From the IMG/VR virus record IMGVR_UViG_3300022723_000216, positions 1-58,253 of that record: 58,253 nucleotides of DNA. The stretch is one strand, 5' to 3'. The translations under genes were made by a program, and so were the position numbers. A model generated the notes under the pieces. The model ran no database searches and had not been told where the DNA came from. It saw nothing but the letters and a program-made list of their open reading frames with translations. This DNA is from a virus (lineage: Duplodnaviria; Caudoviricetes). This document shows, piece by piece, positions 1-58,253 of the stretch. Positions within the stretch are counted from its first letter, which is position 1; each line of letters begins with the position of its first letter.

Positions 1-143
1 CCTCGCAGGTTGGCGACTTGCAGGTCGGCGCCTCGCAGGTCGGCGCCTTGTTCCACAGCCAATTCCAACCCGAGCTTGAGCGAATCAGCCTCGCACTCGA
101 ACAGGATATTTGCGGTCCATCGGTTTGTGATTTGGATTGTCAT
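1..143 (-). CDS. Pentapeptide-repeat protein, 5' part (continues at the other end of the window)
   Basis: ATG at 143 after an AAAGGAG RBS; reads [47 protein letters not shown] and runs off the end in A(D/N)LxG repeats. Confidence 0.85.
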   Translation of the reverse strand, partial: MTIQITNRWTANILFECEADSLKLGLELAVEQGADLRGADLQVANLR

Positions 144-174
144 GTGGGCTCCTTTGTGTGACTCAACTCGCGGC

Positions 175-540
175 TCACTCGAATTCGAGCGGACCGGTCT
201 CGATCAGCTCCAGCGTGCCCGGTTCCGGCGCCGGGCGATTCTCAGACGTCGCGCACATGCAGCGGCGATACCAGCCGGGGCCGATCTGGTTTAGCGTCGC
301 TTCGACGTCGCAGCGGCACGTCTCGCAGCGACACACCTGCGGGCCCTTGTCGTTGAGACGCGCTTCGGCGATGGCCAGCTTCTGGCGCGTCTGCAGCAGC
401 TCCACGACAAGCTGCTGGCCCGTAAAGCGCTCGCCGTCGAATTCGATCGTAACGCGATCGGCTGGGGGACGCGGCCGCTCGCAGCCGATGGCAACGGCGA
501 ACACGAGGCCCACAACCGTCAGCATCGCTGGGCTTTTCAT
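175..540 (-). CDS. Hypothetical exported/lipoprotein-like protein
   Basis: 121 aa; hydrophobic N-terminus ending AIGC (lipobox-like); Cys cluster; good operon context. Confidence 0.6.
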   Translation of the reverse strand: MKSPAMLTVVGLVFAVAIGCERPRPPADRVTIEFDGERFTGQQLVVELLQTRQKLAIAEARLNDKGPQVCRCETCRCDVEATLNQIGPGWYRRCMCATSENRPAPEPGTLELIETGPLEFE

Positions 541-552
541 GGCACCCCTCCG

Positions 553-591
553 AAAGAAAAAACGGCCGCCCCTTGGGCTCAGGCGGGCGGC
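553..591 (-). terminator. Probable intrinsic terminator
   Basis: Minus strand GCCGCCC...GGGCGGC hairpin followed by CGTTTTTTCTTT. Confidence 0.55.
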
Positions 592-609
592 ATGACCTGG
601 TCGCCGCGG

Positions 610-1410
610 CTAGTTCAGGCAGGCCGCGGCGAGCTGGTTGGCAGCCACCTCCGACGCGATGACGTTAGTAGCTTCCTCGATGTCGACGTTCACCTCGCCC
701 ACGTCGGCCGTCACGTCGCCCACGACGTCGACCGTGGCCCCCTCGATCTCGACGTCGCCGATGCCGCCCAGGATCGAGTCGAGCACGTCGTTGACGGCGT
801 CCTGCACGTTGCCGGAGACGCTCGATAGCTCGATCCCGATCGAGCCGATCGCCACGTGGATGTCGCCGATCGTGATCCGCACGCCGGCGTCCACCTCGTC
901 ATCCGGCTCCGGTGCCGGCGGCGTGACGTCGACCACCGACACCTCGGCCGACCCGAACGTCTGCTCGGCCGGATCGAGCAACGTCGACGGCCGGGCGATC
1001 AGTGCGCCGGTGGGCACCACCGACAAGAGCGAGCTTTCCACCGGCGCGATGGCCTCCAAGGTCACCGTGGCCACCTCTTCGACGACGTCGTCGCCGACGG
1101 GGCGACCTTTCTGGATCTCGGCGAACGCCGCGCCTTCGATCGTGACCAGGCCGGGCTCGCTGGTGTCGATGGCCTGTCGCAGCGGCAGATGGTCCGTAAT
1201 GCGGGCGTCCGCCACGCGGAACACCTGCGGGTCGTACTTGAGGCCCAGGGCGATGCTGCCCAGGCCGAACAAGGTGTCGTCTTCGTCGTCGACCGTCAGC
1301 GTGGCGTCGACGGTGTCGCCCACTTCGAGCGGCCCGAGCAGGTCGTCGCCCAGGTCGAGTCCGAACGCAGCCGGCGGGCAGCGGTCGTTTAACGCTTCGA
1401 TTCTTCGCAT
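610..1410 (-). CDS. Acidic cohesin-like domain protein with Planctomycete-type N-terminal motif
   Basis: LGSIALGLKYDPQVF...GLVTIEG...VATVTLEA resembles cohesin beta-sandwiches; N-terminus RRIEALNDRCPPA resembles the LxxExLExRxLLA motif. Confidence 0.6.
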   Translation of the reverse strand: MRRIEALNDRCPPAAFGLDLGDDLLGPLEVGDTVDATLTVDDEDDTLFGLGSIALGLKYDPQVFRVADARITDHLPLRQAIDTSEPGLVTIEGAAFAEIQKGRPVGDDVVEEVATVTLEAIAPVESSLLSVVPTGALIARPSTLLDPAEQTFGSAEVSVVDVTPPAPEPDDEVDAGVRITIGDIHVAIGSIGIELSSVSGNVQDAVNDVLDSILGGIGDVEIEGATVDVVGDVTADVGEVNVDIEEATNVIASEVAANQLAAACLN

Positions 1411-1619
1411 CTCACTCCCTTTCGCTTCTATGGGGTCAGTCCGTTGCCGTGCAGCAACCTCACCACTTTGCGGCAGGTGACGCCGTCAGGTCATTCTTTG
1501 CGGGCAGCTACTTCCGGCAGGATGAAAACCTCCACAAAGACCACACTCGTTCAACAGCATCACCCCCTTTCATGGCATGGTCACCGTCGCCGCCAGAGCT
1601 GCCATCGAAAGCGTGATGA

Positions 1620-2999
1620 TCATGCTTCGTCCCACAAGTTGCGTTCGTCGGCGTGCCAGGCCCGCGGCCGAAACGTGACGATCTGTTCGAACCAACACAG
1701 CTCGACAACGCCCGTGCGGCCGTTGCGGTTCTTCTCGATGTACAGCTCCGCCTGCCCCTTGAGCTTCTGTTTCTCCTCGGTCGTCGGGGCGTAGTAGTCC
1801 GCCCGGTGCACGAACGCCACCACGTCGGCGTCCTGCTCGATCGAGCCGCTTTCGCGCAGGTGCGATAGCCGCGGCCGGTTGTCGCGCGTGGTCTCCGTCT
1901 GGCGGTTGAGCTGCGCCAGGCACAACACCGGCACCGCCAGCTCCCGGGCCAGACCCTTGAGCCTCCGCGAGACGCGCGACACCTGCTGTTCGCGCGAGTC
2001 GCGCGTGTTTTCGGGTGCGATCAATTGCAGGTAATCGATCACCACCAGGCCCAGGCCGCCGCGGCGTTTCTCGCGCCGGCAGACGGCGGCGATGTCACGC
2101 ATCGACATCTCGTGGCTGTCGTCGATCACCAGCTTCGCGCGGCTGATTTCGTTGGACGCTCGCACCAGCGCCTCGCGCTCGGCCTGGCCCATGAGGCCGT
2201 TGCGAATGCGGTAGCTGTCCACCTCGGCCTGGGAACACAGCATCCGCTCGCCGATCGCCAGCGCATTCTGTTCGAGAGAAAAGAAGCACACCGGCGCGGT
2301 GCTCGCGACGTTGGCGGCGATGTTCAAGGCCAACGCCGTCTTGCCCATGCTGGGGCGGGCGGCCAGGATCGTGAGCTCCGAGGGCACCAGCGGCGCCAGC
2401 GCGTCCAGGTCGTCGAAGCCGGTGGCCACGCCCCCGCGCTTGCCGCTCATGCGGGCGTCGATTTCCGCCATGGCGTCGCCGAGCACCTCGAGCACGGTGG
2501 TGGCCCGACTCCGCAGCGTGCCGCGTTGGTCGCGGATCTCGAGCACCAGCGACTCGCAGCGGTCGAGCACTTCGGTGGCGTCGTCGTCGCCGAGCGCTGC
2601 CCGCACGATATCTGTGCCGGCGTAGAGGCAGGCGCGCTTGATCGCCTCGTCGCGTACGAGTTTGGCGTAGAAGGACGCGTTGGCGGCCGTGGGCACCGCT
2701 TCGAACGCCGCGGCCAGCAGCGACGCGTCGACCTGGTGGCCCGCCTTCTTGGCATACGCCAGGAACAGCTTGAGGTCGATGCGTTTTCCTTCGGTGAGCA
2801 TCGCCAACAGCAGCGCGTACACGGCCCGGTAGCGGTCGTCGTAGAAGTCGCGGGCTTCGAGCACGAGCGACACGTCGTCCAGCACCTCGGGACGCAGGAA
2901 CACGCTGCCGATCACGGCCTGTTCGGCATCCACGTCCGAGGGCGGCGGGGCGTCCAGCAGTTCGCCGGTGCGGGTTTGGGTTTGGGTGCGGGCCATCAT
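1620..2999 (-). CDS. dnaB: Replicative DNA helicase
   Basis: AARPSMGKT Walker A, VIDYLQL, LAQLNR, LRESGSIEQDAD, KNRNG; ATGA overlap with the upstream gene. Confidence 0.97.
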   Translation of the reverse strand: MMARTQTQTRTGELLDAPPPSDVDAEQAVIGSVFLRPEVLDDVSLVLEARDFYDDRYRAVYALLLAMLTEGKRIDLKLFLAYAKKAGHQVDASLLAAAFEAVPTAANASFYAKLVRDEAIKRACLYAGTDIVRAALGDDDATEVLDRCESLVLEIRDQRGTLRSRATTVLEVLGDAMAEIDARMSGKRGGVATGFDDLDALAPLVPSELTILAARPSMGKTALALNIAANVASTAPVCFFSLEQNALAIGERMLCSQAEVDSYRIRNGLMGQAEREALVRASNEISRAKLVIDDSHEMSMRDIAAVCRREKRRGGLGLVVIDYLQLIAPENTRDSREQQVSRVSRRLKGLARELAVPVLCLAQLNRQTETTRDNRPRLSHLRESGSIEQDADVVAFVHRADYYAPTTEEKQKLKGQAELYIEKNRNGRTGVVELCWFEQIVTFRPRAWHADERNLWDEA

Positions 3000-3865
3000 G
3001 GCTCGGCCTGTGTGGGTTCGGGGATCGACGCGAGCAAGCCGTTCAGGTTCAGCGGGGGCTGGCACTCGGCGGCGCAGCGCTTGAGCACGCCGTGGAAATA
3101 CGCGTGGCGCGGTTTCTGGGGCGGGTCGTCGCGGGCGTAGGCGGCGCGCACCGCCTCCAGCGCATCCCAGACCAGGTGTTCGCTGGCCACCTGCACCAAC
3201 ACGGCCGCCTTGTACTCGAGCGAGCGATCCGGGGCGGTGGCCGGTGTGCCCAGCACGCCGGCGATCTTTCGTTGGTCTGCCGTCCGTTTGGAAACATTAA
3301 GGGCGTCAACGACAGACGTCTGACGTCTCTTAGAAGTAGAAGAAGAAGAAGAAAGAGACGTAGACGTCTGACGTCTAGCAAACCGCGTGCCAGGTTCGGT
3401 GGCGCGTGACAAAGGCGTGACATCGTCGGTTGGCGGATCCTTGGAGCGCCGCCGCTTTTGCCGTAACCTATTTCCCACGCGAGCCTTGTAGGGAGCGTGC
3501 ATGCGCCGGTTGACCACCGTGACAACCGTGGTACTTGTGAGTGACGTCGCCGTGACGCGGCGCGACAACGCGCGCGTTGTGGGGCGCGTTTCGGAGCGTC
3601 CTTCGAGCGTGATATCGGCCGCGCCGGTGCGCGCGAGGTCTTCAATGGCGGCCTTCATTTCGGCTTCGCTGCAGCGGGCCATGCGCGACAGTTCGGCCGG
3701 CGTGCCGGTCAGAAACCCGCTTTCGTCGGACTCGTGCATGGCGCAGAGCAGGTCCGCCCAAATGCCACGCGTGGCGGGGCAGCAGCGGCTGAGCGCCGGA
3801 TCCTTAAGCCAGTCGCCGGTGTACAAGTAGAGCCCCGGCTGTTTCTTGTCGTCATCGTCGGCCAT
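2996..3865 (-). CDS. Phage replication initiator (replisome organiser-like)
   Basis: N-terminal LYTGDWLKD...RGIWADLLC motif; Ser-rich linker; directly upstream of dnaB. Confidence 0.8.
   Translation of the reverse strand: MADDDDKKQPGLYLYTGDWLKDPALSRCCPATRGIWADLLCAMHESDESGFLTGTPAELSRMARCSEAEMKAAIEDLARTGAADITLEGRSETRPTTRALSRRVTATSLTSTTVVTVVNRRMHAPYKARVGNRLRQKRRRSKDPPTDDVTPLSRATEPGTRFARRQTSTSLSSSSSTSKRRQTSVVDALNVSKRTADQRKIAGVLGTPATAPDRSLEYKAAVLVQVASEHLVWDALEAVRAAYARDDPPQKPRHAYFHGVLKRCAAECQPPLNLNGLLASIPEPTQAEP
3314..3570. promoter_or_regulatory. Candidate replication origin (iterons inside the initiator gene)
   Basis: AGACGTCTGACGTCT twice (3314, 3362) flanking an AG-rich tract; repeated GTGAC motifs at about 11-bp spacing over 3404-3570. 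Confidence 0.5.
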
Positions 3866-3875
3866 AAATGCCCTC

Positions 3876-4103
3876 CTATTTGGCTCCCATCTCCTTCAGG
3901 TCCGAATCGCAGACCTCCGGCGTCCACCACAGGCGCTCCTCGTCGATCGTGGCCGTCAGGCGGGCCACCTCGGCCCACGTGACGCGCCGCCATTTCTTCT
4001 TGTGCTTGCCGCGGATCGCCAGGCCATCCGGGTCGATCCGCACGACCATCCGGCCGAAGCGGCGCACCAGCGGCTTGCGTAGCGTGGTGATGCTGCTAGG
4101 CAT
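3876..4103 (-). CDS. Hypothetical protein
   Basis: 75 aa MPSSITTLRK...; overlaps the upstream stop. Confidence 0.6.
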   Translation of the reverse strand: MPSSITTLRKPLVRRFGRMVVRIDPDGLAIRGKHKKKWRRVTWAEVARLTATIDEERLWWTPEVCDSDLKEMGAK

Positions 4104-4320
4104 CGGTGCCCTCCTGACACTGTTCCAGCACGGCGATCTGTCGATCGAGGTACCAACGCGCCTTCTTAAGGTCCTCGAGCGGGGCTCCCTTGTACGGCGC
4201 GCGGAGGATGTACTTGACGACGTTGCCCAGGTGGAACCCGAGCCCAAAGCCTTCGATGAGGTCAATGACTTCCATCGGTCCCTGGTTGTAGTGCGGCGGG
4301 TGGTCGACGCGCTCTGCCAT
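4096..4320 (-). CDS. DUF3310 family protein
   Basis: VDHPPHY...EVID...GNVVKY..RA..KG...EDLKKARWYL signature. Confidence 0.9.
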   Translation of the reverse strand: MAERVDHPPHYNQGPMEVIDLIEGFGLGFHLGNVVKYILRAPYKGAPLEDLKKARWYLDRQIAVLEQCQEGTDA

Positions 4321-4328
4321 GATCGCTC

Positions 4329-5054
4329 CTAGGGGCCCACGCGGCCGTTGTCGACAAACGCACGGTAGGTCAGCGGCCAACCCTCGGCCAAGAACCTCTC
4401 CGCCACGCGGGCGGCCGACTCGATCTCTGCCTGTGGGTAGCTCACAAAGGCGGCCTTCGGATCGTGGGTACGTAGCGACAAGAACGCCATCAGCGATCGC
4501 GGATTGCAGGTCACCCAGCACGACGAATAGATCGCGACGGGCAGGCAGGCGCGGGCGACCTCCTTGGCGTAGCCGGCGTCCAGCAGGTGCTGGTACGTCG
4601 TGTATGCGAAGGCGTATGCTTCCCTGAGGCGAGCGCGTAGCTCGCCCCATTGCGCGTCGGTGCCAGCCTGGAACCTGGGCCTGGCCGAGGTGTGCTCGGG
4701 CGCGGGCACGATCTTCCGACCGGCAGGCGGCACCCAGAACACCGGCTTGAGCTGCTTATAGCGGGCGGATTCTTCGTTGTAGCTGAACCCGATCCGATGG
4801 CGATGCCACTCCCGCCACACGAAGATCGGGGCATGCACAAAGAACGTCATCGCCGAGTGCTCGAACGGCGTGCCGTGCCGGTGCTTCATCAGAAAGTTGA
4901 TGAGGCCGGCGTTGGCGTCTGCGTTCACCCGCTCGGCGTACCCAGCCGCTTCCTGGCCGCTGGTGCTGACCTTAGCGGCCGCCACCACCATGTGGTCACC
5001 GCCCATGGTCTGGATCTTCTCGACGGTGATTTTGTCCGTGACTTCGATTTGCAT
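4329..5054 (-). CDS. thyX: FAD-dependent thymidylate synthase
   Basis: HGTPFEH; RHRIGFSYNEESARY ThyX motif. Confidence 0.97.
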   Translation of the reverse strand: MQIEVTDKITVEKIQTMGGDHMVVAAAKVSTSGQEAAGYAERVNADANAGLINFLMKHRHGTPFEHSAMTFFVHAPIFVWREWHRHRIGFSYNEESARYKQLKPVFWVPPAGRKIVPAPEHTSARPRFQAGTDAQWGELRARLREAYAFAYTTYQHLLDAGYAKEVARACLPVAIYSSCWVTCNPRSLMAFLSLRTHDPKAAFVSYPQAEIESAARVAERFLAEGWPLTYRAFVDNGRVGP

Positions 5055-5072
5055 AGTGTTGTCCTTTTTCGT

Positions 5073-5306
5073 CTACCACAGGTCCCTTTGAACCACTGCC
5101 TCCCAGCGCCGCGCAGGCGTCGCCAGTCGCCACCGCTTCCGGTCTTTGCACCTGCCCGCCTGTTCCACGATGCCGGCCCGCTCGAGGCGTTTCCTGGCCC
5201 CACGCACGGTGCTGGGCGGCACGTCGCGCAGGGCCCGCTCAAGCACCGCGTCGGGGGCGGCGTCCAACGCTCGCAGCAGCCACAGAATGCGGGTGGCGGT
5301 GGTCAT
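5073..5306 (-). CDS. Small HTH-like protein
   Basis: 77 aa with STVRGARKRLERAGIV (winged-helix-like); paralogous segment at 57374-57505. Confidence 0.55.
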   Translation of the reverse strand: MTTATRILWLLRALDAAPDAVLERALRDVPPSTVRGARKRLERAGIVEQAGRCKDRKRWRLATPARRWEAVVQRDLW

Positions 5307-5500
5307 TTCTTAAACAGCATCCTTTCCCGGCGTTCCACCTTGAATCCATACACCAAGTCGCACCGAACCTTTGCCACCGCCTGAGCCATGTCGAGCGCGT
5401 GCTTTCCATCGGCGTGTCGGTACTCGTCCTCTCTGCGCACGAGCCAGCGTGCAAACTTTGTGCGGTCCTCGTCGGTGATGGTTTCGGGCTGCTTACTCAT
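5303..5500 (-). CDS. Hypothetical protein
   Basis: 65 aa; coupled start/stop overlap. Confidence 0.55.
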   Translation of the reverse strand: MSKQPETITDEDRTKFARWLVRREDEYRHADGKHALDMAQAVAKVRCDLVYGFKVERRERMLFKK

Positions 5501-5508
5501 GGCTCATG

Positions 5509-5751
5509 TCAAACAGCAAACTTGCGCTTGCGAATCGCCAGCGCCGCAATGTCCCTCTGGTAGTCAAACAACCCCGGCCATGGATCGTACTTGGCGGTGC
5601 GCGCCGTGCGCTTGCCGATGCCGATGCGGCTGGCGTATTCATCAGGGAACTCGGCCACGCGTCCGCGAATGCGATAGGTCGGCAGTTGCTTGACCTTGAG
5701 AAACCGCTGATAGTCCTGCGTGCTTGCAGGATCACAGACTGCGACCGCCAT
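5509..5751 (-). pseudogene. N-terminal stub of an SF2/SNF2-like phage helicase
   Basis: Ends LFDYQRDIAALAIRKRKFAV* (Q-motif-like) just before where GxGKT would be expected. Confidence 0.55.
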
Positions 5752-5857
5752 GCCTGCACCCCCATCCCGTTTGGCACGCCCTTGCCCTCATCCATGACGC
5801 CACTCCCGTGCCGAGCGTCGAGTTCACCCAGTGGCTCTATGTGCTGGTCGCCTGGCA

Positions 5858-7339
5858 TCATGCGTCGAAGACCTCCGCCCGCAGCGGGCCACTCGCGCCG
5901 GCCGACTTGTCGCTCTCGGCGGTGACGGCCAGGATCCCCACGCGCTTGCAGTGCTCGGCGATGCGCTTGCGGCCCTGCCAGTCCAGGCCTTCCCAGAAAG
6001 CCTGGGGCAGCGCGAGCATGCCGCCGGTGCCGACGTGGCTGGCGAAGATCGTGACAGCGATTTCGCTCCGCTCGCCGTCGGAGAGGTCCCAGAACGATTC
6101 GTTGCCGCGTTCGCTCTTGACCATCAACCGGCCGCGTTCGGCGAACAGGCTGCCGCCCAGCTTGGCCACGAGGCTACTGAGTACCTCGTCGGTGCCGGCC
6201 GCTTCCTCGCGCAACACCTCGGCGTCCGAGCGGCATTGGCGCTCCTGCGCCAGCCAGTCCTCGGCCTTCTCCCGGTTGGCAAGCGCATCGCGGATCTTCG
6301 CGCCGTGCAGCTCGGCCTCTCGGGTGGCCTGGACCGCAGCCCGGGCGTCTGCGAGCTCTTGGTCGGACACCGGTTCCACGTTCTCGGCCGCGGCCACCAC
6401 CTCGCGAAACCGGGCCAGCGACTGTTCGTGCGAGCGGGCGGTCGTCAGCACCTTCTCCGCCGAGGCGATGGCGCTCTCGGTCATGGCTAGACCTGAGCGG
6501 GCCTCCGCCAGCTCCCGCTCAATCTGAGCGATGCCGGCCATCTGTTCGTTGGCCTGGCCCCGCAGCGTGTCGAGAGCCTGTTGCGCCTGCCCGACTGTGG
6601 ACAGCGGACCGGCGTCGTTCTCGGCCGCCTCGAGCGCGCGGCGGGCATCCTGGGCTTCGCCGATCTTGCGGCGGGCGTTCTCGGCCCGTTCGGTCAGCCC
6701 GGCCAGGTTGGACACGGCCCGGTCGCGGGCGCTGGCCAATGCCGTGGCGTTGTGCTCGCCGCCCGTGTCGATGCCCTCACACGCCGCCAGGTGGCCCTGG
6801 GCTTTGCCCTGGGCTACGTCGGCCCGCCCTTCGGCGTCACGGGCCTGGCGCTGTAAGGCGCGTTCCACGGCGGCCGCCAGGGCCACGATATCGCCCGCCC
6901 CGGTGGTGATGCCCAGTGCGGCGAACGCCTGCTCGCCGCCGACCAGGTCCCAGAACAGCCTCTCGTCGCCCGAGCCGGCCAATTGGACAGCCGTCTTGAT
7001 GGCGTGGGCATCCTTGGCCGCCCGGTCCTTGTAGGGCGGGTTGATCAGGTCGGCCAGCGTGTAGCGGCCGGTGAGCACTTCGAAATCGAGCTCGCCGGTG
7101 CGGCGGGAACTCTTGCCCACCCGCAGCAGTACGTCGTTGACGCGTACCTCGGCCCGTTCGGCGCCGTCGGCCACCGGCGGCTTGCCGCGGCCGGTGGTGG
7201 CCGCTTCGATGGCGTCGAGCAGGATCGACTTGCCGGTACCCATGGGACCGTGCAGCACGACCACGCCGGCGTCCGGCGCTTCGAACTTAAACTGGCTGAT
7301 CGGCCCCACGTCGCGGGCCTCGATCGTCTTGGTGGTCAC
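5858..7339 (-). CDS. SMC/SbcC-like ABC ATPase with coiled coil
   Basis: GPMGTGKS Walker A, long helical centre, LSDGER signature-like motif. Confidence 0.8.
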   Translation of the reverse strand: MTTKTIEARDVGPISQFKFEAPDAGVVVLHGPMGTGKSILLDAIEAATTGRGKPPVADGAERAEVRVNDVLLRVGKSSRRTGELDFEVLTGRYTLADLINPPYKDRAAKDAHAIKTAVQLAGSGDERLFWDLVGGEQAFAALGITTGAGDIVALAAAVERALQRQARDAEGRADVAQGKAQGHLAACEGIDTGGEHNATALASARDRAVSNLAGLTERAENARRKIGEAQDARRALEAAENDAGPLSTVGQAQQALDTLRGQANEQMAGIAQIERELAEARSGLAMTESAIASAEKVLTTARSHEQSLARFREVVAAAENVEPVSDQELADARAAVQATREAELHGAKIRDALANREKAEDWLAQERQCRSDAEVLREEAAGTDEVLSSLVAKLGGSLFAERGRLMVKSERGNESFWDLSDGERSEIAVTIFASHVGTGGMLALPQAFWEGLDWQGRKRIAEHCKRVGILAVTAESDKSAGASGPLRAEVFDA

Positions 7340-7548
7340 GTCGTGTCCTCCGGTGAAAGTAAGCTCCTAATGGTGTCCAACGCGTCGTTCGTGGGCCCGA
7401 CGGCGCCCTCCACCTCGAGCACCCAGCCGAGCGCCATCGCCATGTTGGCCAGCACCTCGTAGGACTCGAGGTCGTTGTCGCGCAGAGCGCACGCCGCACC
7501 CGTCCCCAGCGTGTCGTAGGCTGCCAGAATGTCCGTTTCCGACTTCAT
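7336..7548 (-). CDS. Hypothetical protein
   Basis: 70 aa; start/stop overlaps on both sides. Confidence 0.6.
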   Translation of the reverse strand: MKSETDILAAYDTLGTGAACALRDNDLESYEVLANMAMALGWVLEVEGAVGPTNDALDTIRSLLSPEDTT

Positions 7549-8606
7549 CTGGGGCGGATCTCCTTGAGCCGCTTGTCGCACATGAAGTCGATCGCGTCGT
7601 GGACCTGGTCCGGTGCGTCAGCTTCGGTTGCCGTGCGCTTGCGGTTGGCGCGGGTATCGTTGACCGTCTCTGCCGTGCGGGCGTTGTCCAGCGTGGCGTC
7701 GACGTCCGTCAGGAAGTCCTGCCATTCGGCCGGCAGCGGCGACTCCTGGTTGTCGTCGGCGTCGGCGCTGGCATCCCCCGGCGCGTCGCCGACCTGCTCG
7801 TCCTGCAGCTTGCGGGTGAGCTCGTCCATGTTGCTGGTCGCGCTTCCCGAGGCACTGGCGGCCGACGCGGCGGTGGTCACATCCTCGACGTCGCCGTCGG
7901 TAAGCTCCGAGCCGGTGACGCGGGCGTAGATCGCCGCCAGGATCTTGCGCGTGGCTTTGCCCACGATGGCGTCGGCGCCCATGCCGGAGTTGACGCGAAT
8001 GGGGATCCGCTCGTCGGGCCCGTTCTCGCGCTTCAGGCGCTCGATCGAGTGGACGTGCCCGTCGATCTTCCAGGTGGCGACGAACGACACGACGGCGGCT
8101 TTCCCGCCGTCGTATAGCGTCGGCACGCCCGGCATCAGCTTGAGGTCCGTGAGGCCCGGCAGTTCCCGCACGCGGCGCTGGAAAAACTCCTTCGTCATGT
8201 ACGCCCGGTCAGAGATGATGTTGAACTCGTTGCCCACCGGCCGTGCGCCGCGTAGCGTGGCCTCGATCAGGCAGTCGCGCACTGTGGCCACCGAATAACC
8301 GCCCTTCTTCTGCTCTTCAGCGCTGCCAGGCGCGCGGTCCGTGCGGAACCCCAGAGCCGAGTCTTTGAGCTGCATGATGTCCTTCATGATCTCGTCGGTG
8401 AGCCACTGTCGCAGCAATCCCATGCCGCGGGCGAGGGTCAGCGCCGTCGTGAAGTTCGCCGCGCCCGGCATGATCGATAGGCTGCATTCGTCGACGATCT
8501 GTTCGATCTTCTGCAGCTCGCCCTGGAGCTGGGAGCTGAGCGCGGTATGCACCGGCGCCGGGGTGGTCGCGATGGTGTGCGGGTCGGGTTTCGTCTCGGG
8601 TGCCAT
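7545..8606 (-). CDS. Putative single-strand annealing protein (RecT-like)
   Basis: Follows the YqaJ exonuclease; LRGARPVGNEFNII core and acidic disordered tail; function inferred mainly from position. Confidence 0.55.
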   Translation of the reverse strand: MAPETKPDPHTIATTPAPVHTALSSQLQGELQKIEQIVDECSLSIMPGAANFTTALTLARGMGLLRQWLTDEIMKDIMQLKDSALGFRTDRAPGSAEEQKKGGYSVATVRDCLIEATLRGARPVGNEFNIISDRAYMTKEFFQRRVRELPGLTDLKLMPGVPTLYDGGKAAVVSFVATWKIDGHVHSIERLKRENGPDERIPIRVNSGMGADAIVGKATRKILAAIYARVTGSELTDGDVEDVTTAASAASASGSATSNMDELTRKLQDEQVGDAPGDASADADDNQESPLPAEWQDFLTDVDATLDNARTAETVNDTRANRKRTATEADAPDQVHDAIDFMCDKRLKEIRPR

Positions 8607-8620
8607 TAAGGGGCCTCCTT

Positions 8621-9520
8621 TCAAGTGCTGCGGAGCACGCGGAACGTCGATTCCGCCACAACATGCTCGCGCCGGGTCTGGGTCTTCAGGCTCAGGCGGC
8701 TGCCGTCCGGTAGGTCGCCGAACGTGTAGTCGCCGATGGCCGCGCGCAGGCGGTTCTCGTTGAGCTCCTTGAGCACCTTGAGCGCCGCGATCTTCTCCTT
8801 CGCAAACTCCAGCTCGCGTTGCCACTCAGCGGCTTCGGCCGGCAGCGTGATCGACTGTCCGTTGTCGTTGGGGTGCATCTTGGCTAACACGCGCCTGGTC
8901 GCGTCCGAAGCGTCGACCTGCGGTGGGATGCGCTTCTCGACGTGTTCCCAGAAGCGTTCCAGGTGGGGCATGGCGGCATCGATAAAGTCGTCGTCGCGCT
9001 CGATGTCGCGGCACTCGAGCCGCTGGCCGCCGATCAGGCACGCCAGGGATCCCCACGTCAGACCGCTGACAAACAGCTCGGCCGCCACCTGGATCTCGTA
9101 CATCAGGGGCGTTTGCCCGTCCTTCCATTCCTTGAGGTTGTAAGCGTGCGTCGTCTTGATTTGCAGATCGCCGGGCGGCGTCGTGATCCCGCCCTTCCAC
9201 TGCAGTGCGTCGAGCGTCGACCGCAGGAACGGGTAGTCGGGGTGGACGTGCATCGTGCGCGTCACCGGCACCTCGACCGTGCGGCCTAGACGCTCGCCGA
9301 ACTTGTAGGCGATGGGCGCTTCGAGGGTCAGGCCCCAGTCGACGGCCTCTTTCTCGCGGGCCAGGTCTTCGTCCGGAAGCATCCCGCACTTCTCGGCCCA
9401 TAGCGCATAGGGCGTCTTAAACGGGCTCTCGCCCAGCACGACCGGGATGTCCGAGGCGCCCAGGCCGCCCTTGCGGGCGGCCAGCCATTCTGAGCGCGTG
9501 TTGAAGGTCAGAATGGGCAT
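8621..9520 (-). CDS. YqaJ/lambda-type viral recombinase exonuclease
   Basis: WLAARKGGLGASD...SPFKTPYALWAEK...G..LE...STLDAL...QIKT. Confidence 0.92.
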   Translation of the reverse strand: MPILTFNTRSEWLAARKGGLGASDIPVVLGESPFKTPYALWAEKCGMLPDEDLAREKEAVDWGLTLEAPIAYKFGERLGRTVEVPVTRTMHVHPDYPFLRSTLDALQWKGGITTPPGDLQIKTTHAYNLKEWKDGQTPLMYEIQVAAELFVSGLTWGSLACLIGGQRLECRDIERDDDFIDAAMPHLERFWEHVEKRIPPQVDASDATRRVLAKMHPNDNGQSITLPAEAAEWQRELEFAKEKIAALKVLKELNENRLRAAIGDYTFGDLPDGSRLSLKTQTRREHVVAESTFRVLRST

Positions 9521-9834
9521 CAGTCGGCCTTCTTCTCGATGCAGAGCGGCGCGATCGTCGTGTCGGGGCCGCTGCTCTGCGGGACCTGGGCTTCCAGCCG
9601 CCCGCTGCCCACCAGCTGCTTCAGCCGCCACAGCAGGCGCACGTCGTCGTTGTCGAGTCGCGGGTCGTGGCACGACACCGTCTCCGGCGCGGCACTCGTC
9701 CTTGGCTGGGATCGCGACCGCGAGCGCTGCCAGCGCTTCGCCTGCGCCACCCACGCCGCGGCGTCCGCAGCCTGGTCCGTCCCTACGTCCTCGGCTATCA
9801 CCTCTTCATGCTGCTGGAACCCTTCTTGCGTCAT
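9520..9834 (-). CDS. Hypothetical protein
   Basis: 104 aa; coupled overlaps. Confidence 0.55.
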   Translation of the reverse strand: MTQEGFQQHEEVIAEDVGTDQAADAAAWVAQAKRWQRSRSRSQPRTSAAPETVSCHDPRLDNDDVRLLWRLKQLVGSGRLEAQVPQSSGPDTTIAPLCIEKKAD

Positions 9835-10310
9835 GTCAGCTTCTCCAAATCGTCGAGGCTCGTGATCGGCATGCCCTGCGGCGGCCCAGGGTTCGTCACG
9901 GGGTAGATGAAGCGATAGAGGTCGCCACCGTCGGTGTGGTGCGTGGTCGTGCAGCGGAACTTGAGCTTCCGCAGAAAGATCTGGGCGACCACGTTGTTCT
10001 CGGGGACGTCGGCAAACACGCAGTAGCGCTGCGCCAGCCGCGCCACGTGGATCATCGGCCCGACCAGTTGGGTAGCGATGCGTTGCATCCGATACTCGGG
10101 CGCGACGCCAATGTCAGCCAGGCAGAGCGCCGCGCCGTTGTCGCGGAACTGCGCGTAGGCCACCAGCTCGGAACCAACCGGATACACCACGGTCAAATGG
10201 CCCTTGAGCCGCACCGGCGTGTCGGCACCGCGGCAGGTCATCCGCAGCCGGCAGACCTGGTTGACGTCGTACGGTTGCATCCAGCGCTGCGGGTGTGGCA
10301 GGTCAATCAT
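9831..10310 (-). CDS. GNAT (RimI-like) acetyltransferase
   Basis: IGVAPEYRMQRIATQL motif A; VPENNVVAQIFLRKLKF motif B. Confidence 0.8.
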   Translation of the reverse strand: MIDLPHPQRWMQPYDVNQVCRLRMTCRGADTPVRLKGHLTVVYPVGSELVAYAQFRDNGAALCLADIGVAPEYRMQRIATQLVGPMIHVARLAQRYCVFADVPENNVVAQIFLRKLKFRCTTTHHTDGGDLYRFIYPVTNPGPPQGMPITSLDDLEKLT

Positions 10311-10396
10311 CGTCGTCTCCCGAATCGAAAGCCGCGGCTGGCCTTGGAACGGCGCGCGTCGTTGTTGCGCTGGGCCTGTTCGTGTTCTTCTTGGTT

Positions 10397-11224
10397 TCAC
10401 TTTCCTGCCGCGGCGGGCTCAGCCTGGTGCTTCTCGATCGTGGCCCACAGCTTTTCGGCGCGCTCGCTGCCCATGCCCTTCAGCGATGCCAGACCTTCGA
10501 CCCCATGCTCGCCGTGGTAGCGCTGCACGGCGTCGACGGTCTTGAGGTCCGCCTTCTCGCAGGCCTGCACGATCTCGAACGGCAGGGCGATCGTCGACAA
10601 GGCGCCGACGGCCTGGTGGTGCCCGTTGGTCTCGGCTTTGGCCGGCGCCTTCTCCTTGGCCGGCGCCTTCTTTTTCGGAGCCGCCGGCTTGGCGCCTTCC
10701 ATCTGGCTCAGTAGCGGACGGTCCTTGTCCCGGTAACTCTTGATCGCGTCCTCGACCGGCTCGCTTTGCCAGAGCCCGTAGCGACGGACGTTCTCGCTGA
10801 ACACCTTGATCGGTCGGCGCAGGCGGTAGACCAGGCGGTCCTCTTCGTCCAATGCCGGATCGCCGTGCTTGTCCTTGGTGATCGCGCAGTGGCACAGCAT
10901 CCAATCGAGGATCGCGTGCCGCGGCGTCTCGTCGCTTCCCTGCCAGACCGCGTGCGGGATGATCAGCACGAAGTCGTATTGGGCGTAGGCGCGGTCCAGG
11001 TCGTTGCCGCGCTTGACGCGGCCAAACCCGACCATGCCGTCGACGTCCTCCCGTAGATCGGACATCTGGTAGGCGAGCATGATCTTGGCGTCGGCCAGGT
11101 CGGTGTGGTATTCGCCGATCAGGAAATCCAGGATCTTGTAGGCGGTCTCGCTCGCCGTGCGCTGGATCGGGGAGATCGTGACGCGCTTTCTCTTGGTCTC
11201 CGCGGTGGGTTTACGCTTGGCCAT
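10397..11224 (-). CDS. Phage putative metallopeptidase-like domain plus C-terminal HhH
   Basis: YDFVLII..AVW...AILDWMLCHC (HExxH position degenerate); LASLKGMGSERAEKL HhH-like. Confidence 0.6.
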   Translation of the reverse strand: MAKRKPTAETKRKRVTISPIQRTASETAYKILDFLIGEYHTDLADAKIMLAYQMSDLREDVDGMVGFGRVKRGNDLDRAYAQYDFVLIIPHAVWQGSDETPRHAILDWMLCHCAITKDKHGDPALDEEDRLVYRLRRPIKVFSENVRRYGLWQSEPVEDAIKSYRDKDRPLLSQMEGAKPAAPKKKAPAKEKAPAKAETNGHHQAVGALSTIALPFEIVQACEKADLKTVDAVQRYHGEHGVEGLASLKGMGSERAEKLWATIEKHQAEPAAAGK

Positions 11225-11328
11225 GGCTTGCCTCGTGTGCAAAGGGGCGGGGCTCGTCTCTGCCGAACCCCGCCCAGCGTGGTTGTTGCCGCGTACCGTG
11301 CGGCGACCGGCCTCCGCCGGCCATGTCC

Positions 11329-11805
11329 TTATCCGCCTGATGGCGCCTGCTGGCGCGAATTGACTGGTTCGGTGAACGCCCGCTCGACGTCCCATCCCCG
11401 CTTGCGGAGCCGCGATTCGATGGCGACGCGGCCTAGCCCGAGGACTTCACACCATTCGGACAGGCAACGCGTTTCGCCGCGAAACGTTATCAGATGGTTT
11501 TGGCGGGTGTTGCGTGCCTGCGTCTTCTTGTCCGCCCAGGTGCAGTTGCCGGGCTCGTAGCCCTTCGCGTTGTCCAGGCGCTCGATCGAATGCTGCGATG
11601 TCGGACGCGGGCCCATGTCAGCCAGGAAGTTGAGAAAACTCTCGTCCCATCGCTGGCAAACACGAATCCCTCGCGCGCCATAGTACGGGTACAGCCTATG
11701 CTTCGGGTTGCTGCAACGGTGCCGCATTCCCTTCCAAGTCCCGTACTCCGGCGTCCGTGAAAGCCTGTGCTCCTTTCCTCTCGTCCTCTTCGCGGTAGAT
11801 GGCAT
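11329..11805 (-). CDS. HNH homing endonuclease-like protein
   Basis: W..MR.RC.NP....YYGARGIRVC.RW...F..DMG.RP...SIER.DN..GYEPGNC.WA. Confidence 0.9.
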   Translation of the reverse strand: MPSTAKRTRGKEHRLSRTPEYGTWKGMRHRCSNPKHRLYPYYGARGIRVCQRWDESFLNFLADMGPRPTSQHSIERLDNAKGYEPGNCTWADKKTQARNTRQNHLITFRGETRCLSEWCEVLGLGRVAIESRLRKRGWDVERAFTEPVNSRQQAPSGG

Positions 11806-11950
11806 CTTGCACCTCTCGTCGATGGATTTCGATTTCCTTGGGGGCGTCAAAACCGAGCCGGACGCGGTCGCCGCGGATCTCGACGACTGTAACTTCGATA
11901 TTGCCGTTGATGACGACCCGCTCGTCGCGCTTGCGGCTGAGAACTAGCAT
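11696..11950 (-). CDS. csrA: Carbon storage regulator CsrA
   Basis: MLVLSRK.DE...I..NIEVTVVEIRGDRVRLGFDAPKEIEIHRREV. Confidence 0.95.
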   Translation of the reverse strand: MLVLSRKRDERVVINGNIEVTVVEIRGDRVRLGFDAPKEIEIHRREVQDAIYREEDERKGAQAFTDAGVRDLEGNAAPLQQPEA

Positions 11951-11981
11951 GGTGCTTACCCGTCCTTCCGTGTGTTGGTGG

Positions 11982-12251
11982 TTACTTCCTGTCCGCACCC
12001 TCGATGGTTTTCCTGCCCGGTTCGGCTCCAGACGTGACAGCGGCGCGGGTGATTGCGCCGCCGAACTGCCCGTCGCGTAGCGTCTGCTGCCAGGCGAGAT
12101 CGACCGTCAGGGAGGTCAGGTGGGCTCCCTGCTGGAACGCCGCCATCATGGTTTGCTCGACGAGCCGCTTGGCGTCGTCGCTCAGAGAGATGCCGATCAA
12201 CTGCTCGAGTTGCTCGACGGCGTTGCGTGATTGCGTAGAATCGCCGCCCAT
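11982..12251 (-). CDS. Hypothetical protein
   Basis: 89 aa with AAAGGAG RBS. Confidence 0.6.
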   Translation of the reverse strand: MGGDSTQSRNAVEQLEQLIGISLSDDAKRLVEQTMMAAFQQGAHLTSLTVDLAWQQTLRDGQFGGAITRAAVTSGAEPGRKTIEGADRK

Positions 12252-12416
12252 CGCCTGGACTCCTTTCGTGCCAGATCCCGGCGGCCCGACCCGTTCAATT
12301 ACGCTGGGTCCAGATCGAGCCGCCGGGGTCCGCTACAACAAAGACCGGCCGCCGCACCGAGCCGAGTTAGGGCAGGCGGTAGCGGCCGGGCCCGGCAACT
12401 TTGGGGAGCCAGGCAG

Positions 12417-12491
12417 TAGCGCCGTCAGGATTCGAACCTGAGACCTCGTGGTTATGAGCCACGCGAGCTGACCAGACTGCTCTACGGCGCA
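12417..12491 (-). tRNA. tRNA-Met(CAT), initiator-like
   Basis: Cloverleaf: acceptor GCGCCG/CGGCGC, D arm GAGC/GCTC, anticodon CGTGG-CTCATAA-CCACG, T arm TCAGG-TTCGAAT-CCTGA; no encoded CCA. Confidence 0.93.
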
Positions 12492-12694
12492 CCATCGGGG
12501 CGTCTGGTGGCCAAGCATGGCCAAGAGACGCGATTCTTTCAAGAGGAGCTCGGAGAACTTTTTCGGCGGCATGGCCGGTTGTCGCCGGCGATGGATGATG
12601 GGGGCGGGCCGGCGGAACGCGTTGTGGGGCGCTTGTGGCGGCTTGGGGCCTGCTCGTGGCCGGCGGCGATGGTTCTGGAATCGGACGGCGTTTC

Positions 12695-12746
12695 GCCGGG
12701 GCAAGATGCGTTGCCGGCGTCGCCGGACGTGCCGGGGCAAGATGCG
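12695..12746. repeat. 16-bp direct repeat in the divergent intergenic region
   Basis: GCCGGGGCAAGATGCG at 12695-12710 and 12731-12746. Confidence 0.8.
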
Positions 12747-12954
12747 GTCATGGGCCCGGAAACCCCGGGAAAAACGCGGTCTATTGGGGGTGCCTATACT
12801 GCGGCCTGCGGGATGGGGTTGGGTCGCGGCTGGGTGCGGCGGTTTTGGCCTGGGCCACCCCGTTTTTTGCGTCGACGGATTCCATCACCCGCCGGGGGTG
12901 GCTACCTTGTAGCGGATGGGGGATTGTGCCTGATGCCTGTTCGAGGTGGCTGCC

Positions 12955-13245
12955 ATGGCTGAGCACCTTGCCCAATTGTTCGCGCTGGTGGTGGTGGCGA
13001 ACGTGATCGTATTCGCCCCGCTTGCCGTCGTCGCAGCCGAAGTGCTGGAGCGACCGAACCGCCCGGCGATCCTGCTGGGCGTCCTGATGGGGCCGGTCGG
13101 CCTGATCTTGATCGGCTTCCTCGAGCCCAGGCATGTGGCGCGTTGCCCGGCCTGCTTCGCGCCGGTGCGCTACCATGGCGCAACACGGTGCCGAGCGTGC
13201 GGCGATTCGCTCGCTGACGATCCACTGGCGTCGCTCGACCGATGA
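12955..13245 (+). CDS. Small membrane protein with C-terminal zinc ribbon
   Basis: Two TM segments (GVLMGPVGLILIGF), CPAC...CRAC; GAGG RBS. Confidence 0.75.
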   Translation: MAEHLAQLFALVVVANVIVFAPLAVVAAEVLERPNRPAILLGVLMGPVGLILIGFLEPRHVARCPACFAPVRYHGATRCRACGDSLADDPLASLDR

Positions 13246-13802
13246 AGCACTACATCGACGTCGGCGCGTACAACGGCGATTCGGTGCGTGAGTTTCTGCA
13301 GCCGCGCAGCCGCCGCCGGACGTTTCTGCCCAGAGACGATGCGCCCACATACCGGATCATCGCCATTGAGCCGTGCGCGACGAACCTCAAGCTGCGCGAG
13401 TCCTGCCCGACCGCCGAGGTGATCGAGAAGGTTGCGTGGACGCACGACGGCCACGTTGACTTCTACGAGGTGCCACCGCCGCATTCGCAGACCGTGGCCA
13501 GCTGCGTCGCGTCGCTGCCGTTTATCGGCGATCGCTCGCCGGCCCGGCTGGTGCCGCTGCCGTGCTTTGACTTCCCTCGCTACCTGGCGGACCTCGAGTC
13601 CGAATACACCGTCGTCAAGATGAACGCCGAGACAAGCGAATACCTTTTGCTGCCGCGGATCCTAGACCTGGGCGCGCGGGTCGACGAGCTGTACGTCGAG
13701 TTCCACCACCTCGGCCATCCGGAATGGGACGCTCGGCGCGGGGACATCACGCGAAGACTAGAGGCCGCGGGCGTCCAGGTGTTCGATCGGTGGTGGCGAT
13801 GA
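13242..13802 (+). CDS. FkbM-family methyltransferase
   Basis: YIDVGAYNGDS, IAIEP, VVKMNAETSEY, LYVEFH. Confidence 0.85.
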   Translation: MKHYIDVGAYNGDSVREFLQPRSRRRTFLPRDDAPTYRIIAIEPCATNLKLRESCPTAEVIEKVAWTHDGHVDFYEVPPPHSQTVASCVASLPFIGDRSPARLVPLPCFDFPRYLADLESEYTVVKMNAETSEYLLLPRILDLGARVDELYVEFHHLGHPEWDARRGDITRRLEAAGVQVFDRWWR

Positions 13803-13900
13803 GCGAGCCCGTCTACCTGCCGCGGCGCGTAGCTCTTCGCCTGGCCGGCGCCGTGGCACTCGGACTCGCGTTTCTGATCTACAGGCTGCTCGTGCGCTAG
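13799..13900 (+). CDS. Small TM peptide
   Basis: MSEPVYLPRRVALRLAGAVALGLAFLIYRLLVR; ATGA overlap. Confidence 0.4.
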   Translation: MSEPVYLPRRVALRLAGAVALGLAFLIYRLLVR

Positions 13901-15936
13901 CCGGCCTTCTTGGCTTCCTGGGCCAGCCGTTCGTCTTCGCGCTGGATCGCCAGGTCGATCAGTGAGCCGACCGGGTCGTGCTTGTCGTGGATCTGCCGGG
14001 CCACGCCGCCGGTCAACCAGGAGAAGCCGCCCTTGATCGCGGTCGATGCTTTCTGCGACCAGCCCCACCGCTCCCAGTTTTCCAGGATCTGGCTGCGGAG
14101 TTCGTCGCGTTCCCGACGGCAGCCTTCCACCCCCAGCATGTCCATGTAGTTCGCCACGCGCTTGCATGAGCAGGTCGGCGATGACTGTGCGCCGACCTCT
14201 TCCATCATGCCGGTCAACTGGGTGCCCGGCCCGTATCCGCGCGGCCACAGCAGAATCGCGACGTCGGGGCGGTCCCGATCTTGGCAGCCCAGCACGGTCA
14301 GGCCGGTATCGGCTCCCGTGTGTGAGGCAATGAACCACGCCGGGGTGTCGTCCAGGAACCCTTTGATCTGCGGCGCGTAGCCGGGCCGCTTGTTGTCGAG
14401 CTGCATGCCGTTGCGGGCCGTGTCGTGCAGTACGATCCAGCGTCGCACGCGCGGAGCCCACCGCTTGAGGTCGGCCGTCAGCCGCTCGTAGCAGTGCGGC
14501 GTCTTGAACACCAGCAGATCAGCGGCGCCTTCGAAGTCGGGCTCGTCGGGGAAGTCGTGCATCTGCGTCCGCGACCACTCAGCGGGGATGCCGGCCAACT
14601 GCGGCAGCAGCTCGTTGACCATCCGGTTGTCTTTGGCGCCCTCGAATAGGTAGCTGTGCAGGTTCCCCTGTGCGCCGGCAGCGAGCGCAACCGTCGTCTC
14701 GTGGAACCTGGTGAATTCGACGACGCGCTCGCTCTGCTCGGCCATCTCGCGCAGCTTGTCCATGTGCTTACCGAAGTAGGCCGACGTGTGTTTCGTGTCG
14801 GTGAAGATCGTTTCCATCGTGACCGTCTTCCGCACGGCCTGCGGCTCGTCGACGTGCGCGACCGGGTCGGCCACCAGGTGATCCCACCAGGCCGGATTGA
14901 GCAGGCCGCTGTCCACGAAGTGCGCCCGGACTGGCTCGACGTCGAGTCCCAGCTCGAGGTGCCCCAGCACGTAGTTGCGGCACTTGTCCCAGTTGGTGAG
15001 CCGATACTTCACGCCGCCCGGGCGTGCGAAGCGATGCAACCATTTCAGAAACCCCAGGCATAGCACCTGGCCGCCGGCGCGGCGCACCTTTTCGTGGATG
15101 TAAAGCTCTTCGCCGCCGAAGCCGCGGAAGTGCTCGTTGAAGCCCGGCCAGTCCGTTTTGCGGAACGCGAACAGCCCCAGGCCCTGGCCCGGCACTTCGA
15201 ACTCGTCGGCGTCGTCGGAACCCAAACGGCGGCAGCCTCGTTTGGCTAGCTGCTGTTGATGGCCCGCCCACTTGCCGGGCAGGACGGCACCCCACAAGTC
15301 CGGCCCCGGCGTCGTCGATACGTCGCCGAAGTCGTATAGCGGAAGCGGCTCGATTCCCGTGTTCAGCGTGACGTAACGCGCCGTGCCATCCTGGTTTTCG
15401 ACAACCGAGAAACGCTTGCCTTCGTATTCCCAGGCTTGGCCCCAGACGCCCCACATGCCCTCTCGCCACACGGGGTTAAAGTGCGTTTCGAACGAACCGA
15501 AGTGGTCCATCAGAATCGGGCCGCTAACGATGCCGCGGAAGTCCGGGCGCGCGTCGAACCACGCGATCAGCTTTTGAATCGTGCCTGCCGGTAGCATCAC
15601 GTGACTATCGAGGCACAGCACGATCTCGCCGCGGGCCTCGCGGATGGCGCGCTCGCGTGGGGCCGCGGTTCCCTGGGGCGACGGCATCAGTACATAGCGC
15701 GTGCCCAGCGTGCCGCGCACGAACTTGCCGTCTTTGAAGTCCTTCAGCTGTTGCTTGCTGGCCGGCGCGTCGGGCTTGTTGTCGACGACGACGATCTCGC
15801 ATTGCGACAGATCGTGGTACAGCCGCAGGGCCTGCACGGTGAAATAGACGCCGTCGAAGTCGTCGGCGGTAGCCATCACGATCGACAGCTTGGGTATGGG
15901 CGGGGTTGGGTTGCTCATAGTCTTGGTCGGGCTCAC
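13897..15936 (-). CDS. GT2 glycosyltransferase fused to a methyltransferase-like domain
   Basis: LSIVMAT...IVVVDN...ARGEIVLCLDSH, FRGFGGEE; C-half DLLVFKT.H...IVLHDT. Confidence 0.85.
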   Translation of the reverse strand: MSPTKTMSNPTPPIPKLSIVMATADDFDGVYFTVQALRLYHDLSQCEIVVVDNKPDAPASKQQLKDFKDGKFVRGTLGTRYVLMPSPQGTAAPRERAIREARGEIVLCLDSHVMLPAGTIQKLIAWFDARPDFRGIVSGPILMDHFGSFETHFNPVWREGMWGVWGQAWEYEGKRFSVVENQDGTARYVTLNTGIEPLPLYDFGDVSTTPGPDLWGAVLPGKWAGHQQQLAKRGCRRLGSDDADEFEVPGQGLGLFAFRKTDWPGFNEHFRGFGGEELYIHEKVRRAGGQVLCLGFLKWLHRFARPGGVKYRLTNWDKCRNYVLGHLELGLDVEPVRAHFVDSGLLNPAWWDHLVADPVAHVDEPQAVRKTVTMETIFTDTKHTSAYFGKHMDKLREMAEQSERVVEFTRFHETTVALAAGAQGNLHSYLFEGAKDNRMVNELLPQLAGIPAEWSRTQMHDFPDEPDFEGAADLLVFKTPHCYERLTADLKRWAPRVRRWIVLHDTARNGMQLDNKRPGYAPQIKGFLDDTPAWFIASHTGADTGLTVLGCQDRDRPDVAILLWPRGYGPGTQLTGMMEEVGAQSSPTCSCKRVANYMDMLGVEGCRRERDELRSQILENWERWGWSQKASTAIKGGFSWLTGGVARQIHDKHDPVGSLIDLAIQREDERLAQEAKKAG

Positions 15937-16694
15937 GAGAAAACAACGCGACCGCGCTTGATGTCGAACAGGTCGCCGCGGCGAGCGCGTAGCGCCGCGA
16001 GCTGTTCATGAATGGCAAACTCCGGCCGCCGTTCGATCGCCAGGCCCCCCTTGTCGCTCACCGAGAACGGGAACTCGTGACATGGTACCACAAGCGTCGG
16101 CTTGTTGTGGTGCCAGTACCAGTTGAGATAGCTCTCGTCGTTGACGGCGGCCTCGTATCCGCCCTCGCGGTCCGCGCGCTCGCGTTGCACGAGTTCGCGG
16201 CACATCTCCGCGACGCGGGCCGACGTGCCTCCAAAGAAGGCGCCGTAGCAGTAAACCTGGCCGGGCGCGTCGCTGGGCACGCAGCAATGGCTGTCGGGAT
16301 TGCGGTCAAACGGCTTGTGGCGAACGTCGCAGTAGTGCTGCCCGGCGACCAGCTCGCCCACGAACCACTGGCTGGTAAAACGTCGCTGGATGTTCGTGTC
16401 GGCATCGAAGTAATAGGTGTAGGCTTCGCCGGCCTCAGCCACCCGACCGACCGTCTCGATCTTGGCGTGGTCCGCCTCGAGCCAACTGCGGTGCTGGGTT
16501 TGTCGCCAGACCACCTGGCCGCGCGTTACGTCGAGGTGCTCATAGGGATCGACGTCGCTGAACAGGTGGAACGTGACACGGTGGTTGAACTCGGGGGCGT
16601 CCATGACGCCGCCATAGAAATGCATCCAGCGCCGGATAAACCGCAGCGCGAGAAGCGCGTAAGCGTTGGTTCCGATGACCGTGATGTTGATCAT
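15933..16694 (-). CDS. GT6 family (ABO/alpha-1,3-GalT-like) glycosyltransferase
   Basis: IGTNAY, HLFSD, YYFDADT (DxD), YCYGAFFGG, NDESYLN. Confidence 0.85.
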   Translation of the reverse strand: MINITVIGTNAYALLALRFIRRWMHFYGGVMDAPEFNHRVTFHLFSDVDPYEHLDVTRGQVVWRQTQHRSWLEADHAKIETVGRVAEAGEAYTYYFDADTNIQRRFTSQWFVGELVAGQHYCDVRHKPFDRNPDSHCCVPSDAPGQVYCYGAFFGGTSARVAEMCRELVQRERADREGGYEAAVNDESYLNWYWHHNKPTLVVPCHEFPFSVSDKGGLAIERRPEFAIHEQLAALRARRGDLFDIKRGRVVFS

Positions 16695-18751
16695 GGCGGC
16701 GGCGTCGTCGTGGCGAATGTGCACTGGCCACCCGCCGACCCTTTGGTGCAGCAGTCTGCGGCCTGCGATTCGTAAGTGATCGGATTGCACGGCTGCCCCA
16801 GCTGCGCCCGTTGCGCCGGCGACAGGTCGCACTGACAACAGGCTGGGTCGAAGAAAATGTCGCACGGCAATTCGACAACGGTGCCTTCCGGGCAGACAAG
16901 CCCGCAGCCTCCTGGGCCGCAGGTTTCCTCTTCGCATGGCTCGGCCGTAGTCGTGGTGGTGGTGCTCGTGGTCGTGGTCGTCGTGGTGGTCGTTGTCGTG
17001 CTCGTGGTGGTCGTTGTCGTCGTGGTCGTCGTGGTGGTCGTTGTCGTGCTCGTGGTGGTCGTTGTCGTCGTGGTCGTCGTGGTGGTCGTTGTCGTGCTCG
17101 TGGTCGTTGTCGTCGTGCTCGTGGTGGTCGTTGTCGTGGTGGTCGGCGGATCTTCGTGCAGGCACGGCGCGACGTACACCTCGCAGTCATCGTTCGGCGG
17201 CCGGCCCGGGTACGCGCAGAAGCACTCCCCGCAGTCGTCGTCGTCGAGCTGCCAATTGCCGCCGCCATCGTCGCTGTAGGTGCAGCCTGACCCACACTCG
17301 GGCGTCGTCGTGGTGGTGGTCGTGCTGGGCTCCGGCGTCGTCGTGCTGGGATCGCACGGATCGGGGGTTCCGGTCGCACACTCGCTGCACGCCCGCGATC
17401 GACACGGAACGGTAACGTAGGCACCGCAGGTACAGGATCCCGTCGGCGCCGGGCCGGCAACGCAGTCGGCCGCCGTCCATAACGTGCATCCATAGCACTG
17501 GTAGGGATTCGTGCCGCAGTCGGGGCAGTAGTTGTTGCCGCTGCAGCTGCCGCCGGCGTACCGCCAGGTCGGGTTCGTATAGCCGGCGCAGACATACGAG
17601 TGACCACCCCCGCACGTATCGTCCGGCCGCGGCGGGCACGTGGTCGTGGCGGGCACGCAGGGCTCGCAGTGCGATTGGCAGGGGTCGATCGATGGCGCCG
17701 GTCCGCAGCCTCCGCACACGTCGTTGCCCATGCAGTCCACGGCCCCACCGCCGCACGCCTCGACCCGGATGATGCCTAGCACGGGGTCGTTGTACCAACA
17801 GCACTGGCCGCAATCCGGTGCCGGCGTGGTCGTGCACTCCGGCGTCGTGGTGGTCGTGCTGGGGTCCGCCGTGGTCGTGGTCGTTGTGCTGGTGGTGCTG
17901 GTAGTCGTGCACTCGATCGGAGGCTCGTTCATCGAGTCCGATCGCTCGCAGCGCGTATAGGTGCAGTCCCCTTCGGCCGTCGGGCAGAACGTCGGATACG
18001 AGCAGCGCCATTCTGGCTCGGGCGTCGTGGTGGTCGTTGTCGTGCTGGGATCCGGCGTGGTCGTCGCTTCGATGCATTCGCACGGATCCGGCGTGGTGGT
18101 CGTCGTGTTGGCGTTGGTGCAACAGTTCTCGTCGTCGGGGATCCAGACCAACGACCCGTCGGCGACGAACTTGCACTCGCAGTCGGGCGCCGGCTCCGGC
18201 GTGGTCGTCGTGCTGGTGGTGCTGGTAGTCGACGACGTGGAATCGAGCAGCCGCACCCACAGCTCCTGGATGCCGGTCCCGCTGACGGGCGACAAGATCT
18301 CGACGGGCCCGGACGCGGCGCTGCTGAGAACGTGCTCGCCTGGCGTGGGGGTGGCGTGCGTATGCGCCGCGCTGGTCACGTTCACGCGCGCGATGCAGCG
18401 ACCGCTAATCTGCGCGCGGCCTTCCTCGCATGCGGGCAGTGGGTCGGTCAGAATCGCGTATCGCAGGTGAGCGAACGATGCCGGCGTGTTGCCCTCGAAT
18501 GCCGGATCGTAGGGGGGCATTTCGATCAGCAGGTGATCGCCCAGCTGTACGACGTCGCCGGCTTCTCGGTCGCCGCACGTTTGGTTCCGTACCGAGACGG
18601 CGTCGAGCTCTGTGCCGTGCGTATCGGCACCTGGCGGCCGCGGGCCCCTTCGGTATCCCTCACGCATGTCAACCAGGTCGTTGACGAACTCCGCCTCGCG
18701 CAGAGGCGTGTCGGCCAGTGGCTGGCCTGGCGATACCTTCTTGGCCATCAC
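16691..18751 (-). CDS. Cys-rich, poly-Thr (mucin-like) tail-region protein
   Basis: 686 aa; second gene downstream of the tape measure; many Cys clusters separated by Thr tracts. Confidence 0.75.
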   Translation of the reverse strand: MMAKKVSPGQPLADTPLREAEFVNDLVDMREGYRRGPRPPGADTHGTELDAVSVRNQTCGDREAGDVVQLGDHLLIEMPPYDPAFEGNTPASFAHLRYAILTDPLPACEEGRAQISGRCIARVNVTSAAHTHATPTPGEHVLSSAASGPVEILSPVSGTGIQELWVRLLDSTSSTTSTTSTTTTPEPAPDCECKFVADGSLVWIPDDENCCTNANTTTTTPDPCECIEATTTPDPSTTTTTTTPEPEWRCSYPTFCPTAEGDCTYTRCERSDSMNEPPIECTTTSTTSTTTTTTADPSTTTTTPECTTTPAPDCGQCCWYNDPVLGIIRVEACGGGAVDCMGNDVCGGCGPAPSIDPCQSHCEPCVPATTTCPPRPDDTCGGGHSYVCAGYTNPTWRYAGGSCSGNNYCPDCGTNPYQCYGCTLWTAADCVAGPAPTGSCTCGAYVTVPCRSRACSECATGTPDPCDPSTTTPEPSTTTTTTTPECGSGCTYSDDGGGNWQLDDDDCGECFCAYPGRPPNDDCEVYVAPCLHEDPPTTTTTTTTSTTTTTTSTTTTTTTTTTTTTTTSTTTTTTTTTTTTTTTSTTTTTTTTTTTSTTTTTTAEPCEEETCGPGGCGLVCPEGTVVELPCDIFFDPACCQCDLSPAQRAQLGQPCNPITYESQAADCCTKGSAGGQCTFATTTPPP
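16946..17143 (-). repeat. 66-codon Thr/Ser tract with a 48-bp internal tandem period
   Basis: ACN codon run; 48-bp unit recurs at 16980, 17028 and partially 17076. Confidence 0.9.
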
Positions 18752-19548
18752 TCAAATCCAAACACATCGGCGAAAGCGATTGAGTCGTAGATCCGGTGGA
18801 TCGTCACCTGCCGGGCTTTCTGGATCCGCCTCTGGCTCACCGTGCGAGGTGTAAAGATCACGTCGAGCAGGTGATGCCCTTTCTTCACGATGCCAGCGAT
18901 GTCGCCAACCGACAGGCCGGTCGCATTTTGGCTGGCGAGCACTTCCAGCGCCACCTCCGATTCCGAGTCGCTGCCGGTTCCTGACGCACCGATTAGCAGC
19001 AGTTCCTCGGCTTCGAAGCCGCGCCACGGCAAGCTGTTGGTGTGGGCCGTGGCACCGGCCAAGGCGCGGGCCAGCGACTCGTCGACGACGCCCTGCGGGT
19101 ACCGATAGGTGTACGTCATTCGCAAGGCTGGGATGTACACGTCGGCACCCTCGACGTCCCCATCTTTATTGACGCCGATCGCATTGTTCTCGACGGCGGT
19201 CTCTCCGGGGGCTGCATAGGTGTCGACGACTTCTTTGGAGGCCCGGAGGCGGAGTGTAGCGCCGCCAGCAGAGAACCCGAATCCGACACTGCCGACGTCG
19301 CGCTTGCGCTGCCCGTAGGGCGCGGTGATGATGTATTGAGACCAGCCTTCGGGGTCGACGCTGATGGGCTGCCGCCACAGCTGGCCGACTTGCGTGAAGA
19401 CGCTGGCGGGCAACGCTTGGAGCGCGTAGGCGGTGACCGTCGTCTCGTCGAACTCGCCGCTGGCATTATAGCGCAGGGTGAGCGACGGCGGCTCCAGAGT
19501 GATAGAGCGGCTGTCTGGGCGTTCGTCGAATTGAAAGATCTCGCTCAC
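18748..19548 (-). CDS. Putative distal tail/baseplate protein
   Basis: 266 aa immediately after the tape measure; coupled overlaps. Confidence 0.55.
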   Translation of the reverse strand: MSEIFQFDERPDSRSITLEPPSLTLRYNASGEFDETTVTAYALQALPASVFTQVGQLWRQPISVDPEGWSQYIITAPYGQRKRDVGSVGFGFSAGGATLRLRASKEVVDTYAAPGETAVENNAIGVNKDGDVEGADVYIPALRMTYTYRYPQGVVDESLARALAGATAHTNSLPWRGFEAEELLLIGASGTGSDSESEVALEVLASQNATGLSVGDIAGIVKKGHHLLDVIFTPRTVSQRRIQKARQVTIHRIYDSIAFADVFGFE

Positions 19549-22091
19549 TTGAACACGGCCTCCCGTCTTTGCCGCATCATCTCCTCGTGCTGCTTGCGGT
19601 TCAGGTCGCGGATCTCCTCGAGCGTCCGTTGCTCCTTGCTTGTGCCAGACACCCCCTCGCGCCCGCGGGCTTCAGCCGCCGCCGCTGAGAACGTAGTGAA
19701 CACCGCCTCCTTCGCCCCATCGACTCCGTCACGCCGGCCGGCCTGCGCCTTGAGAAGCTCGAACTTCTCGACGATCGAATCCGTCTCCAGACCGGCGTCG
19801 ATGGCCTGCATCATCTCCTGCTCGAATTGCAGGGCGAGCCGCGCCAGTTCCTTGTCGAGCTCGCTTAGGTCCGGGTCGACCTCGATCCGCACGCGCTCCA
19901 GGTCCATCATCTGTTGGATCTCAGAGTTGAGCTTGTCGGTAGCCTCCTGCGCAAGCCGCTCGTCTTCACGCTTCCGCACATCAGCGATGGCCGCCGCAGC
20001 GTCGGCCTCCACTTGGAAGTGCTCGGCCGGATCGAACACACCGGCCTCGTCGAGCAGCTTGCGACGCTCGGCGGCGAGCTCCTGGATGTCCTTGATCTCC
20101 TGCTCGACGCGCGTGCGACGCTTACGGGCGAACTCTTCCTCGAGCTCGTCGAGACGCTTGGCGGCGTCCCCGGCGTCAGCCTGACGCTGCATGTTGGTGG
20201 AGGCCTGGTCGGCTGCCTGCTGATTCTCGCTGGCAGGGGCGGCCTCGTCAGCCGTCGCCCCGCCAGTGATGGCACCAGCACTGCCGGCGTCGAGCGCATT
20301 GCGGCGTTGCTGTAACTTATGCAGCTGCCGCTCCAGGGCCGTGAGGTCGTTCATGATCCCTTCGGCGCCGGACGTTGCCCCGGGCATGAACAGCCGCAGC
20401 GTGTGCCGCCAGGTCGCGTTGGTCGCCTCGAGCGCCTGGTTGGCCTCGGAAATGTTTTTGCGCACTTCGGCCATCTCGCGGCCGATCTCCATGTCGGCCT
20501 GCTGCCGCATGACGTCGAGCAGTTGCCCGTAAGCACCGCGCATGCCCTCGATCTCGCCGGTCGCCGAGTTGATCGACAGTCCCAGGTCACCGTGGCGTTG
20601 TTCCAGCTGGTCGATGATGCCCGCCGCCTCGCGCATCTCGGCGCTGGTGCGACTTTGCTGGTTGGCCAGCTGCTCGAGGCGTTCGAACAGAGCAAGGTCC
20701 GATGCGCGCAGCTTGTCGGCCTCCTCACGAGCGTTGCTCATCTCGCGGGTCAAGTCGGCGGTCACTGTTACCAGCGCGTGCACGCCCACGGCAGTCGCCG
20801 CCAGCGCGGTCAACGCCACCACGACAAGCCCAAGCGGAGAGAACAGGGCAGCAATCCCGCCCAGAGCGATTGACACGGCGCCGGCCGTCAGCCCCAGCGC
20901 GGCAAACCCGGCGCCAGCCACACCGATGCCGGCGGCCAGCTTGACGAGCGACTGCACGAGATCCGCGTTTTCCTCGATCCATTGGGTAGTCGCGCCAGCT
21001 ACCTCGGTCAGCCATTGCCCGAACTTCATGCCGTCGCCCTCGAGCACTTCGCCGATCTTGATGGCGACGCCTTCGGTCGCGCTCAGCAGGATCCGCAGCA
21101 CGCCGCCCAAGCCGGCGTCCATCTCGGCGGCTGTGGACGCCGCGGCCCCCTCGGCATCACGCAGCGCGTCGGATAGCTCCTGGACGTTGACGACGTTCTT
21201 GCTGATGGCCGATGCGGACGTGATGCCCAGCAGGCCGAACGCTTCGTTGAACTTGGCCGCTCGCTCGCCGGTCCCCAGTTCCGCGGTCGCTTTATTCACT
21301 TCGTCGAGCACCTGCACCAGCGGCCTGGCGTTGCCGGCTGCGTCGCGGAACGAGACCTTGAAGATGCCTTCCAGCTTCTCAGCATCGGCGCCTGTGACCG
21401 TGAGCAGACGTCGCAGGGCGGTACCCGCGGCAGAGCCCTGGATGCCGACGTTGCCCAGCGCACCGAGGATCGCCAGCGTGTCCTCGATCGACATGTTGAA
21501 GTCGGCTGCCACCGGGCCGGCGTAGCTCAGCGAGTCGCCCAGCGATTCGACCGTGTTGAAACTCTTGTTGGCCGCGACCGTCAAAGCGTCCGCCACGCGC
21601 GTGGCATCACCGGCCTGGAGGCCGAACTCCCGGATGGCGGCCGCCATGATGCCGCTGGCCATGGTGGCGTCGGTGCTCGTGGCTCGGGCCAGGTTCAGGA
21701 CGGACGCCGTCATGGCATCCACCTGGTCGGCAGTGAAACCGGCGCGTCCCAGTTCGGCCATCAGCGCCGCCACCTGCACGGCGGTGAAGCTGGTCGTGCG
21801 GCCGAGCTCCTTGGCCTTCTGCGTCAGGCGTTCAAACTCCTCGGCGCTCGACTGCGAGACGGCCTTGACCTCGCGCATCTTGTCGTCGAAGTCGGCGAAG
21901 CGCTTGGTGGCCAGAGCAACCGGCGTGAGCATCACGATGCTGGCCGTCATCATCGAGCGGCCGAGCGTGCCGATGTCGCTGGCAAAGTCCCGCATCTGCC
22001 GGCGCGCGTTCGCCAGGCCACGCTGGAAGCGCGAATTCTTCGTGTATAATTCGACGTATGCCGCGCCGGCTTTGATATCTGCACGTGCCAT
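19545..22091 (-). CDS. Tail tape measure protein (TP901-like)
   Basis: 848 aa; AKELGRTTSFTAVQVA...LGRAGF, GIQGSAAGTALR. Confidence 0.95.
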   Translation of the reverse strand: MARADIKAGAAYVELYTKNSRFQRGLANARRQMRDFASDIGTLGRSMMTASIVMLTPVALATKRFADFDDKMREVKAVSQSSAEEFERLTQKAKELGRTTSFTAVQVAALMAELGRAGFTADQVDAMTASVLNLARATSTDATMASGIMAAAIREFGLQAGDATRVADALTVAANKSFNTVESLGDSLSYAGPVAADFNMSIEDTLAILGALGNVGIQGSAAGTALRRLLTVTGADAEKLEGIFKVSFRDAAGNARPLVQVLDEVNKATAELGTGERAAKFNEAFGLLGITSASAISKNVVNVQELSDALRDAEGAAASTAAEMDAGLGGVLRILLSATEGVAIKIGEVLEGDGMKFGQWLTEVAGATTQWIEENADLVQSLVKLAAGIGVAGAGFAALGLTAGAVSIALGGIAALFSPLGLVVVALTALAATAVGVHALVTVTADLTREMSNAREEADKLRASDLALFERLEQLANQQSRTSAEMREAAGIIDQLEQRHGDLGLSINSATGEIEGMRGAYGQLLDVMRQQADMEIGREMAEVRKNISEANQALEATNATWRHTLRLFMPGATSGAEGIMNDLTALERQLHKLQQRRNALDAGSAGAITGGATADEAAPASENQQAADQASTNMQRQADAGDAAKRLDELEEEFARKRRTRVEQEIKDIQELAAERRKLLDEAGVFDPAEHFQVEADAAAAIADVRKREDERLAQEATDKLNSEIQQMMDLERVRIEVDPDLSELDKELARLALQFEQEMMQAIDAGLETDSIVEKFELLKAQAGRRDGVDGAKEAVFTTFSAAAAEARGREGVSGTSKEQRTLEEIRDLNRKQHEEMMRQRREAVFK

Positions 22092-22092
22092 G

Positions 22093-22290
22093 TCACGCTA
22101 TCCCCAAGAGTCGGCGACGTCGGGCAGGGTCGTAATGTTCTCGCTCTCCACCTCGTCTGCCTGACGTGCCACCGAGGATTTCGGACTTGCCATTGGCCAT
22201 CAGGTACAGTTCGGCGCACGTCAGTCCGTGGGGCCTGACTCCGACGAAGCCGGCGAGCTCGTAGCACCAGTCGGCGGGGTCAATCCGACG
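22093..22290 (-). CDS. Tail assembly chaperone -1 frame extension (gpGT-like)
   Basis: Open -1 frame WCYELAGFVGVRPHGLTCAELYLMANGK...LLGIA* ends 1 nt before the tape measure start. Confidence 0.55.
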   Translation of the reverse strand, partial: RRIDPADWCYELAGFVGVRPHGLTCAELYLMANGKSEILGGTSGRRGGEREHYDPARRRRLLGIA

Positions 22291-22784
22291 GCCGCGTCGA
22301 GTTGTGCCTCGACCAGGCCCACGGCTCGATCGACCATTGCCGGATCGAGCCGCTTCTCGAGTCGCGCCATCGTCGCCCGCTGCGCCAGTTCCCGAGCCCG
22401 CTCGGTCTTCTCGATGACCTTCTGCAGGAACTGGCGCTTCTGAGGGGGGAGAAATTCAAAGCAGGCTTGCTGCAACGCCTGCCACGCCTCCGTCTCGACG
22501 CCGCCGAGCCGCGCGCCGAATTCCTCGTCAGTGATCCCGGCGTCTTTGGCCTGGTCGCGGCAGACAAGATACATCACGTCGATCCACAACACCCAATCCA
22601 CGTCGAACCGCTGATAGGTGGCGCCCGAGAATTCAGCGAGGTCGACCGCCGTGCAGCCCTTATCGATCAGCGGCCGATGGTGGCATCTTTCGGTCTCGCA
22701 CGTTTGTGCTCTGACCATCTTCACCGTCGGGCCGTCGAGCCTTATCGTCCACTCGTGGCCCTTGTTGTCCTTCCACGTTGGCAT
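22221..22784 (-). CDS. Tail assembly chaperone
   Basis: MPTWKDNKGHEWTIRL...GITDEEFG...FEFLP; upstream of the tape measure. Confidence 0.75.
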   Translation of the reverse strand: MPTWKDNKGHEWTIRLDGPTVKMVRAQTCETERCHHRPLIDKGCTAVDLAEFSGATYQRFDVDWVLWIDVMYLVCRDQAKDAGITDEEFGARLGGVETEAWQALQQACFEFLPPQKRQFLQKVIEKTERARELAQRATMARLEKRLDPAMVDRAVGLVEAQLDAAVGLTPPTGATSSPASSESGPTD

Positions 22785-22995
22785 GGTCGCTCCTTGGCGG
22801 CTTGGCCGCCGGCTGCGGCGGCTTGCGATCGGGCTTCGTCGCCGGCATGCGCCGCTTTCTGGCGAAGTGCTCGGCGCGCTTGGGACTCACGTTCGCCTTG
22901 GCGGCCAAGGCCTGAACGTCGACGTCCTCGACGCGCTTCCCGGTCTCCGCCAGGGTGTTGATGAATCGCTGCTCGTCGTCTTTGATGCGTGGCAT
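22660..22995 (-). CDS. Hypothetical protein
   Basis: MPRIKDDEQRF...; 3' end overlaps the chaperone gene. Confidence 0.4.
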   Translation of the reverse strand: MPRIKDDEQRFINTLAETGKRVEDVDVQALAAKANVSPKRAEHFARKRRMPATKPDRKPPQPAAKPPRSDHANVEGQQGPRVDDKARRPDGEDGQSTNVRDRKMPPSAADR

Positions 22996-23089
22996 GCTTT
23001 TTGAACCTCGCGTGCGAATACTTGAAGGCTGCGTCGGGCTCGCCGCAGGCCAGCCTCGAACCTGCGCGGATCGTCCGTGTAGTAGCACA

Positions 23090-23713
23090 TTACGGGGTCG
23101 CATCCTCGAGCCACGTCAGGTTGAGCGTGGCGTCGTTCGTCGCCGAGCCGTTGGAGGCGTAGCCCACCGTGATCGGGTTGCCGGTGAACGGGTTGGCGCT
23201 ACCGCCGGTGACGTCCCACACCTGCACGCCATTGGCCTGCAGGTCGATCTCGGCGATCTCGCTGCCGCCGCTGTCCTGGAAGTCGACGTGGCCCATCGAC
23301 GTTTCGTTGACGCTGGTGAACTTCAGTTGCAGCCCCAGGATCGACAGCGCGTCGCCGTCGATCGCGCAGTTGATCTGCTGCCGCACGCTAACCACCACCG
23401 CCGTCGTCGCAATCGGCAGGTTGTCGCCGATGCCGGAGTCAAACGGCATGGAGTTGGTCGACACCGTGCCCACGGTCACGTCGTACTGCACGCCGCCGTC
23501 CCAGTAGATGTCGACGTTGTCGCCTGTGGTGATGCCGTGTCCGGCGGTCAACGTCACCGTACCCGTGTTGTCGTCGGTGCGCGTGGTGAGCGTGCCGGTG
23601 AATCCCTTGGGAATGGTCGGGTTGCGGTCGCTGCCGCCGTCGGCCGAACGCGCTTGGGAGCGCGAGATGCTCACGCCGCCGCTGAGCGAGACGGCATAGT
23701 TTCTGGTGACCAT
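23090..23713 (-). CDS. Virion structural protein (tail-associated, beta-rich)
   Basis: 207 aa G/T/S-rich; within the tail cluster. Confidence 0.6.
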   Translation of the reverse strand: MVTRNYAVSLSGGVSISRSQARSADGGSDRNPTIPKGFTGTLTTRTDDNTGTVTLTAGHGITTGDNVDIYWDGGVQYDVTVGTVSTNSMPFDSGIGDNLPIATTAVVVSVRQQINCAIDGDALSILGLQLKFTSVNETSMGHVDFQDSGGSEIAEIDLQANGVQVWDVTGGSANPFTGNPITVGYASNGSATNDATLNLTWLEDATP

Positions 23714-23760
23714 GTGTGGTGCTCCCGTCTAGTGGGTATGGTGTGCGTCGACGCTCTCGA

Positions 23761-24192
23761 TCAGGAGAAGGCCGGCTCGCGGCCGTTGCCGCGGTTCGGC
23801 GTGCCGCGGAACGTGATCACCTGCTCGCCATCGAGCGGCCAGGGATCGCTCATCCCGAACGTCATGTCGCCGTCGAAGTTCACGTCGCCGCCGTCGTAGT
23901 CCTCGGTCTTGATGGCCACGGCCGTGCCCGCCTTGACCGCCGCCTTGAGCGTGGCCAGGTTGGCGTCGCCCGAGTCGTTGAGCATGGTGATCTCGAGCGC
24001 ATAGCCGCGGGCGGTGACGCGCTCGGTCGGGATGGGCGGCGCGGAGCCGTCGCCGCGGACCGTGGTGTTGCCCTTGGACGGCGTGAACTCCTCGCTGATG
24101 TCGCGCACGTTGGTTAGCAACGTGTTCGCGGTGGACCCGGCGGCGCCCAGGAAGACGCGGCCCTCAAAGCCCATTTTCACGGTTTCGGTCAT
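23761..24192 (-). CDS. Major tail tube protein
   Basis: 143 aa; MGFEGRVFLG...NVRDI; position after neck genes; AGGAG RBS. Confidence 0.7.
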   Translation of the reverse strand: MTETVKMGFEGRVFLGAAGSTANTLLTNVRDISEEFTPSKGNTTVRGDGSAPPIPTERVTARGYALEITMLNDSGDANLATLKAAVKAGTAVAIKTEDYDGGDVNFDGDMTFGMSDPWPLDGEQVITFRGTPNRGNGREPAFS

Positions 24193-24218
24193 GGCTCTGG
24201 ACTCCTATGGATTGGGCT

Positions 24219-24707
24219 TCAGGCCCGAACTTCTGTGAATGCTCCGCCGCCACCCTCGCCGATGCTCCCGCGCCATGAGCCGCCGAAGCGGTCGATGTTC
24301 TGCAACAGCGCCGGCCCCATGAACGCGCGCTCGTCGTAGTCGGCGCCCTTGTAGGGCCCGCCTAGCTCGTGCGCTGACGCCGAGGTGCCCACCACGTTGG
24401 CCGAGGCTCCCACGATCGCGCCGAAGCGATCGACGGCGTATCGAATGGCCCGCCTGAGCTGTCCCTTTTTCGTGGCCGGCGGCTGGCCCGGAGGCGACGG
24501 CTTGCCCAGCGGGTCGGGAATGATCGACGCCTGCGCATCCAGCCGGATCCGCGCGGCGGCGTGCCCGAAGTTCCGAAACCGGGCCTCTTCCTCAGCACGA
24601 CGGATCTTCTCCGTGTCGATCGTCACGTCGATATCAACGCCGACGAAACCAGGTGAGCCCTGGCCCTTCTTGACGAATCGGCCTCGTGAATCGCGTTCGG
24701 GAGGCAT
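24219..24707 (-). CDS. Neck/tail completion protein (HK97 gp10-like)
   Basis: SPPGQPP...GQLRRAIRY...HELGG...RAFMGPAL. Confidence 0.7.
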   Translation of the reverse strand: MPPERDSRGRFVKKGQGSPGFVGVDIDVTIDTEKIRRAEEEARFRNFGHAAARIRLDAQASIIPDPLGKPSPPGQPPATKKGQLRRAIRYAVDRFGAIVGASANVVGTSASAHELGGPYKGADYDERAFMGPALLQNIDRFGGSWRGSIGEGGGGAFTEVRA

Positions 24708-25030
24708 CAGTTGTTGCTCGTAAACTTCTCGCAGGTGACCGGCTCCAGCGGCAGCCGCGGCCGGTAGTACAGCGCGCCCTGCGACTGGCAGCCGCGCGTG
24801 TCGCAATAGCACGTCTCGGCATCGCTGTTGACCATCGGCTCGTGACAGGCCGGGCACAGCACCTCGCCGGTGTAGAGGGCGTCCACGTCGCTGCCGCTGA
24901 CCATGTCGAGCGCGCCTTGCAGGACGTCGAGCAGTTCGTTGGCGCGACCGTCGCCGGCCGAGACGCTCGAGTCCTCGACGCTGACGCAGATCAGCCTGGC
25001 GCCCATCTGGATGCGTTTTTCGACTTTCAT
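24707..25030 (-). CDS. Hypothetical protein with Zn ribbon
   Basis: MKVEKRIQ...CPAC...C..RGC. Confidence 0.5.
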   Translation of the reverse strand: MKVEKRIQMGARLICVSVEDSSVSAGDGRANELLDVLQGALDMVSGSDVDALYTGEVLCPACHEPMVNSDAETCYCDTRGCQSQGALYYRPRLPLEPVTCEKFTSNN

Positions 25031-25530
25031 GGCAGGTCCTTGTAGCGCCCGAACGTCACGCGGACGATGCCTGTGAACTGGGCCGCCTCGCGCAGGTGCC
25101 CCACGTGCGGTGCGACCGGCACGGTGGTGCTGCGCCAGATGCCGGCCAGGTAGTCGGGCAGGCGCTGCTTGGTGAGCTGCAGGTGCAATTGCTCGACCAG
25201 CAGCATCACGGTGTTGACCTCGGCCACGCTGACGCGGCCCAGCGCGTCCTTGGCCTGGGGACCGAAGTGCTTCCGCACCGCCACCAGGACGGGCACGTCG
25301 AAGCGCACCTTCTCGTGCGACACCAGGGCCACGGCCTGCTGCAGGGTGTCGAGCACCACGTCGACATACAGCTCGTTCTCGGGCAGGCTCTGGTCGGCCG
25401 TGTCGAGCGGCACTTCCCAGTCGGCGTAGCTGTGCACCGGCGTGAAGCGCTGCGCGAACACGTCGGCCGCGGACCAGGCCGCTAGCTGCGCGGTCAGCGC
25501 TTCGGCGATCTCCACGGCGACAGCGGTCAT
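25027..25530 (-). CDS. Putative tail terminator protein
   Basis: 167 aa; position in the head-tail cluster. Confidence 0.6.
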   Translation of the reverse strand: MTAVAVEIAEALTAQLAAWSAADVFAQRFTPVHSYADWEVPLDTADQSLPENELYVDVVLDTLQQAVALVSHEKVRFDVPVLVAVRKHFGPQAKDALGRVSVAEVNTVMLLVEQLHLQLTKQRLPDYLAGIWRSTTVPVAPHVGHLREAAQFTGIVRVTFGRYKDLP

Positions 25531-25899
25531 TTAGCCGACCTTCTTGGTGTCCACCGAGTACCGGTATTCGCCGGGCAAAAGCTCGACGGCTTCTCGGTCT
25601 GTCTTGGGCAGCACGTCGTACGTTGCGTCCTCGTCGACGACGGTGATGCGGTCGCCGCGTTGCGGCCGGATCGCCTGGCCGTCGATCACACACGACACCG
25701 CGGGTAACACAAACCGCCGTTGCAGCACGGCGGTGAGCATCCCGTTGGCATCCAGCAGTTCCCGTTTCTGGTCCTCGTAGGTGGCCGTGAAGGGGTCCGT
25801 CGTCTTGCCCGCGCGCGTGAGCGTGACTTGGACGCCGAACGTGTGATCGAGTCCGGCGCCCGCGTACTGCTCCAGCGTCTGGTCGGCAAGCGAGGGCAT
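25531..25899 (-). CDS. Head-tail joining/closure protein
   Basis: 122 aa; PQRGDRITV motif; directly after the capsid gene. Confidence 0.7.
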   Translation of the reverse strand: MPSLADQTLEQYAGAGLDHTFGVQVTLTRAGKTTDPFTATYEDQKRELLDANGMLTAVLQRRFVLPAVSCVIDGQAIRPQRGDRITVVDEDATYDVLPKTDREAVELLPGEYRYSVDTKKVG

Positions 25900-25903
25900 G
25901 GCC

Positions 25904-26944
25904 TTACGCGGTCACGTTCGTCAGCAGGTGGCCGGCCTCGGGGTGCAGGATCTTGACCTGCCGCTTGTTGCGCGGCCGCAGCACGCCGCCACGGACCTTT
26001 TCCTCACGGTATTCGTCGAAGATCAGCGAGCCGTAGCCCGCGTCCTCGGCGCCCGGCAGCGGCTCGCCGTTCTTGGTCGAGAACACCGTGCGGCCGATGT
26101 GCGGCATGGGCGATTCCAGGTCGCCGTCGATGCCGTCGTCGTTGACGACGCACAGCATGGCCCTGGTGTCGTCCCACATCCGCGACAGGGAAGCGGACTG
26201 CCCCTTGTCGGCGGTGTTCTTGAAGCCGCGGCCGACGAGGATCCGATCGACTTGCAGCACGTCGTGCAGGCCGCTGATCACGTCGGTGACCATCGAGTCG
26301 TTGATGCCCGAGTTGAGCGCTAACAACAGCGCGCTGCTGTCATACTTCAACAGGCTCTCAAGCCGGTCGGTGCGGAGCATGGCCGTGTAACCGGCCTTGG
26401 TGATGACCAGCGTGTTGGGGTCTTCGCCGCAGCCGACGTTGACCTTTTCGCGAGCCGCGTCGATCACCGCCACCGGGTCGGCCGAGGCCTTGGTGGTGAA
26501 CGGCGTGCCGACAGCGGTCGTCAGCGCCGCGCCCGTCCACGTGCTGGTGCTGAATACCGCCTCGGCGATGTCGTATTCCAGCCGTTGCAGGATGCGGTTG
26601 ACGGCCCGCAGCATGGCGATCTGCTCGACGCGCACCACGTCGCCGTAGCGCTCCACGCTGGCGTCGTCGACCACCTCCTCGACGCCGTGCTCTTCGACGG
26701 CATAGCTGTCCTTGTTCCACTTCCAGCTGTCGCGGTTGTATTCCGCCTTCGGGGACCGCTTGGTGTCCTCGATCTTCGTCAGCAGGGCCTCGATGTCGAT
26801 CTTGGCAAACTCGGCCGCCTCCTGCTCGACGCCGATGGGCGGCAGGACCTTGAGGCCGATGAACTTGCGCAAATTGGCCAGGAGCGAGAATTCCTGGTAG
26901 GTCAGCGACAGGTCGAGTCGCGTGATGCCGGTTGAAGGTTTCAT
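25904..26944 (-). CDS. Major capsid protein (lambda gpE-like)
   Basis: 346 aa; FIGLKVLPPI.V...DSYAVEEHG.EE, DPV..I..A, PNTLVI; AGGAG RBS. Confidence 0.88.
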   Translation of the reverse strand: MKPSTGITRLDLSLTYQEFSLLANLRKFIGLKVLPPIGVEQEAAEFAKIDIEALLTKIEDTKRSPKAEYNRDSWKWNKDSYAVEEHGVEEVVDDASVERYGDVVRVEQIAMLRAVNRILQRLEYDIAEAVFSTSTWTGAALTTAVGTPFTTKASADPVAVIDAAREKVNVGCGEDPNTLVITKAGYTAMLRTDRLESLLKYDSSALLLALNSGINDSMVTDVISGLHDVLQVDRILVGRGFKNTADKGQSASLSRMWDDTRAMLCVVNDDGIDGDLESPMPHIGRTVFSTKNGEPLPGAEDAGYGSLIFDEYREEKVRGGVLRPRNKRQVKILHPEAGHLLTNVTA

Positions 26945-26961
26945 TCGTCGAGCTCCTGTGC

Positions 26962-27000
26962 AAATAAAAACGGGGGCGGCGTTCAAATCGCGCCCCCGTT
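26962..27000 (-). terminator. Terminator-like hairpin directly upstream of the capsid RBS
   Basis: AACGGGGGC...GCCCCCGTT then TTTATTT on the minus strand. Confidence 0.65.
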
Positions 27001-27121
27001 AAGGCTCGACGTAACGGCGTCTCGGAGGGCTGGCCGGCCCTGCCTTGGCCGCGAGCCGCGATCTTTCACGCGGCCCCCTACGGGTTTGTCTGCTGGTTAA
27101 ACCTGCCTGTGGTTGTGGAAA

Positions 27122-28030
27122 CTACCCCTTGATGTCGGCCAGCACCGAGATCTTCGAAATCTCGGGGATCATGACGCCGGCGTTGCCGGTGTCCGATCCG
27201 CTGAACGCGACGCGGATCACGAGCACGTCACCGGGTGCGAGGCCGGCCGGCGTGATCGTGAAGTCCTTGTCGGCCGGCGTCACACTGTTGATGCTTTGAG
27301 CGGACGTGGCGCAGATGTCGCTGCCGACCGCGCCGTCGTCGTCCTTCTTCCAGCACTCGACGTCTACCAGCGCCGTGCCGTCGGAGATGGTCGTCAACAT
27401 GGCGCCACGCACCCGCACGGTCAGCGTTTCGCCAGCGTCGTACTCGGGCGGCAGCGTGAACTCGAACGCCCCCTTTTCGTCGGTCGACGCTCCGCCGAAG
27501 TCGACGCCCTGCAGAGTCGGGGCGTCGGTGCCGGGGGTGCCGGTGATGAGCGCCATGTCGTCGTCGGCCGCCGTCCCGGGCAGGTTCGTGTGCATCGCGT
27601 CGTGGACGCGAACGTCGGTGAGCTGGATCGGGTACTCGGCCAGCGCATCCTGAACCAGGTTCGATCGCGCCACCGTGCCGGTGATGCTGGCCCGACGCTT
27701 GAAGACCTTGATCACGCTGCCGTCGCCGCTGGCGGCCTCCATGGCCATGCCGCGAATCAGCGTTCCGCTGGTGGCGATCTTGCCGTCGGCGGCCGCGTAC
27801 ACGGTCTGGTACTGGGCGATCGCTTCCGACGCGATCATGTGCTCCACGCCGGGCGTGTCCAGCGGGCACACCGTGCCGTACGTATCGGCGGCCAGCGTGT
27901 GCTGCTCGAGCGTGCCGAGCTCGTCCTCGGCGGCGCCGGCGGCCACCAGGTAGCCGCCGCTGAGCTTGACGCGCAACCCTTCCGCAAGGGCCGCATTGTT
28001 GGGAAAGGTCGGTTTTTGATTGACCAACAT
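27122..28030 (-). CDS. Capsid decoration/cement protein (DUF2190-like N-terminus plus extra domain)
   Basis: ASEAIA..TVYAAADGKI...GMAMEAASGDGSVI; between protease and MCP. Confidence 0.7.
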   Translation of the reverse strand: MLVNQKPTFPNNAALAEGLRVKLSGGYLVAAGAAEDELGTLEQHTLAADTYGTVCPLDTPGVEHMIASEAIAQYQTVYAAADGKIATSGTLIRGMAMEAASGDGSVIKVFKRRASITGTVARSNLVQDALAEYPIQLTDVRVHDAMHTNLPGTAADDDMALITGTPGTDAPTLQGVDFGGASTDEKGAFEFTLPPEYDAGETLTVRVRGAMLTTISDGTALVDVECWKKDDDGAVGSDICATSAQSINSVTPADKDFTITPAGLAPGDVLVIRVAFSGSDTGNAGVMIPEISKISVLADIKG

Positions 28031-28125
28031 GGGTTGGGTTCCTTGTGGAAAAGACGCGCTTATGTTCACGCCCGCTCAAATCCCCAAAGCGACCATGTTC
28101 CTGGCGCCGGGAAGATGGTGGCGTT

Positions 28126-29535
28126 TTACTTGCCGCCGATCGCCTCGAGCTTCTCCTCGATCTGCCGGCGCTTCTTGGCGGTATCACCGCCGGTAGCCAC
28201 CAGGTAATTCTTGTAGAGCTCGGGGTGCGTGCTCGCGATCCGCGCAATCGCGGACTGCCGACGCTTGAGCGCCGTCACGCCGTCACGCTGCGGGCCGACG
28301 GCCTTAGACACCAGCGCGTTGAAGTCCTCGATCGGATCGCCGCTCTGCAGATCGCCAGCGTCGGTGCCGCCCAGCGCGCCGCCAAGCGGGTCGTGCCCCA
28401 GGCTGCCGCTGTTGATGCGCTTCTCGCCCTGCGCCTTTTCGAGCTCTTCCTTCTGCTTGGCCTTGAGCTCATCGAGCTCCTTGGCGTGCGCCTCTTCCTT
28501 GGCCTTGAGCTGCGCGTCGACGTGCTTGGCGTAGTCGACGCTGGCCTGCTCGAGCGTGGCCTCGTTCTCGATCTGCTTCTCGCGCCAGTCAGCCGTCGAG
28601 TTGGGGAAGGCCTCTTTCAGTTGCTTCAAGGTGGCTGCGTCCATCTTTTGTCTCCCGAATAATGGAGTGGTCTTGTTCTTGCGAGTGGCAGCCACAAGCT
28701 GCTCGTACGTTTGCTCCAGCGTCTGGACGCCGTGTAGCAGTCCATCGTCGACGGCATCCGACGCCATGATCACGCGGCCGTCGGCCAGGTCGCGGATGTC
28801 GGCCAGCGGCAGCCCGGTGCCGCGCGAGATCTGTTCCAAATAGGCGTCGTTGATCGTGTTCACCAGGCGTTGAGCCTCGGCCAACTGCGCCTCGGTGATC
28901 TTCGTGCCGGGCTCGCCCATGCCCTTGAACTCGCCGGCCTTGATCACGTGCACCTGGATGCCCAGGGCCTCGGCCTCGCCGGAGTAGTCCACCAGCACTG
29001 AATAGGTGCCCATCGCCCCGTACATCGCCGTGGCGTTGTTGGCGAAACGCCGGGTGGTCTGGCTCATCACCGCCACGCCGGCCGACGCCGTCATGTCGTC
29101 GACGAACCCGTAGATCGGCTTGGCCTCAGCGAAGCGAGCCACCTCTTCGGCAAACTCCTCGTTGCCCTTCTGCGTGCCGCCCGGCGTGTCCATCACCAGC
29201 ATCGCACCGGCGACGTCGGCCGATTTGCGTGCCTGCCGCAACTGCTGCCGCGCTTGTACTGTGCTGGCGCCGCCGCCCAGCGACGACGCGTATTTCATGG
29301 TCGGGCCGATGATCGAGATCACTGCGATGCCGTCGGGCGTGAGCGGGTAGTCCCGATCGCTCTGCGCCTGCTTCGCGTCCGTGGGCCCCTTGCCGTTGAG
29401 ATGCGCCGGCAGGTTGAGCCCCTGGTACTGGTCAACGATGCGCCGGAAGGGCTCGTCGTAGACGCACCACAGGCCGAAGTAGTCGGCCACCTGGGGCGGC
29501 AGATCGAAGGCCGGCTTGAGGATGAAGTCGTTCAT
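28126..29535 (-). CDS. S49 prohead protease with C-terminal scaffold
   Basis: IAVISIIG, MDTPGG, MTASAG, AGEFKGMG; acidic helical tail. Confidence 0.9.
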   Translation of the reverse strand: MNDFILKPAFDLPPQVADYFGLWCVYDEPFRRIVDQYQGLNLPAHLNGKGPTDAKQAQSDRDYPLTPDGIAVISIIGPTMKYASSLGGGASTVQARQQLRQARKSADVAGAMLVMDTPGGTQKGNEEFAEEVARFAEAKPIYGFVDDMTASAGVAVMSQTTRRFANNATAMYGAMGTYSVLVDYSGEAEALGIQVHVIKAGEFKGMGEPGTKITEAQLAEAQRLVNTINDAYLEQISRGTGLPLADIRDLADGRVIMASDAVDDGLLHGVQTLEQTYEQLVAATRKNKTTPLFGRQKMDAATLKQLKEAFPNSTADWREKQIENEATLEQASVDYAKHVDAQLKAKEEAHAKELDELKAKQKEELEKAQGEKRINSGSLGHDPLGGALGGTDAGDLQSGDPIEDFNALVSKAVGPQRDGVTALKRRQSAIARIASTHPELYKNYLVATGGDTAKKRRQIEEKLEAIGGK

Positions 29536-31298
29536 CGGGCGGGCCTCCGGTCATCGCTGGGTTGGTCTGCCGGCTTGGCGTCGTCTTCGTCCCCTTCCAT
29601 CGTGGCCGTGGCCACCGCCTCGCCGCCGTCGCTGGTGTTGGCGCTAATCGCCAGCTTCGCGCCGGTGGCCTCGTTGCCGTAGCGGATCTCCCGCCACAGC
29701 ATGTTCACGTCAGCCATGGTGAAGACCTCGGGGAACTCCCCGACGATCTTGACCGCCTCGACGACTGCTGCGCGGATGAACTTGCCGCGATCGCGGATGA
29801 CCTCCGGTACGAAGTCGTCGAGGTCGATGCCGCGGGCGGCCAGGATGCTCCGCATGCTCTTGAGGTTGCGACGCTCGGCCAGGTCCTCGGCCGCCGCGTC
29901 TTCGAGCGGCTTGACGTACGGCCAGCCCTTGGGCCGGAACCGGAAGTTGAACGGGTTGATGCCGCGCTGCGTGGCTGCGTACAGCGCCGGGTCAAAGAAC
30001 GGCGAGCCGGGCGTGACGCGCTGCCGCGTCTTCCACTGGTACGTCGGTACGTACAGGCCCTGGATCAGATCGGCGATCAGTTGCTCCAGCCGCATCTTGA
30101 CCTGGTCAAACGTCATGCGGCCGCCGTGGAAGTTAACGAGCGACCCGTCGAGCAGCAGGAACGACAGCGGCAGATCGAGGTTGACCGCCAGCATCGTCAG
30201 CATTAGCGCCGCGTGCTTGAAAAAGCCCTCGGTGGGCATGGTGGCGTTCCAGCCCTTAAGCGAATAACCCTCGGGCGCCTTGAGCACCTGGGCCGGCTCG
30301 CCGACCTGCTCGACCGTGATCTGCTGCAACCCCAGGCCGACGTCGTACTGCGTATAGCGATCGCCGCCTTGCGGCAGCTTGCCCGAGCCGCCGGTGGGCA
30401 TGCCATTGGGGGCGAAGTTCTCGGAGTTCTCCATCAGGTAGGCGATCAACGCCCGCCGTAGCGCGCTTTTGATGTGCGCGTAATTCAGATCGTCAAAGCC
30501 GCGCATGGCCACCCGCGGCGGCGAGAGCCGGCTGATGCCCCGGCGCTGCTTGAAGCGGTGGGTGAACCCCATCCAGAACACGATCTTGTTGCCTTCCAGG
30601 TCGTAGGCCGGGAAGCGCCGCGATTGCCCGCGGCTGAGACTCTGGTGCGGCGTCAGACTGCGGGGCGTGAGCCAGTAGGCCACGGTGCGGCCGCGCTGCA
30701 CTTCCACGCCGTGCACAAAGCCGTCGGTCGCCAGACCGGTTGCGCGGCGGCCCCCGGGGTTGCGTAGATGGTGCGACTCCCAGGTCTCCAGGCTGCCGTC
30801 GCGGAGTGGGATGTGAACGATGTCGCCGTCCTGGCACTGGCTAAAGAACGACTGCCGCGCGATCTGCTGGAACGTGCGGCGCTGTTCGTAGTCGCACAGC
30901 CGCGGGTCGTCGCACCAGGCGTGCCAGAAGGCTTTCTGGTCGGCGTCGACCGCTTCGTCGCCGCTGTCGACGTCGAGCGTGAAGTCGCCGATCCGCATGT
31001 TGGCGATCAGGCGGTTGATGGCCTGCTCGACAAGGGGATGGTCGCGCACCGCGGAGCGCCCCCGCTCGACCATCAGGAAATAGTTGCGCTCGGTGCGGTA
31101 GTGGTAGTCGGCGTCGGTGCCGAGTGGATCGATCCCGCGCGGGATGGGATTCATCCGGTCGCTGGTGCCGGCCGCGTAGGTCTGGGCCGCCTCGCGATCG
31201 CGGCGCTGGGTGAAGTAGGCTTCATCCAACTCGCGGATGCGCTGGGCCAGGTTCCGCTCGCCCGCGTGGCCGTTATGGGCAGCTGCGATCATCATCAC
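29532..31298 (-). CDS. Portal protein, lambda family
   Basis: DGDIVH, HGVE...G..VAYW, QRRGISRLSP, VNFHGGR, WPYVKP; exact start uncertain. Confidence 0.9.
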   Translation of the reverse strand: MMMIAAAHNGHAGERNLAQRIRELDEAYFTQRRDREAAQTYAAGTSDRMNPIPRGIDPLGTDADYHYRTERNYFLMVERGRSAVRDHPLVEQAINRLIANMRIGDFTLDVDSGDEAVDADQKAFWHAWCDDPRLCDYEQRRTFQQIARQSFFSQCQDGDIVHIPLRDGSLETWESHHLRNPGGRRATGLATDGFVHGVEVQRGRTVAYWLTPRSLTPHQSLSRGQSRRFPAYDLEGNKIVFWMGFTHRFKQRRGISRLSPPRVAMRGFDDLNYAHIKSALRRALIAYLMENSENFAPNGMPTGGSGKLPQGGDRYTQYDVGLGLQQITVEQVGEPAQVLKAPEGYSLKGWNATMPTEGFFKHAALMLTMLAVNLDLPLSFLLLDGSLVNFHGGRMTFDQVKMRLEQLIADLIQGLYVPTYQWKTRQRVTPGSPFFDPALYAATQRGINPFNFRFRPKGWPYVKPLEDAAAEDLAERRNLKSMRSILAARGIDLDDFVPEVIRDRGKFIRAAVVEAVKIVGEFPEVFTMADVNMLWREIRYGNEATGAKLAISANTSDGGEAVATATMEGDEDDAKPADQPSDDRRPAR

Positions 31299-31608
31299 CG
31301 CGATAGCCGTACGGTCCGAAGTTCGAAAAGTCGCTGTGCAGCACGCTCGGGTTGGCCAGGCGCTGGGCGTCGGTCTGCGGGGCGTTGGCCGTGTACCAGG
31401 CGAGGCACATCTGGAGCTGGCGCTCGATGGCCTCGACGTTCACGTCCACGCTCAGCTCGCCGCGCCGGAAGGCCTCCTGCACTTTGTCGAGCTTGGCCCG
31501 CAGCGCCATGATGCGCCGCCGAGCCAGTGCCACGTCCGAATCGACGTCGTAGCCCAGCGTCGCGGTAAGTTCCGCCTCGATGCCGGCGATGGTCGTCAAG
31601 TCGGCCAT
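31273..31608 (-). CDS. Head completion (gpW-position) protein
   Basis: 111 aa immediately upstream of the portal. Confidence 0.6.
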   Translation of the reverse strand: MADLTTIAGIEAELTATLGYDVDSDVALARRRIMALRAKLDKVQEAFRRGELSVDVNVEAIERQLQMCLAWYTANAPQTDAQRLANPSVLHSDFSNFGPYGYRGDDDRSCP

Positions 31609-31701
31609 GTGCCCACTCTGGCAGTTGGCGCAGCTCGGCTGCAATGCTCAGAGCATCGGGCGCGTCGGGTTTGGGTGGATTCGGGCGCGTCGGGCGCGTT
31701 G

Positions 31702-31740
31702 TGGTATACTGGCCGCCGCCACAACCACCAGCTGGGGGAG
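31702..31740 (+). promoter_or_regulatory. Extended -10 promoter and RBS for the Cas12f-like gene
   Basis: TGGTATACT (TGn-TATACT) at 31702-31710; GGGGAG at 31735-31740; ATG at 31748. Confidence 0.6.
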
Positions 31741-31747
31741 CCCTGCC

Positions 31748-33040
31748 ATGAGCGCATTGGCTGAACACACCATGTGTGTTGCATGCGGCGTTGCCAGAGA
31801 AACCAAGCCGACACAGCGTGGACTCTTGCGATTGCCACGTGGCTGGAAGCGCATCGACGACGAAGTGCTCTGTTCTAGCTGCACACAGGATCGCTACGTC
31901 CTGCGGGCCGTGACCCTGCCCATCGCCAAGCCGCTTGATTCAACTTGGGCAGAGTTCCGCGAGATCATTCGCGGCCAGTGGTCTCTCGTGTCTCAGTGCA
32001 TGACCTGGATGGTCCGCGAGTTATACGCCCGCGACGCCGCACGCGCCGGCACGCACGACAAGCTTCCCAAAATGGAGCGGGTGTATCTCTATCCGGAAGC
32101 TCGCGAGAGATTTCCTGGCCTCGTGCCGGCGACGGTCTCGGCGCTTGAGCAGCTTGCTCAGTCGAAATACCGGAAGCAGCGTTACGGCGTGCTGTGGACA
32201 CAGGAGGAACAACTGCAAACGCTGCGCTACCCGCAACCGCTGATCGTGCCAGCGAAGAACTGGTCGATCGAGATATCACCGACGAATGCCCGGCGGGATA
32301 TCGTGCTGACGGTGCGGATCGCGGGCGCGCCGCGACAACTACGGCTGCGTAGTGGCGGCAACTTCCGCCGGCAGCGACTCGATATCGAAAAGATCATCGC
32401 CGGGGACGCCGTCAAGGGTGAGTTGGCTATCTATCGCAAGCGGGCCGCCGGCACGGATCGGGCGGGCGCCAGCGGTCAGAAGTCGAGCGCGCTGGGTAAG
32501 GATCGTGGGGACGGCGGGCAGCAGATTCGCTACGACACGATGGTCAAGCTGGTGGGGCGCTTCCCGCGCAAGCAACACGCCGAGCGCACTGGAACGCTGT
32601 ACGTACGGACGGCTGGCGAAAGCCTGCTCGTGGCGTTGAACGCCAAGGATGAGAAGCTGTGGGTGCTCAACAGTGACCACGTGCGGCGGTGGTGCGCGGA
32701 GCACATGGCGCGACTCAATCGCTGGAGCGATGACGCCAAAGCCGAACTGCGGCCCACCGTGCCGTTTGCCGATCGGCGGCAGGCGGCAGCGGTAAAGTTC
32801 CGCAACCGCATTCACTCGGCTTGCCTGGAGGCGGCAGCGCAACTGGTGGCCTATGCTGTGCGTCGGAAATTCGCCGAAGTGCGGTACAATGACGCGGACA
32901 AGAGCTACGTGGGCCGCTTCGACTGGAGCGGTCTCAAGGCGGCGATCGAACATAAGTGCAATGCAGACAACCTGCGATTCATCGACGCGAGCGGCGCGGT
33001 GAAGTCGCCATCCCGGGAGCCGCTCGAAAGTGAAGGGTGA
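31748..33040 (+). CDS. Cas12f/TnpB-like RNA-guided protein, predicted nuclease-dead and C-terminally truncated
   Basis: 430 aa; N-terminal CxxC...CxxC; Cas12f-like blocks LQTLRYPQPL, IEKIIAGDAVKGELAIY, RNRIHSACLEAAAQLVAYA, WSGLKAAIEHKC; RuvC-I reads TLYVRT and RuvC-II reads VRYND; no RuvC-III; adjacent CRISPR array. Confidence 0.75.
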   Translation: MSALAEHTMCVACGVARETKPTQRGLLRLPRGWKRIDDEVLCSSCTQDRYVLRAVTLPIAKPLDSTWAEFREIIRGQWSLVSQCMTWMVRELYARDAARAGTHDKLPKMERVYLYPEARERFPGLVPATVSALEQLAQSKYRKQRYGVLWTQEEQLQTLRYPQPLIVPAKNWSIEISPTNARRDIVLTVRIAGAPRQLRLRSGGNFRRQRLDIEKIIAGDAVKGELAIYRKRAAGTDRAGASGQKSSALGKDRGDGGQQIRYDTMVKLVGRFPRKQHAERTGTLYVRTAGESLLVALNAKDEKLWVLNSDHVRRWCAEHMARLNRWSDDAKAELRPTVPFADRRQAAAVKFRNRIHSACLEAAAQLVAYAVRRKFAEVRYNDADKSYVGRFDWSGLKAAIEHKCNADNLRFIDASGAVKSPSREPLESEG

Positions 33041-33156
33041 TCTTATGTTAAGGCGTCCGCAACGCCTAGCGCGGGATAGCTCCGGTACGTTTACCGGCCG
33101 GGGTGCTCGCGGAACGCGGCAAAAACTGTGCGGGGAGAACACGTTACGTGGCCGCC
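32988..33156 (+). promoter_or_regulatory. CRISPR leader / possible scaffold RNA region
   Basis: IR CGAGCGGC (32988) / GCCGCTCG (33019); hairpins AGGCGT/ACGCCT (33051-33067) and CCGGTA/TACCGG (33082-33097). Confidence 0.5.
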
Positions 33157-33408
33157 CCCGCAGTGGATGAACGACGTTGAATCTGCTGCGGGAATAGATA
33201 GGGAATCGCTCCCACGGGACTCCTGCCCCCGCAGTGGATGAACGACGTTGAATCTGCTGCGGGCGGCGAGTCGAAGCTTTTCACCCTCACGCAGTTGGGC
33301 CCCGCAGTGGATGAACGACGTTGAATCTGCTGCGGGAACGATGTCGTCTCCCGAGACCCAGACCGCGCCGCACCCGCAGTGGATGAACGACGTTGAATCT
33401 GCTGCGGG
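33157..33408 (+). CRISPR. CRISPR array: 4 identical 36-bp repeats, 3 spacers (35, 37, 36 bp), plus a probable 4th spacer and degenerate 5th repeat to ~33480
   Basis: CCCGCAGTGGATGAACGACGTTGAATCTGCTGCGGG at 33157, 33228, 33301 and 33373; unique spacers. Confidence 0.97.
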
Positions 33409-33752
33409 TCGAATCCCGCGCTGCTACTTTGGAAATGCTTGATCGCCGCAGGTCATGGGCCGACGCGTATTTCATCGCCGAGGCGATCGAAGCGAACGTG
33501 ACACCCAGCCAGTTCCCGCGGTACGTGGCTCATAGAACACGATGCCCGTCGACGCCGCCTACCCCCTGGACAACTTCAAGGTGATCGCGGGCAAGCGCTC
33601 TTCGCACAGCGCGACGCCGTGGATTGGTGGTACGCCGCATTGGGCGCCGCAGCTTCGTGCTGGGGCGCGACTGGATCGCCTACCTCGAGAAGGCGCCGAC
33701 CGTGTAGCGATAAAAACGCGGACAACCGTTCGATTGTCCGCGGCTCGATGTG

Positions 33753-34139
33753 CTATGCCCGCACGCGCTTCGCGCCATGTTGTGCATGTGCCTCGGCGAC
33801 CGCTTCCAGCAGATACCGCACGCCGTCGGCCGGGCTGACCACGCGCCGGCCGTTATCCAGCGTCGCCTGCCGCCGATCGAGGCCGTGGACCAGGCGCCGC
33901 AGCGCGTTGGTCTGTTCGCGCGTCAGCTTGATGTCGAGGTGGGCGCACCAGTCGATTAACGTGGCGTCTGGATCAAACGGTGCCTCGATGAGCACGGTCG
34001 CCAACGCTGGAGCTGCCAGTTCGGGCGCTGGCGTGGGTGGCGCGACGGTGCGCCGGCCAAGCGGAATGATCGCTGGATCCTTGGGCGTCGCCGGCAATGT
34101 GGTCTTGGCGGCTTGCTGCTTCTTGCTTACCTTCGGCAT
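33753..34139 (-). CDS. Hypothetical protein downstream of terminase
   Basis: 128 aa MPKVSKKQ...; GGAGG RBS. Confidence 0.7.
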   Translation of the reverse strand: MPKVSKKQQAAKTTLPATPKDPAIIPLGRRTVAPPTPAPELAAPALATVLIEAPFDPDATLIDWCAHLDIKLTREQTNALRRLVHGLDRRQATLDNGRRVVSPADGVRYLLEAVAEAHAQHGAKRVRA

Positions 34140-34161
34140 GGAGTTCCTCCCGTTTCGTGAG

Positions 34162-36402
34162 TTACCAGTTGGGGCGATAGACGCTCGCGTCTGTGCCGCC
34201 TGACGGCGGCTGTGACGCCGCCTGTTGAGCCGGCGGGGTCTGCACCGCCGTGGACCCAAATACGTTGATGCCGCGTACGCTGCGGGCACACACGGCCTGA
34301 TAGGTGGCGTCGAAGTAGTGGTTCGGCTTCGGCGACTTCCACCAGCCGGTGCGGGCCCCCTTGAAGCCGGGCACAAACCGCGTCTCCCAGGTCTCGGCCA
34401 GGATGTGCTTGGCGTACGATAGGTGCGCGTTGCGATTCACGCGGCCGTCGATGCGCGGCGGGTTAAAGACGCGCAGCGAGCCCGGCTCACCCGTTTCGGC
34501 CAGGAACCCTTCGTGGACCTTGAGCTTCCAATGGTCGGTGTTCATGTCCACGGTCGGCACGCCGGCCGGGAACGACACGTGCCAGTTGTCGCCCGCCACG
34601 ATGCGCCGGCCACCGGGCTGGCGATAGGGCGATTGCCCCTTGGACGGGCAGCAGCGGTCGAATCCGATCTCGCCGCAGAACAGCGCCACCGGCTGGGTGT
34701 TCCAACTCTGTTCCTTCCAGCCGGTGTCGATCAACGCCAGGTCGATGGTCCACTGGTCGTTGCCCGACTCGCTGGCCATGGGCGACGCTTCCTGATTCTG
34801 CCACCAGGCGTGCAGGCCTTCGAGGATCAACAGCTCGCAGTCAGCTGCGGGGCGGTTGGCCGTCTGGAATTCAAAGAAGTCGTAGTCGATGACGATTCCG
34901 ACGGCGTTCTCGTTCCAGGCCACGAGCGCGTAGTGCAGGCCGAGCTTCTGCACGTCGCCGCCCGCCGTGATGCACACCGTGCCTTCGGGCACCACGCGGC
35001 GCTCGATGCCGCTTAAGCAGTGGTTTTGGATGTGGTAGGCGGTGAGGATCAGCCGTGCCGCGCCCTCTTCCTCGGGCGGGTTGTTATCCATCTCGCACGC
35101 GACCGAGTCGGGGTCGGTGCGGGCCACCTCGTTGTAGTAGTGCTGCAGCGCCGAGACTTCGACCTGGGTGCCATCGCCCAGCACGGACGGGTCGTAGCGG
35201 TGCTCGTTGGCGACCACGGCGCCGGCGTCCATCAGCGCGCGGCGCTCGAGGTAGAACGCGTGTGACCGCCGGCAGTGCTTATCGGTGCTGATCTGGGCCT
35301 GAAACTCACGAAACTCCTTCTCGCGCAGTGAAACGTATTCCTCCCACAGGTCTTTGCGGTCAGGCGGCTTGATCAGGTAGCGGAACCGCCGCCCCTTCCA
35401 AGTCGGCTTCTGCTCGGGATCCGTGTATTTGAACGACACGCAAGTGCGGTTCTGGATGGTGGTCAGCATGACGCGGGCCACCGGCTTCTGCTGGCTGCCC
35501 AGGCCGCCGATCGCTCGATCGATGCGCTCCATGAGCTTGATGCCGCCCTCGCCGAGCTCGCCGGGACGCTTCCCCGGGCGGATGGTCTCTTCGGTGTCGG
35601 GGTCGTCGATGCCGACCAGCTGCGGCCGCCGGCCCTTGCGCTTGAGGCCGCGGATGGCCGAGTCGAGGCCGCGCGTGGCGATGATCGCTCGAGCCGCCGG
35701 CGCCCCCGGCACATTGGGCAACACGATCTCCGATCCGCACCAGGTGAACTTGCTCGAGACGCGGCGGTACGGCTGGCCGTTGTCGTGCCGTTCGCCGCTC
35801 ACCAGTTGGTACTGGGCGCGGTTGGGCGTGTTCTCAAGTGCCCGGACCGGCACGCAGACTTCCGGGTAGTCGTCCAACAGCAGCGAGTTCTCTTCGATCG
35901 CTGTTTTGATGGAGTCGAGCGAGTCGTTGGCCAGCGTGGCGGTGGCCGCGCACAGAACAGAAAACGAGAGCGCGCCTTGCAACGTGTATTTCAACAGCAG
36001 GCGCTCGAACAGGCTGGTCTTGCCTTCGCCGCGGCTGGCCGCGATCGCCTGGTCGCCGCCGTACACGATGGCGTCTCGGATGGCGCTGATCATCTCTTGC
36101 TGCTGCACGGTGAAGGCGTACCAGAACGGATCGTGCAGGCCGCACTCGATGCTGAAGTAGTGCATAAGCCAATCGATGTCGTTGGCCTCGAGCCGCTCGC
36201 GCCGCTCGCGGTTGGCGCAAGCCGGCACGACAACCTCTTTGGCCGCCGCCCGCTGCTCACGCTTGCGTTCGACGTCGCGTTCGCGCTCCGACGAGCGGCC
36301 GGTGATCTTGTCCAGCATGGCCAGTTGCTTGCGCAACGTGGCCGCCGCTTCGGCTGCCCGGGCCTGCATCTCTCGGGTGTTGGCGGCACTTTGTTCGCTC
36401 AC
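34162..36402 (-). CDS. terL: Terminase large subunit (gpA-like)
   Basis: AASRGEGKT Walker A, GIDDPD Walker B, GGDVQK nuclease, IDTGW, NHYFDA; GTGA overlap. Confidence 0.92.
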   Translation of the reverse strand: MSEQSAANTREMQARAAEAAATLRKQLAMLDKITGRSSERERDVERKREQRAAAKEVVVPACANRERRERLEANDIDWLMHYFSIECGLHDPFWYAFTVQQQEMISAIRDAIVYGGDQAIAASRGEGKTSLFERLLLKYTLQGALSFSVLCAATATLANDSLDSIKTAIEENSLLLDDYPEVCVPVRALENTPNRAQYQLVSGERHDNGQPYRRVSSKFTWCGSEIVLPNVPGAPAARAIIATRGLDSAIRGLKRKGRRPQLVGIDDPDTEETIRPGKRPGELGEGGIKLMERIDRAIGGLGSQQKPVARVMLTTIQNRTCVSFKYTDPEQKPTWKGRRFRYLIKPPDRKDLWEEYVSLREKEFREFQAQISTDKHCRRSHAFYLERRALMDAGAVVANEHRYDPSVLGDGTQVEVSALQHYYNEVARTDPDSVACEMDNNPPEEEGAARLILTAYHIQNHCLSGIERRVVPEGTVCITAGGDVQKLGLHYALVAWNENAVGIVIDYDFFEFQTANRPAADCELLILEGLHAWWQNQEASPMASESGNDQWTIDLALIDTGWKEQSWNTQPVALFCGEIGFDRCCPSKGQSPYRQPGGRRIVAGDNWHVSFPAGVPTVDMNTDHWKLKVHEGFLAETGEPGSLRVFNPPRIDGRVNRNAHLSYAKHILAETWETRFVPGFKGARTGWWKSPKPNHYFDATYQAVCARSVRGINVFGSTAVQTPPAQQAASQPPSGGTDASVYRPNW

Positions 36403-36668
36403 GTCTTGCCGCCCGGGCTCTTCCACAGGCCCTGTTCGGCCATGGCGTCGACCATCTCCTTGGCGGTCATCGGCTTCTTGGCCTCGGCCAGTAGGCCCGC
36501 CCGCCCGGCGCGCCGTGGGGCCACGTGGGCGGCCAGGCCAACGGCCGACATCCCGGTCTGATCACCGCGGTAAGCGCCCCGCATGCGTCGCGGGGCGTTT
36601 CTCGTTGACGTGCCGTACCTGGCCAACGCGCGCAACAGGCCGCGGGGCCGGCGGCGTCTGGCGTTCAC
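36399..36668 (-). pseudogene. ORF ending in a truncated HARE-HTH (HB1/ASXL) winged helix
   Basis: LAEAKKPMTAKEMVDAMAEQGLWKSPGGKT* stops where the recognition helix normally follows. Confidence 0.55.
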
Positions 36669-37996
36669 GTGGCAACCTCCTGGTGGACTAGCTCAGCCTT
36701 GCCGCCGGTGAACTTCTCCCACCGCTCGACGATCACGTCGCAGTACAGCGGGTCAAGCTCCATCACGAACGATCGCCGGCTGGTCTGCTCGGCGCCCATC
36801 AGCGTGCTGCCGCTGCCGCCGAACAGGTCGAGCACGTTCTCGCCCGGCTGCGACGAATAGCGCATGGCCCGGGCAGCGAGCTCCACCGGCTTCTCGGTCA
36901 GGTGGACCATCGATTGCGGGTTGACCTTCTTGACGCTCCACACGTCGACCGCGTTGTTCGGGCCGTAGAACTGGTGTGCCGATCCGAGGCGCCAGCCGTA
37001 GAAGCACCACTCGTGGTTGCCCAAGAAGTCCTTCCGCGTCAACACCGGGTGCTCTTTGACCCAGATGATGGCCTGCGAAAAGTAGAGCTCGCACGCCTTC
37101 AGGGCGGGCGGGTACTTGGCGCAGTTGGCATATCCGCCCCAGACGTAAAACCCACGTCCGGGCTCGAGCACCCGGGCGATATTGCCGAACCAGGCGTCCA
37201 GCAGTTCGTCAAACGCCTCGTCGCTGACAAAGTCGTTCTCGAGGGGCCGGTCCTTGGCCCGCATTTTTTTTCCGGTCGGCTTCGATTTGCCGGGATGACG
37301 CGCGAGATCGAGCGATTGGTGGTGCTTTGGCCCTTGGAACGAGCTCAAGCCTGCGGCGATCGCGTTGTTGCTCCGCGGCTCAACCTTCACGTTGTACGGC
37401 GGGTCGGTGTTGACCAGGTGGATCACTGCCCCGTCCAGCAGCCGGTCCAGGTGCTCTGGGTTGGCCGAGTCGCCGCACAGCAGGCGGTGGTCGCCGAGGA
37501 TCCACAGGTCGCCCGGCTTGGTGGTGGCCTCGCCGGGCAGGGCCGGAGCCTGGTCTTCGACGATCTCCCCGTTGTTGGCGGCCCGTCCGGCTATGCCGGC
37601 GGACTCGGCTAGCGACGCGAGCATGCCCTGCAGCGCTTCGCTATCCGTCTCGATCTGCCGCAGCAGCGTGTCGAGCTTCTCCGGGTCGGTGCCGGCCATC
37701 GCCGCGAGCGGGTCGACCGTCGCCAGCAGCTTGGCTGCCTCGGCCTCGTCGACGTCCAACACGAGCACCGGCCACTCCGTGTCGGGGGCGACGTCGGCCC
37801 GCAGGTGGCCGTCGATCAGATGTAACCCCTCCGGTGTCTCCCGTACCAGGAGCGCGTCGGCGATGCCGACCTCGGCCAGGATCCCGCGCAAGGCGTTTTG
37901 CTGGTCCTTCGAATGCGTCCGCCAGTTGCCCGGGTTGGGCAAAATCTCGCTCGCCTTCACGCGGCGAAGCTCTTTGATCCGATCTCGAATTGCCAT
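36665..37996 (-). CDS. ParB-N domain / N4-N6 DNA methyltransferase fusion
   Basis: PNPGNWRTH...LIDGHLR; TDPPY; HLTEKPV; VLDLFGGSGST. Confidence 0.93.
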   Translation of the reverse strand: MAIRDRIKELRRVKASEILPNPGNWRTHSKDQQNALRGILAEVGIADALLVRETPEGLHLIDGHLRADVAPDTEWPVLVLDVDEAEAAKLLATVDPLAAMAGTDPEKLDTLLRQIETDSEALQGMLASLAESAGIAGRAANNGEIVEDQAPALPGEATTKPGDLWILGDHRLLCGDSANPEHLDRLLDGAVIHLVNTDPPYNVKVEPRSNNAIAAGLSSFQGPKHHQSLDLARHPGKSKPTGKKMRAKDRPLENDFVSDEAFDELLDAWFGNIARVLEPGRGFYVWGGYANCAKYPPALKACELYFSQAIIWVKEHPVLTRKDFLGNHEWCFYGWRLGSAHQFYGPNNAVDVWSVKKVNPQSMVHLTEKPVELAARAMRYSSQPGENVLDLFGGSGSTLMGAEQTSRRSFVMELDPLYCDVIVERWEKFTGGKAELVHQEVAT

Positions 37997-38170
37997 GCGA
38001 ACTTGCGCTCCTCATTTCAGGACGGACGGACTGTAGGTGTGGGGCGCGTGGCGGGGGTGGGAAACCATTTCTCGCCTGGCCCAGAAAGTACCTACCCAGT
38101 TTCCCAGCCTTAACATGTTAAGATGCGCTGCCACTTTGGCAGGCCTCAGGGCGACCACATCGACCCACCT

Positions 38171-38464
38171 TCACGTGGTTACCTCAAAGAAATGTCTCGC
38201 TGCCGCCTGCCCGTCGCCGGTTGCCCACCAGCGGTAGCGCCAGAAGCCCGCGGCGTCCGCGTCGACGTAGGCCACGTACGTGCCAGTCGACTCTTTGATG
38301 ATCTCCGCGTCGGTGCCGTAGACGTAGTCGATGGGGTCGGCCCCGCTCGGTGGCTCGATGGTGAGCCGCACGACCTCCGGGTCGTAGACGCCACCCAGGT
38401 CGGAGTCGGTGAACACGGCACGCAGGCGTGGCCTGCTGCCAAGCGGTCGCCGGTTGTAGGTCAT
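38171..38464 (-). CDS. Small beta-rich structural-like protein
   Basis: 97 aa; GTYVAYVD...GFWRYRW. Confidence 0.65.
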   Translation of the reverse strand: MTYNRRPLGSRPRLRAVFTDSDLGGVYDPEVVRLTIEPPSGADPIDYVYGTDAEIIKESTGTYVAYVDADAAGFWRYRWWATGDGQAAARHFFEVTT

Positions 38465-38478
38465 GGTCTGGCCCTCCG

Positions 38479-39114
38479 TTAGGCGCAGAGCTCATCGCTA
38501 ATGGCCACCGTGCACGGCAGCTCGTCACTGATGGTCACACACCCTCGTCGCTTATAGGTCACGAGATACTTCGGGCGCGATGCCGCCGTGGCGCTTTCGT
38601 ACGAGTGCAGGTTCACGAATTGGTCCACGCCGGTTGCCTCCGGTCCCCGTAGTCGCAGCTCGAGAAGTCCCTCGCGTTCGGCGATGGCGTCGACGTGCAG
38701 GGCGAGCAGGTTGGCGAAGGTAAGCGTGGCGCTGGCGTTGGTGATCGTGGCCTGGTCCCCATCGACAGCCGTGTAGTCGCCACCCTGGGTGCCCCAGGGG
38801 TTCGTGCCGTCGTACGTCTGCCACGTCGCCGTGGCTGGCACCCATAGGGGCTGGGTGATGCGTTCGGCGTAGAACGTCGATGAGGCCGGCAGGGTGGCCG
38901 TCATGCGGCGCGTGAGCACCAGGGAGGCTGCTACGACCTCGATGCCCGTGGGAAGTGACGTCAGATCGACCCGCACGGCCGCGCGCGAGGCCTTGTCGAC
39001 GCTTAAGGCGCGCACGTTGCCGACCACCAGCGTATCGGTGCTGCCCGCGGGGCTGGTGGGCGCGCCCTCGTAGAGCGAGCAGTCGAGCGTCGGGTTGATG
39101 GTGGTGGTGGGCAT
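38479..39114 (-). CDS. DNRLRE-like carbohydrate-binding/virion domain protein
   Basis: DLTSLP...A.L.L...W...TATW...W...GGD...S.E....RP.Y.VTY pattern. Confidence 0.7.
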   Translation of the reverse strand: MPTTTINPTLDCSLYEGAPTSPAGSTDTLVVGNVRALSVDKASRAAVRVDLTSLPTGIEVVAASLVLTRRMTATLPASSTFYAERITQPLWVPATATWQTYDGTNPWGTQGGDYTAVDGDQATITNASATLTFANLLALHVDAIAEREGLLELRLRGPEATGVDQFVNLHSYESATAASRPKYLVTYKRRGCVTISDELPCTVAISDELCA

Positions 39115-39145
39115 TTGGTCGCTTGGGTCCGCTTTGAGCGTTGCC

Positions 39146-39619
39146 TCACAGAATCCGCAGCATGATGGCCGGCGGATATTCTTCGATCGGCGTCCCGCCG
39201 CCCTCGAGGGCCGTCACGATCACCGGTTTGACGAACTTGTTGTTCTTGCAGTCAATTTCGACCGGCGGCGTGTACGAGTTGCCCCGCAGGTCCTGGGGGT
39301 CAGTCTCGACCGTGGCCGTGAGCGTCCACTCGCCGGTCCCGTCTTCGTCGAGAAGCTGGTAGGGCACGCCGGCGTCGGTAAGTCCGTACAGTCGCACGAC
39401 GACGTCGGTTGTCACGGGCACGGCCGTCTTGTAGCGGAGGTTCATCTGCACGCCGGTGCCGTTGCCGTCGAGGGCGCACGCCTCGCGATCGATGGCCTCC
39501 GGCTGCTTGTAGTTCCCATCCGCCGTGTGGACGGTCGTGCAGGCCGCCACCGCCTCGCTGGGGATGGTCACCGGGCTGAACTGGTAGCCGAAGTGCTTGT
39601 TCGTCAAGGGGATCGTCAT
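39146..39619 (-). CDS. Hypothetical protein
   Basis: 157 aa; AGGAG RBS. Confidence 0.65.
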   Translation of the reverse strand: MTIPLTNKHFGYQFSPVTIPSEAVAACTTVHTADGNYKQPEAIDREACALDGNGTGVQMNLRYKTAVPVTTDVVVRLYGLTDAGVPYQLLDEDGTGEWTLTATVETDPQDLRGNSYTPPVEIDCKNNKFVKPVIVTALEGGGTPIEEYPPAIMLRIL

Positions 39620-39640
39620 CGCATAGCTCCTGGAAAGGCC

Positions 39641-42493
39641 TTAGTACACGCCCAGGTCCGCCAACTGCTGGTGCACGGTGGGTCCGAAGGCGGCCGGTGA
39701 AAAGATCATGTTCTTCATGGCGAAGTCGCCGCCAAAGGCGTCGGTGGACGGCGCGGTCAGCGCCGCCCCGAAGCTGGGCGGGCGGCCGGAAGCCCCGGCG
39801 GCCAGGTTGGTGATGTTGCCGGTGCTGTCGGCGGTCGACAGCGAGGCCGGCGGCGTGAGACCGGTGCCATAAGCTCCGTAGTAGCAGCGCACCTTTTGGC
39901 CGTCCCCGCCGCCGTCAAAGCCCAGGTAGTGCGGCACGCCGTCGGCGGCGAAGCCGACGGGGAAGGCGTTGTGGCTCAACACCGTGCCGGCCGAGGAGAT
40001 CAGCAACAGCCACACGCCGCCGCCGCCCGATTGCAGGTAAATCCAGGTGCCCACGCCCGAGCTGGTGTCCTTGTTGATAAAGATCATCGTGCTGGAGGCC
40101 AGCGAGTAGGTGGCCACGATCATCGACACGCCAAACACGCCGGTTTCGTGCAGGTAGTCGGCAAAGTCGTCCAGCGTGGCCGCGTCGTCTTCGTCCCAGG
40201 CGGCCAGGTACGCCGTCGTGGTTCCGCCGCTGATCCGCGGCAGGCGCAGCATGGGCCCGCAGTAGTCGCTGACGATCACGCGGTTGGGGCGGTGGCTGTA
40301 GCTGCGCCACAGTTTCTTGGCCGTGCTGTCGCGCAGGCAGCCCACGCCCTGATTGTGGTGCGGCGGGATGTAGCCGTGGTCGAACCCGCCCCAGATGTCG
40401 GCCCCCAGCGCGCGGCCGCCGTCGTGGAAGAAGCAGCCCAGACGCAGCGAAATGTTCGCAAGCGCCGCGGCCGTCTCCGCCGGAATACTGGGCAGCACGG
40501 CCTGGTTGCCCAACAGCGTGTCGGGATCGGTCTTGGTGATGCTCGACAGGTCAACCGGGCTGTTGATGGCCTGGCCGATCGTGAACCGCAGGGCCGACAC
40601 GTCGCAGGTCAGTCCCAGTGTGCCGTCGGAGCGGCTGCCCAGCCGGCAGGCCAGCGTACTGGTCACGTAGGACGACAGTGCCGAGGAGGCGGCGGTGGCT
40701 TCGGTAAACACGTTTTCGCCGGCCCCGCCCACATTGGAAACCCACACCCGCAGGCCGCCGGCGTAGTCCTGGGAGGCCCACAGCGTGTGCCACAGGCCGT
40801 CATTGAGGTTGTAGGCGGCGTCCGAAAGGATCACCGTCCGCGAGTAGGTGGCGTCGCTCAGCGAGACCGAGAAGTTGTGCGTGGCCAGCTTGGAGATCGA
40901 CCAGCCGCGGCCGGTGCCGTTACGGTTGTCGATCAGGTAGCGGACCGCCACCGTGGTATCGCTGGTGCGAAAGCGGAGGCCGCAGGTCACGTCCTGGGTG
41001 CCCAGCTGAAACGGGCCGCCGTAGGGCTCGCCGGTGCCGCTTTGCAGGGGCTCGATGAGCAGGCCGGCATTGCTGCCGCCGGCAAAGTGCACGTAGCCGT
41101 CGCCCCATTCGGCCGTGTTGCCGCTGCCGGGGATGTGCACGCCGTGCGTGCCGTGGTCGCGGATCGGGCAGCCCTGCCGGCTGACCAGGCCGGTGGTGGC
41201 TTCGTTGAACGGGTACTCGATCACGATCGGATGCGTGGCGGGCTTTTGCAGCCAGGTCTTGTTGAACCGCTTGAGCTCCAGGTATTCCAGCCCGATCGAG
41301 TTGTCTTGCGGCTGGTTGCGGGCGTGCTCGCAGACCACCACCAGGTCCTCGCCGCCGGGGCTGATGATGCTCGAGTAGCCGCCCCACCCCAGCTGAATCG
41401 GCCGCCAGGTGGGAAAGGTCGGGTTCGGGTTGCCGGCCTTGGCGTCGCTGCTCAGGAGGCAGGAAATGCGTCCCCGCAGGGGGCTCACCGCCGTCATCGG
41501 CCCGGTCCAGAACACGTCGCCGTTGGCCGTCGAACAGACCGAGCCGCAACAGTTGTAGCTGTTGACGGGGTTTGTGCCGTCGAACGTCATGTCGTAGCCG
41601 GTAAACGGGTTGTCGGCGTCGGTCACGTCGGAAATCACCGCGTGCCGGCGACCGGTGCCGCTGTTGATGCGGCTGTTGATGTACAACAGGCCCGTGCTGC
41701 CGATCTCGCAGAGGTCGGTCTCGTTGGTGTTGTCGTTGTCGCTTTCGGCCGGGTCGAACTGCGCTCCCAGGGCCCAGGTACTGCCGCCGTCGGCCGAATA
41801 GATCACGCCGGCATAGCTGGTGCTGCCGATCACGGCGCGGCGGTCGAAGGGAGCCACCAGAGTGCCGGCCTGCGCCCCGCCTTGCAGACGGATAATGCGG
41901 CCCGGTCCAAAAATGAACCAGGGCCATTCGTCGGGATTGATGCTGGCGTTGAGGTCCACCGGCGTTTCGAGGCCCGAGGCAAACGTCAGGTCGTCGGTGT
42001 AGGCATAGAACGGGTTGGTGATGGTGGCCACGATGCCGCCCGTGCCGCCGTTCTCGTCTTCCAGCGTGGAATACAGCAGGTGCAGGCGTCCGTCGTGGAC
42101 GCCGGCTGCGCCGAGGGCGACCCACTTCACGCCCGAGGAGTATTCCGGATAGTCGTACAGCAGTTGCGGGCTGTCCCAGGTCCGGCCGCCGTCGCTCGAG
42201 AGGGCTCCATAGAAGGCCTGGATCTGGTAGTCGAGCGTGCCGGTTTGGGTTTGCCAGACGGCCCCCAGCGTGCGTCCGGCGATGGGGAAGATGATCGGCG
42301 AGCGTTGCCGAAACGTCTGCCAGTAGTCGGCTTCGGCCAGGCCTTGATGGGCCGTGTTGGCATGCGCAAAGGGCATCCACGGACCGCGGCCGCGAATGCC
42401 CGTCTCGAAGTAAGCTTGCTCCGAGCGGGAGCGCCCGGTGAGGTCGAGCGCCGGACGCCGCTGTGCCCTGAACTGCCGATTGCGCGTGATCAT
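39641..42493 (-). CDS. Sialidase-like BNR beta-propeller plus LamG/ConA-like domains
   Basis: Asp-boxes SSDGGRTW and SADGGSTW; GPGRIIRL, NETDLCE, GGYSS; LNDGLWH LamG-like motif. Confidence 0.8.
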   Translation of the reverse strand: MITRNRQFRAQRRPALDLTGRSRSEQAYFETGIRGRGPWMPFAHANTAHQGLAEADYWQTFRQRSPIIFPIAGRTLGAVWQTQTGTLDYQIQAFYGALSSDGGRTWDSPQLLYDYPEYSSGVKWVALGAAGVHDGRLHLLYSTLEDENGGTGGIVATITNPFYAYTDDLTFASGLETPVDLNASINPDEWPWFIFGPGRIIRLQGGAQAGTLVAPFDRRAVIGSTSYAGVIYSADGGSTWALGAQFDPAESDNDNTNETDLCEIGSTGLLYINSRINSGTGRRHAVISDVTDADNPFTGYDMTFDGTNPVNSYNCCGSVCSTANGDVFWTGPMTAVSPLRGRISCLLSSDAKAGNPNPTFPTWRPIQLGWGGYSSIISPGGEDLVVVCEHARNQPQDNSIGLEYLELKRFNKTWLQKPATHPIVIEYPFNEATTGLVSRQGCPIRDHGTHGVHIPGSGNTAEWGDGYVHFAGGSNAGLLIEPLQSGTGEPYGGPFQLGTQDVTCGLRFRTSDTTVAVRYLIDNRNGTGRGWSISKLATHNFSVSLSDATYSRTVILSDAAYNLNDGLWHTLWASQDYAGGLRVWVSNVGGAGENVFTEATAASSALSSYVTSTLACRLGSRSDGTLGLTCDVSALRFTIGQAINSPVDLSSITKTDPDTLLGNQAVLPSIPAETAAALANISLRLGCFFHDGGRALGADIWGGFDHGYIPPHHNQGVGCLRDSTAKKLWRSYSHRPNRVIVSDYCGPMLRLPRISGGTTTAYLAAWDEDDAATLDDFADYLHETGVFGVSMIVATYSLASSTMIFINKDTSSGVGTWIYLQSGGGGVWLLLISSAGTVLSHNAFPVGFAADGVPHYLGFDGGGDGQKVRCYYGAYGTGLTPPASLSTADSTGNITNLAAGASGRPPSFGAALTAPSTDAFGGDFAMKNMIFSPAAFGPTVHQQLADLGVY

Positions 42494-42804
42494 GTGCTCA
42501 GCCAGTGAAAGAGGATGTTGCCCAGGGTTGCCAATACAGACAGGACCGCCGTGCCGAGCGTGCCGAGCAGCAGTTTGCGATCGTCGCGGGCTTCCTTCTT
42601 TTCTTCCGCGTGGTCCTTCTCGGCCTGCTCGAGCAGCGCCAGCCGCACCGTTAGCGGCGGCACGCCGTTGCCGTCCAGGACCTTGACCAGCCGCTCGCTC
42701 AGCTTCTCCAGCTGGCGGATATCCTTGGTCAGCGTGACCACGTCGTTGCTCAAGCGAATGGCCAGTTCAAACACGCGTTCGGCATTGCCCGGATCGGTTG
42801 GCAT
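42490..42804 (-). CDS. Coiled-coil protein with C-terminal TM (holin/hemolysin-like position)
   Basis: LDGNGVPPLTVRLALLEQ followed by a TM helix. Confidence 0.5.
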   Translation of the reverse strand: MPTDPGNAERVFELAIRLSNDVVTLTKDIRQLEKLSERLVKVLDGNGVPPLTVRLALLEQAEKDHAEEKKEARDDRKLLLGTLGTAVLSVLATLGNILFHWLST

Positions 42805-42944
42805 CGTCGCGTCTCCCTTCCAAAGAAAAAGCCGGGCGGCGGGCACCGCAGGTGAGCCCCGAAACAAGTAACCCGCCGTCCGGCCCCGCAGCCCTCGGGG
42901 GGCATTCCCGAGGGCCCGCCTTCATGGCGTTCCACGGTGCCGGA

Positions 42945-43550
42945 TCATTCGCCCTCGGGTTGATCGCCGGCTTCACTGTCCGTGCCGTTGCCCTCGGCAG
43001 CGCCCGTGTCGTCGGGCGCTGTATTGATCGCCGGCTGGCCGTCGTCGTCGGCGGCCTCGCGTTCGGCCAGCGCCTGCACGGCCGGCGCGTCGGGAGCGTC
43101 GGGCGGCACCTGGTCGGTGGCCACGAACTCGTGCGTCGCCTCGGAGGTGTTGCCGGCGTCGTCGATTGCCGTGGTGCGGACCGTGAACGCGGCGTTCTCG
43201 GGCACCTCGAATGCGCCCTGGTTGGCGATGTCGCGGCCCGGATCGAGGCTGTTGGGCGTCAGCGCCTCGCCGCCGCCGTCCACGGTGCGGGTTTGCACCG
43301 GCGGCAGGCCCGCGGGCAGCGCGGCCTCTGCATCGATCGTGAGCACGACCTCGCGCGTGACGACGTCGGCCAACGGGCCGAGCTTGAGTTGGAATTGTTG
43401 GATATCCACGTTCGGGTCTCCTTGTCGTTCGGATAGGGGGATACGTGTGGGTGGTTGCGGCGTCGCGGGCTTGCCGTACTGGCGAACGTAAAACGCCCGC
43501 AGGATGGTGGCGATGTCGGCTAGGTGGTCGGAGATCGCTTGCAGGCTCAT
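42945..43550 (-). CDS. Hypothetical protein with FnIII/Ig-like segment
   Basis: VRTTAIDDAGNTSEA...DQVPPDAP. Confidence 0.55.
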   Translation of the reverse strand: MSLQAISDHLADIATILRAFYVRQYGKPATPQPPTRIPLSERQGDPNVDIQQFQLKLGPLADVVTREVVLTIDAEAALPAGLPPVQTRTVDGGGEALTPNSLDPGRDIANQGAFEVPENAAFTVRTTAIDDAGNTSEATHEFVATDQVPPDAPDAPAVQALAEREAADDDGQPAINTAPDDTGAAEGNGTDSEAGDQPEGE

Positions 43551-43647
43551 CCGTGTTTCTCGTTTCCTTCTTGAAAGAGGCGGCCGGCGGTCGGACGGGC
43601 CTAAGGCCTCGACTGTGCCGCCGACCGCCCGACCCGGCAGCCTGCCT

Positions 43648-44328
43648 CTAGTCGCGCTTAATTCCGATGTCGGTGGCTGTGTCGGTATCCGTGTCCTGGG
43701 GTTGCGTGACCTGCGGCGTGTCGGGCCTCGACACCAGGGATCCGATAAACGCTCCGGTGCTCAGCAGTGCGCCGCCGCTGGCCGCCGCCAAGGCCGCCTG
43801 CAGCCACCACGGCATCTGCGCCCGGGCTGGCTCTGCGACCGCGGCTGGCAAGGGTGCCACCGGCTCGGGTGCTGGCGGCGGTGGTGACGTTGCCGGAGGT
43901 GCCACCGGCTCGGGAGGCGGTGCCGGCTCGGCGGGCTCCGTCGGCGGCGGTTCCTCGGCCGGCGTGGATGCGTTTGGGCTCGGTTCCGACTCCTGCTGCA
44001 CGACCTTACCCTTGAGCATCGACAGCATCTGCTTGAGATCGTCTTGCCCGCCCCCCTGCACATTGATCTCACCCACGACCATGAAGTCTCCCATGTCGTC
44101 CTCACTGTCGGGCGCGACGTCGCTGGGCGACTCGGGATCGAGGCCGTTCGCTGCCCGCATAAAGTCCTGTTGGAACTTGTAGTCGCGCTTCGTGCGGTCA
44201 TTCGCGTCGCGGAGGATTTGGCGGTGGTTCTCGATGCCGACCCCCAGCGCGGCGGCGTACATCACCGGCAGCAGATCGGCGGCGCGCTTGCCGATCTCCA
44301 CGCGCGGACTGTCCTCGGTGGTGCTCAT
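43648..44328 (-). CDS. Pro-rich membrane-anchored hypothetical protein
   Basis: PEP-rich linker, C-terminal TM; GAGG RBS. Confidence 0.6.
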   Translation of the reverse strand: MSTTEDSPRVEIGKRAADLLPVMYAAALGVGIENHRQILRDANDRTKRDYKFQQDFMRAANGLDPESPSDVAPDSEDDMGDFMVVGEINVQGGGQDDLKQMLSMLKGKVVQQESEPSPNASTPAEEPPPTEPAEPAPPPEPVAPPATSPPPPAPEPVAPLPAAVAEPARAQMPWWLQAALAAASGGALLSTGAFIGSLVSRPDTPQVTQPQDTDTDTATDIGIKRD

Positions 44329-44472
44329 ACGGTCACCTCGCCGATCAGTTCGGCCGCCTTCTTGCTGGCGGCATCGCTGATCTCGGCGTGCCGCTCGCGG
44401 GCCGCTTCGGCTGTGTACGACGCGGCCTGCATGCCCACGTGCAGCACTCCGATCATCATGACTTCGCACGCC

Positions 44473-44739
44473 TTACGAGCTTCCTGGCTGAGGCGTGTCC
44501 CCAGGATCGCTTCCAGTTGCTGAATCAGTCCCGCTGGCTGCGGGCTGTTCTGCTGCGCTGGGTTCTTCGTACCCGAGCTCACGGTAAATCTCCTCTAAGT
44601 CGGCATCCATGGTCTTTTCGATGTGGGCCAGGAACGCCTCGGGGCCGCGGGCGAAAGCCAGTCCGGATGCGAATGCGCGTTTGTCGGCCTCCGCAATCCG
44701 GGACCTGGCTTCTGCCGCGTAGGCTGCTGGGTCAAGCAT
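44473..44739 (-). CDS. Hypothetical protein
   Basis: 88 aa; GAAGG RBS. Confidence 0.5.
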   Translation of the reverse strand: MLDPAAYAAEARSRIAEADKRAFASGLAFARGPEAFLAHIEKTMDADLEEIYRELGYEEPSAAEQPAASGTDSATGSDPGDTPQPGSS

Positions 44740-44749
44740 GGGTCACCTT

Positions 44750-45007
44750 CTAGGTGCCGGTACCGACGCCGGTCTCCGACGGGTTGTTGGTCTCGGCGCG
44801 GGTGCGGCCCGAACCGCTTTCGATCGCGGTGCGGTAGCCCAAGCCCGAGCTGATCGTCGGCGACGTCAGCTGAGCGGCCCACATCGAGGCCGAGTCGCCG
44901 GCCAGCTGGTCGAAGCGACCGGTGCGCCGGGCGCCAGCGGCGCCGAACTCACCAGCCATCGTCGACATCACGGAGGACAGAACGCCTCCATCGACTGCTG
45001 ATTCCAT
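44750..45007 (-). CDS. Small Gly/Ser/Ala-rich hypothetical protein
   Basis: 85 aa; GAGGTG RBS. Confidence 0.6.
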   Translation of the reverse strand: MESAVDGGVLSSVMSTMAGEFGAAGARRTGRFDQLAGDSASMWAAQLTSPTISSGLGYRTAIESGSGRTRAETNNPSETGVGTGT

Positions 45008-45072
45008 CACTCACCTCACTTCGTTAGAAACGTCGGCACCGCTTGGATCTCCGGGGGCGCCGTGGCCGGGTC

Positions 45073-46347
45073 TTACTTCACCTTGAGTTTGCTGATGTCC
45101 AGCGGCAGCGTGTCTCCGAGCTTCACTTCGATGCCGTCGATGAACGCCGAGGGCACGGCGTCGGCGTCCCATAGCTCGAAACGCCAGGGGGCGAGATGCG
45201 GCTGGATCTGCGCGGCCAGGGCTGGGTAGTCGGCGGGTTGCTCGAGCGCGGCGATGCGTCCGACCAGCGCGTGAAGCTCGGCCTTGAGCTGCGCCAGGTC
45301 GCCGTGGGACGCGGCGAGCTGCGTCTCCAAGATCGTGATCCGCCCGCGCAATTCGCACACCAGACGCGCATCGCACCCGCAGCACTCGCCGCCACAGCCC
45401 GGCTTGGCGGGACCGGTGGGTGTGGTCGTGGGAGGCGCTGTCGTGGGAGGCGCTGTCGTGGGGGGCGGCACTGTCGATGGCCGCGGCGTCGCTGGCGTTA
45501 GATGGGGCGTGGGCGACCGCGGCGGCATCGGCGCGACCGTGTCGCAGTCGCTGCGCCGCGCCGGATTCATGCGCGGAGCATTGCGAAACTGGCCGGCCAC
45601 CAGCGTCGTCGGCTGGCTCCCCTCGAAGACCCAGCGGTTCCAAGCGGTCTGGAGCGCGCGCACGTTCTTAAAGCCGTAGTATTCGTGCGTGGCGCGGTTC
45701 CAGTCGTCGTCGCCCAGCCCGTCGGCCAGGAACGCCACGAAGTGCCGCTTGCCGCCGCGGTCGACCAGGTACGCGACCAGCGAGTGTCCCTGGGCGTACA
45801 GCGGCAGGACGTCGTGTGGATACTCCCGCATGCCGAACATCCGCTCAAAGCTGATGCCGCGCCCGGTTTGCAAACACTGAACCAACGTGCGCTGCATGCC
45901 GGCGCGCACCGCCGGGCCTTCGACCAGTGTGGCGGCGCCCTCATCGGCCCAGCGTGGCAGCGGGCGGCGGAAGTGCGTGGCCAGGACGGTGTGCAGCACT
46001 TCGTGGGGCAAAGACGAGGCCAGCAGCGTCTCGAGCGCAGCGGCCTGGATGTACATCCGCCAGCCGTACACCTGGCCGCCGGAAAACTCGAACTGCGTCG
46101 CGCCGCCCGAGCCCAGGTTGTCGGCGATCGCGGCGCGGATCGGGCAGGGCTGTTGCCAGGCCGGGAACTCAGCACCGATCCATTCCTGGGACAACTCACG
46201 ACGGAACCGCTCGGCGTGGTCGCCGATCTGGCGCGCTGCGGGGGCGGTCGGCGCCTCGACGACGAAGTTGGCCGTACGGTAGCTGGCGCCGCCAGCGGGC
46301 CGGATGCCGAGCAGCAGGACGACGGCCATGATCGCGGCACGTTTCAT
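45073..46347 (-). CDS. Secreted gluzincin metallopeptidase (peptidase MA-like)
   Basis: Signal peptide; LPHEVLH...PRWADEGAA; Pro/Thr linker and coiled coil. Confidence 0.85.
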   Translation of the reverse strand: MKRAAIMAVVLLLGIRPAGGASYRTANFVVEAPTAPAARQIGDHAERFRRELSQEWIGAEFPAWQQPCPIRAAIADNLGSGGATQFEFSGGQVYGWRMYIQAAALETLLASSLPHEVLHTVLATHFRRPLPRWADEGAATLVEGPAVRAGMQRTLVQCLQTGRGISFERMFGMREYPHDVLPLYAQGHSLVAYLVDRGGKRHFVAFLADGLGDDDWNRATHEYYGFKNVRALQTAWNRWVFEGSQPTTLVAGQFRNAPRMNPARRSDCDTVAPMPPRSPTPHLTPATPRPSTVPPPTTAPPTTAPPTTTPTGPAKPGCGGECCGCDARLVCELRGRITILETQLAASHGDLAQLKAELHALVGRIAALEQPADYPALAAQIQPHLAPWRFELWDADAVPSAFIDGIEVKLGDTLPLDISKLKVK

Positions 46348-47849
46348 TGAATCGGCTTCTCCTCCCGCGACAGTCGCGAGTAGTGCGAAGCGGGATGCAG
46401 GTGGGGGTCGAACCAGGCCACGATGCCGGCTTGCAGAAACGCCTGGCGGATCTGCACGGGAAGGTCGAACCCCAGCACCGAAACGGCGCGTGGCTCGACC
46501 GGGTGAAACGAAAAGATCCCATCGGCGCTGCCCCGCACGTGGCCGTACCAGCCGCGCTGGGCGTCGAAGTGTCGCGCCGAGACGAGCGTGGCATCGTGGC
46601 ACCGCCGGCAGGCCACGTAATCGCTGCCCATGAACGTGCCGTCGTAGTTTTGCGGGACGATGGAAAACGCCTGTCGGCTGGTGGGCGCGAACGCGTGGCC
46701 CTCGCCCTCGTTGGGGCTGGCCCACCAGGCGCCCTCGGCCGACTTGAACGGCGTCGAGTCGAGCAGGGCGGCCGCCGTCGCCTCGGGCAGGGCCGGGAGC
46801 TCGTCGACCAGCGCGGTCCCGTCGAAGCCGGGGTGCGTGCGATGCCTGCCGACCAGCCGTTGCTGCCTGAGGTGCGTTCGCCGCGGAACCGATTGCGCGG
46901 TCTGGGGGTCGACCTCGGCCAGCCGGGCTAGGAATTCCTCGCGCGTGGGGAACGGCCGGAAAATATCGACGTCCCAGTAGTCCTTGCGCCGCTTGCGCAC
47001 GCGGATCTCGAACGTGTGGGTCACGCCGCGCGAGTCGGCCAGCGTCAACACCTCGGCAATGACCGTGCCGACTGGAAAGATCCACTTCAAGCCGACGTGG
47101 GCGCCGTGCGGGTTGTACGGCAGTCGCTCGCGCCACAGCACGACGGGCCAGCGGACGCCGTTGGCCGCTTGGGGTAGCGCTAGCATCTTGAAGCCGGCCA
47201 CGCGACCTTCCGCCCGGTCGCTGCCACCTGGCATGAGCCAGGGGAAATCGACGTTGGGGTTGCCGCCAAAGCCGTCGGGCAGGCCGTCGTCGGTCGGGTC
47301 ACCGCTGAGGTTGTTCAGCGGCGAGTGGAACGTGCCGTGGAACTGGTAGGCGGCCGGTATCTCGCGGTCGCTGTAGTACAGGGTCGACGGGTCGAGAAAC
47401 AGCGCCTGCATGTCCTTGTCGTCGAGCGCCGGCAGCGACCGGCGGCAGGCGTCGAGCTTGGCAGCCGACATGATCTGGAACCCGCGCGGCTGTTCGGCCG
47501 CGCGCTTCTTGCCCGGTCGGCCGAGCAGCTCTACCAACCGCGCTTCGCTCGTGGCGCCCACCACGCGCCCGGTGATCCGGCCCTCGGTGGCGACCAGAAA
47601 CGTGGGCAGGCCCTTGATGTCGTGCGCGGCCCATTCGCTGGGGACGCGCTGGCTGCAATCGACGTTGACCACCTGGTGGCCGGCGGCCGCGATGCGTGCG
47701 ATCACCGGCTTCATGCCCTGGCAGGGGCCGCACCAGCTGGCAGTGAACGTGTACAGCACCGTCTCGCCGTGACAGAGGCACGCGCGAAGCAGTCCGATCA
47801 GCAGGACGCCGACCAGCACGCTCAGTCGAATTCGATGCGCTTCGCTCAT
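46344..47849 (-). CDS. Exported thioredoxin-domain protein with a CxxCH motif
   Basis: N-terminal TM; FTASWCGPC; LPTF; CRRCH near the C-terminus. Confidence 0.8.
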   Translation of the reverse strand: MSEAHRIRLSVLVGVLLIGLLRACLCHGETVLYTFTASWCGPCQGMKPVIARIAAAGHQVVNVDCSQRVPSEWAAHDIKGLPTFLVATEGRITGRVVGATSEARLVELLGRPGKKRAAEQPRGFQIMSAAKLDACRRSLPALDDKDMQALFLDPSTLYYSDREIPAAYQFHGTFHSPLNNLSGDPTDDGLPDGFGGNPNVDFPWLMPGGSDRAEGRVAGFKMLALPQAANGVRWPVVLWRERLPYNPHGAHVGLKWIFPVGTVIAEVLTLADSRGVTHTFEIRVRKRRKDYWDVDIFRPFPTREEFLARLAEVDPQTAQSVPRRTHLRQQRLVGRHRTHPGFDGTALVDELPALPEATAAALLDSTPFKSAEGAWWASPNEGEGHAFAPTSRQAFSIVPQNYDGTFMGSDYVACRRCHDATLVSARHFDAQRGWYGHVRGSADGIFSFHPVEPRAVSVLGFDLPVQIRQAFLQAGIVAWFDPHLHPASHYSRLSREEKPIQ

Positions 47850-48160
47850 CGCATGTGGGTCCAGGGCCGTTGCCGGATGCCCAGTGCGCCGCGCACGACG
47901 CGGCCGGCGAAGTAGGGCAGCGAACCGGGCTGCGGATAGCGCGAGGTGTACAGCGGGCGCCATGCGGTGCCCTCCTCGGAGCGGGCGAGCATCACGTAGC
48001 GTCCGGTGGTCACGTCGTAGGCCATCATGCAGGGCACGCAGCCGCCGGGCTGGCACGCCGGGCCGGCGGCCGGTGGTTGGGGTTGCGGCTGCTGTGCTGG
48101 GGCGATCGCGGCGGCACTCAGCACGACGACAAAGACGAGCAGTAGCGAGACCAGTTTCAT
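47846..48160 (-). CDS. Secreted hypothetical protein
   Basis: Signal peptide MKLVSLLLVFVVVLSAAAIA; GGAG RBS. Confidence 0.65.
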   Translation of the reverse strand: MKLVSLLLVFVVVLSAAAIAPAQQPQPQPPAAGPACQPGGCVPCMMAYDVTTGRYVMLARSEEGTAWRPLYTSRYPQPGSLPYFAGRVVRGALGIRQRPWTHMR

Positions 48161-48210
48161 GTCGCACTCTCCATAAGCTTGGGCAGGGAGCCGTGTGTGG
48201 TCGACGGGTT

Positions 48211-48420
48211 TCATTGTTGTGGATTGGGCATGCCGGTGTAGGTGATATCGCCTGGTCGCACGTAGGCGAAATCGGATGGTCCGCCAGTCGCCATGTGCGG
48301 TCCGAGTTTGGTACCGAGGGGCGGCGTGGCGCTGGGAAGGCAATGCGGCAAAAGCCCACGGGCAAGTCCGTCACGCACGCCGTCTTGATACCCGCGCTCG
48401 TATTCCGGCCCGTTATCCAT
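48211..48420 (-). CDS. Hypothetical protein
   Basis: 69 aa; YERGYQDG motif. Confidence 0.5.
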   Translation of the reverse strand: MDNGPEYERGYQDGVRDGLARGLLPHCLPSATPPLGTKLGPHMATGGPSDFAYVRPGDITYTGMPNPQQ

Positions 48421-48424
48421 TGCT

Positions 48425-48643
48425 CTACTCCACGTCGCGGTTGAGCTCGATACGGCGCAGCGTCTTCAGCGCCTCGGCCTGGTCCCGCCGGCGTTGGTGC
48501 GAGCGGAGCACGCTCCGCGCGTAGCTATCGGGGCTGGCCACGACGCGGTGACCGATGGGCAGGGCGACCACGGCGGGGCGGGCCATGACGGCGGCCACGA
48601 TCGCGCTGCGCTCGGATGGTGCAAGGGGTGGGTCGTGGCTCAT
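48425..48643 (-). CDS. Hypothetical protein
   Basis: 72 aa; ATGA overlap. Confidence 0.45.
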   Translation of the reverse strand: MSHDPPLAPSERSAIVAAVMARPAVVALPIGHRVVASPDSYARSVLRSHQRRRDQAEALKTLRRIELNRDVE

Positions 48644-48817
48644 TCGACTTCCTCGATCGTCCAGCAGTCGTCGCAATAGTCCGTGTTCTCGACGAACTGG
48701 TACGGCAGGTAGAAATAGCCGTCGTCGCCCCAGCCGCGGCCGTAGGAGTTCATGGCCTTGATCCGCCGCAACGAGTCGTTGAAGCCCACGGCGGCACCAG
48801 CCGAATCGTCGTTTCAT
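48640..48817 (-). pseudogene. Papain-family (C1A) cysteine peptidase remnant
   Basis: MKRRFGW start joined out of frame to AVGFND...MNSYGRGWGDDGYFYLPY...DCWTI; catalytic Cys/His region missing. Confidence 0.8.
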
Positions 48818-48827
48818 CTTCGCCACC

Positions 48828-49541
48828 TCACGCGGCGATACCAAACAAGCGAACCATCGCGTCGCGCCGCTGGCGGGCCAGGCGGTCGCGCTCGGTGAAG
48901 CGGATCCGCGTTTCCTCGTCGGGGACCAGCGTCATCATGTACTCGTAGAACAGCGACCGGCTCACGTCCGACGGCTCGGTCATGCGGTCGGCCAGGTTGG
49001 CCACCGGGTCGACGCCGCCGCCGAGGCGGTCGGCGATCGACGTGGCCTCGCTGCAGAACGGCTGGCCGGCCGGCTCTTCGAAGTCGTCGGTCGAGACGTA
49101 GGTGAACAGCCGCACCAGCGGCAGGTGCGCGAGCGACACCTTGACGATGTGCCAGCGACCGTACGGGCGACCGGTGATCTCGATCATCTTGGCCAGCGCC
49201 CCCGCGCGGTCGTACGCGTGGCGATCGCCTCGGTTGGCCCGGTAGACGTCGATGCGGCCGGGGTGCAGCGCCACTTGGCTTTCCAGCGAGACGGCGCGGC
49301 CTCCCAGCCATTCGCGGATCTCGACGCACATCAGCTTGTCGTGCCACCAGCCGGCCTTGGCCGAGTGCGAGTGCACGCCGCGGCCGGCGGTGCGGATCAG
49401 CAGCGACGCCAGGCTATTGCCGCGAAACTGCAGCTGGTCGGCGTCTTTGATCTTCTTGCGCGTGAGCGGGTTCGACAGCGCGGCGTACACCCGCGGGGGC
49501 GGGGCACAACGGACGCTTTCGACCTTGGCGATGGGGCTCAT
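48828..49541 (-). CDS. Permuted papain-like NlpC/P60 (YiiX-like) amidase
   Basis: HSHS before FCSE, G.PY, EPSD. Confidence 0.8.
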   Translation of the reverse strand: MSPIAKVESVRCAPPPRVYAALSNPLTRKKIKDADQLQFRGNSLASLLIRTAGRGVHSHSAKAGWWHDKLMCVEIREWLGGRAVSLESQVALHPGRIDVYRANRGDRHAYDRAGALAKMIEITGRPYGRWHIVKVSLAHLPLVRLFTYVSTDDFEEPAGQPFCSEATSIADRLGGGVDPVANLADRMTEPSDVSRSLFYEYMMTLVPDEETRIRFTERDRLARQRRDAMVRLFGIAA

Positions 49542-49557
49542 GGTTCTCGCCCGGGCA

Positions 49558-49619
49558 ACAAAAAAAGCGGACGCTGATGGTCCCGGGTACGACTCACCCA
49601 GAACGATCAACGTCCGCTT
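49558..49619 (-). terminator. Long hairpin terminator before the peptidase/late block
   Basis: AAAGCGGACG...CGTCCGCTTTTTTT on the minus strand. Confidence 0.7.
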
Positions 49620-49964
49620 TGCGGAGCGCTGTTTCGGCACGACTCGCCGAAATCAGATTGTACGGTTCAGACTACGTTAGGGTCATCTTCGTGGGCCTTG
49701 GTTGGTGGCTTGTGCGAAGCACGGTCGCGTCAGATCCCATTCAACCGCCGCCTCGGAGGGATGTCAAGGTTTTGGGCTTCCGCGTGACCATGTTGGCCCG
49801 CTGAGGATCGTCTTGCCGGTAGTCCAGCCAAGGCACGTCGCCGTTATGGTCCGTGACGGCAAGTCGTACGGGCGCCTCGCCTTGAGCCAGGGCGAGCGTA
49901 AACCCTGGCAGCACCCAGGATTCGCCCGGCTGCAGCAGAAAGTTTCTGGTGCCTTCAGGTTGCG

Positions 49965-50840
49965 TCACGCTATCACTTCCCATCCCGACTTGGTCACCCG
50001 GAAGCGATCGCCATGTTCACGAAGCGTGTTCTTGACCTCGACGTTCGAGGCCTCGACGGCTAGCGAGATCACCGGAATGCCGACCGGGCCCTCGGCCCGC
50101 AGGAACTTCCCGATCCGGTCGGCCAACGTCGGAGTTGGCCTTTCGGGTGGCGCCGGTTTGCCGGCGCCTGGCCGGCGTGGCGGCGGCGGGTCTTCGAACT
50201 CGTCGACCCCAGGCGGCCCAGGTGGGCCCGTGGCGCTAGGCCGTGCCGGCGCTTGGCCCCGAGCGGCCAACGTCCACCGCTTGCCCGCTGGGGCGAACTC
50301 TGGCGATTCCTTGAGCATTGCCAGCGCATCCGCCTCCGGGATCGAGCACGCGACGGCGATCTCCGATTTGCGCTTCGCACAACCGGCTGCCTTCAGGAAG
50401 GTGACCGCGAGCTTGACGTGTCGCTTTCGGTCGCCGGCGTCCGGCCGGTGCGCGAGCCGCGGCTGCCGCTTCTTGCGTGGACCCTTTAGCTTCGGGGTGC
50501 GTCTCCCCGGGTTGGCGGAGGGTTCGACCGTTGCGTTGAGCGCCGGCGGCATTGGCTCGCGGCGCTCGAGGGCGAAGTCGGCCAGCGCGAACACTTCTGC
50601 GGGCGTGTCGCACTCGAACGAGACCCGCGCCGAAACTGGGGCACCATCGTCATCGACACAGACCTCGACTTCGCTCGCTCCGACGTCGTCGAGCCATTCG
50701 TCGACGGTCTGCCCATCGGCGGCGGCCTGCAGGTTGATAGCATGTCGCAGTTTCTTGAGGGCTCTGCGTTCGATCTGCCCCACGGCTTCGCGGGTGACGC
50801 CGGCCGCGTCGGCGATCTGCTTTTGCGTGTAGGTCCTCAT
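49965..50840 (-). CDS. Sigma-70 region 4 HTH protein (candidate late regulator)
   Basis: TQKQIADAAGVTREAVGQIERRALKKLR. Confidence 0.75.
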   Translation of the reverse strand: MRTYTQKQIADAAGVTREAVGQIERRALKKLRHAINLQAAADGQTVDEWLDDVGASEVEVCVDDDGAPVSARVSFECDTPAEVFALADFALERREPMPPALNATVEPSANPGRRTPKLKGPRKKRQPRLAHRPDAGDRKRHVKLAVTFLKAAGCAKRKSEIAVACSIPEADALAMLKESPEFAPAGKRWTLAARGQAPARPSATGPPGPPGVDEFEDPPPPRRPGAGKPAPPERPTPTLADRIGKFLRAEGPVGIPVISLAVEASNVEVKNTLREHGDRFRVTKSGWEVIA

Positions 50841-51055
50841 GCGGTCCGCACCTCGCATTCCTCGACCACGTACGTCTCGTAGTTCCCAGCCAGGACGCGC
50901 CGGCCGCGCTCGTCTGTCCGCCAGGTCGTGTCGCGGACCCGGGCGGCCTGCTCGGCGATCTGCTCGGCGACCTCTTGGCTGGCGCAAATGGCAATGGTCT
51001 CGCAGTGCCAGTCGGCGCTTTCGTATTCGCGGTCGACGGTCCATACCGTGCTCAT
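50837..51055 (-). CDS. Hypothetical protein
   Basis: 72 aa; coupled overlaps. Confidence 0.6.
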   Translation of the reverse strand: MSTVWTVDREYESADWHCETIAICASQEVAEQIAEQAARVRDTTWRTDERGRRVLAGNYETYVVEECEVRTA

Positions 51056-51612
51056 CAAAACAACTCCGGGTCGTGTTGCTTTCGGGTGGGCGGTTTCTTT
51101 TTCTTACGCGTCGGCGCTTGGAACGTCGTGTCGTGCGGCGGGCCCGGCGCGCCGGTGCGATGGTGCTCGGATAGCAGCAGGATCCACAGCGCGTCGACCT
51201 CGTTCTCTTCCTTGATGGGCTTCCACTGCGGGTAATGTTGGTGCAGCGCCCGGAGCATGTCCGGCTTGCCGTAGCTGCCGTGGCCGGCGAACGCCTTGAT
51301 GCTGGTCGGGCTGAAGTCCGCCCAGGACGCGTCGATCTTGGCGGCGGTCGCCAGGATGATGCCGCGCACCTGGTTGTGAAACTGCTTGGTCTGCAGGAAG
51401 TCGCCGCCGTACGCCGAGCGTTCGAACACGATGCGATCGATTCCCAGTCGGCTGTGCGTTTCGAGAATCAGCCGCTCGAGCCGCACCAGCGGCAGGCCGG
51501 CGTGCTCGCTGGCGCCGCCTTTGAGCATCCACACGCCCGACCGCACGTCGCTGCCGTCGGTCCAGGCCCAGCCGGTGCGCGTCGCGGGGTCGAGTGCCAG
51601 CGTGGGGATCAT
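51055..51612 (-). CDS. ruvC: RuvC-like Holliday junction resolvase
   Basis: LALDPATRTGWA, IVFE, PTSIKAFAGHG...K.DM, NEVDAL. Confidence 0.85.
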   Translation of the reverse strand: MIPTLALDPATRTGWAWTDGSDVRSGVWMLKGGASEHAGLPLVRLERLILETHSRLGIDRIVFERSAYGGDFLQTKQFHNQVRGIILATAAKIDASWADFSPTSIKAFAGHGSYGKPDMLRALHQHYPQWKPIKEENEVDALWILLLSEHHRTGAPGPPHDTTFQAPTRKKKKPPTRKQHDPELF

Positions 51613-51646
51613 CACACGAACCTTTGTGGATACATGGCCTTGGTGC

Positions 51647-53049
51647 GTTGGTGTAACGTTTCTTCTGTAAACAGCATTCAAGGAATTCGCGTGTGGGGCT
51701 TGGCGGAGCGGAGGCGAGCGCAAGCGAGCCGAAGCGGAGCCAAGCCCCACACGCGGTGGCGAGCTTGAAAGGGGTGGGCCAAAGTGGTTTCCTTTTGATT
51801 TTGTTCTCTACGCAAAACGAAAGGAGTCTCCCCGATGGCCCACCACGATCAATCTAACGCACGCGACGAAGTTGTCCACCTCCTGGCCGAGCACGGATTC
51901 GACGGCATGGCTCAGGCACTCGAAACCCTCTTCAACGAAGCCATGAAGCTCGAACGCTCCGCCGTCCTGGGAGCCGCACCGTATGAGCGCACCGAAGCGC
52001 GACGCGGCTATGCCAACGGTTTCAAGCCCAAGACCGTCACCAGCCGCCTGGGCAAGCTGCACTTGCAGGTGCCGCAGACGCGCGGCGTCGAGTTCTACCC
52101 GTCCGCACTCGAACGGGGCGAACGCAGCGAACGGGCGTTGAAGCTCGCCCTGGCCGAGATGTACGTGCAAGGCGTCTCCACACGCAAAGTGGCCGAGATC
52201 ACCCGCGAACTGTGCGGTTGCGATGTCTCCAGCACGCAAGTCAGCCGGGCGGCCGAGCTGCTCGATGCCGAACTGGAAGTGTGGCGTAATCGCCCGCTGG
52301 GCGCGACGCCTTACCTGATGCTCGATGCACGTTACGAAAAAGTCCGGCACGGCGGCAGCGTCATCGATTGCGCCGTGCTGATTGCCATCGGCGTCACGCC
52401 CGACGGGCGGCGCTCGATCCTGGGCGTCAGCGTCTCCCTCTCCGAGGCCGAGGTGCACTGGCGGTCGTTCCTCGCGTCGCTTATCGACCGCGGCCTGCAC
52501 GGCGTGCGGCTGATCACCAGCGACGATCATGCCGGGCTGGGCCAGGCGCGTCGGGCCTGCTTCCCCAGCGTGCCCTGGCAGCGCTGCCAGTTCCACCTGG
52601 TGCAGAACGCCTTGCACTACGTGCCGAAGTTGCCGATGCGGCGCGAAGTGGCCCGCGATCTGCGCGGCGTGTGGGATGCCCCCGATCGCAGCGAAGCCGA
52701 GCGGCAACTGGCCGTGCTCGTCAAGAAATACCAGGCCATCGCGCCGAAGCTTGCCACCTGGCTGGAAGCCAACGTGCCCGAAGGGCTGACCGTGTTCGCC
52801 TTGCCGGCCGAGCATCGTCGCCGATTGCGGACCAGCAATCCGCTCGAACGCCTCAACGAAGAAATCAAACGCCGCACACGCGTCGCCACGTTGTTCCCCA
52901 ACGAAGCCTCGCTGTTGCGGCTCGTCACCGCCATCCTCCAAGAAACCAGCGAAGACTGGGAAACCGGAAAGGTCTATCTCACCCTGGAAACCAACTAACC
53001 CACCCCAACCAAGCTCACACGGCATTTACAGAAAAATGGTTGCTCAATC
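51647..53049 (+). mobile_element. IS256-family insertion sequence
   Basis: Imperfect 25-bp terminal IRs ending TTCTGTAAA; 8-bp TSD CTTGGTGC at 51639-51646 and 53050-53057. Confidence 0.93.
51835..52998 (+). CDS. IS256-family (mutator) transposase
   Basis: YVQGVSTRKV, LDARYEKVR, SDDHAGL, WQRCQFH, RTSNPLERLNEEIKRR. Confidence 0.97.
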   Translation: MAHHDQSNARDEVVHLLAEHGFDGMAQALETLFNEAMKLERSAVLGAAPYERTEARRGYANGFKPKTVTSRLGKLHLQVPQTRGVEFYPSALERGERSERALKLALAEMYVQGVSTRKVAEITRELCGCDVSSTQVSRAAELLDAELEVWRNRPLGATPYLMLDARYEKVRHGGSVIDCAVLIAIGVTPDGRRSILGVSVSLSEAEVHWRSFLASLIDRGLHGVRLITSDDHAGLGQARRACFPSVPWQRCQFHLVQNALHYVPKLPMRREVARDLRGVWDAPDRSEAERQLAVLVKKYQAIAPKLATWLEANVPEGLTVFALPAEHRRRLRTSNPLERLNEEIKRRTRVATLFPNEASLLRLVTAILQETSEDWETGKVYLTLETN

Positions 53050-53167
53050 CTTGGTGCGCGGGTCGCTCCACACAAGGCGGCTTGCCTTTTTCTTGGGTAA
53101 CTATATACTAGGTGCATAATGACTTACGGCTATTTCCTAAAATATGCCTCATTTTGAGGCTAGATAC

Positions 53168-53195
53168 TTGACGCATAATCTGCCGACAGTATAAT
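53168..53195 (+). promoter_or_regulatory. Near-consensus sigma70 promoter inside the IS1595 element
   Basis: TTGACG-16 bp-TATAAT. Confidence 0.75.
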
Positions 53196-53281
53196 AGGGT
53201 CATGCGAGGCACAAAGCCCCGCAACTCGCCGACTGAGGGAGTCGGAGTCGCGGCCCGCGACGCCGCAAGGAAAAGACAAAC

Positions 53282-53476
53282 ATGTCGAAGAATGACACCT
53301 ACCTGCTGACCGGAAACACCTACCCCCACCGCGACAAAATCAAGAGCATCGGCGGCAAATGGGACGCCGACAAAAAGGGGTGGGTTGTTGCGGCCGGCAA
53401 CATGCGTCAGCGGGCCACTCAGTCGGCTGTGATCCATTCGCTCAAGAGCCAGGGCGTCACTGTCTCGACTATCTAG
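53282..53476 (+). CDS. IS passenger, small protein
   Basis: GNTYPHRDKIKSIGGKWDADKKGW, a motif typical of small MGE proteins. Confidence 0.7.
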   Translation: MSKNDTYLLTGNTYPHRDKIKSIGGKWDADKKGWVVAAGNMRQRATQSAVIHSLKSQGVTVSTI

Positions 53477-53558
53477 CGATCCTTTGCCCGCGCCGTCCGG
53501 CCTCGCAAGCCGGCCCACAAGGGAAGTGCGGCGCGGGCGACTTTTTTCGGAGGCTGCG

Positions 53559-53768
53559 ATGACCATATACGCACGAATCGGAGACGCGCAGTTAGTCAAG
53601 AGCGGGGATGGATGCGTCGGACTCTGGAACCCAACTACCAGAGGATGGATCGAGAGATGGGGGCTCGGCACAAACCATGCGGGGTTTGTCCGCGCGATGC
53701 TGGAGCTACCAGAACACCAATTGACGGACGTGGGTCGAGAGTGGCTGCACAAGCGAGTTGCGCAATGA
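53559..53768 (+). CDS. IS passenger, hypothetical protein
   Basis: GGAGG RBS; ATGA overlap with the transposase. Confidence 0.6.
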   Translation: MTIYARIGDAQLVKSGDGCVGLWNPTTRGWIERWGLGTNHAGFVRAMLELPEHQLTDVGREWLHKRVAQ

Positions 53769-54712
53769 CCGACACCCCGCAAACCCTCCTCGAAGCCGTC
53801 CAGTATTTCAGCGACTCCAAGATTTGCTTTTCCGCGATGCTCGTGGTCAAGTGGCCGGACGGTAAACCAGTCTGCCCCAAGTGTGGCCACGACGAGGCCT
53901 ACATAATCCGCACGCGGTCGATCCTCGATTGCAAAAAGTGCCGCAAGACCTACAGCGTCAAGGTAGGAGCGATCTTCGAGGATTCGCCATTGCCTCTGCA
54001 AAAGTGGTTCGTCGCCATCTGGTGCATCGCCAATGCGAAGAATGGCATCAGCAGTTGCGAACTTGGACGCGCTCTCGGCGTGACTCAAAAAACAGCCTGG
54101 TTCATGCTCCACCGGATTCGGCTGGCCATGCGCACAAAGTCGTTTCGTAAACTGGCCGGCGAAGTCGAATCCGACGAGACCTTTATCGGCGGTCGCGCCG
54201 CCAACATGCACAAGGGCGAGCGGGAGAAACGGATTCGCGGTCGTGGCGCAGTCGGCAAGGCCATCATCCAGGGATTGCTGCAGCGAGGCGGCGAAGCACG
54301 CATGTCTGTCGTACCGAACACGGACACTGAGACATTGCAGCCCAACGTGCGGCGCAACGTCGAGTGGGGATCGCAGGTCTACACCGACGCGCACGGCGGC
54401 TACGTCGGCCTGGACCTGTCGTTTTTTCACAAGACAGTCGACCACATTAGCCGCTACGTCGAGGGGCGGGTCCACACCAACGGCCTCGAAAACTTCTGGT
54501 CGCTGCTCAAGCGATCCTTGCAAGGCACCTACGTTGCCGTCGCTCCGTTCCACCTGCAACGCTACGTGGACGAGCAAGCGTTTCGATTCAACGAGAGACT
54601 GGGCAGCGATGGATCGCGATTCCGCCGCGTTCTGTCGGCCGTCGTCGGCAAGCGGTTGACCTACCGCGAGTTGACAGCCCAAGGCGACGCGGGATTCATG
54701 GGGATCAAATGA
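53765..54712 (+). CDS. IS1595-family transposase
   Basis: Zn ribbon CPKC...CKKC, GISS, VESDETFIGG, YTD, HTNGLENFWSLLKR. Confidence 0.96.
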   Translation: MTDTPQTLLEAVQYFSDSKICFSAMLVVKWPDGKPVCPKCGHDEAYIIRTRSILDCKKCRKTYSVKVGAIFEDSPLPLQKWFVAIWCIANAKNGISSCELGRALGVTQKTAWFMLHRIRLAMRTKSFRKLAGEVESDETFIGGRAANMHKGEREKRIRGRGAVGKAIIQGLLQRGGEARMSVVPNTDTETLQPNVRRNVEWGSQVYTDAHGGYVGLDLSFFHKTVDHISRYVEGRVHTNGLENFWSLLKRSLQGTYVAVAPFHLQRYVDEQAFRFNERLGSDGSRFRRVLSAVVGKRLTYRELTAQGDAGFMGIK

Positions 54713-54849
54713 GCCCGCGCAAACCGCAAGGATTGCCAGCGTTTGAATCGCTACTCGGAAAACTCTCGAAGGTGCCCAAGCGAGAACTGGACCGCGAAGT
54801 GACGAAGCACAAAAAGCGCGCAGCCAATCGCGCGAAGCGGAAGAAGTAG
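54709..54849 (+). CDS. Small basic ORF at the IS1595 right end
   Basis: MSPRKPQGLPAFESLLGKLSKVPKRELD...; ATGA overlap. Confidence 0.55.
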   Translation: MSPRKPQGLPAFESLLGKLSKVPKRELDREVTKHKKRAANRAKRKK

Positions 54850-54882
54850 GCAGGCAATTGGCGTTATGCGTCATGTGTATAG

Positions 54883-55242
54883 TTACCTTTTCTTGGACGT
54901 GGCCATTCCGACGAAGTAGGCGCGGCCGTCGGGTGAGACGAGGTAGGCGGCCCACTCGGCGCGTCCCAGGTGGTACAGCAGCTCGCACGACCAGAATCGC
55001 CCGTCGTGTCGCTGGCCATTCATCGGCCCGCCAACGCACACACGCATGTTTCGCCTGGCCCGGAAGCGGATCGTACGGTCGACGATCTCCTTGTTGCCGC
55101 GCTCGAGCAGCAGCGCGACGATGTCGCTGACACGCACTTCGGACGGGGACTCGATCAGCACGTCGCCGTCGAAGTCCATGGGAAAAGAGAACCCCAGGTG
55201 CTCCAGCAACCGCACGCCGTCAGTGAGGACCGGTGACGTCAC
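54883..55242 (-). pseudogene. Hypothetical gene whose 3' end is split by both IS elements
   Basis: Removing both IS and one TSD copy each restores ...TSKKKASRLVWSDPRTKAMYPQRFV*, ending at 51612. Confidence 0.75.
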
Positions 55243-55469
55243 GATGCCACCTCGCGTCGTTGGCGGATCTCGGCCGTGGCCCGATCGATTTCTTCGGGCG
55301 TCGGCGTATAGGGGACCGGGCTCACGCCGCGGCCGTCGACGATCGCCTTGGCCACCTTCAGGTGCGCCAGCGCCTCGCGATAGCGCGGGGCGTACGAAGC
55401 GGCCATCGCGCGCTTCGTCTCGTCGATCGCGTCTTGGATGAACTGGCTGAGGATCTCGGAATGGTTCAT
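55239..55469 (-). CDS. Hypothetical protein
   Basis: 76 aa; coupled overlaps. Confidence 0.6.
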   Translation of the reverse strand: MNHSEILSQFIQDAIDETKRAMAASYAPRYREALAHLKVAKAIVDGRGVSPVPYTPTPEEIDRATAEIRQRREVAS

Positions 55470-55660
55470 CTGGCCTTGCTGCTGTTTGGTTGGCGGGTGG
55501 TGGCCTTCTGGCCGGCGGAGTGCTTGCTCTTGACAGGCCGGTAACCGATGAAGCCGCCGCACTGATGGCACGTCACGCGGACGACCTTGCCGACAGTTTC
55601 CTCGCGCCACAGCTCCGGCATGTGGTGCAGGCGGGCACACTCTGGACGGGCGTCGGCCAC
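55466..55660 (-). CDS. Small Zn-finger-like hypothetical protein
   Basis: AAAGGA RBS; CHQCGGFIGY. Confidence 0.55.
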   Translation of the reverse strand: MADARPECARLHHMPELWREETVGKVVRVTCHQCGGFIGYRPVKSKHSAGQKATTRQPNSSKAR

Positions 55661-55777
55661 GGCTATCCTTTCTCGGTGCACAGGTAACAGGGGATCAGGT
55701 AGTCGGGGTGCACGACGGAGGCTCCGCAGCCGTCGACCGCGGTGTTCCACCAATCCGGCCCTCCACTGACTTCTGCA

Positions 55778-56956
55778 TCACGGCGCCCTCCGGACAATGC
55801 GCAGCTTTCCCATCAGCACGTTGCCGTTGGCGATGACGGCTCCGCCTGGACCGCTGCCGGTGGTCGCACCGAGCACCGTGATCGATAGACCGGGCTGTCC
55901 CTGGTCGATGTCGAACTTGCGGCTGTCGTCGACGTCGTCGAAGCCCTCGATGCGCAGCGTGCAGTTTTCGACGATGATGGAGCTCTTGCCGCCCGGCGAT
56001 TCCTTGGGGTTGATCTCGCCGCCGTAGTAGTCGGTGATGGCCGCCACCCGCGGCTTGGCGTTGCCGGTGATGTCGCTGCCCTTGCCGCGCAGGATGATCG
56101 TCGTGTTCTTGACGACTAGCGTGCCGCCGCGCACGGCGATGCCGAAGCAGCCGGCGGCCACTGCGCCGTGATACCGCGTTCCGCCGTCCCGGTCAGTATC
56201 GACCGTAATCGTGCTGTCGCGGATCTCGATGTGCTGGCCGTCGACGCCGCTCGAGTTGCCGAGCGTAATCCCCTGCCGGCAGGTTTCGATCTCGCCGTCG
56301 TCGAACAGCAGCCGGTTGCCTGGTTCCGCCCACGAGTAGAGGCCCCACATGCGGCCGACCAGCCGCACGCGGCGCAGGACAGCGTCGGCCGGCCCGTCGC
56401 GCGGCGGCAGCTCATCGCGCTTGGCTCCGTCGTTGCGGGCGAACCCGGCCACCCCGCTGGACTGCTTGCCGTTGTTATGGTCGGGGTTGCCGTCGACCAG
56501 CGTGATGTCTTCGATGACGGTGTTTCCGTAAAGCTCCCACAGGCAGCCGGCGGCCGCCTCGGCGTTGCGATTGATGAGCGTCGTCTGGTCCATGCCCTGG
56601 CCGCGGAGCGTGACCCCATCGCGGCAGGCGATCATGCCCAGGGCCGACACGTCGACACCGCCGACGGACTTGATGTCGATCACGTCGCCGGGCTGGGCGT
56701 CGGCTAGTGCGCGCCGGTACTGGGGGCCGTTGTCGACTTCGTACACGATGGCCGCCTGGCCGCGGGCCTGTTGTACCCGTACAGCCACGATCAGGATGGC
56801 CGCGGCTACCAGCATCCACCACACGACGTCCAGGACGCGGGCCCGGCGCTTGGCGCGCCGTCGCCGGCGGATGCGCTCGGCGTCCTCGTTGTACCTGGCG
56901 ACGGCGCTGGCGCGGGCGTCACGGATTGCTTCCAGGGGTTCTAGCGCTCGAATCAT
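55778..56956 (-). CDS. Membrane-anchored parallel beta-helix (pectin lyase-like) protein
   Basis: TM helix; ALADAQPGDVI, GVTLRGQG..TTL, VIEDITL repeats. Confidence 0.75.
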   Translation of the reverse strand: MIRALEPLEAIRDARASAVARYNEDAERIRRRRRAKRRARVLDVVWWMLVAAAILIVAVRVQQARGQAAIVYEVDNGPQYRRALADAQPGDVIDIKSVGGVDVSALGMIACRDGVTLRGQGMDQTTLINRNAEAAAGCLWELYGNTVIEDITLVDGNPDHNNGKQSSGVAGFARNDGAKRDELPPRDGPADAVLRRVRLVGRMWGLYSWAEPGNRLLFDDGEIETCRQGITLGNSSGVDGQHIEIRDSTITVDTDRDGGTRYHGAVAAGCFGIAVRGGTLVVKNTTIILRGKGSDITGNAKPRVAAITDYYGGEINPKESPGGKSSIIVENCTLRIEGFDDVDDSRKFDIDQGQPGLSITVLGATTGSGPGGAVIANGNVLMGKLRIVRRAP

Positions 56957-57303
56957 GATAGGTCCTCCAGGTATTTGAACTCGATACGATTGATTGGGTC
57001 GCGCGGGCCGCAGTTGTTCAGCCGCATGAACATCAACACGAACTCGGCCGGCGACTTGCCGGGAAAGCCCTCGCGTACGACGTCGTCGGGCTTGATCGCG
57101 CATAATGGCTCGCGGCGGTTGGACACGCATTCGAGCAGCACGATGTGCTCGATTCGTTCGCCCTTCTTGAGCCCCTGGCACTTGACGCAGGCCCAGAACC
57201 GATCGCCGGGCTTGAGAAACCGCCAGCCCTTGCGGCGCGTGACGTCCTTCGTCCGGTCGCGGATCTGCTGCGTCGTCGCTGCGAAGCTCATGTTGCGTGG
57301 CAT
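56953..57303 (-). CDS. ASCH domain protein
   Basis: TKDVTRRKGW..LKPGD...DDVVREGF. Confidence 0.85.
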   Translation of the reverse strand: MPRNMSFAATTQQIRDRTKDVTRRKGWRFLKPGDRFWACVKCQGLKKGERIEHIVLLECVSNRREPLCAIKPDDVVREGFPGKSPAEFVLMFMRLNNCGPRDPINRIEFKYLEDLS

Positions 57304-57373
57304 GGTTGGTCCGTGGTCATGTTAGGGGCCCTCCGATGCTTGTCGTTGATGAGCTGCTCGATGCGTTCGTTGC

Positions 57374-57586
57374 TCATGCCAGTCTCCATTTCTTCCGCCT
57401 GTCGCGGCACCTGCCGGCCAGCACGACCAGCCCGGCCCGGGTGAGCCGGCAGCGCGCCCCGCGCACGGTCGACGGCGGCACGTCGCGCAGGGCCCGCTCG
57501 AGCACGTCGCACGTCTCGATATGCCACGGCGTGGAAGCGGACAACACCGCCCCCATCCCGTTTGGCACGCCCTTGCCCTCATCCAT
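57374..57586 (-). CDS. Chimeric small ORF (duplicated segments of 5073-5800)
   Basis: Starts MDEGKGVPNGMG as at 5795 and ends VLERALRDVPPSTVRGAR as at 5250. Confidence 0.5.
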   Translation of the reverse strand: MDEGKGVPNGMGAVLSASTPWHIETCDVLERALRDVPPSTVRGARCRLTRAGLVVLAGRCRDRRKKWRLA

Positions 57587-57590
57587 GACG
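57550..57590. repeat. 41-bp exact dispersed repeat (other copy at 5759-5799)
   Basis: CCCCCATCCCGTTTGGCACGCCCTTGCCCTCATCCATGACG. Confidence 0.92.
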
Positions 57591-57610
57591 AAACTCCTTT
57601 CAACGCCGGC

Positions 57611-57703
57611 TCAGCCGGCTCTAGACCCCAGAATCGTCAGGACGGCGCAACCGCCGGCACCGCAGAACAGGTCGAGCAGTCTTGGATTGCGTTCGCTTAT
57701 CAC
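57611..57703 (-). pseudogene. N-terminal stub of a C5-cytosine DNA methyltransferase
   Basis: [30 protein letters not shown] (motif I only); GTGA overlap. Confidence 0.75.
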
Positions 57704-58253
57704 GTACTCAACTCCGTCGCCTTCCGCACACACTCCAGCGGTGGCCACGCATCAATCCATTCCAAAACGATCTTGCTAAACTGGCTCGTCGCCGGCGTGT
57801 CGCCTTTCTTGATCGCCAGGAAGAACCGCTCCGCTGGACGGTCGACATCCGGCTTGAGCGTTTCGATCTCCTGGTAGTTGCAATGCCGCACGTTGGCAAT
57901 CGTGCCCACCAGGCAGGCACACTCCCCTTCGTATTGCGAGCCGTCAATGCGGCCCTCGATCACCGCTTGTCGCAGACCCTCGACTTCCACGGGAGCACTC
58001 GACAGCACCGCCCAGAAGTCATCACGGATCGGCGTCAGGTTGGCGCCTCGCAGGTAGGCGTCTTGCAGGTAGGCGCCTCGCAGGTAGGCGCCTTGCAGGT
58101 TGGCGCCTCGCAGGTTGGCGTCTTGCAGGTCGGCGCCTCGCAGGTCGGCGCCTCGCAGGTCGGCGCCTTGCAGGTAGGCGCCTTGCAGGTTGGCGCCTCG
58201 CAGGTTGGCGTCTTGCAGGTAGGCGACTTGCAGGTCGGCGCCTCGCAGGTAGG
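57700..58253 (-). CDS. Pentapeptide-repeat protein, 3' part
   Basis: 15-bp repeats at 58036-58253 encoding A(D/N/Y)L(R/Q)(G/D); C-terminal domain [18 protein letters not shown]. Confidence 0.9.

Follow-up and report, generated by a model that had tools for sequence, protein, structure and literature searches.

A tailed-phage cassette of a RuvC-defective Cas12f-like protein, a structured RNA and a CRISPR array: a probable RNA-guided system for binding DNA

Introduction

A CRISPR array in a phage genome, preceded by a single protein gene and with no Cas1 in the same record, raises two questions: whether gene and array belong together, and whether their product cuts DNA or only binds it. The case treated here comes from IMG/VR record IMGVR_UViG_3300022723_000216, whose full 58,253 nt are called the window below. 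An earlier note, made from the letters alone, had read the locus as a minimal CRISPR system with a truncated, nuclease-dead Cas12f-like effector. We find a cassette of three parts in this soil-type phage, namely a gene for a Cas12f-like protein, a structured RNA and a CRISPR array of four repeats. We consider it probable that the cassette brings about RNA-guided DNA binding without cutting by a dead Cas12f-like protein, and that it serves as a programmable repressor or roadblock.

If this is true, transcription control by dead Cas12f and TnpB proteins extends past a few cases in Bacteroidota and enterobacteria, and soil phages, like their hosts, commonly carry RNA-guided control as an accessory function. 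Retention of CRISPR arrays with loss of the nuclease would make the family a natural, multiplexed form of "CRISPRi" of about 400 aa, and the cassette would offer a compact scaffold for engineering. The guide-RNA architecture of the family is legible from covariation. Transitions from array to single guide, placed on one tree of a quick kind, bear on the origin of fixed-guide regulators from immune systems. Self-targeting spacers in relatives point to self-regulation by phages, which is undocumented for virus-encoded type V systems in the literature searched.

The cassette in its phage setting

The record contains matches to terminase, portal, protease, major head protein, tape measure, DnaB and RecE-like proteins of phages, and IMG/VR rates its completeness at 100%. 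The cassette lies between the portal and large-terminase operons of this tailed phage and is transcribed in the direction opposite to the structural operons. Its immediate neighbors encode proteins of 123 aa and 128 aa that belong to no Pfam family, followed by portal and terminase. A terminator-like hairpin with a run of T on the minus strand (33717..33742) marks the edge of the cassette and ends the convergent minus-strand operon, in which the terminase is accompanied by a small gene.

The protein gene (31748..33040, plus strand) starts with an ATG at 31748, stops at 33038-33040 and encodes 430 aa (P0001), so that translation bears out the reading frame previously proposed. Its GC3 is 0.75, against 0.87-0.89 in the flanking genes. 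Among the expression signals claimed for it, GGGGGAG, read as a ribosome-binding site, stands immediately 5' of the ATG, and a possible extended -10 element, TGGTATACT, can be read on the plus strand at 31701..31709, 39 nt upstream of the ATG, but a consensus scan of 31400-33900 found no full pair of -35 and -10 elements. The reported absence of neighboring cas1 and transposase genes holds. The Cas1 family, PF01867, has no match in the entire 58-kb record, in a search that was positive for seven of 14 control genomes, and no transposase lies within about 18 kb of the cassette, the two IS transposases of the window being located at 51835-52995 and 53612-54709. Rfam models gave no match in 31000-34500 at E values up to 1.

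Homology of the protein to Cas12f

Searched alone, the 430-aa protein has no significant match in Pfam, NCBIfam or PHROGs, and its comparison to PDB yields nothing useful (best E 0.5). Homology to Cas12f was reached only by means of a family profile, which represents 61 homologues over 414 positions and was searched against PDB. Eight of the 11 matches listed are Cas12f-family chains, with E values from 1.6e-6 to 5.4e-5 and a span from about position 46 to position 402 of the profile, while the remaining three have E values of at least 0.24. The best match is the Cas12f1 structure 9i8y (E 1.6e-6, profile positions 61-401); the Cas12f1 structures 8j12, 8j1j, 8j3r, 7wju, 8dzj and 9nzq are matched as well, as is 9n9c, titled "nuclease-deactivated Cas12f" (E 5.4e-5, positions 46-394). 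None of the 11 listed chains is named TnpB, and the titles of five are generic, either "Transposase IS605 OrfB" or "OrfB_Zn_ribbon".

A structure comparison agrees with the relationship to Cas12f and TnpB that had been suggested by eye: in an ESM Atlas model of the protein (pTM 0.59), 321-360 residues align to TnpB/Cas12f clusters at TM scores of 0.64-0.70. The by-eye order of sequence blocks likewise matches, at every assignment, the profile alignment to solved Cas12f1. In that alignment WSGLKAAIEHKC is paired with WPYYDLQTKIVNKA, and RNRIHSAC..AAQLVAYA, taken to resemble a bridge helix, falls on the helix that precedes RuvC-II of Cas12f1. From profile matches of modest E value and an Atlas model of middling confidence, the protein is predicted to share the WED-REC-RuvC architecture of Cas12f.

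Family-wide loss of RuvC catalytic positions

Cas12f1, a DNA-cutting enzyme, retains all three residues of the Asp-Glu-Asp RuvC triad as well as a TNB zinc finger. The phage family, in contrast, has Arg at the RuvC-I position and is without the TNB domain and RuvC-III; in the window protein the triad is represented by R287, N381 and a missing RuvC-III segment. Both degenerate motifs singled out in the earlier note keep their places in the alignment. TLYVRTAG (aa 283-290) aligns with the GVDLG strand, which puts R287 (codon 32606..32608, plus strand) at the D of GVDLG in Cas12f1 9i8y. VRYNDAD (aa 378-384) aligns with IQIENL, with N381 at the Glu position and the codons of N381-D382 (32888..32893, plus strand) opposite EN. 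In the column of the RuvC-I Asp, the five commonest residues among the 61 homologues are R (45), K (4), H (3), V (2) and Q (2), none of them acidic, and together they cover 56 rows, the remaining five not being printed. Column 381 contains D in 50 homologues, N in seven and E in one, column 382 contains D in 58 of 61, and position 291 is D or E in 53 of 61.

In chains of 432-500 residues, the Cas12f alignments extend to residues 374-376 and do not reach the TNB domain or RuvC-III. The 430-aa protein terminates about 45 aa past its RuvC-II position, where the TNB zinc finger of Cas12f begins, and the early stop had been described correctly. Its sole CxxC pairs are N-terminal, and Pfam TNB matches in the family are confined to five of 61 members and weak (E at least 0.1). 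The nuclease-dead reading of the window sequence gains breadth from the 61 homologues, in which the RuvC losses hold family-wide. The protein is best described as a Cas12f derivative that has exchanged the RuvC-I Asp for Arg, lost the TNB finger and RuvC-III, and gained an N-terminal zinc ribbon. Loss of cleavage is the probable consequence, as judged from these sequence features and from the self-targeting spacers described below.

It might be argued that the protein still cuts, by a rearranged active site, as a nickase, or as an RNase acting on its own pre-crRNA, and that the cassette mediates interference against competing phages. Five nearly invariant acidic residues (D96, D310, D329, E333 and D382) are kept, the RuvC-II position is acidic in 51 of 61 homologues, and the longest arrays of the family, with 9-10 repeats, resemble immune arrays; moreover, rearranged active sites are reported for other TnpB branches in the part of PMC10691335 that was available. 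However, we regard continued cutting as unlikely, given a RuvC-I position with a basic or neutral residue in 56 or more of the 61 rows, a RuvC-III segment that is missing in all members, and a window that has no Cas1.

A scaffold RNA that covaries with the CRISPR repeat

The 36-bp repeat array that had been noticed after the gene is present, with four identical copies at 33157-33192, 33228-33263, 33301-33336 and 33373-33408. They enclose three spacers, 33193-33227, 33264-33300 and 33337-33372, of 35, 37 and 36 nt. The array as a whole (33156..33408, plus strand) begins with an additional 5' C, at 33156, that takes part in the predicted anti-repeat pairing. The array is not a chance repetition, because arrays in a similar position follow homologues elsewhere. 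The predicted folding energy of the repeat is -19.5 kcal/mol on the plus strand (z -5.35; none of 200 shuffles was as good), compared with -13.1 on the minus strand, and repeats from 11 loci have a common stem with compensatory changes in five of seven pairs. A covariance model of the repeat only (R1) found its own source arrays and a single weak match, in locus L019 (E 0.14).

Stop codon and first repeat are separated by 116 nt, previously labeled a leader, that turn out to hold a conserved structured RNA. This tracr-like scaffold of about 108 nt (33048..33155, plus strand) is recognized by an nhmmer profile match (E 1.8e-18), by conservation and by covariation. Its predicted elements, all read on the plus strand, are stem 1 (33051-33067), whose loop includes CCGC at 33057-33060; stem 2 (33070-33074 with 33107-33111); stem 3, whose loop bears the motif ACGYUUGCCG; helix A (33116-33119 with 33152-33155); an anti-repeat, UGCGGGG, at 33129-33135; and a small hairpin at 33140-33150.

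Two contacts between scaffold and repeat are proposed. The CCGC of the stem-1 loop would pair with GCGG, the last bases of each repeat, which lie directly 5' of the guide. The anti-repeat would pair with CCCCGCA, the first seven bases of the repeat, and the repeat center would fold into a hairpin. At the first repeat this pairing could occur in cis, giving a natural single guide, and at later repeats it would occur in trans. Cas12 and TnpB guide RNAs use a pseudoknot of the same kind as that between the stem-1 loop and the repeat 3' end. A tracrRNA of Cas12f pairs with the repeat and forms a pseudoknot with the repeat 3' end; the scaffold has the sequence complementarity for both and is, in this respect, a putative tracrRNA.

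For the scaffold RNA, the proposed pairing is realized in 90.6% of alignment cells, compared to 70.4% after shuffling and 36-43% after sliding of the partners. In covariation counts that, here and below, are uncorrected for relatedness of the loci, 25 of 29 pairs have changed on both sides. The contact of the stem-1 loop with the repeat 3' end is paired in 93.5% of cells, and three of four pairs show double changes; in a permutation test, 56 of 65 Watson-Crick matches were observed against a permuted mean of 17.9, a value reached in none of 5000 permutations. Between the anti-repeat and the repeat 5' end the figures are 93.3% of cells, double changes in five of six pairs, and 54 of 65 matches against a mean of 8.2, again with none of 5000 permutations as high. 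A rival outer hairpin within the repeat has only 75.8% of its cells paired.

In 70 of 73 homologue loci having at least 250 nt of flank, the scaffold RNA follows the gene in the same orientation. Protein, scaffold RNA and repeat are found together in these 70 loci, across phages in which no other shared gene is detectable, and the expected linkage of homologues to arrays holds. Such co-travel, the covariation of the scaffold RNA with the repeat ends, and the homology of the protein to RNA-guided Cas12f all speak against the notion that protein and array are unrelated neighbors and that the mini-array relies on a Cas system of the host. There are known cases of phage mini-arrays served by host Cas proteins (as cited in the available part of 10.64898/2026.09.14.751636), but for this locus we hold the explanation to be very unlikely.

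We favor instead a complex of the dead Cas12f-like protein with its scaffold and crRNA. Once assembled, this ribonucleoprotein would locate DNA by its match to the 5' portion of a spacer, form an R-loop, and remain bound without cleaving. The bound complex would then behave as a programmable repressor or roadblock, with repression as the expected outcome.

Distribution of the family and possible partners

The family consists of 895 clusters at 50% identity and is covered by no Pfam model. Its members, 400-430 aa in length, occur in phages and in metagenome-assembled genomes (MAGs) of Acidobacteriota and Planctomycetota. The 66 complete loci divide into 34 with at least two repeats and 32 with one repeat and a single guide. 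Among chromosomal single-guide members, L017 and L049 come directly after AcrB genes, and L023, L034, L046 and L086 adjoin genes for TonB-type outer-membrane proteins.

The N-terminal CxxC...CxxC module noted for the window protein is a conserved family feature. This zinc ribbon, aa 10-45 (31775..31882, plus strand), is assigned from cysteine conservation in the 61 homologues, where C42 and C45 are invariant and C10 and C13 are at least 90% conserved. A C-terminal tail, ASG...PLA, is also conserved in the family, and neither ribbon nor tail has a counterpart in the aligned region of Cas12f. We considered whether the ribbon is a relocated TNB domain and found no support for the idea, as an Atlas structure search with residues 1-62 gave only generic small zinc ribbons.

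The dCas12f-sigmaE systems and Cas12k act as recruiters. The phage complex might similarly recruit RNA polymerase, a sigma factor, a recombinase or some other enzyme, rather than form a roadblock, and might dock its partner by way of the family-specific zinc ribbon or the conserved tail. The AcrB and TonB-type neighbors of chromosomal single-guide members recall the susCD link of dCas12f-sigmaE (PMC13472631, in the part available). Yet no conserved protein partner was seen: the window cassette is flanked by the two proteins without a family and by portal and terminase, and the other carrier phages show no detectable terminase or portal similarity to the window, save for a weak terL match in one. 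Nor was a sigma factor found among the 10 neighbor proteins scanned at chromosomal loci or adjoining the window cassette. We therefore judge recruitment to be rather improbable, and prefer the repressor or roadblock.

A broader proposal, somewhat less likely than not, is offered tentatively. The family may be a very large, undescribed clade of CRISPR-programmed regulators, in which phages run multi-guide programs that include self-silencing (for example of a DNA methyltransferase) through a double-pseudoknot tracrRNA, and in which bacteria (Acidobacteriota, Planctomycetota) have repeatedly domesticated members as single-guide regulators beside efflux pumps and TonB-type transporters.

Comparison with known systems

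Cas12m (V-M) and Cas12k (V-K) are type V proteins that bind DNA without double-strand cutting, and Cas12m silences transcription. Both are much larger than the phage family proteins and keep a RuvC-like domain, and neither appears among the 11 listed PDB matches of the family profile; the window cassette has no Tn7 genes. Adaptive CRISPR-Cas systems have cas1/cas2 in the locus, whereas the window record is without Cas1 (PF01867). The resemblance to Cas12f1, or type V-F1, lies in the best profile matches, small size, a tracrRNA between effector gene and array, and repeats of 36-37 nt.

The dCas12f proteins of Bacteroidota (Hoffmann et al., Nature 2026, PMC13472631; PDB 9n9c) comprise, in the part of that account available, a sigmaE-associated form and a small CRISPR-linked cluster. 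They have in common with the phage family a Cas12f fold that is truncated at the C terminus, with loss of part of RuvC; by analogy, the RNA-guided binding of DNA in the absence of cleavage that is described for dCas12f would be shared as well. The profile link of the family to 9n9c (E 5.4e-5) is, however, no closer than that to active Cas12f1 (E 1.6e-6), and a dCas12f of 365 aa from Bacteroidota contrasts with proteins of 400-430 aa, bearing an N-terminal zinc ribbon, from phages and from Acidobacteriota and Planctomycetota MAGs. The sigmaE-associated form sits in an rpoE operon with a sigma factor that has a C-terminal extension, while the window cassette has no sigmaE neighbor. It uses a single chimeric guide with no array, and no tracrRNA is reported for it in the available part of PMC13472631; in the window the scaffold RNA is a separate element and is followed by an array. 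The 32 of 66 family loci in which the scaffold is fused to one repeat and one guide resemble this chimeric arrangement, but full arrays are kept in about half of the family loci. For the CRISPR-linked cluster, the same source describes a non-coding RNA that covaries and lies upstream of the CRISPR loci, and this cluster may overlap with the phage family. Some dCas12f guides are aimed at RND efflux promoters (PMC13472631, in the part available), a likeness to the two chromosomal family members found directly after AcrB genes.

TldR proteins, as presented in the available parts of 10.1101/2023.11.30.569447 and PMC13622181, are small, TnpB-like, nuclease-dead RNA-guided repressors, some of them prophage-encoded. 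Their fixed short guides, directed at transporter and flagellin genes, resemble the 32 single-guide family loci. By the same accounts they descend directly from transposon TnpB and use a single omega-type RNA with no CRISPR array, whereas about half of the family has arrays. The phage family belongs to an already known kind, the natural dead Cas12f/TnpB regulators. As a family it is unnamed, and we found no description of it in the literature searched, which included passages of PMC10691335 and PMC13472631.

Spacers and their targets

Two of 12 carrier contigs examined have a spacer identical, at 37 of 37 positions, to a site in their own genome. Spacer 5 of L003 falls within a DNA methyltransferase ORF, at its 5' end, and spacer 1 of L016 matches a site 7.6 kb from the L016 array. 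The two protospacers differ in strand relative to the called ORFs, and on the guide-identical strand their 5' flanks read ...CAAGAC and ...TACGTGC (n=2). These perfect 37-nt self-matches in two relatives are consistent with binding without cutting; they would be intolerable for a DNA cutter unless a PAM is lacking, which counts against the still-active nuclease considered above.

When 181 spacers and trailing guides of all loci were compared to all loci, one real target emerged, the L003 self-match. No target emerged for the window spacers or the trailing guide. They have no match to the window at 62% identity or above, gave only chance matches of 12-16 nt in 10 phage contigs and no match in 50,697 phage records, and yielded 22 weak matches, at chance level, in 401 Acidobacteriota genomes. 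For the use that the earlier note proposed, against genes of the host or rival elements, no target in this phage thus came to light; both targets that did emerge belong to relatives and fall within the genome of the carrier itself.

Three candidate targets were set aside. A 20-mer present in three apparently orthologous Acidobacteriota genes includes three repeat bases and does not extend, and was rated a chance match. A tail match of L015 to another contig of the same MAG reflects a shared terminator-like flank rather than a protospacer. The fixed guide of the L017 group, GATCGCAATCAGG, has 28 and 18 sites with at most one mismatch in two genomes, against two and one for a reversed control; because the flanks of these sites are unrelated, the excess is probably an oligonucleotide bias.

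The sequence past the last repeat of the window array (33409..33444, plus strand) can be read as a possible fourth guide; joined to the repeat end, it makes up a hairpin, GCGGG-TCGAATC-CCCGC, and it has short matches to several Acidobacteriota genomes.

A Cas12f-like protein family with an altered nuclease site

The self-contained + strand unit described in the earlier note, a 430-aa gene and an array of 36-nt repeats, is present at 31748-33040 (the P0001 gene, by ORF and translation) and beyond. P0001 matches no family in Pfam, NCBIfam, or PHROGs at E-values up to 10, and by itself finds nothing in PDB by phmmer better than E = 0.5. A word-indexed protein search, with 8000 candidates scored, gave 151 matches at E-values up to 1e-3; the 120 listed relatives are 288-461 aa long, have no Pfam domain, and are named "hypothetical protein" at most. 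An exhaustive search of 50%-identity representatives found 895 relatives with E-values no higher than 1e-3; of these, 715 stay within 1e-10 and 348 within 1e-30.

A family profile built from 61 members (alignment A1) matched eight Cas12f-family chains in PDB. The best is Cas12f1 chain 9i8y (E = 1.6e-6, profile positions 61-401 over chain residues 29-374), followed by 8j3r, 8j1j, 8j12, 9nzq, 7wju, and 8dzj (3.6e-6 to 1.6e-5) and by the 365-aa "nuclease-deactivated Cas12f" 9n9c (5.4e-5, profile 46-394 over chain 10-362); the remaining three listed matches score 0.24 or more. The exact P0001 sequence is present in the ESM Atlas, and its model there (pTM 0.59, pLDDT 0.72) aligns with TnpB/Cas12f clusters over 321-360 residues at TM-scores of 0.64-0.70. 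The Cas12f-like identity first assigned by eye is thus borne out by profile and model alike. The N-terminal CxxC...CxxC module is likewise real, its cysteines (C10, C13, C42, C45) conserved around an RLPxGWKR motif that lies between the two pairs; a structure search with this ribbon found resemblance solely to generic small zinc ribbons.

In the alignment to 9i8y, a family L-x-V-R-T strand lies over M-G-V-D-l-G, placing Arg at the RuvC-I Asp, while Y-D-D-S-D lies over I-E-N-L-E and F-P-W..L...I..K over W-P-Y..L...I..K. The five commonest residues among 61 rows at the first of these sites (column 287) are Arg (45), Lys (4), His (3), Val (2), and Gln (2). Column 381 has Asp in 50 rows and Asn in seven, the window protein being among the latter, and column 382 has Asp in 58 of 61. 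RuvC-I is therefore lost family-wide, as had been proposed for P0001, and an acidic residue is often kept at RuvC-II, where the window protein has N381. The alignment ends just short of the C-terminal zinc finger (TNB), in agreement with the earlier reading; the protein terminates before it could include RuvC-III or the TNB domain, so both are absent. Lacking an intact catalytic triad and a TNB domain, P0001 falls outside the Cas12f nucleases.

A scaffold RNA that covaries with both ends of the repeat

The P0001 gene is followed on the + strand by 116 nt and then by four copies of one 36-nt repeat, separated by spacers of 35, 37, and 36 nt. The intervening stretch had been taken for a leader; it is re-read here as a tracr-like RNA whose two pseudoknot contacts with the repeat covary. 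Its sequence is kept in nearly every homologous locus. Of a total set of 90 loci, a few near-duplicates included, 73 extend at least 250 nt past the protein match, and in 70 of these an nhmmer profile finds the scaffold RNA 3' of the homologue on the same strand, at a median distance of 48 nt from the protein match; the exceptions are L055, L063, and L093.

Pairs of a structure that we specified were counted over 65 distinct aligned units (alignment A5). Standard pairs fill 90.6% of 1866 cells, compared to 70.4% in column shuffles (none of 500 as high) and 36-43% when partners are slid by one to three columns. Two-sided changes occur in 25 of 29 pairs. The covariation score reaches 0.50, whereas shuffles score 0.14 and slid partners 0.06-0.09. 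Stem 1 (33051-33067 in the window, + strand) is 98.1% paired and stem 2 is 85.2% paired; the main part of helix A (33116-33119 with 33152-33155, + strand) is 95.9% paired, its middle pair being G-C in 35 units, U-A in 16, and C-G in 11; a small variable hairpin is 73-88% paired.

The stem-1 loop (CCGN; CCGC at 33057-33060 in the window) pairs in 93.5% of cells with the N'CGG directly 5' of the repeat's last G (GCGG at 33188-33191, + strand, in the first repeat). Its variable position is C-G in 28 units, A-U in 18, G-C in 10, and U-A in three, and rarer variants are also matched (CUGC/GCAG, CCAC/GUGG, CCUC/GAGG, CCUG/CAGG, CUGA/UCAG). The anti-repeat, directly 5' of a conserved GAUAU, pairs with the first six repeat bases in 93.3% of cells, with five of six pairs changed on both sides; in the window it lies at 33129-33135 on the + strand, and its partner, the repeat's 5' end, at 33156-33162. 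When loops or anti-repeats were reassigned among loci, the 56 of 65 Watson-Crick loop/repeat matches exceeded every permutation (mean 17.9, maximum 29, none of 5000 as high), as did the 54 of 65 anti-repeat matches (mean 8.2, none of 5000), all pair and permutation counts being taken over related loci with their shared ancestry included. Given how many distinct compensated pair types occur, and given the slid controls, these pairings are unlikely to stem from chance or from phylogeny alone. A rival structure in which the two ends of the repeat pair with each other does less well (75.8%), with one pair open in 37 of 65 units.

The geometry resembles that of other Cas12 systems: pairing of the guide-adjacent repeat end with a 5'-proximal tracr segment, as here, is described as characteristic of Cas12 tracrRNAs in 10.1101/2025.01.20.633832. 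New here are the scaffold RNA partner and its covariation with the repeat ends across homologous loci. The cassette of protein, scaffold RNA, and array is probably an RNA-guided DNA binder that does not cut, a function that we infer for the window phage.

Arrays, single guides, and carriers

Linkage to arrays, expected from the earlier note, extends to the homologues. The scaffold 3' end is complete at 66 loci. Of these, 34 bear arrays of two to nine repeats, six of the arrays being truncated where the contig stops, and the other 32 bear a single repeat with a single guide after it. The entire unit of scaffold plus guide is present two to four times in L009, L011, L020, and L034. The copies lie at 4194, 4722, 8636, and 8971 in L011 and at 3062, 3495, and 4263 in L020, every copy having a repeat and a guide of its own, and L030 has a second scaffold copy on the opposite strand. 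These five loci resemble series of whole guide RNAs, not CRISPR arrays. First guides are kept between diverged single-guide loci (e.g. L017/L021/L049, L046/L048/L034, and L023/L092), an argument that their targets are fixed and conserved. In a quick maximum-likelihood tree built from 50 proteins, 11 changes of the array/single label are needed, at least five of them forced by starred branches; the deepest branches are array-bearing under a midpoint root, with two rows on long branches.

An AcrB-family RND pump ends directly upstream of the homologue in L017 (1860-4991) and L049 (11-2953). TonB-type outer-membrane barrels lie upstream in L046 (65-2839) and L086 (63-2774) and downstream in L023 (4040-6850) and L034 (5146-7110). 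This siting of chromosomal single-guide homologues beside transporter genes parallels associations reported for TldR and dCas12f. A Ser/Thr kinase neighbors the chromosomal single-guide homologue L019.

GTDB-named carriers belong to Acidobacteriota (Bryobacteraceae, Solibacteraceae, Paludibaculum), Planctomycetota, and two "Saccharibacteria" bins; twelve loci come from IMG/VR, three of them from records with terminal repeats that are rated complete. In L024 (G014:C1:1716580-1723938), on a complete 6.9-Mb Bryobacterales chromosome, the homologue lies in pieces over 7 kb and is probably a disrupted gene; the adjoining scaffold RNA is still recognizable. A hairpin and T run 3' of the L015 array (2756-2800) recurs at 96% identity on a separate contig of its MAG (G417:C564:2078-2122), and the MAG also contains a second homologue, L014. 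Spacers 2 and 4 of L006 (phage contig G004) differ in their first three bases alone, which suggests duplication within the array.

Self-matching spacers

The window's three spacers and trailing guide found no target in the window, 10 phage contigs, 50,697 phage records, or 401 Acidobacteriota genomes. Two carrier contigs have perfect self-matches: spacer 5 of L003 equals L003 5246-5282 (- strand, 37/37), 41 nt into an ORF for a DPPY-motif DNA methyltransferase (5205-5945), and spacer 1 of L016 matches its own contig (37/37) within a proline-rich ORF that lies 7.6 kb away from the array. Self-targeting was thus seen in two of 12 carrier contigs (ten in one set, two in another), with spacers imprecise in four of the first ten, where the script delimited repeats poorly. 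A binding-only system could afford such matches and a cutting one could not; they are our best functional hint against DNA cleavage by the protein, and they point to self-regulation as one use of the cassette family.

Comparison with known systems

TnpB-derived, nuclease-dead TldR (PMC13622181) and sigmaE-associated dCas12f (PMC13472631) are established natural dead derivatives. The window cassette has neither the sigma partner nor the single guide of sigmaE-dCas12f, and it has the array that TldR lacks. PMC13472631 also mentions "a distinct cluster" of dCas12f located close to CRISPR arrays, with a Chitinophagaceae MAG as the example. The upstream RNAs of this cluster covary, and its guides are directed at RND efflux promoters. 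As described there, that cluster follows the same logic as our family, whereas ours has a separate tracr-like RNA and occurs in phages and other phyla. Our proteins are also longer, carry an N-terminal zinc ribbon, and are related to 9n9c only at a distance. Our family may overlap that cluster, or clades of the TnpB/Cas12 census (PMC10691335). Phage-linked Cas12p "hacker" (500-700 aa) and a myxophage Cas12m (610 aa) are larger proteins with RuvC triads reported intact; Cas12r is reported from Thermus phages. Literature searches found no paper describing our family, which is best filed within nuclease-dead type V/TnpB-derived RNA-guided DNA binders, as a distinct variant.

The cassette in its phage

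The window looks like a whole tailed-phage genome: CheckV rates this 58,253-bp IMG/VR virus record 100% complete. PHROGs matches on the - strand identify the large terminase (34165-36426), portal (29535-31298), and head maturation protease (28129-29535); others are to a major head protein, tape measure protein, DnaB-like helicase, and RecE-like exonuclease. Nearly every long ORF with high GC3 is on the - strand. The + strand unit sits between the terminase and portal operons, with a terminator-like hairpin ending the neighboring operon at 33717-33742 (- strand), and GC3 is 0.75 in the P0001 gene versus 0.87-0.89 in neighboring genes. Among nine other carrier phage contigs, none has similarity to the window portal (E 1e-5), one alone (G004) has weak terminase similarity, and one alone (G005) weak protease similarity. 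The opposite-strand setting between operons, the lower GC3, and the otherwise dissimilar carriers together suggest a unit moving between phages.

Adjoining the terminase gene is a DNA methyltransferase with a ParB-like region fused at its N terminus (36668-37996, - strand; phrog_498, E = 6e-94; ParB-like phrogs at residues 9-121), a different methyltransferase from that matched by the L003 spacer. The right 13 kb of this mostly - strand phage contains two + strand insertion-sequence transposases (51835-52995 and 53612-54709), a Mutator/IS256 member (PF00872, E = 1e-108) and an IS1595 member (PF12762 with its zinc ribbon), along with a protein that has a thioredoxin domain and a weak match to peptidase-MA; it may be host-derived or an insertion hot spot. 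At the extreme end of the record, about ten overlapping tandem copies recur with a period of 15 nt (58006-58245), which could reflect a coding repeat or the end of the assembly.

The window encodes tRNA-Ser(tga) at 9930-10014 (+ strand) and tRNA-Met(cat) at 12416-12491 (- strand). The end of the last repeat and the next 16 nt form a tRNA T-arm-like hairpin, GCGGG-TCGAATC-CCCGC (33394-33425), a stretch that takes about eight of 22 weak matches in the 401 Acidobacteriota genomes. A tRNA-like sequence, recognized by eye, also lies about 200 nt 3' of the guide in L017, and a link between the array end and tRNA-type attachment sites is possible.

Follow-up and report, generated by a model that had tools for sequence, protein, structure and literature searches.

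A window of 58,253 nucleotides, the whole stretch of Caudoviricetes DNA analysed here, carries a short repeat array beside the gene for a small protein, and the question it raises is by what kind of guide RNA, and for what kind of effector, such an array could work. Four identical copies of a 36-nt repeat, spaced 71, 73 and 72 nt from start to start, alternate with three spacers (Table 1); the four copies at a period of 71-73 nt, the unique spacers and the cas-type gene alongside identify a CRISPR array. The repeat folds upon itself, and an earlier note on this DNA had taken this as a sign of a guide independent of tracrRNA. The reading preferred here, held with moderate confidence, is that the array stores the guides of a Cas12f-type system which is carried by a phage, is probably nuclease-dead and uses a scaffold RNA.

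Table 1. Features of the effector, scaffold and array module and its surroundings (positions in the window).
Feature	Position	Strand	Basis or remark
Lambda-type portal gene, flanking the module	29532-31298	-	Pfam Phage_portal_2, E 5.6e-32; PHROG 21
Effector gene P0002, 430 aa	31748-33040	+	gene call; start is M57 of a long ORF
Structured scaffold RNA, tracr/scout-like (predicted)	33048-33156	+	abuts repeat 1; covariance-model match
P1 helix	33051-33055/33063-33067	+	covariance model
P2 helix	33070-33074/33107-33111	+	covariance model
P3 hairpin	33082-33097	+	covariance model
P4 helix	33116-33120/33151-33155	+	covariance model
P5 helix	33140-33143/33147-33150	+	covariance model
Anti-repeat segment 2, CCGCA, in the P1 loop	33057-33061	+	complement of TGCGG, repeat positions 31-35 (e.g. 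33187-33191)
Anti-repeat segment 1, TGCGGGG	33129-33135	+	complement of C33156 and repeat bases 33157-33162
CRISPR array	33157-33408	+	four identical 36-nt repeats, three spacers
Repeats 1-4	33157-33192, 33228-33263, 33301-33336, 33373-33408	+	sequences identical
Spacers 1-3	33193-33227, 33264-33300, 33337-33372	+	35, 37 and 36 nt
Possible fourth guide	33409-33444	+	directly 3' of last repeat
Intrinsic-terminator-like hairpin	33717-33742	-	11-bp stem, then TTTTT; between the minus-strand terminase-side genes and the array
Terminase large subunit gene (gpA type), other flank	34162-36426	-	Pfam GpA_nuclease, E 3e-15; PHROGs 15 and 38

The effector had been regarded as a relative of Cas12f, which is borne out by both fold and profile. 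Its AF2 model (pLDDT 91.9) shows a Cas12f-like WED/REC/RuvC core preceded by an N-terminal zinc ribbon (CxxC...CxxC), and was matched by Foldseek to AsCas12f chains with an E value of 4.9e-17 and TM scores of 0.64-0.67. By VIA the model aligned with AsCas12f (8dzj_A) over 334 residues (Z 25.7, rmsd 4.1) and with dCas12f (9n9c_A) over 323 residues (Z 24.6, rmsd 3.4), the latter nearly end to end, with model residues 44-414 lying on chain residues 1-365. Matches to TnpB structures (Z 15.6-17.4), Cas12m (8hhl_A, Z 11.8) and Cas12c1 (Z 7.1) were also found, and no Cas12d chain was among the VIA matches listed. A search of Pfam, NCBIfam and PDB sequences with the single protein gave no match; a profile built from 55 family sequences matched the Cas12f chains of SpCas12f1 (6.2e-8), AsCas12f (6.5e-6) and OsCas12f (3.3e-5).

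Several canonical positions of the nuclease domain are altered in this family. The residue aligned to the Glu of 'QMEDL' in RuvC-II of AsCas12f is Asn in the window effector and in five other members of the 55, the rest having Asp (44), Ile (3) or Arg (2). Approximately 17 residues remain after RuvC strand beta-5 in the effector (family median about 19, n = 55), leaving no sequence for RuvC-III, and the zinc finger following RuvC-II is missing, with a CxxC after position 376 in just one of the 55 members. The putative RuvC-I beta-1 position, placed by strand order in the AF2 model only, is Arg in 40 of the 55. The effector has no complete RuvC D-E-D triad. Because the RuvC-III segment and the zinc finger are missing, the protein is probably nuclease-dead as judged on the canonical RuvC positions. 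The N-terminal zinc ribbon is retained in 52 of the 55 members, and acidic residues elsewhere (D310, D329, E333 and D382) are invariant in the family; a rearranged active site using these four residues is conceivable.

The module lies between genes for the phage portal and the large terminase subunit, and almost all other genes of the contig are on the minus strand. Neither transposon ends nor a transposase were seen. Genes for adaptation (cas1/cas2/cas4) were absent from the 46 window ORFs scanned against PHROGs, and likewise from 65 ORFs scanned with Pfam among the 156 that flank 15 related loci. The effector family is phage-encoded, in Acidobacteriota and Planctomycetota contexts, and numbers 890 representatives at 50% identity. 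Pfam, NCBIfam and PHROG contain no model for it, and single-protein and close-alignment scans of viral contigs returned no closer relative above 47% identity.

The searches turned up no protospacer for any of the spacers. Within the contig the longest match was 12 nt, the phage collection returned five records, all with E values of at least 1, and the 24-mer at the 5' end of each spacer had no exact match in IMG/VR. For the related loci, the array of locus L024 showed only chance-level matches in five MAGs with family members, and the best match of 150 spacers to 460 kb of related loci was 22 nt, a self-match in L065 that begins away from the 5' end of the spacer. The solo guide of L022 matched itself in its own MAG, together with two sites bearing three mismatches.

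The gap between the effector stop and the first repeat measures 116 nt, as the earlier note had reported. Cas12f requires a large scaffold RNA, which it joins to the crRNA through a bipartite repeat:anti-repeat, and comparison across loci points to a structured RNA in this gap. Beside the gene, a scaffold of about 110 nt was detected in 65 of 67 related loci with 250 nt or more of sequence beyond the gene, among them all 18 loci without a detected array; it adjoins repeat 1 also where some 900 nt separate gene and array. The covariance model R1 matched the window at 33048-33168 (96.9 bits, E 8e-18), and all 84 of its matches in 460 kb, searched on both strands, were on the gene strand. For the scaffold pairs (n = 23), 90.7% of cells were paired compared with 62.7% after shuffling, the covariation score was 0.65 against 0.16 for shuffled and 0.05-0.12 for slid controls, and compensatory changes occurred in 23 of 23 pairs, all on a model-based alignment that is fitted to the structure being tested. 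RNAalifold on a MAFFT alignment returned only P1 and the repeat hairpin, the other helices deriving from a hand-set structure and the covariance model. The centroid fold of the window scaffold reproduces P1, P2/P3 and P4; the scaffold of the window alone folds no better than shuffles (z -0.16), and its support is wholly comparative. An Rfam scan of 31000-34500 at E values up to 1 gave no match, including to any known CRISPR-DR or tracrRNA family.

The strand on which the array is read can be judged from the repeat, the scaffold and their order. Folding of both strands agreed with the end-to-end repeat hairpin with two G-U pairs that had been described earlier. On the plus strand the repeat RNA forms a 12-bp stem, including the two G-U pairs, under a 3-bp AAC/GUU cap (-19.5 kcal/mol, z -5.35; equalled by none of 200 dinucleotide shuffles), whereas the minus-strand RNA keeps the outer 7 bp with weak inner pairs only (-13.1 kcal/mol, z -3.45; equalled by 1 of 200). 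Among 29 distinct related repeats, 23 fold more stably on the plus strand (Wilcoxon p 1.4e-4), and G-U pairs numbered 47 on the plus and 16 on the minus strand; the scaffold helices, with 68 G-U against 48 A-C pairs, mildly favour the same strand. No plus-strand terminator was found between gene and array. It is very improbable that the array is instead read from the minus strand with the reverse complement of the repeat as the crRNA handle, even though nearly all other contig genes lie on that strand, the minus-strand repeat does still fold, and 6 of the 29 repeats fold more stably as minus-strand RNA. Apart from the fold and G-U counts, such a reading faces a strong minus-strand terminator ahead of the array and the order gene, scaffold, array kept in 84 of 84 matches. 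In type V guides the repeat precedes the spacer on its 5' side, and this polarity, together with a scaffold 5' of repeat 1, requires the plus strand. Transcription on the plus strand, co-directional with the effector as had been proposed, is therefore considered most likely on the repeat folds, the minus-strand terminator and the fixed gene order. Given the type V polarity, the sequence directly 3' of the last repeat could serve as a fourth guide; the contig search found no further repeat downstream of the last one (33408).

Whether the hairpin is sufficient as a guide depends on what the scaffold does with the repeat. The earlier note had found no long anti-repeat, and this holds: the longest match to the repeat elsewhere in the 58-kb contig, on both strands, is 11 nt (E 0.29), and the best duplex between the repeat and its flanks within 450 nt is equalled by 2.7% of distant 50-nt windows, a duplex-energy scan that is uninformative in this GC-rich DNA and in which several apparent matches were terminal repeats of the arrays. 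Two short segments of the scaffold are, nevertheless, complementary to the repeat ends. The first forms 7 of 7 Watson-Crick pairs in the window and, with P4, an H-type pseudoknot. Across the family its pairs were formed in 95.0% of cells compared with 68.5% after shuffling (0 of 500 shuffles as high), with a covariation score of 0.665 against 0.193 and compensatory changes in five of six pairs; these pairs are absent from the covariance model, so that the alignment was not fitted to them. An exact 6-mer complement was present in 49 of 72 loci, whereas 2000 permutations gave 3.5 on average and 11 at most. The second segment lies in the P1 loop, which reads UCCGCAA in the window where the repeat ends in CUGCGGG; its complement was found in 38 of 54 loci (permuted mean 8.5, maximum 18), and an unbiased column scan recovered it as well. 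The two repeat ends are 95% and 91% Watson-Crick complementary to the scaffold but only 69% to each other, the two scaffold values, like the 7 of 7 match of the first segment, being best windows in a short region, a selection which is controlled by permutation for the 49/72 and 38/54 counts and not for these two percentages. As the repeat ends fit the scaffold better than each other, the end-to-end hairpin of the repeat is probably opened at its outer pairs when the RNA functions. The covariation is equally compatible with pairing in cis to repeat 1 and in trans to later repeats.

These pairings bear directly on the possibility that the effector takes the 36-nt hairpin repeat by itself as its handle, as in the crRNAs of Cas12a, Cas12i and Cas12j, with the upstream RNA being a cis-acting leader. 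This is regarded as unlikely, and a similarly low probability is given to the roles such a leader might have, whether as a signal for transcription, stability or processing or as an element of the 3' UTR of the effector mRNA. The repeat hairpin is strong and covaries over its full length in the family (12 pairs, most with compensatory changes), repeats after the first have no scaffold in cis, and the lack of a long anti-repeat would also suit a hairpin-only guide. A plain leader, however, needs no segments that covary specifically with the repeat ends, nor repeat ends that pair with it more fully than with one another. Where no array was detected (18 loci), moreover, the scaffold and one hairpin are the sole candidate guide, and the structural relatives Cas12f and dCas12f all rely on large scaffold RNAs. 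On this comparative sequence evidence the scaffold is tracrRNA/scoutRNA-like with a bipartite, short anti-repeat. The proposed independence from tracrRNA is not supported, because the conserved RNA filling the gap carries short anti-repeats that covary with both repeat ends, and a system free of any helper RNA appears unlikely. For annotation this suggests a simple rule, namely to call a type V system tracrRNA-free only after its short 'leader' has been compared between loci.

The later units of the array present a further question. Of 58 related loci, 40 have an array detected behind the gene; the arrays reach 13-14 units, with identical repeats and differing spacers. At several loci tandem complete scaffold units stand in place of arrays (three in L020 and two each in L072, L049 and L055). 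These, together with a pseudoknot that takes the last leader base and repeat 1 in cis, would be expected if only the scaffold, repeat 1 and spacer 1 worked, in the style of an omega-RNA, and all other units were duplications with little or no function; the resemblance of the 3' end of spacer 1 to the leader end in L007 can be read in the same direction. This is nonetheless judged improbable. Arrays of such length with identical repeats and 133 of 150 spacers unique fit selection on every unit, and the last spacer base, a C in 50% of cases against 30% overall, imitates the base of the leader with which the anti-repeat pairs.

The following mechanism is proposed for the scaffold-dependent system. 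The gene, scaffold and array would be read on the plus strand, probably as a single transcript. The RNA of about 110 nt just 5' of repeat 1 folds into the five helices P1-P5, as shown by covariation, and covariation likewise shows that it grips the repeat at both ends: a 7-nt internal segment pairs with the preceding base and the first 5-6 bases of the repeat, the P1 loop pairs with repeat positions -5 to -2, beside the spacer, and the inner stem-loop of the repeat remains folded. Unit 1, joined to the scaffold in cis, may act like a natural single-guide RNA, and later units may use the scaffold in trans in the manner of a tracrRNA or scoutRNA with very short complementarity. The 430-aa protein with this composite RNA would be directed by a 35-37-nt spacer to bind DNA without cutting, and the likely outcome would be blocked or steered transcription of rival-phage or host genes. 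Should this model hold, a very compact natural RNA-guided DNA binder would be gained, together with a guide architecture in which a hairpin repeat is recognised through two very short, re-programmable pairings; it would also show in concrete terms how CRISPR arrays and single-guide RNAs can turn into each other.

Among known systems, type V-F Cas12f (AsCas12f, SpCas12f1 and Un1Cas12f1) shares the miniature size and provides the best fold matches as well as the profile matches; in both, a scaffold from between gene and array pairs with the repeat at two sites. The window family differs in lacking RuvC-III and the zinc finger after RuvC-II and in the replacement of the RuvC-II Glu. Its anti-repeats are 7 and 4-5 nt, compared with the long anti-repeat of a tracrRNA, its repeat keeps an internal hairpin, and its scaffold is fused in cis to repeat 1.

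Cas12m acts with a crRNA alone. It is a compact type V effector on mobile elements which, according to the available parts of two reports, binds DNA and blocks transcription (PMC11656645; PMC10691335), and in silencing without cutting it is likely a functional analogue of the window system, although its fold match is far weaker and the window family conserves a scaffold RNA. The scoutRNA of types V-C and V-D (Harrington et al., 2020, as cited in PMC11127173) has been described, in the sections available, as an RNA whose match to the repeat is short. The likeness to it is one of function and not of membership, both being structured non-coding RNAs beside an array with very short complementarity in place of a long anti-repeat; the window RNA, as far as those sections allow comparison, differs in clamping both ends of a hairpin repeat by two short pairings and in being contiguous with the array, and its effector is far nearer to Cas12f than to Cas12c.

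The relation to omega-RNA and TnpB is of evolutionary interest. The available text of Altae-Tran et al. (2023; PMC10691335) outlines a scenario of reversal from Cas12f to omega-RNA, with 'omega-RNA arrays', and names V-U24, V-U43 and V-U44 as the V-U groups with altered catalytic sites. Within that outline, the window family resembles such systems in its scaffold-then-guide units, its loss of RuvC-III and the tandem scaffold units at some loci, and also in its matches to TnpB structures. Most of its loci, in contrast, keep a regular CRISPR-like array, so that the family looks like an intermediate stage. It is tentatively suggested that this is a living intermediate between omega-RNA and CRISPR array, in which a fused scaffold clamps the ends of a hairpin repeat (7 and 4 nt) in a new guide architecture, and in which phages of Acidobacteriota and Planctomycetota employ a non-cutting 430-aa binder for the programmable silencing of rival phages or host genes. 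If true, it would be among the smallest natural CRISPRi modules, with a gene of about 1.3 kb and an RNA of about 150 nt.

The system may be a variant of CRISPR-linked dCas12f, a kind already known. The available portions of Hoffmann et al. (Nature 2026; PMC13472631) describe dCas12f of Bacteroidota as naturally nuclease-dead, lacking part of RuvC through a C-terminal truncation, reliant on a large scaffold RNA and engaged in sigma-E-coupled RNA-guided transcription. They also mention a 'distinct cluster' of CRISPR-array-linked dCas12f and, in the legend of Extended Data Fig. 1a, an intergenic structured RNA that lies upstream of CRISPR loci and was identified by covariance. So far as those portions go, the window effector shares the Cas12f fold with C-terminal truncation of RuvC, and its locus shares a covariance-detected structured RNA upstream of the array in the absence of a classical tracrRNA. 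In the literature available in part, no description of the phage effector family was found; it may correspond to a V-U group of PMC10691335 or have a place in the tree of PMC13472631. In sequence it is related to dCas12f only at the profile level, and no more closely than to active Cas12f. Compared with dCas12f as those portions present it, the window family is phage-borne (Acidobacteriota/Planctomycetota) rather than placed on Bacteroidota chromosomes, and the window gene has no adjoining sigma-E (rpoE), which for dCas12f is an operonic partner bearing a C-terminal extension; the window family further differs in the extra N-terminal zinc ribbon and in the regular arrays of 36-nt hairpin repeats behind the scaffold. 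No sigma gene of any kind adjoins 31748-33040, and the sole sigma-like ORF of the window (49965-51044) shows a weak match to PHROG 351 (E 3e-7). Sigma-70-domain ORFs were observed near the module in two related loci, L005 and L003.

The four repeats of the array are identical 36-nt units with a period of 71-73 nt, separated by spacers of 35, 37 and 36 nt. On the + strand the repeat RNA folds from its first to its last base into a 12-bp stem, including two G-U pairs, capped by AAC/GUU. This fold reaches -19.5 kcal/mol (z -5.35), a value equalled by none of 200 shuffles, and is well beyond chance; the - strand reaches only -13.1 kcal/mol. The whole-repeat hairpin described in the earlier note is thus borne out. 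Since the longest match to the repeat elsewhere in the contig, on either strand, is 11 nt, its statement that there is no long anti-repeat is also correct. The tracrRNA-independent guide deduced from these features is not supported, given a conserved scaffold RNA with two segments that covary with the repeat ends.

Loci encoding relatives of the effector, P0002, were collected, 82 in all: 18 + 4 from viral contigs, eight from species genomes and 52 from metagenomes. The species genomes are MAGs labelled Bryobacteraceae, Solibacteraceae, Acidobacteriota and Planctomycetales, plus one 'Saccharibacteria' bin. Of the loci whose sequence runs on for 450 nt or more past the gene (58, counting the window), 40 have a co-directional array within 1300 nt, mostly separated from the gene by 111-221 nt. 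The stretch from the stop codon to the first repeat is conserved in sequence and shape across loci whose proteins are only about 40% identical, and it cannot be regarded as bare spacing. A covariance model (R1), with a five-helix structure set by hand on 18 sequences, was run against both strands of the window and of the 82 loci, 460 kb altogether; at E <= 0.01 it gave 84 matches, every one of them on the strand of the gene. Of 67 loci that continue for 250 nt or more beyond the gene, 65 contain the scaffold, among them all 18 in which no array had been detected. In five loci (L004, L010, L056, L064 and L065) about 900 nt separate gene and array; there the scaffold accompanies the array, its end directly abutting the first repeat.

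Features of the module and its flanks in the window
Feature	Position (strand)	Remark
Lambda-type portal	29532-31298	One flank of the module
Effector gene (P0002)	31748-33040 (+)
Scaffold, R1 match	33048-33168 (+)	96.9 bits
Anti-repeat 2, in the P1 loop	33057-33061	CCGCA, complementary to TGCGG close to the end of every repeat
Anti-repeat 1	33129-33135	TGCGGGG, matches C33156 + CCCGCA, 7/7 Watson-Crick
Array	33157-33408 (+)	Four repeats
Terminator-like hairpin	33717-33742 (-)	11-bp stem then TTTTT
gpA-type large terminase	34162-36426	Other flank of the module
DNA methyltransferase ORF	36665-37996 (-)	Adjoins the terminase
Sigma-like ORF	49965-51044 (-)	Weak match, PHROG 351, E 3e-7

Over 77 distinct rows, 90.7% of the cells in the 23 scaffold pairs hold standard pairs compared with 62.7% after shuffling, and the covariation score is 0.65 against 0.16 (0.05-0.12 when partners are slid). 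All 23 pairs show compensatory changes. The alignment was fitted to R1, so these figures are somewhat inflated, although the margin is very wide. Taken alone, the scaffold sequence of the window has no unusual stability (z -0.16), yet P1, P2/P3 and P4 appear in its centroid fold. Two or three complete scaffold units also occur in tandem on one strand in L020 (3061, 3493, 4260), L072 (412, 854), L049, L055, L013 and L004, some of these loci having no regular array, and resemble the 'omega-RNA arrays' of inactivated Cas12f relatives.

When column pairs of the MAFFT alignment were scanned without bias, two extra helices emerged. The first joins six P4-loop columns to the last leader base and the first five repeat bases, and the second joins four P1-loop columns to the 3' end of the repeat. 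Helix 1 is absent from the covariance model, so the alignment was not fitted to it; 95.0% of its cells over the 77 rows are paired compared with 68.5% after shuffling (reached in 0 of 500 shuffles), its covariation is 0.665 against 0.193 (at most 0.21 in slid controls), and five of its six pairs show compensatory change. Without any alignment, an exact Watson-Crick 6-mer complement was found in the right region in 49 of 72 distinct loci, while permuting the loci 2000 times gave a mean of 3.5 and a maximum of 11. The partners themselves differ widely by locus (CCCUGA/UCAGGG, CCUCGC/GCGAGG, CCUGGA/UCCAGG). For helix 2, 38 of 54 loci have a P1 loop complementary to positions -5 to -2 of the repeat (permuted mean 8.5, maximum 18); the loop is complementary to the first anti-repeat segment in only 2-4 of the 54, so its partner is the repeat. 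In the window, helix 1 and P4 are predicted from sequence to form an H-type pseudoknot.

Among the same 54 loci, the scaffold matches the two repeat ends with 95% and 91% Watson-Crick pairs, figures somewhat flattered by best-window picking, whereas the repeat ends match each other with 69% Watson-Crick, 15% G-U and 16% mismatched pairs. The inner repeat stem covaries strongly. In the working RNA the whole-repeat hairpin would probably lose its outer 5-6 pairs to the two scaffold pairings, with the inner stem staying folded. As to an essential trans RNA, which the earlier note named as evidence against its reading, a strongly conserved partner RNA is present and its essentiality is putative. 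Among 133 unique spacers, 50% end in C, compared with 30% C overall. This hints that the scaffold may also be used in trans, the C-ending spacers mimicking the leader base paired with the anti-repeat, though ambiguity of the repeat boundary could explain the same bias.

The proposed transcription from the + strand, co-directional with the effector, is supported across the family. From 42 listed arrays, seven with a consensus shorter than 34 nt and six duplicates were dropped, leaving 29 distinct repeats, mostly 36 nt long, hairpin-forming and ending in GGG. In 23 of these the gene strand gives the stabler fold, and in six the opposite strand does (mean -17.7 vs -14.4 kcal/mol; Wilcoxon p 1.4e-4), with 47 G-U pairs on the gene strand against 16 on the other, an asymmetry that argues for + strand transcription. 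In agreement with this, a strong hairpin resembling an intrinsic terminator lies on the - strand just past a - strand ORF ending at 33753, and no + strand terminator was found between gene and array in the window. Judged by its sequence, the hairpin would halt terminase-side transcription ahead of the array. Its position also prompts the question of how expression reaches the portal and head genes on the far side.

The gene-called P0002 product has 430 aa and starts at M57 of a longer ORF. No match was found in Pfam, NCBIfam or PHROG, or by direct search of PDB sequences. Relatives numbered 146 matches among the candidates scored in one database and 890 cluster representatives (E <= 0.001) in a second; nearly all are 380-450 aa, and named members are 'hypothetical'. 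One homologue, P0108, is the sole member with a precomputed Pfam tag (PF28348.1), which a Pfam search did not reproduce. An AlphaFold model (pLDDT 91.9, pTM 0.86) built from A1, an alignment of 55 of the 120 listed matches, found its best structural matches in Cas12f, with a Foldseek E of 4.9e-17 to AsCas12f and VIA Z scores of 25.7 to 8dzj_A and 24.6 to 9n9c_A, the latter deposited as 'dCas12f-gRNA complex'; TnpB (Z 15.6-17.4) and then larger Cas12 types ranked lower. The family profile also matches Cas12f chains by sequence (E 6.2e-8 to 3.3e-5).

HMMER aligns the family motif 'Y-D-D' with the AsCas12f strand 'IQMEDL', whose Glu we take to be RuvC-II residue E324. The position aligned to this Glu is Asn in P0002 and D in 44, N in six, I in three and R in two of the 55 members. 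Going by strand order in the model and not by superposition, the RuvC-I position would be Arg in 40 of 55. The C-terminus extends a median of about 19 residues past the last RuvC strand and carries CxxC in only 1 of 55, so that the zinc finger is missing and RuvC-III could not fit, while an extra N-terminal CxxC...CxxC ribbon occurs in 52 of 55. P0002 is therefore a Cas12f-derived protein that is very probably unable to cut DNA canonically, with the same truncated architecture as published dCas12f; a rearranged active site is possible given the invariant acidic residues D310, D329, E333 and D382. The best-conserved motif, W-S-D-D-x-K-A-E-x-R-P (residues 326-336, window ~32723-32755; D329 invariant in 55/55), forms a lower-confidence loop of the model between two RuvC-domain helices, presumably about at the lid position of Cas12 enzymes.

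The locus is a CRISPR-linked, probably nuclease-dead Cas12f, a known kind of system. Its guide architecture stands out: the leader contains a scaffold whose bipartite and very short anti-repeat clamps a hairpin repeat. The double pairing would do the same job as a tracrRNA, the very short complementarity recalls that described for scoutRNAs (PMC11127173), and the cis fusion to the first unit recalls a single-guide or omega-RNA. This reading would fit the relatives, namely published dCas12f proteins, which use a scaffold-plus-guide RNA, and the series of Altae-Tran et al. (PMC10691335), who describe loss of RuvC-III from Cas12f and contraction of the array onto its tracrRNA. By analogy, the P0002 family resembles a phage-borne stage in this series, one with regular arrays retained. 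No description of the family was found by full-text searches of the literature, which took in text passages of PMC10691335 and PMC13472631. Since no target was found for any spacer (own contig, phage collection, IMG/VR, family loci and MAGs with members), we infer the biological role from the probable loss of nuclease activity together with Cas12m- and dCas12f-type precedents; it may be the silencing of rival phages, host genes or the phage's own genes. One spacer of the L065/L066 array (positions 8-29) matches, over 22 nt, a palindromic site about 4 kb upstream on its own contig (L065:381-404), which could be a self-target or chance.

The whole 58,253-bp record is flagged as virus and encodes a DnaB-type helicase, RecE-like exonuclease, HNH endonuclease, tape-measure protein, DNA methyltransferase, major head protein, head protease, portal and terminase, nearly all of them on the - strand. 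The effector gene and array form a + strand island between portal and terminase. The same arrangement occurs in viral contigs L007 (93-1598, 6121-8394) and L082 (906-2987, 7140-8774), and this interval may be a preferred insertion point. The methyltransferase ORF has further matches to ParB-like N-terminal families (PHROGs 498, 620). Sigma-70 domains are encoded near the module in L005 (5991-6854, Sigma70_r2) and L003 (5961-6497, HTH_17 + Sigma70_r4); the sigma-like ORF of the window is 17 kb away. Sigma factors are partners of dCas12f in the published dCas12f-sigma-E systems.

Neither Cas1, Cas2 nor Cas4 was found among the 46 window ORFs scanned. Some spacer 3' ends resemble the last leader bases, with 10/14 identical in L007 (5363-5484); in the window the leader and spacer ends read GCCGCC, CCTGCC and GCCGCA (33151-33156, 33222-33227 and 33367-33372). 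This likeness hints that arrays may grow by duplication of the leader-repeat junction and not through Cas1-Cas2.

One family member, from a Bryobacteraceae MAG (L022, 2995-4360), follows an AcrB-family RND efflux gene (85-2247) at a distance of about 750 nt, with one small DUF4097 ORF between them, and has a single scaffold plus one hairpin in place of an array. The 18-nt start of its presumed guide has no good match in its own MAG. The published CRISPR-linked dCas12f cluster is said to target efflux promoters (PMC13472631). In L044 (2208-2444) and L045 (3282-3386), a promoter-like TTGACA comes after the scaffold and a degenerate first hairpin; beyond it lies an array whose repeats are of another type (period 65-67) and which may represent a second system or a replaced array.
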